A DNA stretch of 64,000 nucleotides from Phoronis australis (lineage: Eukaryota > Animalia > Phoronida): contig NMRA01000948.1 in assembly GCA_002633005.1 (NCBI GenBank), forward strand, positions 1-64,000, written 5' to 3'. This document shows positions 1 through 64,000 of this stretch, piece after piece (position 1 is the stretch's first letter; every line of letters begins with the position of its first letter). The notes beneath the pieces are model-generated. The model was not told the origin of the DNA and did not search any database. It saw only the letters and a program-made list of their open reading frames with translations. Made by a program: the position numbers and the translations under genes.

Positions 1-2730
1 TAAATTAAAAAACAACATTTTCCCATACTTTGTCAAAAAAAACAACTAAAAATGTACACTTAAGGCAGATTTTTTTTAGCAGTTTGACATCAATAGCGAA
101 TTAAGGGGGGGGAGGCAAGAGGGCTACACCCCCCCTAAAATTCCCCCAGATTCCATTTGGCAGATCAGGAGTGCCAATGTCTGAATGACAAAATCCTAGC
201 TAATACTCTTCTCTGGTTCCCCTAACACAAAATCGTGGATCTGCCCCTGGACATACATATCATTAAAATCGGTTCAGTAATGGATATTTAGCAACTGCAA
301 ATTTATCCTCTTCTCACGTGCTGCAGTAGTTCGATTTTTAAAAATATTCATTAATGCCCCCATTTGTTGAAACGAATATCAATATAAAGAAGAAAGTTTA
401 AATATTTCTGTGGCACACTTTTCATTTTCCACCACTTTTCATGCTAATATATATGAGCTTCTGAAAATCATGAAAATGGCAAAATTTCGCTCTTGCTGAA
501 TTTTGGATATATTCAGTTGGTAAACCATGGCTTATGTATTGTAGACGTAGTGACGAATGAGAAACTACATTTAGGTCGAGCCAAAATTCATACAAAATCA
601 CAAAATTCAAATTAAATTTCATCGTAAACGACTGAGAATTCAACAAGTGAAAAGAATTATCCATTTAGCTCAACCTTTTCATTGGGCCAAACGCCTCGAT
701 TCGTGTGTTGAACTGTGTCAGCAAGCGGGCCGATCAACAACTTATCAAGATAATTAAGACACGTTTTGTAGCAATAATCCGACTTGAATGGCTCGCATAT
801 GCGATTTAGTTTGCATTAAACACAACAAATTAATTTCAAACTCAAAAATTTGCTTGACGTGCCTGAAATAAAAACGAAAGTTCACCTTCGTTACTATGCT
901 TAGCCATGAGACCGGAAGTTTTGAATCCTGCTCACGTACTTTTGCGTTAGGCCGCGAGACTTCACGGAGTCGCGAATCTCTTTACTAATATCTATGGTTG
1001 CATAAACATCAACACATTTGAATAAGATATGATTAAGCAATAAGGCCCAAGTTATAAGCAATCACGGTGTGACAATAAAAGTATTTTTGCATGAATGACG
1101 TGCTTCTAAAAATATTCCTCAGGGTCAGACCCTGGAGTTCAGTGATTCCTACCTGAGCTCACACGAAGCAGGACGTTGAACCTTGACTTAACGTCTTTGG
1201 TCATTTTTCAGACCTCTATCAGGCTCTATCAGATTTCTCCTCTAGTGTGCAGTGGATGTTCTCAGTGTCTTTGGCGACAGCAATATATCTCGAGTGTTGT
1301 AACGATGATTCGGGCAAGTGAATCTAATAAGGTAGATTATGTAGCTCCTGCTCCACACCTGCCTCCGAGGCAGACACTGAGACAGACTACTTCTCAGGAC
1401 TCAGGAGGACACGTTCCACCTCCACATCAGCTCCACGTACTCTTCTAAGGTGCTCAAATGTCTCGCTCTATACCTTGTGCATTTCCCAAGAGTTTCCAAA
1501 GTTGTTTCTCTCCGCAATTTGTAGAAATACCACATTCGATGCGACTGGCAGTGCCAGATAAATAGATAAATTCGCAAACCCGCACTTTAGGTCAGCCATC
1601 ATTCAACTAACGCATTGTAAGCTTTAGTTTGGTATTCAGACGAGTTGGATGAACAAATTTAGTATAATTTCATATTTTAGTGGGAAATGCTAGTGTCTTT
1701 AAAATTAATTAAAAACATTTAAGCAAACCAATTCTTTTAATTGTTGTATTATACCACGGCATATTAATGCGTAGAAACGGCGCACAACTAGTGACTGGTT
1801 TAACATGACAAATACACATACGCGGTCTGAAAATAGTGAAATTCAGACACCTATTACCAAGCCTGCCTGAAGGGCTGACAAAGTTTTTATTGTATTAATT
1901 TCAAGGGCATGGAGTCTTCTACATGTCCATGTTATTATTTTTAGTTTTCTCGCGGGGGCAGCTTCGCTATAAGGGTACAACTTACTGCTGGTTTTTCACA
2001 AGAAGGAAAGGTACCTCCACGGAAACAGTTCCAGTGTTACCATGGTAACAGATATTGCAGTGTCGGTGCCGTTTTTACTGACATTGGTCATGAACCTATC
2101 GTGTGATATCAAAATTGTTCAGAAACGATTCTGTTTGAAGCAGAAACTGGAGTAGAAAATTTGGTCAAAAATGACTCATTCCACAACAAGAAATTGCCTC
2201 ATTTTGCCCCCAAGAACACTTCCCTTGTATCTCCTAAACCACCAAACTTTGTGGGGTCATACTTCACCCAATTTCTCTCATCCCTAATGTGATTTATCAG
2301 ACTAAACATGGATCTGAATGGCTGACCCCCCACCTTGCCGCCTGTTGGCTGTACAGTGGTCGGTGGATCCGTGGACTGATACTTAAGAGACAAGATAAAC
2401 CAGCCTTCAATCAAAAACAAATTTTGGTTTAGGCACTTTCACCTTGGCAGGAATCAGTTACCCTGTCCAAATAAGGTGACCACAGCCTAACAATAGTTCA
2501 TAGCTATCTTACGTGATGAACAATAATAACGAGGTGCACGAAACTTGGCCTGAAATTTCTAGAAAGTGTACCTAATTCGGGTTATCAGGCTCATTGACAG
2601 TTGTCAAATACTAAACTTCTAATTTTTAATTAGTAACACCTCTACAAAAAGTAAAGGAGTCAGCAGGCATCGTAGAAAATGTTCAAGTCCATTGCCAGAC
2701 CAACAAAATGTAATTGGATCCTCATTTTAG

Positions 2731-4629
2731 GAAGTTGAGCGACGATCGATAGGGCACAGCAATATAAAGCGAGAACTCCCAAGCCTGGGAAATTTTAGCA
2801 AGAGAGGTAAGGAATTGCTTTCACTGTTTTTTTTTACCAAATTCAGACATAAAGAGTACCATGATATTTGAAATCGCACCCTTTATATCAAGTTGAAATT
2901 GAATGGCATGCATTACCACTATTTTACTTGGTTGCCAAAAGCATATTGAGCAAAGCCAATCATGGCCACTACATATTTTGTATGTCCTAAGAAAAGCCAA
3001 TCAACTTGTAGTAATTGATCACTATTTGTAAATCACATGACCAAGTACCTTCAAAATCTGATGTCTGTTTTGACTAACACTCTGTCACCATGACTCCCAC
3101 AATCCATGTTCGAGTTTTCTGATTTATAGAAATCGCCAGTAAGCTGCATATGAAAGATTTGACCTCTTATGATTAACAAGCTGATATGACTGTAGTATTC
3201 ACCACACTGTGACAGTAACAAGCTGATATGACTGTAGTATTCACCATACTGTGACAGTAACAAGCTGATATGACTGTAGTATTCACCATACTGTGACAGT
3301 AACAAGCTGATATGACTGTAGTATTCACCATAATGTGACAGTAACAAGCTGATATGACTGTAGTATTCACCATACTGTGACAGTAACAAGCTGATATGAC
3401 TGTAGTATTCACCATACTGTGACAGTAACAAGCTGATATGACTGTAGTATTCACCATACTGTGACAGAATATCAATTTGACATGTCATTTAGCATTTCAA
3501 GTTTTGCTTGATTCACAAATAATGTGCTCCAAGAACAACTGCGGCTGATCATTGATACCAAAAGAAATAATCATAAAGCTAATTTTCTACATAGGAGGCG
3601 CCGTGTATATCCGATGGGGCAGAAAAACATGTGGTGCTGACAGCGAGCTGGTATACGAAGGTAAATGCATCGACAAAGATTAACGGCATGTTACCATTTA
3701 CTGCCTGCTTGATTCAGGTTTTTGTGATTATGAGTCTTAATACTGTTTCATGTGAAGTTCATAATAAGTGCAAACTAATGAGGCATTCAAATTTGTTGCA
3801 GCTCTTACTGATGAGGTAGTTCTTTTAACTAGGAAAATTACGTTTTTATCTGACACCTACCATCATTGGTTCGAGACAACCGAAAGTTAGGATTGAAATT
3901 ATTACATGCCTTGTATTTTACTGATGGTGGTAACCATACTACTTGGTCTCAAAAAAATTCAATGATTAGATGGACGATTTTCTTAAATAAATTTGAATTA
4001 TGGGTAGCTTTCCGTAGATATAGTTTCTTGGGAAAAAAGGCGAGATAACCGAAGACCAAACAAAATCACACGCATGAAAGGTCTTGTGTCTACAGAATGC
4101 AGCACTGTACCTTAACTTTCATCTTAGGTTCCAAATCACCTATTGTTCAACAGGTCATGCTGGGGGATCCTGGTTTCAGCACACTGGAGGTGCATCTAAC
4201 TATATCTGTCTGCCCAAGCGCCCTCTTTGGAACAAAAGTGGAGGATGTAGTGCTTACGTCTATGGAGCAGAGTATGAACAGATTGATCAATTCCTGCCTG
4301 GCAACCATGAGGGCAACTTGGTAAATCAGAATGTTCCATGTGCCGTCTGCTACAATGGCAAACGTTCCAGTCAGTTGATGATTCCTGCACGTAACGTCTG
4401 CTTCCCAGGGTGGACACTGGAGTACCAGGGATACTTAATGACAGGAGCCACTGGACACAAGAACAATTATGATTATGTGTGTGTAGATGAGGCACCAGAA
4501 GGTGATCCAGCTGGGTATCGAGATGAAAATGGTGCTTTGTTCTACGCTGTATGTGCTCAATGTGGCTCCCTTCCTTGTCCCAGTTACATCGGTGGCAAGA
4601 AGTTGACATGTGCCGTGTGTACAAAGTAA
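2731..4629 (+). CDS. Short-chain collagen C4-like Cys-rich domain protein, paralog 1 (5' partial)
   Basis: Exons 2731-2806 (EVERRSIGHSNIKRELPSLGNFSKR), 3595-3660 (GGAVYIRWGRKTCGADSELVYEG) and 4154-4629 (HAGGSWFQHTGGASNYICLP...CAVCTK*). All introns are GT-AG with matching phases. YIRWGRKTC, GGSW..GGASNYICLP, VPCAVC, MIPAR..C..GW..EY.GYLM and CGSLPCP..Y..LTCAVC are typical of this invertebrate domain family. No first exon was found in the window. Confidence 0.85.
3174..3467. repeat. Minisatellite, 42-bp unit x7
   Basis: Unit TAACAAGCTGATATGACTGTAGTATTCACCATACTGTGACAG, near-perfect copies, intronic. It explains ORFs 3051-3488 and 3173-3475. Confidence 0.97.
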
Positions 4630-5764
4630 AGAAGGCATTGACGATAACAGTTATTTTGCCAGTCAGAGAACTACTTATGTTACTTAGCGCAAGAAATGTT
4701 TGAAAAGCATGCATGCTCTGTTTAACAATTACTCTAAATGAAAAGGTAGACCAGGGTCAGAGCAGTTAGCTGTCCTGCCAAAATCACGGTCATCTATAAG
4801 TCAGAAACAAGGTAGTGTTTCAGGAATACAAAACTATGGGCAGTCTCTGGCCAAGATTTTAAGATTAAGGTCAATGGAACTTTGACCTTAGTGACCCAGA
4901 TTTGATCTGTAAACAGACCATTGAATCATCAAGTACAAAGTGCTATTCCCCTTTGCTGTTGAGTTTCCAGTCACACTGAGAAACAATTTGTTAAATCTGT
5001 TTGGTCACTAGATAAATTGTATGTATGTGATCCATCTTGCATCATGTCAAGTAAAAAATGGGCATTTTCACTGCTGTTTAGTAAAAATTGTTGAATTCAA
5101 AACGTCAGTAAGAAACTGATGTTGGACAACAAGGATGTGATAAACTCCAGTTTTCCTGGGTTAGTAAGACAGCTGTTTATGATAATGAATAAAACGTAAG
5201 CTAGTATGCTAGCAATCAGGTAAAAACACGACAGAAAATACATAAAAAATTGCACTGTGCAGACTTTAAGAAAAATTGTCAGGAATTTTGAATTTTACAT
5301 GGGTGCCTACATTTACTGTTAACCATATACTAATAAAGCATAAAAATATTTCCAGGTGATCAGTTAAATGGGCCCATATGCGAGGCCTGCACACGTCTGG
5401 TACAACGTGTATCAGACCGCCTACAATTGATTTTTTATACATTTACTTAGGGTTTAGTAATTTTGCATTATCTTAAATGAAGATACTATAATTAACAAGT
5501 AAACACTATTACAACATATATGGACAAAAATGCAAAGTTAAAGAGAATAGTAAATCACTATTTTTAAAACAAAAGCAAGGATTACCAACAATTCAACATA
5601 CAAAAAACATTTAAATTCTGACACCACATGTTATGCTTATTAGACAATTCAGAAAAAAAAAACAGAAAAACCCACCAATTTTTAATGATCAGAACCTTTG
5701 CTTTCAGAAATTCCTAGTTTTCGTCAGATTTCTAAACAAAGCAAAAAATGCTGCAGAGAATGCA

Positions 5765-6230
5765 ACCATGCGTTGCTGACAGACTCAGGTCACAACAAAT
5801 AAAGGTGACTTGTGTTGTAGTGCTACAAGCCAACACAAATTTGAACAGAATGGCCAACATAAGTTAGTACATGATGTGTTGTTGTAAGACAGGCTGATAT
5901 AAAATAGAACAGAATTTGTTGCTGACAGACTAGCAAACACAAGCAAGACACAAAAGTGAGCACTGATGCCTTGTTAGGAGAGAGCAAAACAATTGTGCTT
6001 GGTGTTGTTGAAAGACAGACCAACACAAAATTCTACACCCTGTGATGTCAGACTGGCTATCAGGAAATTGGATAGACTGTGTTGTCAGATAGGCCAAAGC
6101 AAAATTAAACAGTCTGTGTTCTCAGAGTGGCCAACACAATATTGGACACACTGTGAATTGCCAGACTATCCAACTGAAGCATGAACAGACCCAATCAACA
6201 TCAGGTGTAACATGACACTGTTGGGATTAG
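5765..6230. repeat. Degenerate tandem repeat upstream of the paralog 2 start
   Basis: Recurring TG(T/C)TG-(A/T)CAGAC...CCAACACAA motifs at roughly 50-60 bp spacing. Confidence 0.5.
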
Positions 6231-6309
6231 AATGTCATGAAGTAAAACTAAGGGAAACAATTAGAGCTGGTCAGAGTCCAAGAACAGGGGAGACAGTGAA
6301 CACCCAGAG

Positions 6310-9300
6310 ATGAAGAAAGCAAGAATGGATAGCACTAGAAATGTAATTTTCAAGATATGTACAGCCATTGTCATGGTAACGCTGATCACATGGAATGGGT
6401 ACAACACAGAGAAACTTAAGCGCTTGGAAAATGAACGTGCCATGGTGAAAGAAGATTTATTGAAGGTCTGTTTATTTAATCGTACTGGCTTAATCTGTTT
6501 AGTAATTATTCATGAACAAATTTGCCTGATTTTCAAAAAAATATTGGCTATTCCTTCAAACAAAGTTGGCTGTGTACAAAAGTTTGAACTCAAACAAAAT
6601 GTAACTTTTGGTTTTAGGAAAATTAGTAAATCTTGTCCTTCAAGTGAATACTTGTTCCCTAAGGTAATGTAGGGCCTATAAAAGCCCAAATTCGGCTAAG
6701 TTAGGAAAACCATGTCTCAGAAACACCTGGTTGGATTCTGATGGAACTTTCAGACTCTACATCTTTAAAGCTCTGTTCTCAATAAATATCTAACAAATTG
6801 TTTAATTGTTTTAACATGAGCCATTTTTGTAAGAGGGGATATAAGCAAGTGGGGAGTCTCGCGAGTTTTTTTGAAAAAAAATTAAAGTTACAACAACAAA
6901 AACGAAATGATAATTTTGATAACTGAAATAGCATTTTTGAGATTTCTCTCGAATACCGTATGTCAAATTTGGTCTTAACGGCTGAAACCATTGCCTTGCT
7001 ACGAACATACCTTTCTATTTTGTTAAACTTTACTAAAAAGTCATGGTCACTTGACCCAATTAATGGCAGAGTGGCATAAAATCAAATCCCACAGGTTTTC
7101 TGGTTTTATAAAACTTACACTTTAACTGAGTTAAAATCTATACCTTTGCAGACTGGCTGCATAAACAGGCTAGTTATAGTTTGGTATCACTAACTAAGAA
7201 GTAACAGATACTGCCTTCCATGGGGGCTTTTCAAAACATGTCATTTTCTGCGTTGAGCAGGTACACAAACCAAGCTAGCACTTCCTCTATAGTCCAGATA
7301 TTCCTCATCTTGAGTATTGATTTGAAACCAGTTTTATAGCAGAGGTATCAAAGACCACCATGAAATTACTGTCAGTGACAACAACCAATTCAAAATTTCA
7401 TATCACTCCAAAAAGACTATGCACACTGTAATGTCTCTGTAACCGAGTCTTTGTAACTTGCTGACAGGCTGGCTATAACCCAAGCCCAGCCATTAATTTT
7501 GAAACTGAAGGCCACTTTCAACATGTATTGCATTTTTGGAGAAAAATAATTCAACAATTTTCTAGATTTCACGTGTTTTTGTGCATAATTACACACATCT
7601 AATAAATATATTCATCTTAGCAGAAATCAGTTACCCTGTCCAAATAAGCCTAACAATAGTTTATAGCTTTCTAATGAGGCACACTGATGAACAACAATAA
7701 CAAGCTGCGGGGGGGGGGGGGACCTTGGCCTGAAATTTACCAGAAGTTTGCCTAATGCAGGGTGTTTATCAGGGACACTGACAGTTGCAAAATACTTCAA
7801 CATGATGGTCTAGCTACTCATTATTTACTGAGCAAACAACTTGAAATGACCTGCATATTAAGTAAAGGAGTTAGTAGACATCACAGAAAATTCGCAAAGC
7901 TGTTTTCAGGCAACAAAATGTAATTGTACTCTCATTTTAGGAAGTTGAGCGACGATCGATAGGGCACGGCATTGCAAAACGAGAACTTCCGAGGCTGGGA
8001 AATTTTAGCAAGAGAGGTAAGGAATTGTTTTCACTGCTTTTTAACAAATTCAGACATAAGGAGTTCTACGATACTTGAGATCACACCATTCATATTAAGT
8101 AGAAAATTAGTAGCATACAATACTACCACTTGAGACTGGTTGTCAAAAGCATTTTGAACAAAGTCAATCGTGGCTGCCATATATTTTATATATCGTGAAA
8201 AAATCCTGTCAACATATACGAAGTCTTCAACTCAGATCACATGACCATAAAGTCCGCTGTTTCTGTTCAGACTAGGACTCCGTTGTCAGCATAATTCTTG
8301 CAATCTATGTTCCAGGTGGTTTACTGATCACCAACAGCTGATGTGTGAAAGACCTTTTAGGGTCAACACACTGACCTGTAACTAAAGTGTCCAGCATACT
8401 ATGACTTAACTTTTTGTATGGTGCTTAAATGTTTTCACAATAAAGTACAAGCTTATTTTTCTTGGAACTTATTACTCATTCGAAACACAGGGCTCGGAAT
8501 GACTAATGACAAAAAAGAAGAAAATTTTCCAGGTGACGTATTGTTCCAGAAATAGACTTGTGGGATAGATATGTTTTTCTGTGTAAAATTAATCTGAAAT
8601 AAATGTTTTTGCATGAATAAATGTGTGATAAAGAGACAAAAATGAGGAAACTGGAAATCAAAAAAGAAGAAAATCAAAACCAAAAGAGAGGAAATCCTCT
8701 TAAAAGAGGTAAATTCTAAGTCCAGGAAATATCCACCAAATTATGACCAGATTGTCTAGCTCCAACAATTTTGTAGTCTCCAGACACAGAACTTTGTTAC
8801 ACTCCAAGTCCTTTTTATTCAAGCTATTGGAGAACTGAACGATTTGCCAAATAGCCTGAAGGGGGCGGATGGTTATGATGACTTCAGACACTTCATCACT
8901 TACTTATGCATGTTGTCGTCATCCCTGTCCCTACCTTTGTTTCAATCATTAACCCTGTACAGTATACAATTCATTGTAAATATCATATAGAAGTTTTAAT
9001 TTGTTTTTAATTCAATTTGTATATTTAATTTGTAAATATTCATTTAATTTAATTTAACTCAATTTAATCTATTAATTTATTCAATTTAATTTATTCCTAT
9101 AAGAGGACCTTGCTGTATATTAGCCTATGGCTAAAGCATGTTTTAAATTAATCCAAAACATGACCATGACCATGACTATAATTATTATTGTTATAGTTTA
9201 GCGATTTGATTAGCACTTCACATTTTGCTTGATCTTTGAATAATGTACTTGAAGAACAACAGTACTGCTGGTGGTAACTGCTCAATAGAAATAATCATGA

Positions 9301-10816
9301 AGCTAATTTTCTACATAGGAGGCGCTGTGTATATTCGATGGGGCAGAAAAACATGTGGTGCTGACAGTGAGCTGGTATACGAAGGTAAATGAATTGACAG
9401 CAATTAACATGTTACCATAAACTATCTGCTTGATTCACTGTAGTTCAATTTGATCACACGATATACTGTTGTTATGTACTATGAAGTTCACAATGCGTGC
9501 ACACCAATTACATGGCTTATTGCTCAAATTTGTTGAAGATCTGCTGGATGCCCCCTAGTTCTTTTAACCACAAAAATATATTATGCTTTAGAGTAATATC
9601 TATCAACATTGGACAATAAGTTGCTATTGCTTATAGACACTGGGTCATGCTTTTATTATTGCATGCCATGTGTTCCACTGATGCCTATAACAACACCACT
9701 TGAAGGTCTCGCATTTTCCAGTCAAGATGTGAATTTAGATGCACGATTTTCTTTTATTAATAAATTTGAACTCTGGGTATTGTTCCTCAGACCAAGTGTC
9801 TCGAATAAAAGGCAAGACAACCAAGACCACACAAAAGTGGTCAGTGATGGTCATTTGAGTGGCTTAGCTGCGCCCATCTGGTACAGTTGCAGCACACTAC
9901 TCCGAAGACGCAACTCCAAATACCTGCTACTCCGAAAAAACACTACTCTGAAGACACCCATGTCTCCTCCAAACATGAAGACATTTGTTTCATTTTATAG
10001 ATGATACATTTTCCTCTGGTGAAGAGAACTTCAAAGAAGATATAAGAGTTGTTAATTACAAAAACAGTACTATAGTCATTGAACTTCTTTGTCCAAACTT
10101 AAGCTTTTGTGTGGGCATTTTGATACAAAGTAACAAATTAATAATCCATTTGTGAAACTAGGAGAAAATTATTAAGCTAGGGTGAAAAAATCACAAAATT
10201 AAAAAAAACATAGTTATGGGTTTTTTTCCGTGTACATACAGTAAGATGCAAGTGCATGCTAATGTCTAGTGTGTACGGACGCATCCCTGTGTTTGTGTTA
10301 ATCTTATTATTAAGCTTCCACGTCAGCTACTGTTCAACAGGTCATGCTGGGGGATCCTGGTTTGAACACACTGGTGGGGCTTCGAACTACATATGTCTGC
10401 CCAAGCGCCCTCTTTGGAACAAAGGTGGAGGATGCGGTGCTTACGTCTACGGAGCAGAGTATCAAGAGACTGGTCAATTCCTGTCGGGCAATCATGAGGG
10501 CAACTTGGCAGACCAGAATGTTCCATGTGCCGTCTGCTACAATGGCAAACGTTCCAGTCAGCTGATGATTCCTGCACGTAACGTCTGCTTCCCAGGGTGG
10601 ACACTGGAGTACCAGGGATACTTAATGACAGGATATCATGGACATAAAAACAATTTTGAATATGTGTGTGTAGATGAGGCTCCGGAAGGTGATCCAGCTG
10701 GGTATCGAGATGAAAATGGCGCTTTGTTCTACGCTGTATGTGCTCAATGTGGCTCCCTTCCTTGCCCCAGTTACATCGGCGGCAAAAAGTTGACATGTGC
10801 CGTGTGTACAAAGTAA
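6310..10816 (+). CDS. Short-chain collagen C4-like Cys-rich domain protein, paralog 2 (257 aa, N-terminal hydrophobic anchor/signal)
   Basis: Exons 6310-6465 (MKKARMDSTRNVIFKICTAIVMVTLITWNG...DLLK), 7941-8016, 9319-9384 and 10341-10816 total 774 nt in frame. Exons 2-4 are near-identical to paralog 1. The link to exon 1 is inferred from the phase-0 match. Confidence 0.85.
8488..8725 (+). mobile_element. hAT-like MITE (CAGGGCT ends), diverged copy
   Basis: Homologous along its length to 26740-26997. Flanked by GAAACA/GAAATA. Confidence 0.65.
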
Positions 10817-11899
10817 AGAAGCAGTGCTTGACATTAGTTTATATTTGTAATCAGAACTATAATACTTCATGAGATCTACAACCTCAGGAATAGATTATTT
10901 AGGATTCCGCACATCTAAACAGACTTGTATCACGTATCTGGTATCTGTATTCAGTGGAGCAAACACAAGGCTGGCACAGCCTGCAGCGTTCGACACAGGT
11001 GAAAATGCCCGCTCGAAAATACCAGTAGCAACATATTGTGCAGATTTGCACTTGTAGAAAATGAAGAACAAAAAAGAAAAAAAAATCCGAACAGCAGACA
11101 GTGCCTGTACGAGTCAATTTTTTACTCATACTTTACTTTCTCCACTTGTCTGTTGAACGTGTACTCACCTTTGTCGAGCCCTGTCTATGTTCAAAGGAAA
11201 TGCATGCAGAATCAAGACATAGGCTTTTGGCTCTTATAATAACGACAAGGGGAACACTAATGAATGCTGAAAATGCGTATCTGATAACCAGAAATATGTA
11301 TCCACAGTAAGGCCAAAAATGTAGACTTGACCTCAGAAAAATAAAACGCTGAAAAACCTGCTGGATCAGCTTAAATGTGTCAAGATCACACTGCCAATAA
11401 GAGAGTGATACAACAGAAACTGCAAAATAAAGGCTATTTCAGCATTTAATGTTAAGTTACAACTGGCAAGCTAGGTAAAATATGACGCCAATTCAAATTT
11501 GAGCTAGCTAAAATTTTTCAGTGAAACAAATGTCCAATAAGTGTCGTGTCTAAAATAGAGAAAAACCGCAAACTGAAATTTTGCCCAAGTTTCAAATCTT
11601 TTTTCAGAGGAATATCAATTGTAAAATAATGAAAATATAGCAATGAAGTGCAAGTATTGCAGTAAATATGTGGTTCTTATCATTTTCGGATTGCATGTTA
11701 CCCAAAAAAATCAAGACATCCCAAGAAATATTTAGTATAACATTAAAAACAGCAATGATAAGAGGAATTTCATGACGTCTGCGGATCAAAGATGTGCGGT
11801 TTGTGCAGGAATTTTGACTGACCCGAGTGGGCGTGCTGGCTAACCGGGACAGTCTATCATGATAAAATAGCGCTATGTAGCTTAAACAAACAAACAAAC

Positions 11900-13119
11900 A
11901 AACTGAAAGCGCTCCGAGGAGCGAACCTTGGCGAAATTAACCAAAAAGATGACGATAAAGATGATGACGAAGATGACGAATATGACGAAGATGGTGGCGA
12001 GGATGAACAAAAGAAGTTAATAACATACACATGACGAACGTAGGAGTCCGAAATCAGTAAGAAAAAGGCTAGTCTTGAGCGACACTTGGCGAAATTAAGG
12101 AAAAGACGGAGATGATGACGAAGATGATGACGATGATGACGAATATGATGATGTTGGTGGCGATGATGAACAACATCACAACATTCATATGACGAATTTA
12201 GATGTCATAAATCATTAAGAAATAGGCTGCAGTCTAGTTCAATTGAAGCTAAACCAACCTGAATGCAGCAAGAGCGCTCAACAAAGGAACAGCGTTATCA
12301 GAAAATCTCAAATAACTCAAAAAGTAGACGTCGTAGAGAAAAATGGAAAGCATCTTCTGAAAGCCCGTTCAAAGTTCTATCTAAAGTGATGGTATCGCCT
12401 AATTCCGTAAATTTTTCGAAAAAAATGAAATTTTGCGTTTTTTTTAAGAAATTCAAACTCAAATAACTCGAAAACGGTAAGTCTGAGAAAAAAATTGTTA
12501 CAGGCCATTTGAAAGATAATACTTCAAAGAATCTACATGCAAAAAATTATGTCTTTTTCTCTTCCCGTGTAAAATCGCACTCCAGAAGACTGAAAATGGG
12601 TCAATATGCGCCATATCCGCCATCTTGAATGCAACTTCCGGTTTTTTGGCATTGTATAATAGCATGTTACAAGAAACTAATACCTGTAAAAATTCGAAGG
12701 AATTGGTCTCATAATGCGCCCTCTAGAGGAGAAAACGTTTTTAAGCCAAAATCGAGGTGCGCATGCGCGATCGCCAATATTTCCGCCATCTTTAACCGGA
12801 AGTAAACAATTTCTAGTATACTTGTAGCAAACTTCCGGTCCATTTACTGTGCCGATTCTTAGCCTTTTACGTAAAAAATTGTAGCCTTCAGAAGCATTTG
12901 AACCTTTAAATGGAAACAAAATGGCCGCCACAGCCGCCATCTTGGATCCGATTTTGACGAAAAACAATAGGCTTCCACTACTTCCGGAAGTACGTGTTGT
13001 GTGTAAATTTCGTGATGATCGGACGAAAATTGCGACCTGTATCGTGCGAACAAAAAAAAAAAAAAAAAACTTAGTGGAAGAGCAACATACTTGGCGAAAT
13101 TTATTTCGCCAAGTAAAAA
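11900..13119 (-). mobile_element. Helentron-associated (HINE/DINE-1-like) non-autonomous element
   Basis: One end has the palindrome ACTTGGCGAAAT-TT-ATTTCGCCAAGT (13089-13114) beside a T-run on the - strand. The other end has subterminal CTTGGCGAAAT (11927-11937) plus the small stem-loop CGCTC-cgag-GAGCG (11910-11923). There is an internal GAT/GAC microsatellite and a second copy of the subterminal motif near 12085-12095. Confidence 0.7.
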
Positions 13120-13504
13120 TGTTATTGCTTTGCACTACTTTCGATTGTGATTAGATGGCCTTTTCACAAAACTGTAGAATAGTTACAGTTTTGTGAAACA
13201 CCCACAAGCTAGTAATGGCTTGTCTACGAGGGTACACTTCTACCACTAGAATCACCCTCGTTGATATCATTATTGCCATGGTAATTCTTCTCTTACTTGG
13301 CACATAATATGGCTGACAAGTGAAATTCTGTTTTGTCACAAAGTAATTCACAAAAATAAAGTTAAACAAAAAATTTAGTCTATTGCTAGCATGTTTTGTA
13401 CAGTGTAGATGTCATATAACAACATTTCAGACTGGTCTCTAGGTCACATGACGTGACCAACGTATGTCGTGCAAGAAGACATGTCTTATAGTTGTTACTT
13501 ATCT

Positions 13505-13620
13505 CAGGGCTTGGAATGACCAATGACAAAAAAGAGGAAAAATTTCCAGGTGATGAGTCATTCCACAGATTTGTGCAAAATAAGTGGTGAATTATCACTG
13601 CCGATATTCCTAGTATCTGT
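13505..13620 (+). mobile_element. Truncated copy of the CAGGGCTTGGAA MITE
   Basis: Same 5' end as the 8488 and 26740 copies. Confidence 0.6.
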
Positions 13621-13663
13621 ATGTTTCTTGAAAGACACAAAATGTGATAAATATAGGACTCAC

Positions 13664-16600
13664 CCCTGATATTTCAAGACAAGGTAGCTTGCCAACTTGA
13701 GCTCCGGTAAATCCGTACACAGAATTGGCGCTCAGTTTCAGAGCCAGCTGCCGTCCATCCAAAACTTTCTTCTTAAATGGGTCAGTCTCTTTCTTAAGGT
13801 CAGCCTTAGCCCTGTAAGGCCATAACATTTATTTAAAGAGCTTAAAACCACCTTTTACTTTCTTTTGACAAATAACTGATGATTGTCAACATCATTAAGC
13901 CTTCCTGTTTACACCACTCCTGCATATTACGACCATGAATTTAATTTCCCCAAAAAGGAGATAGGAAAATAGAAGGACGAGTGACTTTAATTGAAAGTTT
14001 CTAAGCACCACGGACATGAATGTGATGCATGAACTCATGAATTAATGTGCTGCCGGAAAGTGAAAACAGCCACAGTGTGCTCAAATATTGATTTGTCACA
14101 ACCACCACAAACGCAACTCCTCACCAGTCTTTATTATATCATAAATGACGGGAAAACGGCTTGAAATATCTGACTACTTTTCGCACTAAACCCAAAGGAG
14201 GTCGACTACTGTTTCGATTGTTTTACGGATTCTATTGTTACCGACCAATAAACTGGTAGTAACTCAAGAAAATCTAATTAACATATCATCAGACAGTGTT
14301 TGCGTGCTCTGTTCTAATTCGACAACCAATCAACTGGGAAGGTTGTTCTCGGTGTTTTTGATATGAAATGGGTTTTTGGCATTTTAAGCCTTTACGGCAT
14401 GTTTTTAAGCGCAAATGGTTCACCAAAATGAATTTGTTTCTCTGATGGCATCATCTTAGGAAGCGACAAACCAACACAATCACATTAAATTTTAAATGAA
14501 TAAAATAGGTTAGACAAGACACATGGTACTTAACATAGGCAGTAATGAAACCAGAAAATGAATTCTCTGATTTGAATTTTAATTTTCATGTACTTTTTAA
14601 ATTTGAAAATGTGCTGCAAAATTTATGAAAAAAATTAACAAGTTACAGATAGCACAGACCAGAAACAATAAGCTGAAGAACTGAAATTCTTTTGGGTCAC
14701 ATTTGCATGAGTAGAGGTTCACCACTGGATTATCTTGTCAGTTGCTATTTCAAATTTGCAAAAACATTTTTAGAAAAACTGATGTTGAAAGAACAAACAA
14801 AAGAGAGGTCAAAGAACATTTTACCATTTTCAAAGATTTTAAATTAACACTTCACTCACTTCTTGCGAGCAGACAACAGCTGCTCGAGGATTTCAGGCAG
14901 CAGACCTTTCCTCATCGTCTGCTTCACAAAGTAGTTCCCAGCTGGTGTTTTGATGTACTGTTCCGCTGAGAGCCTGAAACGATGCACAAAAAACTACCTG
15001 AAAGCGTCGTATGAATGTTCATAACCAACTGTTCTATAACCTGAGACTGGCAGCTTCTCCAGACCCTTAAGTTAGGAACTCCCATATCGTTAGCTCACAA
15101 CATCTTAACGTCATCACATATTTCACAAGTGGGTATAGAGAGCATGACTTCCTACTGGAAAACAGGCAAAGCCCAACTCACACAATATAGCTGATAAGAT
15201 CAATGGCCAATCTGAGCGTGAAATTCTGGCATGTGATTTGAAAATTATATGGACCGATGACAAGATGTGTAGTACAGCGACTTTTCACATTTACCAGTGA
15301 TTCACAACAAATAATTTAGTTAGTATGGATCCCATAAGATATACCAACAATAATTGTAGGGAGTGGACGATAACCAATCGTCACACGGGAAAAACACGAT
15401 TTTACACCAATCACTTACAAAACTGTAGCATGAAAAGTTGGTAGATTCAACTAAAGCCCTTTCAACAATCCATTCTAGGAAGCCTAACTAAGCGTCAGGC
15501 ATAACTCATAAACATAACTGCTTTGCAAAAATCTCCCATTGGTCAACAGATTTGTGAGACTTACCCCTCTTTGGCGATACTGGTGGGGTGTAGAAGAGTA
15601 GTGTAGCACAGGTTGTGAGCCATCATAATGGACGGGTACAAGGATGAGAAGTCGAGGGTTGCAATGGGAACGTCATAATACCTGACAAGAAGAGGGAATA
15701 CGATGTAGGCTTGTAGGAATTTCCAAAATCACTTCATTCACAAACATGTAATGCATTTTCTAGAACAATTTTCCTTTGACCTCGTGCTTAAAAAGTACTC
15801 TATTTTACAGCCAAAAAAACTGCAACACCATGGCTCAAGTGATCCCAAGAATCATGCGGCACCATGATTCATGCTGCATCACGATTCCTGAGACACCATG
15901 ACTCAGCGACATCACGTAAAATAATGACTCATGTGATGGCACTGCTCATGTAACACCATGACATTCATGCAACACTCCTGTCATGGTATGACTCACGTGA
16001 CTCACTATGATTTATGTGATACTATTACTCATGTTAAATGTAACTCTTGAGAGATCATGACACCATGACTCATGTGACACCATGTCATACGTGACACCAT
16101 GATTCTTGAGACATTAGGACTCACGTGATATCATGACTCATGTGACATCGAGACACATGATAGTATAATCCACATGATATCAAAGCTTACATGATACATG
16201 AGACATCCGAGACTCACGAGATTCCATGATCCATGTAACTTAGAGACTCATGTGATACCATCATACATATGACATAGAGACTCACGTGATACCATGACAC
16301 ACGTGGCATCGAGTCTCACACGACACCATGATACAGCAGGTTTTACAAGAATATTAAGAGCATCAAGCAAATTTTATTATTGAATAACGTCGATAAACCA
16401 AAATACTTTTTGCATGGTCTGTATTTCACTGACCATTGAAGCAAATTCAGATGGAAAAATGACCTTACAAATATGGCGTACCAAAGCTGTTCACCAGACA
16501 ATTGGAGTAGGTCACACAATTTCATTTACAAAATTCTCAGACATGAGTACTGGTAACAGCATTACCCCTTGACTGGCTCAATGACAGTGGCCCCGGTGTA

Positions 16601-19600
16601 TTCATCCCCAGCTTCAATCTTCTGTGTTGGCAACAGTAGATCTTGTTCCATAGACTGAAATGATTACAGAAAGTACATTCAGACGGAACTGTTATATTGA
16701 ACATTACACCCTTCTCTATTTGAAAACGTCATATACCACGTCGCCACCCTTCATTTAGTCCACGTCACCCAAATCATTTTCCACCTTGAATTCACATTTT
16801 CACTGGTTTCCATCCTTCACTAATTTACAATGCACATCACCCAATTCTCACATTTCTCAATGTCTATATTTTCAATTGCTAAATACAGAACTTGCCTAGA
16901 TTAATAGCGAGGACATTTAAACTAAAAATCAGTGGGTGGCATTAAGACGTGCACAAAAAAATAGGGCGACGGAATTTACCCGAACAACCAATTATAGTAA
17001 TGTCGAATAGATGTCGGCTACAGTAATTCTCCTCTTAATTAGGATGCTCACCTCATTTCGCACAGGAAAAATTATTAGTAAAAACAATATTTTTTGTCCC
17101 TCGCTTATTTTACACGAGGCTGCTAGGTGGGAAATTCTTAACTCGCCTAATTCGCACACAGACAGTTTTGTGCTTCAGAAAATATCAATGCAAACGCAAG
17201 TCTATAATTCTAGTATTACAAGCCTCAGTCCGTAATTGTGTTAACATTAAGTTTTGAACAATGTATACTGACCGTTTAATTCAAAAATGAATATATGGGA
17301 TATCTCGTGCAGTTTTAATTAAGTGTAGTGTCATTCAGAGTCAAATTGTCAAAATAGTGTTTCACCAACGATGGGGCAAAGTACTCTTATATTGCAGCAG
17401 GACAGTGTAATTTAATAATTTAATGACTATCGATTGGATCATGTTGCCAACCCGTGGGCTGAATTTTGTTAAATTCACACATGGGCAGTTGGCGATGTTA
17501 GGTTATCAGTTAATTCCAAGTAATACCCATCAACAACAAAAACCTGTATTCAGTTTGTTTGATACATCCCAACTATAAGGAAACATATTTATTAATTTAG
17601 TACAAAATAAGTGGAGAAATAGTATGCTCTGCAGGCAAGTTCCAAAAAAACAACACCTGAATATAGACGATGTTTGTAGTCACTGGTGAGCACACTAAGT
17701 GGATCCTGATAGCTGAAATTTGCTGCTGTAGACGAGTGACCACAAGGACATGGGTAAAAGTCACGAATGTACAGATTGGGGAAGAGCAAATTACCAAGAA
17801 TGGACATTCTAAATAGCAAATTTTGTAAATTTAAGGATGGGTATTTAGCCAAACATGGGCACTGAATCAAACAAGTACGGTAGTACTCCCTTCAACACCT
17901 TATATTGATCACATGCCAATCTGCAGTGTGTCATCCACTTCATATTCCATCACATATCGCTGTTCCACCAAACATTGCCCGTGCTTCACATGCCACCAAT
18001 CCCTAAACATTTATCTTCGCTTGTAATTGCACCTTTCACATCTCTCATGCTTCACATTTCTCAATGACTACTGCACTTCACATGTCAATGACACCCTTCA
18101 CATATTGCTAAACCCTTCCTGATGCTCATGCTTCACATTTTTCCGTACTTCCATGTCACCATTCATTGTTCAAAAGCAGCCACACAATTCACACTTTGCA
18201 TCCTCCCCCACAGTTCCCACGCGTCACTCCAATCTTCACGCTTCACATGTCACCCATCCCATCTCCCTACCTTCCTCAGCAGCTGTGAGACGACCTTAAT
18301 CTGTTGGCCACGTGACAGCAAGTAACTGAGCGGTACACCCGTCACACGCGCCATTTCCATATAGTTGATGACGCACATCAACTTGTCAAGAAGTCTCAGA
18401 GGCAAGATGGCATCTTTCATGCAGTAAACCGCAAGACGGCGACGCGTCTGATCCGTGCCATTCTGAAAGGATTCATTATAATTCACATTTAGCCAATGAG
18501 AATCTCGTAATGAGTCGTCACCAGTTTAAGTTTCACGATCTCAGCAAGATATATTGTGGTCCTGTATAGCCAGTGAACAGTACACCTACTATGTACAAAA
18601 CGATAATTTCAAATAACAAATAAGCTCTTGTTTTAGTGAGGTTCCAGAGAGCCAGTATCTAAATGCCTATATCACTCGATCTTCTTCATCAGGCAGTAAC
18701 TCTTTTAGCTTCAAGAATGCTGAAAACACAGGCCAATAATGATGCACCCTTTAAAAGGTTACTATAAGTTACTGGCTGCTAATGTGACAAGAATGTTGAA
18801 AACACAGGCCAATAATGATGCATCCTTTAAAAGGTTACTATAAGCTACTGGCTGCTAATGTGACAAATGCTCTACTCCCCACAGACAGAGCTTAAATCAG
18901 CATTGGAGATACTGTAGACTGCTGGCATTTACAGTTCTTGCGTATTTATCTATAGACAAAGTACAAGGGACAGCGGAAAATCAATGCTGGTTTTGAAAGT
19001 AACAAAAACCGCAAGTTGTTTTGAAACAACCACTGCAGCTCATTAGCAACCTGTCCACCACCCTGGAAGGTAAAACCCCATATTCATCAAACGATCAGTG
19101 CTTTGCCAAAGGGTGACATTAATTCTTTCCCAACAAAGCAAGCAAAAAACCTCTGAATGTATGCCGTGGGGTCTGATCTTTTTACTTGAAACTTAATTTG
19201 AAAATATTTTGGACATTTTCCATTTTCTTTTAATTTTAACTCAAAATAATTGTCTGTCAGTCTGTCAGTCTGTGCTCAAGTAATACATTACACAAATGAG
19301 TGAATAGTCTAATATGCACTTGATGACTTACGGATTCGAGCTCAGACTTGAACTTCATCAAGTGCAAAATAGGATTACACATAAACCATAACACACTCCG
19401 CTGCAGAATGATAGACATTTATCTTGTGTTTGTACAAAATCAGAATGAAAGATGTTAGAACAATTTCGAGTTCCATTTTAAGTAAAAACATTAGACCCTT
19501 GGCCCAGAACCTCTTCTTTACCATTCCGAAAATTAGCCTGCAGTGAACTCACATCAAGGCACGTGCAGAGAGCTTGTCTCTACTGACCTGAAGGTCTGTA

Positions 19601-22600
19601 ATAATGGAGTGCTGAACGTCCTCCTTCTGTTCTTGCAAGAAGTGATAAGACACCGCGTTGAGCGTGTATGAACGCAACTTGTAGTCACGCACCAGAATCT
19701 AAAATATAACAAATATGTACAAAAGGAACACTTTAAAACTAATGTTCTTACAGCATAATTGAATGTGATACAACTGTAGTAATAGCCTTGATTACCCAAT
19801 TCGGGAATCGAACCAGCGACACCAATAAAACTGGCAAGTGTGCTTACCATTCAGCTAATAGGCAATTGCTCGTAAGCAAGTGGCTAACAGAGGTTCATAT
19901 GATTCACCGGAAGCATGTTTCACAACAAAACGTGCAGAGCGTTTAGAAACGAAGCGCGGGTTGATCATGACAGCCTCATAATTGATGCAGACTCATTAGC
20001 AACTCTGACCATCTAAACATGGTCTTTCCTTCCCACATTATGCACAATTCAATAAACATTACTGACAACTATTTATTTTAGAAGAACTTGTAAGTGTAAC
20101 TGTTTCTACTGTGCCTTAACTCTTCTTGGATGTATTCAGATCCAGTCAAAATATTGCCAGTAAACCATGATTTCAACTATACAATTAAAAATTAGTTGGT
20201 TTCCACACGACAATGAAATATTCGGGGAATTCAAAACATTTTATTTAAAATCTGACAAAAGAAACCATAATTCAGTAGTAAAAACGAACTATTCTTTGGC
20301 AAAAAGTGAACACGATCAGAAATTATGCACTGGAAAAATAAAATGTTTTACAAACCAACCAACCTTTCTCAGAGAAATGAAAGTAAGACGAGTGGAAATG
20401 AAAACATATTTCAAGGTGTTATACCTGGAGCAAGTCAAACTGTATACGTCCTTCAATGTTGACAATCTTCATGTCGCGCCTACCCATCTGCTTCGACTGT
20501 AACGTGGTCTCGCGTATGGTTGACCTGACGTCCCTCTGTCGTCCCAGGAACGGGAAATCCTTCACATTCAGGTGACTGGCACGATTCAAAAGGTACGGCA
20601 GGTCAAAGTTTTGAATGTTGTAGCCTGTGATGAGGTCCGGGTCTACTTCACGCACAAACTCCGCCCATTTCTGAAAAGAAGGGACAAAAGGTCACATTAT
20701 GCCAATACCCATGTCCTGAAATGCCACAAAACCACTCTGATTCTGTAGTAATTTACCCACAATGCTGAGCATGCACAGGACACCTGTTGAACTGCTGTCG
20801 CGCTTAACACATCTATTTCATACCAAAATCAACTCATCCTTCATCATTCTACTGTCACTTAAATTTTACAGACAGTTGAAATACGACTAACTCAAGATGG
20901 ACTAAATTCGCCTCAGTCTACTTATTTTTAACTCTTTCGCACCTTATTGTTTATTGTTTATTGTTAAGTACCTGTCTGTTGTTAGAGCTACATAAGAATC
21001 AGTGGAGCACACGCCGGTCATGACAGATAATAACCTATCATCACGTCAGTTTAGCTGTTGATGGTAAATTCAGGGTCATTTTATTTGATTTTTGATGTGC
21101 ACTGCTACTAAAAATTATGACTGGATTTTTGAAAAAATACAATACATATGGCACCATATGATCTCACCAACCCACAAGCCAATGAGTTGTTCTAAACTAT
21201 GCTGAAAAGAATAGCATCAGCTAAAATATAGTTATCTATCGAATTCTCATCACAAGTAGTTGGCTATCACCCCACTCACAGCGATCACCTGCAGTCAGTG
21301 CAATACCATATCCTTCATGTTTCCAATATAAGAAACCTAACCTGGTGGTAATAATTAGACGCGCACTACTTTCTAACAAAGATCTACATGCTGAATTAAC
21401 TCGGGTATGTCTGTGAATAGGCTCGGCTTGCTGTTTGGCTGGGGTAAAGCACCTGGCCAAGCCTAATCTTGGTGTAGCAAGGTCCGTAAGCGCTACTCTC
21501 ATGCCATGAAATGACAGGGTGGCCAGACTTTGAACCAGTGACCAGATTCTTATGAAAGATATTCTCCAAAATGTTAAACATTACTTCAGCTCAAATATTC
21601 AAACTGCACATACTGTGAAGCGGCACATCAAAACTGCACATACTGTGAAGCGGCACACCAAAACTGTTACGTATGTGTGTGTAATCACGCAAGTCAGAAA
21701 TCACGGCGCTTCTAAACTGATGGTCCCTAACGCTTAACTGCAAAGAAATCTGCCATGTTCCACAACATGCACCATGTTATTTATTCATCTTTCATCCAAT
21801 CATAAAGCGCAAAATTATGATCACATTATCAAGTCATCACAAGGCATTACCATGAGACTGCACTACATTCCCCTTTTGAGAGGCACCGGTGTTACCCGAA
21901 CTCACGGGTCCTCACAAATTTTCTGCATTGATCTACATATCAGCCACCAGCTGACACCTTGAGGTCTAGGAAATGCCATCACCAACCTAAATTTCTCACC
22001 CCAGGATTGGACCAAAGTTTCTCAACCACCAGACGACTTCAAAATAGCTTACTTGAAGAAGTTCTGTCTCCTTCTTGCACGAGATTACTTGAGATCCAAC
22101 GATGGGTGCACACGTGTTGAGCGTGAACACATTACGAATGAATGGAGTCTTCTCACCCTGCCTAATAACCATGTTAGCGACCTGGATGATCGGGTCATGG
22201 TTGGGTTCAGGGAACACACCTGAAAAGGAGGGTCAAAGGTCGTGACAGAGAGATAGTGTTGTGTACACGTTAGAGCATGAACAATGAACAACCGACACAG
22301 AGACAAGTGCCTGGAAAAAACTTGGCACTGCCAAAATAGCGGTCGAATAATCTTCATTTGAATGCCTAATCAGAAGCTTACATGTAATATATAGCATGGA
22401 TCCAGTCAGCTTGTTAAGATCAACAAAGTACCAGCAGGTACATCGACAACAATACTACCGAAGATGGCAATGCCGCCTTCAACACTGATGTTAACACTAC
22501 AGCACCAATAATGTTCACGAAACTGCCAATAATGACGTCGCTGATCAGTCATTGGCAAATATTGAATAACTCGAGAAAAAGCGAGTCATGGTGAGAAATG

Positions 22601-25600
22601 GACAACAGACTACAGGTAGCTCTTGAAGATCTATCTACATTATCAAATTTCAGAAGAATCCTTCAAAGGAATGCAGAAGGAAAAGTTTGAAAATGGTCAC
22701 CACAGCGCCACCTTTGTCCTCATTTCTCCTCAAAACTAGAACTTGAGGTTTTAACGAGGTACACGATGCGAGTTAATTTCATGTCGATCAGACAAAAAAT
22801 ACAACCTGTAGTGTGCCCTAAAGTACAAACTTAAAAAAAATCACAACAAAGCATTATCCTTGGAGAACTTTAATTTCGCCAAGTCACAATGACCTAGGGT
22901 GTCGATAAAGATACCTTTACGACCAGCACACTCGATGTCAAAGCTTAGAATTCTAATTGGAGCAACTTTGGACCAGTCGCCCTCAGGTGGATGTGAGATA
23001 AAGTTGTCCCAGGCAATGTCGACTTCCAGTTGGCAGCGGGAGGTCGCCGATGGTTTCTTAGGGTCGTTGCTGGCATTTCGTTGGCGAATGAAATATTTCC
23101 CAGCAGGCAGCTCAATCCAGTTACAACCAACAACATGAGTGTCCACCATGAAACTACAATACAGATATGAAAATCACAATATTTATGTATTTTTGACACC
23201 TGGACAGACAAAAATCATGCCTTGCAAGCTCATTTCTAGAGACAAAAAGCAAACTGAAGGGTGACGTAAGTAATTTATCATGACTAGAATATTCGTATAA
23301 TACAATGTAAGAGAGCAAAATAATATCATTTGTGGAAAGATGGACAATAAAAAACGCCAAAAGATTGAGAACAGCTCATGCTCACCACAATAGCAAACAC
23401 CTGACTTAAACTAGTACAGTAACACCTTTTTTCATATATTTCTACAGGTATTCATGCATTCTCCATAAAAATGGAATGTAACTAAATCAATCCCTCACAT
23501 GACAAAAGTTTAGCGAAAATTGATTGTCCTCTTATGTGGTCATCAACACTAGCAAACAATTTAGATCAAATTCACAAAGGTTTAAGCCAAACGTTTCTAC
23601 AAAATAACCCCTTCACAAAGTTTTTCAGAGAGAAAAATTGACGCAGTCTTCGATTCTTAAAAATCGGTGAACTGAAATCACAACAAAGTTAAATGGCATC
23701 CGAAAGAATTTAACGAATTGCTGAAAGGTGATAACTTTTCACTTAGTCATTAATTCAGAGATATCCGCAAATTAACACGTCTGGATTTTCAGAAGGATCT
23801 GATGGTAACGAGCAGTGCTGTTGTGGTAAAATTAGAGGTAAGTAGAAGCCCAAAGCCAACCATATCATCTTGAGCACTGAACGTAACTTACGGTGCATAG
23901 GTGCTACAATTGAATGTCAAAAGGTGGTTGGCTGTGCCTACATGCGCCTACGTCCCACCTCAGCACTGGTAATGGGGCTGTGACTAGAAAATTTCATCAT
24001 ATAAAAAGCTTCAGTGTACTGAGAGAATAAAAACAACTTTCGATCCAGTCCCCAACAGTACATCAAACTGGCCTGGCAGAACAATGATTTTAACATCACA
24101 CAAATGTGAATGGCGAAAAATACAGACTTAACCTCTTTTGACTTGGGTTTAGCTGGTGAGTGCCTTATTCATACTTTAAAAGTGAGCCTCTATACGTTTC
24201 AAAAACAATGCATTCTGTGCTTGGTTTGTACATAAATTAAGATAATAAGCAGGATGTTCTAATAAGCTGGTATCAACGTGGCCGTCATCGTAACAACTCC
24301 TGTAAGATGAGCTCACTAAGTGGAGTGAGTCAAAGTAAAACAGGTAAACAGGAAATAGACGGGTTTTATCTCCAGCACAGAGATCCGATAATTAAGCAAA
24401 TGAATGTAAGACGAATTTGGTTAGTTAGGCACCCATGCTAATAAACAGGTGAGAATCAATTTTGGTGATTTTTAATGACAACATCCAGTAATATGACCGT
24501 TTGTGACATCATGTGGAATATTTTACACGGATTTAATAGGACATTTAATGACTGCAACTAGGATGCTATTATCTTATAACATCAAGTCGGCTCCACTATA
24601 TCTTCGTTCATCCATCTCTGTTTTTAGAGACTACCTAGGGGTGCATACATAAGGTTATGTAAGACCTCGTCAGCCAAATGTCTAGAAAACTCGGAAGTGT
24701 ACAGTATTTAACTCGGCAAAAGTATTATTTTCTGAAAGTAGAAAGCCTATAGAATTAGATTTTTGAGTTGATACCCATCTGCCATTGCTTAGGTCATATG
24801 ACCACATCATTTAAGGAAATTTTAGCAAAAAAGAGGGTACATTCATTTGAAAATGATGGCATCAACAACTTCCCCAACTTTCACTTGACAAAAATGCTCA
24901 AAATGAAATCTCAAAATCGCCGTTACAGTTTCCTAAATTATCACTTCATTTTCACTTCAAGCATCTTCATTTCAAGAACAGTGCATAAAGCACAGTTGTA
25001 TCAGAAAGTTTCATTTGAATCCGATCAGCCATATTCCAAAGTTGTTCAAATTTGCACATTTTCCTAAGGTCCTACATAACCTAAAGGCTAGTATCTTGTG
25101 AATGGGGAGATCGCACATGTACCTTGGAGACCTCGCCAAGTAACACAAACACAGCATCAAAATTTAAAACCATAAATAGTTCTGAATCAGTGTCAGGTAC
25201 CGAATTTCAAAATCAATGTTGCTCTCAAAAGTTGAGTAGCCGTGGTTGGTGAGTCCGGGGCATGTGAATCCCTGCTCTAGGAGGCGCTTGGCTGGAGCAA
25301 TAAGACGCGGCAATGCCATGGTGATCTTCAGGAAGGGCAATTTTCTGTTGCTATGGTAACCATATATACCTAAAACGAAAGGTGGTAATCGTATGTTAGG
25401 CACTTCAGAGATCTCTGAAATCCACTTTCAATGGTGGATGTTTTTCACTAATCAATTGACATGTTGATAACAGCTGTTCAGAAGATTTCATTTCCACCAT
25501 GCCAATCCCTACAACAGGGGAAAACGGACAAAAAAAATCAAAAACCTAACCAGAATTGCCTTAATTACAGTAATTACAATGCAATATGGGAATGAAGCTC

Positions 25601-28600
25601 GAGCAATAGGAGTTTGAGCGATTTCCTCAGTACGCAGAGATGGGCAAGTCTTATATGAAGGACTAGACAAACAACCATTTGCTACTCGATCCAGTCACAT
25701 GTGAACTGACTTGCCCTTACAAGGCAACATGGCCGGCTCCATATTTACAAGACAACATGGCCGGCTCCATATTACAAGGCAACATGGCCGGCTCCATATT
25801 TACAAGACAAGATGGCCGGCTCCATATTACAAGGCAACATGGCCGGCTCCATATTTACAAGGCAACATGGCTGGCTCCATATTTACAAGGCAACATGGCC
25901 GGCTCCATATTTAGAAGGCAACATGGCCGGCTCCATATTTACAAGGCAACATGGCCGGCTCCATATTTACAAGGCAACATGGCCGGCTCCATATTTACAA
26001 GGCGGTGTTAATGAAGAATGAATAAGTAAAGTTTCTCTTTTCACCCTCTGAATTGATTGGGAGCAGAAAGCAGTCCATCAGCATGGAGGCATTCATGCGA
26101 TAAGGGTAACATGACATGAATGTATGCCTTTCTACACGTAGACATCTAGTTTCACTAGCGCCACCTAGTGAATTCCACAGCTGCCCAATGCTTCAGTATC
26201 AGGTGTGGATGGACTTACTCTCTTTGCTCTGAATCTCAACTGCCAGAACTGCTTGAGTGATGTTATCCTTGTTTGACCGCATATCCTTGATCACCGAATT
26301 GTTCAGGGCATCCTGGGAGAAAACCAAATACAGCTGATGACAACAAGTTGCAGAGCAATCCGTCTGCTTTCATCCTAGTTATGACTAATAGCTTTAAGAA
26401 ATAAAAACTTTACAAATCTTCAAAAAAAGGTTCACTTAAGGTGGCAATAAATTTGCTTTATGTCGTGAAAACTAATTCATGATTTAAACCACTTACCTTT
26501 ATGAAAATAGCTTCAAATTGTTCCTTAGTCAAATTAGAAAAAAATGACGATCACTATTGCTTGAGACCAGGCTCCAACAGTTGCCTCGTCACAGCGCGTC
26601 ATTTTGTGTTTACATCATGGTCTCAATAAGTTAGAACACGCCATCTGTTTTTCCATAACCAGAAACCACTTCTCACTTCAGCAAGGAACAAGTGGAAGTC
26701 AGATTTAAAGCAACAAGAGGCCTAGGTCAATAGCAAGGACAGGGCTTGGAACGATTAATGACAAAAAAAGAGGAAAATTTTCCATTCCACAAATAAATAT
26801 GTCAGTGCGATAGAAATATTTTTGTGTTGTAAAATTTGACTGAATAATGTTTTGTATGATTAAATAAAATCAACATAATGATAAAAAACCAAATAGGAAA
26901 CTGAAAATTAAAACCAAAGAAGAAGAAATCGAAACCAAAAGAGGAAATCGAAACCAACAGAGGAAATCCAGTTAAAAGAGGAAAATTCCAAGCCCTGCTA
27001 GGAAAGTAGATTTAATGCCACTTTACTTCAAGAATGACAAACGCCATCAACAATTCGACAATCAGCTTAGTTAATTGCAACTATTATTTAATACATTTGA
27101 TAATAAATACAAAATAATCCATGATAACAGGTAATACTAACTTGAAATGGCTTGCAGTGGCTGTTGGTGAATCCTGAGGGTGCGGGGACATAGAAATAAG
27201 GTGCAAACCCATGCACGTGGGCTACAACACTGTTCCCTTCCTCTGTGATGCCAAACATGCGAATGATGGGCACAGGTCCTACCTGTGACCCGGGCATACC
27301 AGGTAGATGACTTCCTGGAATGACAGTAAAGAACAGTTGACCTCTCATTTTTCAATTTTTGTGATCAGGAATCCATGTTTAAGGTTACAGTAGAAATTCT
27401 TCAGTTTGATACACAATATGGCAGACAGGTGAAATTTCACTAACAAAAGTCTCAACTAAAACAACTTTTCAGGAAAAGTTATTTTGATTTTAGCATGCTT
27501 AGTGGTATGGCGTAACTATTACCGAACAAGAGGCATTTGCAACAATGTGGTAAGCCTCTGAAAATAGAAATGCGTCAATTTTAACAATTATGTTTGTCCG
27601 AAATTAAAGAACTTTTATCGTAAGTAGAACCTTTCTGACAAGTCTGGGTACTTAGCCAAATACTGACATATTTCAATTCAGTAAAAATATGCATCTTCTA
27701 TAATTACGTAGAAAGATTATAGACTTGGATTTTTGACTTTAACATCACATGACCCACACGACATTAAATGACAGTAAATTATTTTATTGTGATCTGAAAA
27801 CCTGGCAAAGTTTTACACAGAATTACAGTCACGGCCGTTGGAGATAGTGCAGTAAAAACGATACTCATTAAAGCACCATTTTAAAATAGGTCATTGCCCT
27901 AAATGTAGAATGTGTAACAACCTTGTCAACGATACAAACAGGAAGACATTTTATTAGGTCTCATAAAACATTATGTACGGAATTTTTATGAAGGTTTTTG
28001 GACGGGACAATGGAAGACAAGTTTATGGCCTTTAAGTTACAGCATGTACATAACAAATATCCCCTCCCCCCTCCTCCTGTACAGTTTCAACGCCAAATGA
28101 AAGCAGTTTCCAAGACCAGATAACAATATAGTCTACAGTGAAGGGTTCTTGCCTTCCGTTTGTTGAAGCTCACAAGTCATAAACCAATTATGTCCCCTGA
28201 TTACAAAAGCTCAGTGGAACATATCATATTAACTGGTATCAGTGGCTTTTAACTTAATCGTTTTTGGCTAACATTTATTTTATTTCTTTGGAAACTTTTC
28301 ACAAGGAATTCAATTTCAGAAGTCAAACAGACTGAAAAATCCCAACTTTTAGTGCATGATAGTACTTTATTGCCCTGAAGTCATGCTAATGCAGTAATTG
28401 TCCAGTTCACACAAAAGAAGTTAGACCAGAGTTCCTGATATTGAAGGATTCCGCCTATTGTGATTTGTGTACAACTCTATTGACGAAGTACTCAAGGCCC
28501 TGGTACGGGCCAAGTTTCTAATGCCATTTCCAGTTCTCCATATACCTGTGTAGGTATCTAAATCAAGCTGTTGGAAGATTAAGCTCTGCTTGCTGGGGTC

Positions 28601-29617
28601 CATCGTAGGTAATGGAGGTCTTACCCACTTTGGGTTGATCGTCTGCGACTCAGGTCCCATGCCTGAAAAGCAACAACGTAGATTAGTCCGGAAGCTAAAT
28701 GCCATTTTTTTGCTTCTTTTAACCTGGATTTGCCCGACAGTTTCTTCTTTGCTGTTTCATGTATCCTAGGCATAGTTATAGATGACACTGTATGTTAAAG
28801 GAGATTACCATCTTTGAAGATATTTATGGTCAATTCATCATACTTCACATGCCATAGAAGACACTTTGAATCACTTCTATGAACATGAAATTAATAATCA
28901 TAACAGTTGTTCGAACACTACGGCAACACTTTTGGTTTTGAAAGTTAATAAAATCAACTAAAAGACTTCAAAAGTAAAATGTGCCAAATTCATAAAAACA
29001 TGCACCTTTAAAAAGTGAATATTCTCTTTAAAGGACAGTTAATACTGCTATATTTACAAATCATTCAAAGTGGTGCAGCATTTAAAATAACTCGGAACTC
29101 ATTTGTACACAAAAATTGCTTCCAATACGAACGTTTATTTGTAAAGCAGAGAGATGGTAACAGAAGTAGTAGTCTGAGCTAGCTGTAATAGTGGTCCTCG
29201 TTGCAATTTAGGATGATAAAATACAACATTTTCTGTTGTACATGTACTGCCAGAGGGAGACAATTACCAACGTCTGGTGAATCATTCCTAAGCTCTGCTT
29301 CCATTTCGTCCAGCATTGCCAATTCAGCTTCAAAAGCAGATGGGTCTTCATCATCAAAGTCATTCCTGAAAAGAAATATCCCACAACCTCATAAACCAGG
29401 ATCTGCTTGTATTAAAAGACAGTTGTAGTACAATCAAACACATTTATTTAGACAGTTTGGCGAAAATATGTCAATGTTATGACAACATTGCTTATACAGT
29501 TATCATTAGATTATATGTTTTATTAGTTGATGCACGCAGTAACTGACACAAAAATTCTTACTTGGCCTTTTTAGATACAGGTCCACCTTTACCTTGGAAC
29601 TGCTTGCGTTTGTCCAT
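13664..29617 (-). CDS. POLD1: DNA polymerase delta catalytic subunit (3' partial)
   Basis: 15 coding exons: 29617-29562, 29365-29268, 28662-28546, 27314-27142, 26312-26219, 25369-25201, 23153-22915, 22219-22053, 20670-20425, 19698-19588, 18462-18271, 16654-16566, 15681-15565, 14973-14860, 13811-13664. Total 2130 nt, all phases consistent. Motifs: ExoI LSFDIEC, Exo[14 protein letters not shown], Exo[11 protein letters not shown], Pol [12 protein letters not shown], Pol [18 protein letters not shown]. Motif C (YGDTDS) and the C-terminal Cys clusters were not found in the window. Confidence 0.98.
15825..16335. repeat. Degenerate ~18-20 bp tandem repeat (GACACCATGACTCA(C/T)GT)
   Basis: Many imperfect copies in a POLD1 intron. 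Confidence 0.85.
18712..18866. repeat. 76-bp direct tandem duplication
   Basis: CAAGAATG(C/T)TGAAAACACAGGCC...GCTAATGTGA occurs twice. Confidence 0.9.
19793..19864 (-). mobile_element. tRNA-derived SINE head / tRNA-like relic
   Basis: A-box-like TAGCTGAATGG and B-box GGTTCGATTCC at tRNA spacing. The cloverleaf is degenerate. Confidence 0.55.
25717..26003. repeat. Minisatellite, 27-28 bp unit, about 10 copies
   Basis: Unit ACAAGGCAACATGGCCGGCTCCATATT(T). It explains the three overlapping ORFs at 25679-26021. Confidence 0.97.
26740..26997 (+). mobile_element. hAT-like MITE, 258 bp
   Basis: Perfect 12-bp TIR CAGGGCTTGGAA...TTCCAAGCCCTG. Flanked by CAAGGA/CTAGGA. Confidence 0.8.
27410..27625 (+). 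repeat. Dispersed repeat family (also about 34230-34460 and, inverted, about 59262-59460)
   Basis: Shared blocks TGAAATTTCACT, TATGGCGTA(A/G)CTATTACC and ATGTGGTAAGCCTCTGAAAA. Confidence 0.75.
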
Positions 29618-30710
29618 ATCCTGAAGAAAATGAAACAGAGTTCTTTTATTCTGAAAGACAATTTTGGCAACAGACCTTCTCACATTCACATTGATTGATA
29701 TCGCAAAGTTGGCCAAGTTTGCATTAACAGGCAATACTGTCAAATTTCAATAAAAATTCCACTCTGATAGAGAAGGCCCCTACGTAACCAGTGGCAACAG
29801 CTAAAACGGGTACTGTCACTAATAGAACGACCTGGAAATAAGAACTATGCTCTCTCCCTCACATAAAATTTTACCACGTGACAATTGGGTCCCACAGCAG
29901 CGCCACCAATGAAGGAATGGTTTAGAGGTCAAAAGGCACAAGAATACTCAGTCTGAACTTTCCTCATGTGAAAAATTTTATCAAAAGCTGCCTGGGAAAT
30001 TTTGACTACTGGTACTTGAACAGAATGCAGTCAATCTAGGGCTATTTTACCTTTTCTTTTGAAAAGTCTGAAAATCATTTAGGGTCAACACTTCAAGATC
30101 AAGTTTCGCAAGAATGCAGTCATTGAAAACAAATGACAGAAAAAAATTCCTGGAGAAAATTTTTAATTCAAGGTAGATGCTAAAGTATAGATTGGTCAGA
30201 CAATCAGGTATGTGGGTCCAGTATGGACATTCAACACCGTCAGAATTCATCCAAGGGGAGGCGTAATGAACAATTCCCATTTGGTTGCCCTCCCCTAGTT
30301 GAATACTTTTGGCCACATCAGTAACATGGTACAAACAGAAGAACTTACTGCTTGATTGGCCAAGGGTATTTATTCTATCATTTTCTTTCTCAAGTAGGCG
30401 ATTTTTCGAGAATGTTGTTTACAGTTAATATTGTTGGCATTGATGTATTTTCTAGTACCGTTATTTCAGCCAGGCAGCTATAGTATATAAAACAGATTTC
30501 ATCTTGCGCTTATTTTACAGAAATAGACTGTGATAAAATGCTTGGAATTCTCTGAACAACTTCTTTGGGTTCTTCCTGCACTCTCGTGGTTTTAAGACTT
30601 TAATTTCCATGAAAAAATTAAGTTGTGTAAATACCTTTTTAAATCATAGGGTCTGTTTTTAGAACAGAGCGCATGATAGGATACCATACTACAGTCATCA
30701 ACCAAACTCC

Positions 30711-30721
30711 GCGGCCATCTT
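30711..30721 (-). promoter_or_regulatory. YY1-type motif near the probable POLD1 transcription start
   Basis: AAGATGGCCGC on the POLD1 strand about 1.1 kb upstream of the ATG exon. That exon has a splice acceptor just before the ATG, so an upstream non-coding exon is required. Confidence 0.45.
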
Positions 30722-32459
30722 AATGTTTTATTTGGGATACGCTCAGTTCTTTTTACAAAGGGAAATTATATTGATTAAAAACACGTGCACGGAAAATTAA
30801 TTTCACCACATGTAAGGCACATTTTCAAATGCTAAAAGATGTTTTAAGTGCTATAGTTCTGATTGGTTTTTTAATTGTTCAGGCCACTAAAACAAAGAAA
30901 TGTGACAGGCTCAAAACTTGCCAATACTAAATAATCTAATGTATGGCTGAGGTGGCAGCGGCAAATCAGTCATATGGCGTGAGCAACAACTCAACTTTTT
31001 TACATAATACCATAAATTTCACAACTGTAATTGTAGATTGCTATTGCGAAACCTGCCTGTTTACCAACTACGTCATAGACATGACATGACATCATTTACT
31101 AAAAATAAAACACCAAGGCCAAACAAAGCTATCACAACATAACTCTGTAATAAAATCTTTAAAAGTTCAATAATTTTAGTGTAAAAGCTGCATCATCACA
31201 GGTTCATAAGATGTCACAACCTCTGTCTAATGTTCTTGTAAACAATAAGTAGGGTAGATTAGAATTCTACCCCATTGAGTTAGTGGAGTGGTCTTAAACA
31301 GGTATTGAATTTGTTTGGCCTAACCCTGTGTAAATAATGTCACATGACAATGTATGTACAGCACTTTTCAGGGGGACTCAAATATCAGAGCAAGGTTGTT
31401 GGCACAGAAAACTGAGCTAAACCACAGGTAGGATAAACAGCAACTGCCAGCTGTCTGGTGACATATTTAAGTGCTGGGAGTTATTCTTAACAGTCAGTGT
31501 TTGGCATGTAACTGTTACCATGTTTATTTACTTGAATATTTTGAAAACAAACCACAGATGCTGGACTGTTTTGTAGGGTAGAAGATGAGCAACTTGAAAG
31601 GGGTGCCTCTTCAAAATGGTCGCTAACCCCGGCGGAACCAATTTTAATGGGCATTACTGTTACTCAGTGAAAACCAGTTTCCGGCAGCTATTTTGAAGGA
31701 GTTTCGTTGAGCTGACTTTAACTATTCGGTAGATGCAATAATGTCGAGAACTCCTAGTGTGATCAGGCATTTTTCACTTGTAATACGGTACATGCAGGCG
31801 ATGTCTCACAAAGTTTTGCTTGATTACGTATTTTCTGGAGGTTCCCATGCTGAAGGAATGTCCTTTTGAATAGTAAGTTACCTGGTCATCTGTGATATTC
31901 TTAAGAAAAAACTTTGTGGAGCAACGCAACTGCAAAGTCGACAAGTCAGGCCTACCTAAACTGCTGTTAAGGCCTTGGTGTTACTTGTTTACCATACATC
32001 AGGTAGCCCAGTTGAACTATAAGCTACACAAAAATTCACTTGTTCCATCAGTAACCCTCAATAAGTTACAATGGCGCACCAAGTCAATAGTTTGGGAAGT
32101 TCTAGCTGATGGATCTGTTTCATGTAAGTGATTAAGACTTAAGAAAGAAATTTGGTCTTACCCTCCCTCTTCACAATTGTTGAATAAAAGTTTAGCAAAG
32201 TAATTATGAGCACATAAGAGTCTAGAAATAATTATAAAACTTATTTCAATAACTAGCAGTTACGCGTATGTCCTCAGAAACTTTGCACTTTAGCTCAAGT
32301 AAGTTTTAATCATTTTTCATAAATAGTTGTAAGGAGCGTAACAACAAATTTTTGTCTTACGTCTTAGTCATTTTTCATGAAACAAACCCCAGTACTACTG
32401 AAAGCAACACGGGAAAAACCTAATTGGCTATCCTAATTCTTTCATCAACAGGTACAAAT

Positions 32460-35310
32460 ATGAGCGGTAGAGTTGAACAAACACCCATTTTGAAAGAGCA
32501 GCAAGCAGATGATCCCCCACCGCCCTATGATGGGGTGACCAGCCAGCCACCTGCACCCCAATACCAACAGTACCCACCCTATCCTGCACAGTCTCAGTAC
32601 CCACAACAGTACGGCACAGGTAATATGTCTGACAATATCAACAACTAGGCCTGTTTCATACTAACGTTGACGTGTCGATGTTTTGGGGAGTTGTGGTAAA
32701 AGTGCAAGACCACGCATGGATATAATGTATGATACATTTTTATTTTAGTGATATGTCTGTCGATATGTCTGTCGATCAGATTTCCAGAATTTCCACAACA
32801 GTGATAATTTGTGAGGTGCTAAAGGTGTTGTGCTGCTTGTGACAATTCACATGTATTACCACTACCACTACCATGAGTGAACAAAATCTGTTTTGACTTT
32901 TTGTCTGTAAGAAATACAATTTCTGAAAACAAGTGAACAGTAAGCAGTAGTGTCATTTTATAGTGTCTCAAACTTTTTATAGTTTGAAGTAATTTTCTGT
33001 TTAAATATAACCAATCTCTGGATAGAGCTAAAATACGATAATTTGATTGTGCAGAATTGTCTCAAATTTTATTTATTATATGTTTGAAGTAGTGTACTTT
33101 AGACCCTCAGTATTGTAAGTATAAGGTACAATGAAAACATTATGATATGGTATGGAAATGTTTTGCACTTATTGTTGAAGCAATGACGTGGTCACGTGGG
33201 GGCACAACAGGGTCTTGGCCTGTAGGTTCATTACAAAAAGGCCCTTTTGTTGAAACACCTTTCAATTTTGCGTTTTACTCCTCCTCGTTGATTGCACAGT
33301 ATTCCCAGGTTGCACTCATGGACAACAATTTCACATTTGCCCGAGTTGAATCCTTCTAGCTGTACCTGCCTAGTGTGTTGAGATACACAGGTCTAAACGT
33401 CATGCTTTATTTACAGGACAGACCCAGCAAGTGATCGTACAAGCCCCTGTGAAGTTAGTAAAGCTACTTGGTAGACAGCCTCAAGAGTGGGACTGTCAGT
33501 TCTGTCAAGCACACATGGTCACTATTACAAAGTACATCAGAGGCAACATGAATTGGCTAGCATCTGCAGTCTTGTGCCTCGCACTGTGAGTATACAGCCA
33601 TCAATAAACAAAGGGGTGGGAGGGGGGGTTAGAAAAGACACACGCTAGGGGATCACCAATGCAGGTGATAACAGATAACTGCAACCTGCAGAAACAAGAA
33701 ACTAGATCAACAACAGATTCTTGCTGCCTGAAATGTTGAATGAAAGATGAGACACGAGAACACAATGACGATCAGTGTTTCACTTACCAAAGCATTAGAA
33801 AAGAATGCTTTGGAAGTAAAGCAGTTTCAGTGAAAACTGTCATAGTTAACAAAAACATTAAAACACTTGCGAAATTTCTCAAGCAGGCTGGTAGACTTGC
33901 AGAGTGTGAGCAGTGAGATTTAAAGTACAATGTCTGTTGCCATGGGCCTGTAAGAAGGCCTAAATAACGTGTGGGATTTTCTGTTACTTTATTTCGAAAA
34001 AATTTTGACACCACTGTTCCATTATTATTATGTTATCATCAAATTTTACTTTCAAGATTAAACATAAAACTTGACCAGACCCGTGGGTTCTTTCACATGA
34101 ACTTTCAAATTCCATAAATGTGATTTTATAGTTTTCGACCAGACATGGCCAATCACTGAAAATCTGACTCTTTTTGGTTTAGCTGCAACCTCACCAATCA
34201 AACTTACGTACTGTTGAGGGTAAATGTTCTTCAGCTTGGTACTTTTATATGATGGACAGATGAAATTTCACTTTGTTGAATTTCTTAACAAATATAACTT
34301 TTTAGAGAAATTTATTTTGCTTTTAGCACGGTTTGTATGGCGTAGCTATTACCAAACAACATTTGGTAAAATTTTGAACATTTACAACTATGTGGTAAGC
34401 CTCTGAAAAATAGAAATATGGCAATTTTAGCAATTATTTTGTCCCAAATAAAAGAATTAATACCGTATAACCAGGTTACTGAATACCATGTAATTTTTTT
34501 TAAGTTCTATAATTAAATTGCACATAGATAGAGGTTAAAGTTTCAAATCGGTATTTCACGAAACCTTTTTGAAAGACTGCAGCACTGTTTTTCTGGGATA
34601 GTGCTACGGAACCAGCATTATGTACTGTAAAATGTCGTATTGACTAAGTCAACTCTTGAATTCATATAACGGTTGGCATTAGTAATTTACTTATCAAATT
34701 GAGGTAGATTCCTGTTTAAATAATGATGAATTATTGTTAGACTGTGGAATAAGCTCCTTGTCAGGTTCATGAAGAATGGAACTGTCTTGAGTTGGCACAG
34801 CTTAAAATGCCATCGACATTACAAGTTACCCTAGAACAAGTTACTAAGTTTAGTAGTAGTTTGCACTGGAGCAACTTGACTCATGTGTAATGTTCAATTT
34901 ACCCTACCTTATCGTTGTTGTGTGAACGCAAACGTACTGACAAAATGGATGAAACTACCCGCCATACACTTGCTCAGTTACGCACATAGCGTTGTCTCAT
35001 TTTTGCGCCATATTTGTCGCATGGTGAAGGCTGCCTGTGTAGTTTGGACGCTTGGCTGAATGGTGCACTCTAGAGCAAGTTGTTCTAGGTTAACTCTAAG
35101 TGTGCACACTTATTAAATGGCTGCGGACAAACCACAAGTGCTTTTATTTGACGGTTTTCATGATCGACTCTCGACTTTTATTTCAGACCCGGTATAACAT
35201 GGTTGGGATGTGCATGCATTCCCTTCTGTATGAACAGCCTGAAAGACATCGAGCACACCTGTCCCAACTGTAACCAGGTAGTTGGTGTATGGCAACACAC
35301 CTCTAACTAA
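32460..35310 (+). CDS. LITAF/CDIP1-family zinc-ribbon membrane-associated protein 1 (150 aa)
   Basis: Exons 32460-32619, 33417-33585 and 35187-35310. PPPPY motif, CQFC...hydrophobic segment...CIPFC...DIEHTCPNC. Confidence 0.93.
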
Positions 35311-36935
35311 TACCACCAGGAGAGCTTACCTTCCATCAACCTTTAGAGGAATGTCCAAATAAGGTACAACTTCACAGCTGGAAGCTTGGAGCCTGTTGCT
35401 AATCCAACAAGAAAAATCGAAAGAAACGTCAGATTTTGCCTGATGCTTACCTATGGCAGATTTGTGAAATTGAACGTTTGACAACCCACAGTATTTTATT
35501 TTGTAACTTAAAAGGAAAAAGATAAAAATGGAATTGAGTTGTGTATGTATTTTTGTATATATATTACCAGATTATACAACTATTTTTGTAGATACTTGTG
35601 ATTGAGTAATAAATGATCAATGACTGCACTTTCCTTTTCCGATGCAAATACGTGTACAAACTATTTTTCCCTCAGACTGCTGCTGTACAAAATAATCGAG
35701 ACAAACACCGTGTTTCAAGTGCCATGTACGAACTAATAGAGAAAACACCGTCCGTAAATCTAACCATTGAGCTACAACTAAACTATGTCTTACTTTTATT
35801 AATTATTTATTGTCTGTTTTTAATTATTTATATTTATATTTTAGTTAATCGTCTTACTTTCTTTATCTTCTATTAATCATATTTTATCTATTATTCTGTT
35901 TCAACAGTCTTTCCATGTTAATTTCTTATTCTTTGCTGATTATTTAAATAGTGTCTTTTATTTTGTAATTCTGTTAAAGTTTGTCTGTCTGTATGTTTTT
36001 ACTGAGGGCCCCATGGAAAGCAGTGTAAACTGATGGGGCTACCCTCATTGTAAATATTACATTAATATTAATAATAATAATAATAATCAAACGTAGGCTC
36101 CCTGCACAAAATAGAGGTTCTGTCGCTGACCTTGATTACGACCTCTAGAGCACCACGAGCTCAAATCGATGGGGCCTCTGGACTTTTTCTAACTTATAAG
36201 AGACCCAGAACAGCATTAATCCAACACACCAAGCAAGTCCCCCCCCCCGCAATATAAAGAGGTTTGCAAGAGGAGAATAACATGGGATGTAACATTCAGA
36301 AAAATCTATTTTTACTGAGCAAGATTGTCAGTAAAAAATCCAGAATTAAAGTCGCTGAATCTTTGTTTTCATTTTTCATTGCAAATGAACCTCCATGAGA
36401 GGCCCACCACATAATGTGATGATAGTGAGGTGGTTAGGCAGGAATGTTTACTTAGTGCCTGACTTTCATGAACCAAATCTAGCTAAACCCACCATAGCTT
36501 GCAATGTTGATAAGATCTAGCCAGTCTGCCAGCCAGCCTTTGCCAGTGAAACAAATGCAACAAACACAACAAACACCTTGCTTGGGCGATATTGAGAGAA
36601 GGACTTTGACAATGCTGGATAACAACTAGATTTATCATAACTGCAGACAGATAAGTTGAACCACAGATTTACAATTTTCTCTCATGAGCATAGGTGGTTA
36701 CGTTTTCATGTTTGGATTTGAACCGACTGGAATTGGAACTGAACAAAAATACACAAGTTTAATTTTCAGAGATCTGAGTTTTCTCAATACACATCTATTT
36801 TTAATCAAAAGAATAAACTTTTGAAAACCTTGAAAAAAGGTATTATCTCCATTTTTCTGTCTATACATACAACAACAAAAATTTCATGAACAATTACAAC
36901 GATGTACTGATCAGCAACTTGTTTGGAGAAAAGAA

Positions 36936-39900
36936 TTAGGTTCCATACTTGTACAAAATACCACGTTGCAAGCTTGCGCCCTGACATGAAAAGGAGACCA
37001 GAGAATGGCGTAAACAGGTTATTTTTTATTACTAGACTAGATTTCCGCTTTTTGTGGGAAATGAAGAATTAGTGTTACCATAAGTCGTGAACATTTACCG
37101 TATCTTGGTACCTTTCAAAGCCAACAATAGAATGTCAGCTTTCTAATTTCCCAGCTGGCCACGTTTGGCCTACCCCGCTACACCATCCTTCCCAAAATTG
37201 ACCTTGCACCCTAACTGGCAAGAGGTCCTCTCTCAGTACCAAGAAGCTGGTCAGTAAGCCATGCATTTCATTACATAACATATCTGCATCCATGTAATCT
37301 GGGATATTCCATTTTGAAAAATGTAGGTCATGGTATGACCTCTAATATTCACTAGAGAACAAAACTAGAGCACACAAAACATTTGCTACTCTGTAACAAT
37401 GATGTATCTACAAACAATAGTGTGCCAACTGAATAGTGTTTAAGTTCAACAACCAGTCTGCTGACTGACAGCTGGCCTCCTCACACACATTGTGACCCAG
37501 ATAAAGGTTAGGTCACTTGTGCAGTGCAGCAGTGCAGCAGATATTACACATAATCCAAGCTAGAGGTCAGTTACTTATTGAAGTCCAACCAGTCAGCAGG
37601 TAAGTACAGATTTAGACTGATGTCATTCTGGTGTGATTAGGTTGATAAACAGATGGGTTACTTGAGGTGTTACTCTTTGATAACAAAGTATTGGAATCAT
37701 AACATGCATTCTCAATGAAAGTGAGTGTACAGGAAACAAATCTGGATAATGAATGTACTTGTGAATCCAGGTCAACAAGAAATGACAGGCAGTTCAACTT
37801 ACCACAAGATTAGTAGAATATCTAATATAAAAGCATTCATTTCAGCCAGAAAATATTGAGAAGGGATTTCAATCTTTTGTACATGAATCATGAAGAAATA
37901 TGGATGAAAGTCAACTGCATAAAATAACTGGAAAAACAGGTTTAAAGACCACAGAGGTCTTTGAAATTATGACATTCATCTCAGATGGGTTTACGCCCTT
38001 TGCAGGGTACCAGGTATTAGTTCTTAGAAAAAAGTGAACTCCTTGATCGAGTTATCCTATGATTTGGTATGAACAGATTCAAAATGGGTGTGCGACTGCA
38101 GCATTGCTTGAAATGATATTCCATGTCTTCAACAAGACTAAACATTGACCTGGACATTACGGGCACTAGTCGGATATAATGGACCCTAACTTATTCCAAA
38201 TAAATCCACTAAATGTAGGTCTAAATGAATGATTTTGGTATCGTTGCATTCCTCAGACATCTGGCTATTCGTACGAATCATTTTCACGACCCTCAATTAC
38301 TCTAGTCTATAGCTACGCTGTTCCGAACTCGGTCCACTTTAGCCACGCGCATCGTGAAATCGGCAGCCATTTCAGGGAACTTACTGTATCTAGCGACATC
38401 TATCAGCGATTTGCTACAACATGTGCTGTTCCTTTTTCATCAGTCAACGTCATTGGTCGATTTCGTCAATATTATTAACGTCAGTCGTTATTAATCATCT
38501 GCTCTCGTCATCACCTTCGTCGTCTCTCTCACGATCGTATCTGTCATCGTCATGTTATCGTCGTCCATGTTGACTGATGAAAAAGGAACAGCGCGTGTTG
38601 TAGCAAATCGCCGATAGATGGCGCTAGATATAGTAAGTTCCCTGAAATGGCTGCCGATTTCACAATGCGTGTGGCTAACGCTAAAGTGTACCAAGTTCAG
38701 AATGGCGTAGTTATAGACTAGAGTAATTGAGGGTCGTGAAAAGGATTTGTACGGATAGCCAGATGTCTGAGGAATGCAACGATACCAAAATCATTCATTT
38801 AGACCTACATTTAGTGGATTTATTTGGAATAAGTTAGGGTCCATTATATAAGACTAGTACCGACATTACGAACTAATACTTCAAGTGCAAAAATTAGCTG
38901 CTAGGGTAAACACATGACAGGCCATCTTTGGCTGGATCACATTTAGGTAATAGACAATGAGGTCCACTGGATATTCTCCAAGCACTGAGGTTAACATCAT
39001 TACAGTAAAAATTGCTGAAAGGACAGTCTCCCTAATTTCGTTTGGGACATGGTCGAATGAGGCATTCACCATATTTCTCAAATTTCGGACATGTCAATTT
39101 TAGCGGCACTGGTCGTATTTCACATTTCGGGCAGTGCATTTTTTCGTTTGATCGGGGGCTGAATGTAAATCTAAGAGTTTTGTGTGACATTTTACAAGTT
39201 TGTGATTGTGTAATTACACTTACTGAGTAATTAGTGTCTAAATGCTCAGTGCTCTCAGCGAGAGCACTCGGGAACGAAATGGTTTCATTTGCATATCACG
39301 TTTTGGTCGTGATAGACCGACGGGAAAAACTGCCCATACAGCTCCAATGGGTAATAAACTATTGAAATCGCTGTTCAAAGCGTGTCAAGTGAAAGGCCTT
39401 GTAACCCCTGAGATTCTATCACGAACATTTCGCGTTAAAGGCTATATATTTATATAGTGTTCTCCACCCTCAAAAACTCAAACAGGTCGCGTTTATAACC
39501 AGTTCGAAAGTTTACACAGTGTGAATCTCAAGCATGTACTCACGAACACACAAAATGATACTTTTTGTTCAAAATGAAAAAATCAATTGTGTGGTGTGCT
39601 ATTTAAACAGGTCAGAGGAAAAATCAAACAGGTCGCGTCGACCTGTTAAAACGGGTCATGAAGAACATTGCTTTATGAATGTAGATCATGCTCACAAAAT
39701 TAATAAAATAGACTTGGGACGATTCTTTTTTTGCCACATAGCATTTGTTGAAGGCTCGATCAGCCTTGTGTAATACTAAAAAGTACACATGGTTTGAGAA
39801 GAGCAAGTACATTCGTGAACAAAAAGAAATGTCCCTTTAATTGATGAACTATAATAATAAGACAAATAACAAGTAAACAAAATTGTTGTCCCATGCAAGG

Positions 39901-40980
39901 CGGGTGCAAGACGAGTACCCTACACCCCAAACAGCAGAACGCCCAACCTCAAATTGTAAAACCTGCCACTAGGTAATGTAGACTCAATCCCACATCTACC
40001 AACTACTCGTGATCACAATTTCAACTCCCAAAATGCATGTCGTTTTAATTACTTGGAATTTAGTGAGCAGAATTTTGAGTTGCACCAAAAGCAACTCATG
40101 TCTCGGCGACAACAAATACTCAAGATGAAAACCTTTTACTGAAGGAAACAGGGAGGTGTTCTTTGCTCATGCACACAAATGATCATATTTAGTACGGCAT
40201 TTCAGACCCTGAAATAAAACATAGTATTCTGATATAAAAGCAACAATAACACCTAGACCAGGCTTTATGACATGCTTTCAATTCCTAAGAACTTTGGAAA
40301 TTATTCCTGGATATTATGGATCTGGTCAATCTTAATCCTTCTGCACCGATTAAACTTAACATGATTTTGAAAAAGCCTCAAGTGCTAAAATGACCCTGTG
40401 GTTACCTGAATGGGGAAATATCCAAGACCTACAAAATTTTTGACAACTGTGATGTGACTACATTTATATTCCAGTTTCAGCATTCAAATCTCGTCATAAT
40501 AGTGCTAGACTCCGTGAGACACGTCATCACTAAACATCCAAATACTGACCTGCTTTCCCATCCTTGCATCAAACCTAAGACATTTGCTGCACAGATTACC
40601 AAATATTTACAATTACGACATTCAGCCAACAACAAAATGAATGTAGACTACGTGCTTAGTTAAGAAGTGTATTTTAGAATGCTGTTTTATCGAAAATTTT
40701 ATTTATCTTTTTTCCATTATTTGATGAAGTGCAACTATGCTATGAGCAAAAGTGTTGGAAACATGAAAACGATTAATGAGAATACTCAGCTTTGTTAATG
40801 TTTTTCTCAATTAAATGGTTGCGTAAAACATTCTTAAAAAATGGCTTGTCATATTCAGTTGTTTTTGTATCAAGCTATAATAAATCTGTGGTAAGAAATC
40901 TTTGCTTGTGAAAAACCGTGAATTCTATTCCATAACTCAACATTCCAACCTCACCGACCAATCACTTCAATAGCCGCCAT
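36936..40980 (-). CDS. Candidate 45-aa microprotein gene made of microexons (MAAIEVIGRFDARMGKQVLDISPFRYSTNLVGASLQRGILYKYGT)
   Basis: Exons 40980-40955 (26 nt, donor GTGAGG), 40574-40550 (25 nt, tcttag/GTCAGT), 40428-40406 (23 nt, ttttgtag/GTAACC), 37821-37803 (19 nt, ttttatattag/GTAAGT) and 36980-36936 (45 nt, ccttttcatgtcag, ends TAA). They total 138 nt in one open frame. Start context is CTAAAATGGCGG, and ATTAAA lies at 36805-36800. Confidence 0.65.
38162..38861. mobile_element. Mutator-like (MULE) non-autonomous foldback element, 700 bp
   Basis: About 285-bp terminal inverted repeats (GGCACTAGTC...GACTAGTACC) around a ~120-bp spacer. Exact 9-bp TSD GACATTACG at 38153-38161 and 38862-38870. 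Confidence 0.92.
40473..40535 (-). ncRNA. Candidate box C/D snoRNA in intron 2 of the microexon gene
   Basis: GTTTA-GTGATGA(C)-CGTGTCTCA-CGGA(D'?)-GTCTAGCACTATT-ATGACGA(C')-GATTTGAATG-CTGA(D)-AAC, with a short GTTT/AAAC terminal stem. It is on the host strand and fills about half of a 121-nt intron. Confidence 0.5.
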
Positions 40981-40984
40981 TTTA
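40973..40984 (-). promoter_or_regulatory. YY1 consensus overlapping the start codon
   Basis: AAAATGGCGGC. This overlap is typical of housekeeping genes with short 5' UTRs. Confidence 0.55.
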
Positions 40985-41125
40985 GATGCGTTCAATATAC
41001 AGCGACACGATCTTTGAAGGCACATTTGCTACATCGTTTTCGTGCCATTGGAGTTTCAGGTTATTTGTTGTTGTCTAATACTTTACAAGTTCTTTCTCGG
41101 TTGCATTACTCTATCCATGCGTCCA

Positions 41126-41215
41126 ATGCCAACGAAGTTTTACTGCTGTGCTGTGGGCTGCAACTCCGATGTGAAGAAGTTTGATAAACTGGACAAATAC
41201 ACAAAAATGTGCCTG
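41126..41215 (+). pseudogene. THAP zinc-finger N-terminal fragment
   Basis: MPTKFYCCAVGCNSDVKK resembles the THAP start M-x-C-C-A-x-G-C-x-N/S. The downstream FP, W and CxxHF motifs are absent. Confidence 0.4.
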
Positions 41216-42106
41216 ATTTCCAAAACGAGGTCACACGCTTTTATATCTCCAGGACAAAGGAGAGCTCTATCGCCATGTAATAAGGGACAGCCCTATTGTG
41301 AATGCGCCCAAAAGATTTCATGTCTCCTTCAGTAAAGGAAAGGTGTATTTTCATGCCTAATACTACATTTTTGAAACACAAATTCTTGTGACATGAGTGT
41401 TCACTTAGGCAAGGGTACGTTGAAGGTTATGCAGGACCCTAGAAAAATGCATATCTCAGAAATGGCTCTCTATGTTCGCAGGAAACTTTCATCTACTATC
41501 CTTTGAGTAGTTCTCCAAAATGTTATCAAAATCAAAAGCTGCGTCAAAAGAGAAAACTATTTTAGAAAAATATGACAGTGTATGAGTTTACAGGTTTTCT
41601 ATTTTTAAATGTCTTAATTGCTTAAATAGGGAGTGGGCGTTCGTTTTGAATACTGAAAAATGGGGATTACTAAAACATGGACTTCCTCAATTAAGTTATA
41701 AGCTTTGACCGGACCTATAAAACAACTCCACCCATAGTTTTGATGATTTTATTACTAACTGCCAACTTTTTCCATTGTCTGCTGTAGTGTAATGGACCAG
41801 AAATTTGCTGACTACTATTTACATTCACTTACAATACTCTGCCATTTATCAAATGGTGTTTATGTTCATCTGCAGAGCTGTAAACTGGAAAGACTTGGGA
41901 GTTTAAAGTAAAAATTTAGGTATTTTCAGGGTTGGGGGTTGGGCCAAACATGGGCATTAATATGGCCGAGTATGGTATACTAAATTAGAAAATGCAACAA
42001 TTCCTTTGCCAAAAATGGACTAAACCCAAGTCTAATGTATAATGCAGTTAATCTTCCTTGCTCACCAACATTTTTCAAACTATTGACACTGTCCTTTTCT
42101 CATTAA

Positions 42107-42532
42107 AGATGCTATGTCTCATTAAATTGTGAATATGCAAATGAAGTTCTAGTTTACAAACAACCCGAGGTCTTCCGGTGTGCCGGAAACCATCCAAGAA
42201 CCAGTTACCATTATAATCTTGGGAAAGTCTCTGTTTGCTAGACAATTGTTTAGGTAAATGAGTATAGTTACCCTAATAAAACAAGGAACAGTTTTTATTA
42301 TTTGTTCATTTCACTATCAAATAACAATTGCGCAATATTTGGAATTACTTAGGTTTTCTTTTTGTTCACACTTGTTTTTTAAGTGTATCAGTTGTGGCGT
42401 TTTCTTTAAAACCGCGTTTTATTTGTAAATTGTTTCTTTCCTGATTATACTTGTGCACACAGTTCTTCAGGAAGTCAAAAGGTGGTGCTTGCTACAAATT
42501 TAAATATTCAGTTTTAATGAGTCATAGCATCT
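42107..42532 (+). mobile_element. Kolobok-like MITE, copy 1
   Basis: TTAA|AGATGCTATGTCTCATTAAA ... TTTAATGAGTCATAGCATCT|TTAA, giving a TIR with AG termini and a TTAA target duplication. Confidence 0.8.
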
Positions 42533-43258
42533 TTAAGGTAATGGTAACACTTCTAGTACTAACTGTTATTGTTTTCTCATAGACTATGATTCATTGCTAG
42601 GTCAGTTCTCTTCTCACCAACCACTAAGAACTGATCGTAGTCTATATTAACATATTTCTGTACTTACACACCAAAGCATGACACTAGTCATGTATGTCCT
42701 TCCTCTTAACGAAGTAAGACATAGGCACTCAAGCAACTGTCAGATAGCTCTCTATTTGTGTCAATGATGACAAAGTACATTTGCATTATGTATCTTGATG
42801 TTTGACTCATTTCGCTCTTGCGATTATAAAATTAATGCTGGGTGTCATCTTCCACAACTTTGAAGCTTCGAGTGAAATCTCGCACACTGTAGAACTCCAT
42901 TGTCAACCTCTTACATATTTCATATCTTTAAAATGACTTGCTGTAGCACTTGTACAAATTTTAGCTTTTCTAATTTTTGATGAGTCCAACTCAGTTTTGT
43001 TCACAAATGGTCCTTTAACCATGGAGTAGGTCAACCACAGATCATAGAAGCCTGAACAAGTCTGGTAACAGCGTAATTAAAAAGTGGACGGAAATTGCAA
43101 CATAGGCAAATATATTATGAGTTATACTAGTTGTTTGGAACTTGGAACACATTATCGATGCAGGAGTGAGTTTACGATAAAAATATGTATGCTTTCTTTA
43201 AAGGTAAAAAATAAAACTGCATTTCATAATGCCACCCTTTTCATTCTTAACAGTGCAA

Positions 43259-43729
43259 ATGTCGAAACGAAACAGCTACAGTGTCAAGTACAAACTTGAA
43301 GTCATTGAGTGGCATTGGAACAATGGAAGCAATATCTCAGAAACAGCACGTCGTTTCAAAGTTGACAGAAAGAGAGTCAGGGAATGGCTGACGAATGAAG
43401 GCATACTCTTAATGAACAGTAAGGGTGCTACAGGTAATTTGAAACGTCTCCATCGTGGTGGCAAAGTGTGTGAGAAGTTGGATTCTGAACTCTTAGTCTA
43501 CATGATTGATGAAATGGTTGGAGGAAGGACATTGACCAACGCTGAGCTGAGAGAGAAAGGGATGGAAATAGCGAGTCGCATCAAGGGAATGGAAGGCTTT
43601 AAAGCATCCGATGGCTGGCTCAGGAGATGGAAACGCAGAAACCATGTCGGGATATGCCATAGAACGATTGCAGCTGAAAAGCCTGCCGAAGATTATATGG
43701 TACAGGTGAAGATCGAAGAACCTTGTTGA
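43259..43729 (+). CDS. Pogo-transposase-derived DNA-binding protein (Brinker/psq-type HTH + CENP-B/Tc5 HTH, 156 aa, no DDE domain)
   Basis: RNSYSVKYKLEVIEW...NISETARRFKVDRKRVREW, then LDSELLVYM...GRTLTNAELREKG...FKASDGWLRRWKRRNHV. A splice acceptor (cttttcattcttaacag) ends at 43253, 5 nt before the ATG. Confidence 0.85.
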   Translation: MSKRNSYSVKYKLEVIEWHWNNGSNISETARRFKVDRKRVREWLTNEGILLMNSKGATGNLKRLHRGGKVCEKLDSELLVYMIDEMVGGRTLTNAELREKGMEIASRIKGMEGFKASDGWLRRWKRRNHVGICHRTIAAEKPAEDYMVQVKIEEPC

Positions 43730-43754
43730 AATGACTATATACGCAGCTAAAACA

Positions 43755-44330
43755 AAGGTAATTTGTACCGGACGATGTGTATATTTTTGACAGGGCTGCT
43801 TCCACAACTAGGAAAATCCCAGGCTCGAAATGGAAGAAGATCGCACAGACTGGTGAAAGCATCACTATGTGCTATGTGAAACTATTGACAGTCAGAAGGA
43901 CACGCCCTTTATTGTTTCCAAAGTTGTGCCATCAGGAAAGTGGCCTTGGATCTACCCACGACATCAAAGTGGCCACACATAGAATGGAATTGATGGCAGG
44001 AATTGTTTCATTGCTAGAAAACGAATAACTATGACGACCTAAGACTTAAATGGTTGTCAGAGTCGCAATTGGTGGTCATTGAAGCTCTTCAGCAAAGTAG
44101 GACATGACCTGTATACCAGTGAGAAGTTAATCTGTCATCATTTGCAAGAGCAATAACAATATTCATAGTGTCGAAAACTTATCAGGCAACATCAATGGGA
44201 AATCTGAAAATGTGGCATTTTGCCAAGATCACATGGTTACCGTCACCAGGGATTGTGTTGAAGACGTGGCATCAAGATGGGAGGGCTCGCATTTGCTCAA
44301 GGCTGCAGTGACCACCACTCAATTAACAAC
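43755..44330 (+). pseudogene. Decayed pogo DDE transposase domain
   Basis: Frameshifted pieces GNLYRT / VYIFDRAASTTRKIPGSKWKKIAQTG / KHHYVLCETIDSQKDTPFIVSK. By eye they are colinear with the pogo consensus GNMDET-P.WFD...T....G.K...I.TTG.EK...TV.L....DG.KL.P.IIFK. Confidence 0.55.
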
Positions 44331-44781
44331 AGCTTCATTGATTCCTCAGTTACACGGAAATGGAGACCACTGGGAGCTGGAAATTTGATTTTTAATAGCA
44401 ATGTTGACCACATCTGTGCTCGGACAACCGTGGCTATTTGATGTGCACAGTTTTGTTGTACATTAGTTGAAACACATATATGTTGCTTCTAACTAGATGT
44501 AAATTAAAATTTAAGTTTGTTCCATTCGCACGATCGACCATAAAATATAACAAACAATATTTTTGTCGTAGAAACAAAAAAATATTTGCCTATGAGTGCT
44601 CATCGGCCACGAAAGGTGGAAAATAAAGTATCTTAAAGTGATTATAAACTCGCTTTCGTTAAGACCAGTTTCCATTATAAAATTGGCTCTACTCAGAAGA
44701 GTAATGATTTCCCATTTCAGTTCTTCCAACCACTAAATCAAACGCAATGTTTTGTTAGAATGTGGGTTTATAGTCTCTTAG

Positions 44782-45225
44782 AGATGCTAGGTCTTATTGA
44801 ATTGTGAATATGCAAATGAAGTACTAGGTTTACAATCAACCCCGAGTCGTCCCGTGTGCCGGATAACATCTGAGAACAAGTTACCATTACCATCTCGTGA
44901 AAGTATCATTTTGCAAGACTTTTTTACGTAAGTGAGTATGGTAATATTTCAACTTTACCCTTAGCTAATGAAACAAGGCACAGTTTTTATTATTTGTTTA
45001 TTTCACTATCAAATAATGAGTGCGAACTAATCGGAATTACTAGGGTTTTTATATGTTCAAACCTGTTTTTTTAAGTGTATCAGTTGTGGTGTTTTCTTTA
45101 AAACCGCATTTTATTTGTAAATTGTTCCTTTTCCTGATTATACTTCTACACAGTTGTCCTGGAAGTCACTAAGTGGCGCTTGCTACAAATTTAAATATTC
45201 ACGGATTTAATGAGACATAGTGTCT
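44782..45225 (+). mobile_element. Kolobok-like MITE, copy 2
   Basis: Colinear homolog of 42107-42532 in the same orientation. Ends TTTAATGAGACATAGTGTCT|TTAA. Confidence 0.8.
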
Positions 45226-48200
45226 TTAACTGCTGACCCAACCATCTCAGAAGTGATGCATGTGGATCTGAGAACAAAAACCACTTTAAGAGTGCCAAAA
45301 CCATTTTAAGGGCAGCCATGATTTTATCATATTTTGGATGGAAGATTTGCTAGAAGCGTTACGAATAAAACAACATGTGCCATCAAAGTTTAAAGTCCTT
45401 GTAGGCAAGCTTGAAAACGTTAAGAAATGCACGACCTTGTTCAAGATTAGCCTATATTATACTAGCTTGGCCATCATTTTCCATGGAGCCGTCTGGACCT
45501 TAATCATGCTTCCACACTACCCTCGCAAAGTCACACAGTACATGTCAAAAATAATTGGACAAAATGATCCACAATTCCTTGTCATGATAACTGAACGCAT
45601 GTGGAATTCCCTGTTATGGCGGCTGACCCAAGTGGAATTCACGATCAAGAAAGCTAAAAATGACCCATCATTACAGTAAATGGTGTTTTGTTTGATTACT
45701 GTTGTTGTGTACTATAAAGTCATGTTTACTTAGAGCGGGGGAAGTCGGTTGCTTGGTGACAATAATTATGAATTGGGTTAACTCGAAATTTATTGGGTGG
45801 CACTTTAAGGGTCCTCTTTGCAGAAGCCCATGCATGATCCAAGGTCATGTGGGACTCTTGTCCCATGAATGCACGTGGTGAATCATACTTGTTAACCCAC
45901 TGATTTGGCAGGACTGCCTCGGGAGGCTCACCAATTAGTATTTTAATTCTCCAGGTTCTACCACCAATTTAAGAAAACCCGCTAAATCCTGCATTTTTTC
46001 TGAACCCTTGTTTGCTGAAACAGGACCCTGAGCAGCTCCACTTGCAATCTGACTACTGGCAAATAAGTTTTTTTTTAGTAGATGCTCTTTTGACTTGCTG
46101 TTATGTGACTAACCTCAAAAGAATTTCCATCTCATCAAGTCCCAAGTAATTTGAGATAATTTTTCTCTTGTGTATTTCCTGCTTAATGAGGTTTTCTAAC
46201 ACAATGCAATTGTCACAGCCACTGAGGTAAAACTGGTGCCTACTGGGGGAGCAGCTAGAATCGCTGGATTTTTATTCGACCACTCCAAATTCTATGGTTG
46301 CAGTGCATATAGTCAGCGTCCCATCCACCAAAAGTATCCTTCAGCAGCCTGTTGGTACCCTTGCTTGTCTATTAAATTTGTCAAAAACTGCTCGAAAGAT
46401 CACAACAGAGTTACATAGAGGGGCTACACCAGGTCCAGTCAATGTTGGGCTGTATACTATTTGTCATGCAGTGGTAGGTGTATTTCAATACTTTGCCTTG
46501 CTATTATTTATTTTGAAACATTGGCAATTACGCTGATCAACATTCTGTTCTTTATTCTTACGTTAAAGACAACCTAGTGAATATCAAGGCACACAGTATG
46601 ATACTGATCTTATTCAAAACCACATACTAATGATAACGGTAAAATATCACCAATTCCATTTTTAACTTTTAAAGGCTTCTAACTTTGTGAATGCCCATTA
46701 CCTTTTAACACTTTGTAAAAAACATGAGCACAACCTAGAAACTGCTTTCACATTATATCCAGGTTCTCACTCATTCTCTTGCATACATTCACTGATAAGA
46801 CCGAGCTCAGAGGAGTAGGAGACACTTTGTGCAATGCTCGATTGTCAGCCAGTAAGGCTAGGATTCAAACCTAGGTATCCCAAACGAGAGTCCGGAGATG
46901 ATCCACACACTCTCCTCTGTTGGCAGGTTTTGTAAGCAGGTTAAAGACTGGCTAAAGCTTTCATTGTGTGCAACTTACCTTTTAGGGAAATGCGAAAAAA
47001 AAAAGTTTCATGGTGTGTCTTAAATTGGTGACACTGAAGCAAGAAGGCAAGGTTTCCTAATGGTGACTGACTCAACAAACTTATTCAAGCTTTTAAGCAT
47101 AATTTGCATTCTTTTTCAAGCTAATCACACTAGGCTTAGTAAGGGCTAGGAAATTAACGCTTGGGATTAAAATAGTAGTGGCTGCTCTATTAAGCTTGTT
47201 CAAAGTGATGGCAAAATTTCACCAATTTTGGGCTAAACTAATTGTCAGAATTGCTTTTGCCATTATTTCAGGGCTGCTAATATAGCTGTGAATGCCTGCA
47301 ACTTCTAAAATGACTGTATCTTGGTAATATAATTTAACATGACAAAGCATTGCTTTCTGCTTGATATCTCTTATGAAAAAATGAGAAAGCAAAATTTCAT
47401 TTACTTGTCATGTTGCGTCCTAAATTGGGGGAGATTATATGTATTATAAAGGGAAGGGTAATCAGGTTAAGAGTGATATTTGGTTAAAATAGAGATTTCT
47501 GATTATCTCAGACAAATTAATAAAGTTCTACAGGATTATTTCTAAATAATTATGCATCCTGAAAAGTGACATTCGCGGTCAAGTACATTTCCCCATCTCT
47601 GATTACTTGCACTTTGGATTTTGTTTGACATTGAACTTGTTATTGTATTACTAATTAGTCATGTAATAATTTAGACTGTCACCTGTCATTCTGTGAGTCT
47701 TACTCAGACTCATAAATTGGTCAGTGTTCTCCACAACAGAAAATTCTTGAACGTTTGAACGTCCATGTGCATTCATGCTTTAAAGAGTTTGTGTGTTGTC
47801 TTGGAATAAATGCATTGAAATGGTCACAAAAGTCCAAAATGTCATACTTTTAAAGTGACTAATCTCCTTATACTCACATTGCGTTGTAAGTAAGGCAAAC
47901 TCGCTACTGCAAAAGTCAAACTCTATGCAGTGACGAGTCAAAACAGGTTGTGGAGAACATTGGTTTCTAGTGGTTGTTGCGTACTAGAATCAGGATGCAC
48001 GTACTCCTAAGGTGAGCTCTGGAAGAGTCTAGATGTTCCATTTTACCAATTTCTGCCGGAGTTAGCTCGTTCGTGTCTGGAACACAGCACTGCCCGTTCA
48101 TGCCACGCCTAAAGCATTGTTAATGCCGTGTGCGCAACATAATTTTGTATCTTCGGATTACAAAAGGCATATTTACACACGCTTCATGATCGTACCTCCA

Positions 48201-49502
48201 AAACATGTTCTGAAGGAGGAGACCATATCATCGGCATTTCTCTTTTCTGCTATGTCCCCACCTGCTGGGAACCCTTGTGAAACGTGAAGTGGTCGAGAGC
48301 AATGACAGCCACTGTTGTGACTCATGGCCAAGTGTACAACACCATCCTACTTCAATACAAATTCTTTGCAAAACCTTATAATAAGGGGTACAACAGAAAG
48401 CCAGAACCAATGTAGCACACAATGCTTTCAACACTACCATTTTTTAATTAACTGATTTATTGGTTGGGGCTCTAGGTGTAAAAGCCACCTCTGAACACTC
48501 GTTTACTGAACACATTTGTACAAATATGCTGTTCAAGGTCGTAAAGCATTCCTTATGCATGTTATTTTTTCAAAAAAATCTCAACCTATAGCATACCGGA
48601 GTACTGTAGTGCATTGCAAGTATCCTACGAGTTGATCTCCAGAGCATTATCTGAGTTGATGTCCGGCGCATTAGAGCAATATGCCATTAGTAATAACCGA
48701 AAAATACTCGTAAAATAGCAATAACAAAACTATCGATTTTCCTATCAATATCACCAACTTACGTCTTCAACCATGCAAACTGGCTTCATAATTGGTAATC
48801 AGTTAATTTTAGAACCTTGAATGTACAGTGCATGAGAATGATGAAGTGTGTTTCAGCTTTACAACCTTACGCCTTTAGTGAAATAGTCATTTGAACACAA
48901 GGGATGTACCTGCATTAAATTTTATTTAGCAATATTGCAGACAAGTGAAATTTTATTCCGTCAAATTCATTGACAAAAACAATGATTAATATACCGGGTA
49001 TATTTTTTATAATTTTACTCTATTACTATTTGTAGATGACATAAATTGATATTTGGTAAAGGTCCCACAGTTTATTGCAAAGGTTTCAATGTTTGAACAT
49101 GGAAAAATTAAATTATAATTTTGGAAATAACTTTCGTGCGAAATGAGTGGTAAATTAGTGTACGTATTTACACAGATATTTTTTCATGTTATCAATAAAA
49201 ACGATGTTAAAACATAAATATTAGATGGTATCATGGTTTGCAACCAAATAGCTCGTCTGAATTCAGATAGGAAACTAAAGCATCAGGGGTTGGGCATTCA
49301 GCAGAGCCAGGCCATTTAAAAAATGTTCAAGTCAGGAAGTTTTATTTTTGCCAGTCAAGTCATGTGTAACATCCTAAAAATGAAATTGATGTAAGTATTA
49401 CACAGAAACTTTGTTAGTCATAGCAAGTAGTTTATCCCGTTCAATCCGCCATCTTTTTGATCACATCACCGAACCTAATGAACATAAGTCCGAAAAGATT
49501 AC

Positions 49503-49577
49503 TGCCCCCCACCGGGACTCAAACCCAGGACCTTCTGCTAACCGTGCAGACGCTCTAGCCACTGAGCCATCGGGACC
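49503..49577 (-). mobile_element. tRNA-derived SINE head
   Basis: GGTCCCGA-TGGCTCAGTGG(A box)-CTAGAGCG-TCTGC-ACGGTTA-GCAGA-AGGTCCTG-GGTTTGAGTCC(B box)-CGGTGGGGGCA. The anticodon loop lacks U33 and the acceptor stem is mismatched. Confidence 0.7.
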
Positions 49578-50401
49578 ACAGGTCAAACACAGAAATCCAA
49601 TCAGACTTAGTAGTGGGCATCTTGCCCATGATCTCCATTGTGTGTTAGTCCTAACTTTTGTACTTTTTGGAGCCAAATTTCTTGTGGGTGGCGCTGTCAG
49701 GCTGCATGTAAAACTGAACACAAGCATGTAAAAGTGAACATTTTGAAAAATGCAAGGTGTTAAGCTGAATGCAGGCGTTTGAAACCAGAAAAGTATAATA
49801 CTGTAAGTTAATGATGCTTCAAATAAAATGATCAAAAAATGTTACTCACTGGAGTATGCTACATCTCACTTTCCTATACGAACACAACGATAGTATCAGA
49901 GTGTTCCACAGGCTGTTATAGCAGGGTGCCATACTCTCTTTAAATTTCAGCTGTCCACTCTGCGCTCTCCTTAAATTTCTCAGGTTGCCCTACTACATTT
50001 GAACACACACTCAAAATGCCAGGAAGTAAACAAACGGAAGTCGGAATTGTATGGCAAAAAATCATAACGACCAGATCGTGTTTGCATGTGGGACTACGCA
50101 AAGGATACTGGATTTAAAAGGGGGAAACTGGTCATCAAAGAGCACAACAGATTTCTGTTAGAGTAGAAAGAAAGAAAAACCAACGACCCCGCGACCTCAG
50201 GAGATGTGGCTGACATTTACAGAGTTCGCTGGGTGTTCACTTCAGGTATCTCTATTTCAATTTCGGCTCTTGCCCAGTGGGGTTTGGCAACCTCAGATCC
50301 CGTTTGGTAACCTGAGAAATTTGCCTGGTCGCATTTGGCAAATTGGCTGTGCTAGGATGGGAGAATTACATCAGAAAGTAATGTTAGTTTCAGCAGAGGT
50401 C

Positions 50402-53265
50402 ATGAACCCCAAAGAACAAGAAGCCACCGGTACTCCTCCACAGTACAGTCAAGGACCACCCCCACAAGGAGCCTACCCACCTCAAGGAGTGCCCCCGCAA
50501 GGAGCCTACCCACCTCAAGGAGCGCCTCCGCAAGGAGCCTACCCACCTCAAGGGCCACCACCACAGACAGGATATCCACCACAGGGACAACTGCAGCCAG
50601 GATATGTTGCCCCTGTCCCAGGTAAAACTAAGGAAGACACTATAACAATCAGCTACTACATAATTCACGTTCAATGTTAAACTTGCCAAGTGCTTCCATA
50701 CCATTATGAAAGACTTTGTTTGAGTAGTTCGGCAACTGTCTTGAAAAACTATAGATTTCACATTATTAAAAGAATGTGTAAAAAGCCTGTAGTATTTGAT
50801 TTTTGACTTTTACCAATCTGCCACTAACTGGGTAAGAGTAAATTCAAAAGCGGAACATTTTCAAAACAATTTCAGAAGAAATAGCTTAAAGTATAGTTGA
50901 ATCTGATATGGTGTTTTGAAGTCGTCCTACATCTTGAGGATTTTCATAATGAACTGCAGTCACTGATTCTATTGTTGGTGTTTAGGGTATGATCCTACAT
51001 AGTGCACACCAAAATAGTATGTTACCGTACAGCATTGTGAAGTTTTCATTTAAAAAGGGTTTCGTTAAAATCGACCAAGGGGATATTTGCTATGAATGCA
51101 CCTTTCCTAAAAATGAAATTTTGACTTTTTAAAACTTATCTTTATAATCTCTGATCTTTTTTCTTTCAGGAAATAACTATGTATTTTTACTGGTTGACAT
51201 GGCCAGGTTTTTTGTTATAGGAGTTATAATGAACGCCACTAAATAATGTTTCAAGTTACCTAAAGTCACTTTCATGAAAAACGCCCCTGTAGTAGTTAAT
51301 ATAGAAACTTAAGGTTATCTCAAACCTTATTTAGTGACCTCCATTCTAACTCCTATCAAAAAAGGTTTTGTCAATTAGTAGAATTATGTATTTACTAAAA
51401 GAAAAAACATCAGGGATTATAAAAATATTTTGTATCTATGTGCCATTATTATTAATAAGTTAACACCCTTTTAAGTCAATTTTTCATTTTTAAGAAAGGT
51501 ACATTTATAGCAAACTAAACGGTCGATTATAATGAAACCTTTTTTAAATGAAAACTTGTCTTCGCTTTCCCCCGGCATCTTTCTATCATATGTATACCTC
51601 TCAAAGTTACAGTGACTCAGTGAATGAAAGGGCAACAAGATACATACGGAGCTGCTCTATGGCTGGGGGTGGGAGATTTGTTTTGAGTGACAGCCCTGTA
51701 ACCTTTGACTTCGCATAAGTATTAAACAAATTTCCATGCGGTTGTGCGGTTCCAAGGTGGTTCTGCTAAATCTTTTTTCTCGCTACTTATGTATTTCGTT
51801 TTCTTAAGTTCCTTGGTTACGAAGATAACTAACAGTATTTTGCTGGAAATATGTGAAATATTGTAAAAATGACCAATTTTTGAGAATAAGGTTTGAGATA
51901 TCCTTAAAGCAAAGGGTTTCATTTTCATCACAGCTCAAACAGTCATTGTGACTCAGCCCCAGACACGGTTCTCGCAAAGCCCAATGTCTATGACCTGCAT
52001 GTACTGCAACCAGACCATCGTCACGGCAACTAACCACAAGCTTGGAAGCATGAACTGGATTGGCTGTGGAATTGTTTGTGCTGCAGGGCTTGTACTGTAA
52101 GTATGATGATAAATTGTGATAAATTGTTTGTGCTGCAGGACTTGTACTGTAAGTATGATGATAAATTGTTTGTGCTGCAGGGCTTGTACTGTAAGTATGA
52201 TGATAAATTGTTTTTGCTGCAGGGCTTGTACTGTAAGTATGATGATAAATTTACAAAACAGAAGTTCTTACTCCATGCTATAACTAGATTATCCATTGAG
52301 CCAGTTTAGGGCCATACATAATTAGGGATTTGTTTGTTAGATTTGGGAGTCAAATTAACAGGTCACCAGGCATAGACACCAAGAGAGGCTTTCAGGCAAA
52401 ATTCTAAAAGAAGTGTAAGATACTGGTGGCTCAACTTCTAGGCTGGTCACCCATCTGTGTAAAAAAATGGCAGATCCTAATCAAACCTGCATGCCTGTAG
52501 ATTTTCTTCAAATTGCGCTCAACCCTAGCTGAATTACCAAAGTTACATTATTATATGTACCTTTCTAGCATAGATGGACACATTTGGTGGCAGTTCTAGT
52601 TTTTAACATCTTCCAAATCAAACAAATGATACAGGAATCAATATATGGTCATTCGTTCCGCCAACAAAATTGAAGACTGAACGCCATTTAAGGCGATGCG
52701 TTCGAGGTCAAAAGAAAACGTACCAAGGGCTATGGTGCGGTCACCCGTCAGCCAGCCACGCCAACAGGAGGCAGGACAAACGAGGGACCTGTCTACCATC
52801 TGCACTGTCCTCTCTCAGCATTGGCTCACAGATGGACCAACCTGCATGACCTCTGTACGTCATTAAGTTGACGAGGAATATGGCTGACTGACAAGAGTTG
52901 CAAATGAAGTCTGTTTACAATCATAGTGAGAGCAGAGACAAAAAGTTTAAATGACAGAATTAGAAATATTAATTTCTAACTGGAATAAATCAAATTTGCG
53001 AAGATGAATCAATGAACTCAGTTCCATATATGGCCTTGATCATGTGTTATGAAAAACGTTTCAGAAGAACAAAAATTTCTACCCCAAAACTAAGGATTGC
53101 ACTGCAAAGGGGTTCTGGGGAATAATTTTTCACTGTTGTTTTTTCAGTCCACTCGTATGGTTAGGGTGCCAGTTCATCCCACTCTGTATTCCTGGAATGA
53201 TGGATGTGGAGCACAAGTGTCCAAGCTGTGGCAAGTTTATCGGCATGTACAACAGACTGTCTTAG
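50402..53265 (+). CDS. LITAF/CDIP1-family protein 2 (166 aa)
   Basis: Exons 50402-50621, 51934-52096 and 53148-53265. PPQY motif, QG(P/V/A)PPQGAYPP repeats, CMYC...WLGCQFIPLC...DVEHKCPSC. Confidence 0.93.
51040..51557. mobile_element. Degenerate foldback/MITE-like inverted repeat in LITAF-2 intron
   Basis: AAGTTTTCATTTAAAAAGGGTTTC...TTTGCTATGAATGCACCTTTC is mirrored by GAAAGGTACATTTATAGCAAA...GAAACCTTTTTTAAATGAAAACTT. No TSD identified. Confidence 0.7.
52070..52250. repeat. 42-bp tandem repeat x4 spanning an exon/intron junction
   Basis: Unit ATTGTTTGTGCTGCAGGGCTTGTACT|GTAAGTATGATGATAA, with GTAAGT at 52097, 52149, 52191 and 52233. Confidence 0.95.
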
Positions 53266-56200
53266 AGCACAGCAACAGAAGAGAGAAAAGGCAATCAGTC
53301 AACCGATTAATATGTATATTTGAAGTTTGGTCCCATGTCCTATCAGAATGCTTGTCGTTTTTTGACAAAAACGGCGATATTTACGCACTGAAGCTGTTGT
53401 GTTAATACATTATATTTCTATGCTTTTTAGCTCTGTATCACTCTACACTCTTATTTCTCTTGCTCCAATTCACAGACGTGATGTTTCTGGGTATTGGGTT
53501 CCCCTTGTTGTAAGGTTTAGATATATATGAGCCACTTTTTTCATTCTGGATTATTAGCAGCTGTGGATCTGATGAGGAAAGTTAAGTGATATTACTGAAA
53601 TCGTAGAAATCTCAAAATCACAATTCAGCTGAAGACCAGGCCGCAACCACCAAACTTTATTTCAGACTCGCTCGATTTGAAAGTGGACCAATGAAACAGC
53701 AGAACATTTGGAAGTTTACAAAAAGCACGTCACACGATTGGTCACAAGTAAAGTTTGGTGATTACGTGCCCAAATGTTTGAAGCATAAGTGTGGTTTTAT
53801 AATTGCTCATGGATAAGATATCAACCTCTGGCTTTCTTAGAGCATTTATAGGTCCACCGCAGACCGGGAGAGCTACAGGCTTAGCTGTCTGTCTCAAGTA
53901 AAGGATAGCTGAGGTGACAGCTCATGTCAGGAGGGAAAAATAGAACAATTGAACGAAATAGCCACAAATTATCAATTGTTCAGGATTTGGTGTGACCTGC
54001 AGCTGGGCTGTTGTTTATTTGAGGTCGAAAGTTCATCTTATGACTCTAGTCTATGTTGGACCTGATGTTAGCATTTACCTAAAGGAAATGAAAGTTCTTG
54101 GTAGCAATTAGCTTACGGTAATTCTTTGTGCATTTAGAACAAAAAAGTCCAGCACGCATGATTCGACTTTTGTTGTTGCTAAGAAATTGAACCATGTGCA
54201 CTGATTCGTGGCAAAATCACAACTTGTCGGGAAGTATTAAATGTTTGATCGAAAAAAATTTTGTCGCGGCTTGTTGTACACCATGTGTGCTTAATGCCCA
54301 TTATTTGTCAAGAATAAGGTCAAACTCAGGATTTCGGTTGTAATGAAAAAAATAACTTGCTGCCATTCTTGAGCTGGACATGACAAGTATGCTCTATGTC
54401 GTATCCTAGTTCCTTATCCCAGTGTTTTATCATTTTGATAATTTTACTCTAAGACGATGTGAATGTCTCCGTCTCACGCCTCCGTCTCGATAAAAATAGT
54501 GTGTGTGTTGGTTCAATTGCCACAATTTGTCTCTTGATAAAAAATCGTGCGGCCCCCCAACAAAAATTGTATCGTGTTAAAGTAAAAGACAATATGCCAC
54601 GAGACAGAAGTGCCGTCAAAAGGTAAAATTTCACTTTAATAACCAGAAGTGTCTGGTAAAAGCAGTGTCCTGATTAACAGACAAGTAAGTATGGACCTTT
54701 AAAATCGAACATATCAGCAGAACAGAGATCCGAGACCAAAATGTATTGCCCCGCCCACTTTACAGAATATCCTTTCCCAGCAAGAAACTCTAGTCTATCA
54801 AAACCCCCGTTACACCTCCCCATTCCTTTACGTCTCTGTGGCAAGAGACATCGAAATCATAGCTGCTTCTATTTCTTAAATTCCAGATTGTGTAGTTGAT
54901 TCGCACTTTCAAGTGAATACGTACGTTGCATGTCGAGGCCTCTAGAGATATCTCCACCAGGAGAGGATTTATCTTTTTCCGTTGCAGGGGGTTCTCAACT
55001 CTGTAGTTTTATGCACCTATTTTCAGAGCAGATATGATGGTAGTTTAAGTGTGACATCATGCTTTACACTGAGACACTGAAACTTATGAAACACAGGAGT
55101 CATGTTGGTGTGAAAGCTGACATTTGTTGCAATACATATGGAATTTCAAATGTTGTGCTTTAGACATGTGTAATACCTCAAACGTATTCAGTTTATTCCT
55201 AGGTTTTTCTCCGAGTCTGAAATTAGCGACAATGTAAGTACCCTACTATTTTTGATGCTATAGTACGTAGAATATCACCAGTTTTTATGCCGTCTGTATG
55301 CCTCTGTCTTGGTTATCAACGAATTTGATCTTTAGTTTTTGTCTGCAATTTGCACATTTTTGTAATAATTCACTGTTTACATGGGTGATACTTAGTTATA
55401 GTAGTTGGTGTGTGTGTGTAACTATATTTTTAGCAATTTAGTATTATATGGTGAACTATTTTATACTGTATTTGGCCTATACAATAGTTGGTGTTTGTAA
55501 TTATATTTTTAGCAATTTAGTTTTGTTCAGAACTATTTTATCCTGTACTTGGCCTATTCGCCCACATGTGTCTGCAATAAAGTTTATCTAATCATATCGC
55601 AAACAGTGCCTGTTCTACAGCCTCTACTACAGCAGTAGGCAAGTACACAACATCCCCCTCCCCCGCAATAAGTTTATCTGTGTTAAGAGCGGTCCACAGA
55701 CAGACTTCCCTAGAACAAGCTAACTCTTGGAACGAGTTGTCGCTAGGTTTTCAGGTTGTCTGGAGGCTATTTTCCCAATTGTAACGACTTACTCTGTGAG
55801 CAACATAGTGTCCAAGCTGACTGTAAACATTTGCAACCTGTGAGGGACACTGCTAAGGCTATGAATATAGTATTAGCCACTGAGAATTTTGCCCTTCATT
55901 TGCACCCCAGCAAACTGCCAAATGGAAGCCGGGAGAATTTTATGGAGGGCCATGGCCCCCTTGGCCCCCCTCTAAATCTGCCACTGACATCAAAATACTT
56001 TGTGTACTAAACAATATTTTAAATGCATTCTTAGTTTTCACTTTAAACTGAAAAATATCTGATTACCATACTTTATGTTACGGCAGGGTCAAATGTTCTG
56101 GAAAGAAATTTGTACTACCTAGGGGAAGAATCCCACAGCCGCACAACTTAATTACCTACTAAAATCTGACGGGTGACAGAAATTCTGCTTGAAGCTTTGA

Positions 56201-56293
56201 ACACGGTCTCTTCAGGAAGTATTCCTGTCTCTTGCGATGAACACTCGATCGGATCACTCTTAGGTGTACATGTAGCTATTTCCCCTAGGCGTT

Positions 56294-56341
56294 TCCCACT
56301 AGCTGCTACCCGTGCGAAAGCATGGGTCACGGCTAGTGGGA
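56294..56341. other. Strong hairpin resembling a Helitron 3' terminus
   Basis: TCCCACTAGC-tgct-ACCCGTGC-GAAA-GCATGGGT-cacg-GCTAGTGGGA. Confidence 0.55.
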
Positions 56342-56897
56342 GCTTAAAACCGAAACTTTGAAACTTTCAGCATTAGGCGTTAAGCAGAACACGTCAGTTT
56401 ACCCAAACAAGTATGTTATACCTATAGACAATTTTGAAATCCAGCTAAAAACCCTTGCAAAGACGTGCAGAAATCATTTGACAGACAAAAACACCCACGG
56501 AAACGCAAACCATGGGGGTTCTCCCATTGGAAGGGTGAGCAAAAATGTTCAGTCAAGAATAGTGTACGTCTTTTTGATATGACAGTTCCTCTCAAACAAA
56601 AGTGTAACAGGAGCGCCCCCTAATGATGAGTCCTCTGCTGCACTGTTTGGTATTTCCACCTCATATCAGTCTCGTGGTGGTGTTGGGTTCCTGGACATGA
56701 TCAAATTTGGCCATAGTATGGATAAAGCTTAAGGAACGTTGGGCCTCACTGCATCACATTCATGCTGGTGGGTCAGTTTTAGACTTAAGACTTTCTGTTA
56801 CACAGCTTGCAGTTGCACTGATACAACCAAATGACGTTTTGCTTTTCATCCATCAACCATAATATGTGATCATAAAATACAACATGTAATCGTGACA

Positions 56898-57058
56898 GGA
56901 TGAATGTTCATACCTGCCACCGTTACATAGCATAGGGGATGAATGTTCATACCTGGCACCGTTACATAGCATAGGGGATGAATGTTCATACCTGGCACCG
57001 TTACATAGCATAGGGGATGAATGTTCATACCTGGCACCGTTACATAGCATAGGGGATG
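56898..57058. repeat. Minisatellite, 39-bp unit x4
   Basis: Unit GGATGAATGTTCATACCTGGCACCGTTACATAGCATAGG. It explains ORF 56853-57080. Confidence 0.95.
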
Positions 57059-60000
57059 GAGCAGTGAAAATCATGAGCAATAAGCCAACATTGAAAGACA
57101 GTGGACAAGATTTACCAGCTATTTACAGTGCCTCCTCGCAAGTAACTGCCATCAGGTGGTGTTGGATAACCACCAAGGACCACACACTGGCAAACATATG
57201 ACACAAACCCTCCCGCCAGTACCGAGACAAAGGGCCCACAACGGGCTTGAAAACTAGGTCCGCAAACACTAACAGGTTGCCGATAGGTAACTACTCTAAC
57301 CCTCACCATCTTTTCAATTTCCCACTGCAGTCAATTGGTTGGTTTTCAAGCCCCAAAAATCTGATAATGGCTTGGAATCCACCTCAATGATTATCACATG
57401 TTTAAGGTCTGAAAACCAACCTACTGACCTCCTTGATGGTCAGGTAGTAAAGCACCACATCATATTTTACGACTTGCTTATAAATACAGAGGCTCACAGT
57501 CACAAAGCACCAGGCTGGAAGTCAAATACCCGTAATGAAACAAGCCTGTGATGGAATCTCTGCTTAGTTGGCTCCTATCCCAGCATTGTCGGAATAAAGG
57601 CATAATATAACGTTCATAGGCAGGTAGCACAGAGAGGGGTACCATTTCTCAATACAATGGTATAAATTCGGGCTGCTTTTTCCCATTTTGGAATAAATTT
57701 GGGGAGTCGTTTTAAATTAAAATAGGTACAAAAGGGGGTTGAAAGTCACTATTTTCACTTGACATTATTTTAGTTTGGTAATTCTCTGTATGGTATAAAT
57801 ATCAGCATGATTTTGAATAGGCAGCAAAATCAACTAGCAACATCTAATCTTTAGTGACTACTTAAGAAGTCCCTTTGAACCTTATATCAATAGGATTGAA
57901 AATTTGTCACAAAATTAGCTCTAGTTAAAAACATACAGTAATTTCACACCAAAAGAATTGCCAAAATTCCCATTTTCTAATTTATAAGTGAAAAATTATA
58001 AATTTCGGAAGTAGGCGATAAGCCAAATACTTGAATTGACCTCGACAAGTATGGTTAAATTTAGAAAAGTGGACATTAGCAAACCTCTTTTTTATTTTGG
58101 CAGTCACTAAAAGCCATCTACATTACATGTTTTTAAAATCTCATAGTTAACACTAGTGCGTGTGACATGCCTTATTCGCAAGAGATTGACGCCTAAGTTT
58201 AGAAACCTCAGCAGCATTTTTCAGAATTTCCCATGCAAAAATTTGAAACATTTCAATATGTCGCCACAACTTCGTATCCTGCAATGCAACTGAGACACCT
58301 TCAGAAAAATGGTGTCAGCTTCATTAACAATATCTTTGCGGCTTTAGATTAGAATACGCACCAACCAGACATAAACCATTGAAGTATCCACGGCAACAAG
58401 GCATAATTTTTCACTTGCAACCTGCAAGTACATTTATACTATAGAGAACATCGGCCATGGCATAGGCTTCTGGTGCGTTTGTTTGGCAATTACAAGCTAG
58501 GCTTTCGACACATTTGGGCTTTCAATTGCAGAGAGCACTGATATTTGTACGAAAATAAATTTTGTCTTCTCATCTTTTTTTCTAAATAAGACATGACTAG
58601 TCAATCAATGACGGATGATATTTAGTTCTCAGCTTCTAGATGAATATCTAGTCAGTTAAATTTTATATTTAGTACACATTTGTCTAGAAGCTCTGAGTTG
58701 CTGATATGGTAAGTTACTGGAAACCAGAAGGACCATTCAGAATAATGTCTCATATATCAGATCAGATTCACATGACACTTTCATAAACTAAACTATGTAT
58801 GCAGCTTTATATCATCAAGGCAGAAATACGCTATTAGGAGTTGCTTTAAAATCTTAAAATGTTCCACTTTTACACTAGGGACAATCACAAATAATATAAC
58901 TTCTATGATTTTCATGAAAAAAATTAATGTTGTATAAAAGAAAAATCTTAGAAAACTGCAACAGGATTTTTTAGATCTCGTCTGGAACATTTATATCAAA
59001 TAAAATCTGATCATGTTATTGATTCTGTTTTGAAATCAAAGTACTTTTTTGCTAAATTTTAGTAAAAAGACTTGGTCATGTTAGCCAATATTAAATACAG
59101 ATTGGTAAAATATCAAAAATCAAATTCTACAGGCATTCTAATAATAGATATATTTGGTGAAATACACAGATTTGTCAATAAGGTTTTAACTAACCTTAAA
59201 ATAGTTGAAGCATTCCAGTGCTGCAGTTACCACAACAAAATGTGGTGTCCTTAAAATTTTCACTTCATGTTTCTGTATTTCAGAGGCTCAATTTACCACA
59301 GATGCAAACTCTCAAAATTTTACTAAATATTGTTTGGTAATGGTTACGCCAAACAAATCATGCTAAAAGCAAAGTAAATTTTCCAGTAAAGTTATTTTTA
59401 GAGGAATTTCACCAAATGAAATTTTACCCATCCGCCACAATTGTGTCCCAAACTGAGTAATGTTTTCCCCTAAAATTCCTCTGAACAGATCAAAAATACC
59501 ATACTCCCCCTATGAAGCATAATGGATTGACCTAAATTTGACCCAACCCAACAACCTCTTTTGCAATGCTGACATTGTCCCCTGAAACAGGCTGCGCAGT
59601 AAATAAGCCTATAGTTGAGAAATCTGCTGGATATTAGGACAAAGATATTTTGCTACTCTACCACCATATAGTGGCTTGTCAAGTTTCTATTTTACACACC
59701 AGTTTCTACTGAATCCTTCCAAGGTTTATACCTCTAAGTCTACCACAGGTAAGTTACTTTTGATCAGTGTAAGTGAACCTGAAGGCTTGTTTAACTGTTA
59801 ACTGAATACCAAGGCTAATTTCAGCTTACTTAAAGGAAATAGGTTTCTACACACAAACACAGGAACATGGACTAATCCTGACCAGTCAATACATCAGCTA
59901 CTGTGCGTTAGATTAAGGGCAGAGTGCCCAAGAGCAATGGTGTTCACCATAGGTGCTTGTATACAGAACAGGCAATAGTATAATAAGATATTGCAGAGCA

Positions 60001-61258
60001 ACCTACAAAAGTTAATCCACTCTGCAAACACTATAACTACAGTTCCTTATCAGAAACCTAGACACATGGTCACATGATTGGCCAAAACCTTGATTTGACT
60101 CTGCAGTTTTTGCAAATACTATAGCCTTAAACAGACAGATGTGCTGTTTGCAATGAGTCATTTTCGTCAATATGTAGTTGTTTTTTTCATCACTCATTTC
60201 ACTGTAAAAGCGGGACTTAGTGTCATGGGAAACCACATTCACTCTATGCAAACTCCTGAATGCAACACCTACTAGGCATAGTTGAAAGTGTCCAGGCGTG
60301 CGTTTTGTAGACCTAGTTTCTAGCGAGAAAAGCAAGAACTCGCAAGACTTTGCAAGATATCACCTTGTATTGAAAGCAAAGCACACGAGTCTTACTCATG
60401 AAGTCGAATTTTGGATGAAAAGCTCAATTTCAGCTTATGTTATAAATTTACACTTGACCAAAAATTCTAAGGTGTCTGAGAATTAGATTTTATGTAAAAT
60501 ACACACAAAACCAAAAAAAAACTATTGCTGAACCCAAAGACTTTGGGTTTGTCAATGAATGGTGATGCGTACTTTGGTAACATGACTTCATTGTTCTAGG
60601 GCTATGTCTACACTAATAACTCTGCATTTTACAAATGAAAGCACTTGATCATGAAACAGTTATTTCAACAATCAATTTTTTACTGGTTTCACATCTTCGT
60701 TAATGGTTACATGGGTCCTCCAAGTCCACGTACTTAATCAAATATCAACAGAACTATAGAATTCAATTGTGTAAAAATACAAAATTTCAGCTCGTTAAAA
60801 GCTTGCAGAATTCTATTTTTACTCAACGAAGTTGCCAGTAAACGGGTCTCATGACGTTTTTTCTTAAAATTTAAAAACGGTGAAAACAAAAATGGTACAT
60901 TAATTTTTAAAAAATGGTGTCAACAACATGACACAAATTGTAATATGTTCAAACTGTTATCATCTTTTTAGTTATCTTAGTTTCATTTTAATGCAACTTT
61001 CGAGTTTTTTCAAGTTCCTATTTTTGATAGTCCCGCATGCCAAAATTGAACACTTTAAAAGAATTCCTATTAGTGATTTGGAAAACAGAGCATTACATGA
61101 TAGTTTGTGAAAGTTTCATTGGAATCCCAACAGCCAAGATGACCAAACTTGCACATTTTGCCAGGGTTTCGCAAAACCTTAATTTTGTTTCATTTTCTCT
61201 TAACCTGTATTTGAGCAATACGTTTCACGTTTTCACTGCCGTCCTTTGCTTTTTCAGT

Positions 61259-63350
61259 ATGGAGAATAAGCCACAAACAGATGAACTACCCCCGTCTTAT
61301 CAACAGAGCTCAGGGGAGCCAGCACCACAACCAGCTGGATATCCCTCTAGCCAAGGCTACCCAACTCAGCCGCAAGGATACCCAACCCAACCCCAGGGAT
61401 ACCCAACCCAACCTCAGGGATACCTAACTCAACCTCAGGGATACCCTGCCCAACCCCAGGGATACCCACCCCAGGGTCAAGGATATCCACCACAAGGTAA
61501 GCAGATCGGAGACTCATAAAAAGATTCTATACTGGCAGTTTTTAATTTGCAAATTATGGTTTGTCAGAACAGAAAAGGAAATGTGAACGGAAGAGGGCAT
61601 TCAAGCAAGCATGCAAACCCCGAAAACATTGCAAAGAAAAATAATGACTGCAAATGAAGTGTTTTGAGTGACGTGAAGAGAAACAAACTTTATTTAAAAT
61701 GCACCTACTGTACAAGACGGAAGTGATCAGACAAAATACCATTTCCCCGCCATGACGACTAATTCTGTTATCAACAAAAATGACTGGTTATAATTATTCA
61801 GACAACAAAATTCTAATTGCAGTATCTATCAAGTCGCTTTCCCATTAAAAGCAAAACTTTGCTTTTGCAGAAGTTTCGTTAAGTGCATGAGAACTCTGGC
61901 AGTTAATCTGCAAGCGAAACTTCACTTCAAATAGGATTTAAATGTGAAGCTTCAGTACTCGGCATATCTGATGAAGAATGACTCTGGTCATTTCCATAAA
62001 CACTCATAAATGGCAGGTAAACAATTTTCACCTAGCCTCGAACTCACTACTCAATATACACCGAAGTTCCCCTGATGGCAATAAGTCATGAGGAAAGACT
62101 AATCAGAGGATGAATTTGGCTTCTGCCCACTCGGCATGACGGGGAATTTCGAGTCATTTTGTCCGAATGCTTTTGGCTTGTACTGAAAATCTATATTTCT
62201 TTGAATGAAATTGGTAAAACTGTGCGTTTCAGTGGTTTATGCCCAGCCAGGAGGTATGCCCTCAGTGGCAGCACCGTTGCGCTTCACGCAGAATCCATTA
62301 CGTATGAAGTGTATGTACTGCGACCAGGATATAGTCACCGAGACTCAATTCAAAGTGGGAATGATGAACTGGGCAGTAGCTGGTGGTGTTTGTCTTGCTG
62401 GATTAGCCTTGTAAGTAACAGTGGCCATTTTATGATATCGTGTAAAAATGCTGAATGAACTGTGTAGTTATACGATAAGAGCGTCGGACATTTTTCATTG
62501 CCATACACAGTTCGCCTGTGTCTTCAATCGATATTTAATGCAGTGAGGTTTCTTTGCAATAATTCTTACCTATCACCAGGATTTTGAGTGACAGCTTAAC
62601 TGACTTATCAGAAAGCATCATTCTTGACACACCTTCGTTTCTGTATGTTAGGGAACCAAAGAACTGAGATGACTTGTAAGCATCGCAAGAACTCAATGGA
62701 TTGACATGGTTTGTGTTCATAATGACAGTAGATCATAGCTAAAGCGGAAAGCAATGGGTTTACTTGTTGCCTTTAGCAAGAATACAAATCCCCGGTTACT
62801 ATAGAGATATTTTTCTGTGTAAATTACCACTCCCTTGGCATTGATCTCCAATCCACAGAAAGTGGTTCTCTATTCACTCCCATTGAGCAAACACACATGA
62901 CCGTCAGACACTATTCAATAGCGAGTACAGCCCAGGGAATAGGACATAGTGTTTGCAGAATAAAGAAAAAAAACAAAACAAAGATATGGACCTTCAGCTT
63001 TTCCGTTCATGTCGCATTCTAATGTCAGTACAATAGGACAACGGCACCCCTGCTCATTGAAAAACACCCTCCTCTGGTCAAAACTGATTTCGATTTCGCA
63101 CTTGCAACCAGCTCCGTATTACAAATTGCCTCCAATTCATTTCTGTTTACCTCAGGGAAACAGGAAGGAAATGAACAGTTGCCTATTGTCAGACCTCGTT
63201 ATAATTATTTGATCTTAATTGTTTTTAAGCGTGGGCATCACATGGCTAGGCTGCCAGTTTATACCGCTGTGCATTAATGGACTGAAAGATGTGGAGCATA
63301 TCTGTCCCAACTGTAAGAAGCTGATAGGCGTGTATCAGAGGATGTCCTAG
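61259..63350 (+). CDS. LITAF/CDIP1-family protein 3 (178 aa)
   Basis: Exons 61259-61496, 62233-62410 and 63230-63350 (AAG acceptor). PPSY motif, GYPTQPQ repeats, CMYC...WLGCQFIPLC...DVEHICPNC. Confidence 0.93.
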
Positions 63351-64000
63351 ACATGTAATGGGCAGATCCATACTCGACCCACCCTGACACATCATCGCTG
63401 AGCCAATGAACGCACAGAGGACTATGACAAACTACTGTCCCTTAAAGTCACACGTTGCAATAGAGCCTTCTATATATCCATTTTCAAACATACTAATATG
63501 CTCCGAAGTAAGCTCAGCTACCATCAATGTAGAAGGACTTTGGATATGATTTTTTATAAGGAGGGGGTCGACTCTTAGGGACAAACATTGGGAGGGCATG
63601 AGACTCTTCTGTTACAGAAATTAAAAGTGACCAACCTGGGGATCCCGAACACTGACCTCCCACTGGATTCATGTCTTTGGAGCCATTGAGAAGTTAGAAG
63701 TATCTTTAACAAAGGTCCAACTAAAAAATCTATGGCTAGACTTTCTTATTAATTGTAAACATGGCATGAGCCTTTCCTTACATTTCATAAGCATGGTCAA
63801 GCTGAAAGCCTGTAATTAGATAACCAAGTACTTCAAACTATGATAAATCAAGTTTGCATGCACGAGAAAGAGAAACCTTTATTTTATTTCAATTACAGAA
63901 GCTACCATTACATATTGCGTGAAACTACAAGTACTGTCAACCTGATACAAAATATCTGGAGGCTCCTCCCAGTAAAGTGGCAACCTGACACAAAATATCT

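Follow-up and report, generated by a model that had tools for sequence, protein, structure and literature searches.

A truncated Passer-type transposase in Phoronis australis forms the last exon of a spliced transcript and is probably kept as a DNA-binding gene

Has a host kept the DNA-binding half of a transposase when the catalytic half behind it is decayed? This question is raised by a 156-aa open reading frame (ORF) in 64,000 nucleotides of Phoronis australis DNA (contig NMRA01000948.1, positions 1 to 64,000 of the forward strand, hereafter the window). A sequence-only reading had proposed that a pogo transposase was domesticated in place at this site, with an intact DNA-binding half and a catalytic half decayed behind a new stop. 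Our results suggested that the locus is probably a single-copy, spliced and transcribed gene derived from a Passer element, whose DNA-binding half is open, whose catalytic half has decayed, and which is kept by the host as a predicted regulator. The features of the locus are collected in Table 1.

Table 1. Features at and around the Passer-derived locus (positions in the window)
Feature	Position	Strand	Evidence or remark
Upstream exon, 3' end, probably untranslated	37567..37599	+	RNA read ends; donor CAG/GTAAGT at 37600
GT-AG intron, 5,654 nt	37600..43253	+	Donor GTAAGT; pyrimidine tract and AG at 43252-43253
Unrelated 434-bp MITE in intron, 24-bp TIRs starting TTAA-AG	42103..42536	.	Sequence
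Left arm of 15/16 inverted repeat bracketing the remnant	43101..43116	+	Not Passer TIR type
Last exon: 5-nt leader, ORF, 3' UTR	43254..44640	+	RNA depth; 3' end approximate
DNA-binding half of transposase, 156-aa ORF	43259..43729	+	Pfam, homologues, AlphaFold, Foldseek
BrkDBD helix-turn-helix, aa 4-47	43268..43399	+	Pfam PF09607, E 3e-6; Brinker 2glo fold match
CENP-B-type HTH_Tnp_Tc5, aa 73-132	43475..43654	+	Pfam PF03221, E 7e-9
VKIE psi-K-x-E motif, aa 150-153	43706..43717	+	Low-pLDDT, probably disordered tail
New stop codon TGA before catalytic domain	43727..43729	+	Sequence
Start of DDE domain, decayed, now 3' UTR	43757..43922	+	First catalytic D = Y, two frameshifts
Candidate polyadenylation signals ATTAAA (44503), AATAAA (44622)	44503..44627	+	RNA depth fades there
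Right arm of 15/16 inverted repeat	44579..44594	-	Not Passer TIR type
Downstream member of that MITE family (81% identity between the two copies)	44778..45229	.	Sequence

The window has 38% GC and is animal DNA with introns, POLD1, LITAF-like genes and many MITEs. Exons of POLD1 (the DNA polymerase delta catalytic subunit) lie at 22841-29620 on the minus strand, and a LITAF-like gene (Pfam zf-LITAF-like) lies at 32460-35310. Proline/glutamine-rich exons built like the LITAF-like gene were found at 50162-50680 and 61031-61519, which suggests a tandem cluster. A duplicated gene pair (2438-4634 and 7611-10821) has cysteine-rich C-terminal exons that are 92% identical over 509 bp; the pair has no Pfam match, and we take it to resemble short-chain collagen C4-like proteins. 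The 72-aa ORF at 41117-41335, starting with CCAVGC, has no Pfam match either; it presumably begins like a THAP zinc finger and may be a P-element-type relic. The 5,654-nt intron also holds a 700-bp palindromic element (38162-38861) with 293-bp arms of 91% identity. The MITE family with two copies in Table 1 looks abundant, with many reads continuing into other flanks, and its TTAA ends presumably are of Kolobok or piggyBac type. That these two flanking copies form a composite element was rejected, since their identity is 81% and a separate pair of TIRs bounds each copy.

The double helix-turn-helix (HTH) frame that had been read from the sequence was borne out by the ORF list and by Pfam. The ORF runs without interruption to the C-terminus ...VQVKIEEPC, and both of its domains exceed the Pfam cut-off. 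AlphaFold (24-row alignment) gave the protein a mean pLDDT of 83 and two helical domains, with values below 50 from aa 134 onward. When this model was searched with Foldseek, the DNA-binding domain of CENP-B (1hlv) was the sole match under E 0.001 (E 4.7e-5). Brinker (2glo) reached a TM of 0.78 by target length and an rmsd of 1.5, at a Foldseek E of 0.43. A profile search of the PDB returned these two structures and nothing else, and the ESM Atlas returned generic CENP-B/BrkDBD clusters only. In the predicted model, the fold of the DNA-binding half is intact.

Passer elements are recognized by BrkDBD plus HTH_Tnp_Tc5, DD35D, short TIRs and TA duplications (PMC7386202, PMC9976928). The domain pair is present in the ORF, and its nearest intact relatives carry DDE_1 with DD35D. 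Compared with intact pogo transposases of the Passer type (DD35D), the ORF shows 44-49% identity. Among longer proteins, the closest were three DDE_1-bearing transposases with lengths of 354-440 aa (44-48% identity); P0002, P0003 and P0012 are 439-440 aa long and have DD35D, with 35 residues between D2 and D3. Judged by sequence, the ORF derives from a Passer transposase of the pogo superfamily, and the ATG at 43259 is the start codon of the ancestral transposase. The window copy is not itself an intact Passer element: it has no ORF of 400-500 aa, and DD35D is gone (stop after aa 156, D changed to Y, frameshifts).

No orthologue of near length was found among 10 candidates, and the three longer matches to the ORF are transposases, with no orthologue among them. 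Among the best 150 of 989 representatives, no full-length match in a single stretch exceeded 47% identity. On a 41-row tree (the query plus the 40 best-scoring of 133 double-HTH matches), P0005 was nearest at a path length of 1.12, and the terminal branch of the ORF was 0.58. These missing orthologues are not proof of lineage specificity, because the host has no close relative in the databases: a POLD1 exon of the window showed 63-77% identity to molluscs, cnidarians and others alike, with a maximum of 77%. The label "lineage-specific", which the gene had been given earlier, is thus not borne out. Many DDE-less proteins with a BrkDBD/CENP-B double HTH were found among the homologues; one of these, P0004 (2283 aa), has nine matched stretches with acidic linkers between them.

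A decayed pogo DDE region had been described behind the stop as far as 44330. We aligned a profile built from 11 intact relatives in a frameshift-aware manner. The segment 43757-43922 scored 44.8, against 22.2 ± 1.8 for 20 shuffles (maximum 25.8). In 43930-44330, the middle third scored 18.5 (shuffles 18.9) and the last third 22.5 (shuffles 19.3, maximum 32.2). The description therefore stands for the first segment, and the end point 44330 is unsupported, since the likeness past about 43930 equals that of shuffles. The catalytic remnant is visible to frameshift-aware alignment only; plain tblastn gave no separate catalytic-domain match at the locus, and Pfam found no domain in the longest open piece. 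In the remnant, 21 of 54 residues are the same as in P0002, frameshifts lie at about 43781 and 43870, and the family motif NMDQT, which contains the first catalytic Asp, reads NLYRT. The stretch that separates the end of the ORF from the remnant contains two in-frame stops, the TGA at 43727 and another at 43748, and has lost about 5-6 codons by deletion.

What the sequence-only reading overlooked is that the ORF belongs to a longer transcript, in which it lies on the last exon and is joined to upstream sequence by splicing. Three raw-read RNA runs (X6, X7 and X8; same species label, 2026, one study, about 18-19% of each run covered) contained 57, 51 and 142 reads over this exon, respectively, on a single strand throughout. 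The expression was roughly 3-10 FPKM. Depth was mostly 3-25, dropped to about 1 at the 3' end, and was zero over 42746-43183 in all three runs. Loose read ends at 43251 matched 37567-37596 exactly (five reads in X6, three in X8, none listed in X7). This spliced junction makes the relic the last exon of a transcript and fixes its sense strand. No internal splice joints in 43254-44640 were listed in the RNA runs, so the DDE remnant is 3' UTR. Because a TAA stands in frame at 37551, the upstream exon is probably not translated. Expression, which had been named earlier as a check, was thus found as one-strand, spliced transcription in all three runs, and host exon-intron structure was present too, with junction reads in two of the three. 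Contigs of X5 (presumed RNA) spanned only 43936-44298 of the exon and were excluded from the expression evidence.

The pattern of decay was then compared between the two halves. When nine intact relatives were compared pairwise, conservation was higher in the segment with the first catalytic D than in the DNA-binding part for 35 of 36 pairs, with a mean lead of 18.6 points. In the window copy, this contrast was reversed in 8 of 9 comparisons (35% for the remnant versus 49% for the DNA-binding part, both to P0001). When family-conserved columns were counted, 20 of 25 were retained in aa 1-128 versus 11 of 22 in the remnant (Fisher p 0.04; P0023, with an internal deletion, was left out). The p value ranged from 0.005 to 0.14 by threshold, and with the linker included it was 0.08-0.14 at the strictest thresholds. 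No stop or frameshift was observed in the 156 codons, compared with about 9-13 expected (Poisson) if neutral divergence is assumed to be 0.15-0.3 per site and frameshifts to arise as often as in the remnant (2 in 55 codons); this test is inflated, because the frame was selected for openness. All three variants in the ORF (43339, 43366 and 43666, at S27, D36 and T136) were synonymous (p 0.032 given transitions and 0.008 given all changes, n = 3). The tail carried 4 substitutions and a 6-nt deletion at 44144. There were 7 substitutions in all, and the RNA individuals are not the DNA source individual. If the gene is functional, a selected and a neutral half adjoin here, and the 3' UTR would serve as an internal clock and as a control for selection on the DNA-binding domain. 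These indirect results suggest that the gene is probably under selection.

The same locus could be a transcribed fossil: a dead Passer copy would then supply the last exon to a transcript that is non-coding or has no function, and its front half would be open by luck or by past selection that has lapsed. Such a fossil would fit the low expression and the failure to find orthologues. It would also fit the variant density, which is not lower in the ORF (3 in 468 nt) than in the tail (4 plus the indel in about 700 nt). Moreover, the DNA-binding half has drifted further than intact members (20 of 25 conserved columns versus 25/31 to 28/29 by leave-one-out), with R62K, R86M and V92L among the family-conserved residues lost and CHRT in place of RRGT in the linker. 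On the other hand, a fossil accounts poorly for the undisrupted 156 codons, the reversed conservation contrast, the purely synonymous ORF variants and a frame that stops directly past the double HTH. We consider it unlikely. In PMC13548663, dN/dS and synteny served to reject many single-copy, TIR-less candidates as decaying pseudogenes, and relics of this sort that lack synteny or proper expression are described there as often being pseudogenes; the present locus passes on expression and splicing.

Copy number and element ends bear on two further explanations. DNA run X1 gave one full contig at a minimum of 80% identity and a side match of 51 bp, but a second copy at that level was not found. 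The count comes from this one run, from which the assembly itself may have been made, and contigs can show that a sequence is present but not that it is absent. TA-CCGTA or TA-CTGTA repeats, both short, terminate the related metagenome loci. When 14 distinct ends from related loci were made into a PWM, it found no Passer-type TIR within 41-47 kb (best score 11.4 versus 29-36 for real ends). Many near-identical TIR-flanked copies, which had been named as a refutation of domestication, were not seen: X1 showed no further copy from 80% identity upward, and TIRs of the family were absent. The earlier statement that TIRs are lacking holds for the Passer type and fails for another type, since a 15/16 inverted repeat brackets the region (43101/44594; matched by 5 of 500 shuffles). 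As a Passer TIR this repeat was rejected, not being of the TA-CCGTA type. It could instead bound a non-autonomous mobile element of about 1.5 kb that codes for its own truncated transposition repressor and is under selection for the benefit of the element itself. The model for this is the P-element KP, a truncated repressor of transposition. The bracketing position would suit this idea, as would the length, given that Passer elements range down to 1.6 kb (PMC9976928); the repeat type, the lack of a second copy in X1 and a transcript start outside the bracket, more than 5.5 kb upstream, speak against it, and we regard it as very improbable. A shade more improbable still is a chimeric protein of the SETMAR or POGK type, in which upstream coding exons feed the ORF as a C-terminal exon. 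The exon is indeed joined to upstream sequence by splicing, an in-frame run of 15 codons (37554-37599) is free of stops, and AG sites occur at 37558, 37562 and 37564; but the TAA at 37551 stands in that frame, and these AG sites have no pyrimidine tracts. The LITAF-like gene lies upstream on the same strand and its proline-rich first exon is an example donor, but this gene ends in a stop of its own, with a polyadenylation signal near 35610, and the ORF begins at the ancestral transposase ATG.

We prefer the reading as a spliced Passer-derived gene kept by its host. The domestication of the DNA-binding half that had been proposed is supported by the single copy in X1, the absent family TIRs, the spliced RNA and the three synonymous variants, and a host role as a predicted DNA-binding regulator is likely. 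Sequence and RNA show that a Passer element is located 3' of a spliced exon and that, through an acceptor 5 nt ahead of its ATG, it forms the last exon. They also show a short deletion and the TGA that close the frame just past the second HTH. With its stop in the final exon, the mRNA would be spared junction-dependent decay. Selection has probably kept the DNA-binding frame alone, as suggested by the decay contrast and the variants. The protein is predicted to read GGCGYY-like boxes, the GC-rich boxes of the ancestral transposon ends. Most speculatively, it might act as a repressor at host promoters or at sites that derive from Passer, and SUMO on VKIE may or may not take part.

The predicted DNA target was derived from the DNA-reading residues. 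The recognition-helix stretch DRKRVREW and the stretch FKASDGWLRRWKRRN match the intact relatives. The ends of these relatives often carry AACGCCC or AGCGCCC, whose reverse fits the Brinker site GGCGYY (PMC3738585). Binding to GGCGYY is predicted because the DNA-reading stretches match those of relatives whose TIRs carry (A)AACGCCC. Among unbiased terminal arms, the CGCCC core was present in L003, L008, L013 and L027 and not in L018/L019; the share of GGCGYY-bearing ends in the PWM set is circular, since the TIR pattern was partly chosen on the GC box. GGCGYY was not enriched in the window (32 versus 26.5 ± 5). There is a precedent in JRK, a domesticated pogo-type protein that has retained binding to the ends of Tigger, its parent element (PMC13538051). 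If the present protein is functional, the balance tips slightly towards its binding TIR-like boxes. As an observation apart, the Passer-like ends L003, L008, L013 and L027 hold the reverse of GGCGYY, which hints at a transposon origin of Brinker's specificity.

The new C-terminus does contain the psi-K-x-E consensus (VKIE, aa 150-153) that had been pointed out. It is the sole such motif in the protein, and a motif of this kind arises in 27% of shuffles of the protein. Within 60 aa of a double HTH, psi-K-x-E was found in 11 of 96 DDE-less matches (3.1 expected) and in none of 21 DDE-bearing ones (0.5 expected); three of the 11 proteins look like kin (about nine independent), and truncated gene calls may account for many of the 96. 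P0014, which the tree places in a separate clade, ends in ...DYVAVKQEKPDC... and has the tail motif VKQE. The deletion in the window copy appears to have joined an ancestral VK to IE and so created VKIE. That SUMO on this putative site matters is doubtful. A wider hypothesis, for which these motif counts and P0014 offer a lead but which we hold to be quite unlikely, is that Passer transposases were cut repeatedly and independently across invertebrates to "double HTH + SUMO tail" repressors reading GGCGYY in Passer ends. If true, the locus would be caught mid-process, with a deletion that created the SUMO site immediately ahead of the new stop. The same process would have run independently and in parallel in P0014, and a route would be given for Brinker-like repressors from transposons.

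How does this gene compare with known systems? The earlier statement that CENP-B, JRK, TIGD and POGK keep a DDE-like domain agrees with PMC7386202, in which all vertebrate pogo domesticates keep DDE. DDE retention, the mark of the POGK/POGZ, CENP-B, JRK and TIGD domesticates, is absent here. The novelty implied by that comparison was too high, because DDE-less domesticates have been published in Drosophila (cag, PMC4231638; CG4570 and LOC26532114, PMC13548663). In cag (CG12346), the pogo double-HTH part is likewise kept, DDE is absent and there are no TIRs. It differs in having the CENP-B_N plus HTH_Tnp_Tc5 architecture of CENP-B/pogo, whereas the window gene has the Passer BrkDBD; in having lost DDE by internal deletion, and not by a stop with decay visible in the 3' UTR; and in having orthologues under shown constraint, whereas none were found for the window gene (PMC4231638). 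CG4570 and LOC26532114, which followed the "DNA-binding module" pathway, also kept the HTH and lost DDE, and LOC26532114 resembles the window gene further: an intron is spliced out of its 5' UTR, it is modestly expressed, and part of its C-terminal region is preserved. In contrast, these two are Tc1/mariner-derived, with dN/dS of 0.12 and 0.7 and synteny shown (PMC13548663).

The BrkDBD fold is common to the window protein and Drosophila Brinker (2glo). Brinker consists of a single HTH plus co-repressor motifs. The vertebrate POGK comes from the same parent family and has the same BrkDBD and HTH_Tnp_Tc5 pair, but it kept a whole DDE (DN35D) and gained KRAB, and the window gene has neither (PMC7386202). 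Passer (PS) transposons, as in the related loci, have short TA-flanked TIRs; the window copy has neither such TIRs nor an in-frame catalytic domain (PMC9976928). Human JRK binds the ends of its parent transposon (PMC13538051) and keeps DDE, unlike the DDE-less window gene. A catalogue lists 121 CENPB-type TE-derived factors across animals (PMC10027918), and no Passer-derived DDE-less host gene was found in the main texts of open-access papers. In conclusion, keeping the DNA-binding module alone is an already known route, to which the window gene probably adds a Passer-family case. If functional, it would bring the DDE-less route, which the papers cited here describe for Tc1/mariner- and pogo-derived genes of Drosophila, to the family from which POGK and POGZ arose, and it would be a clean snapshot of transposase domestication through truncation.
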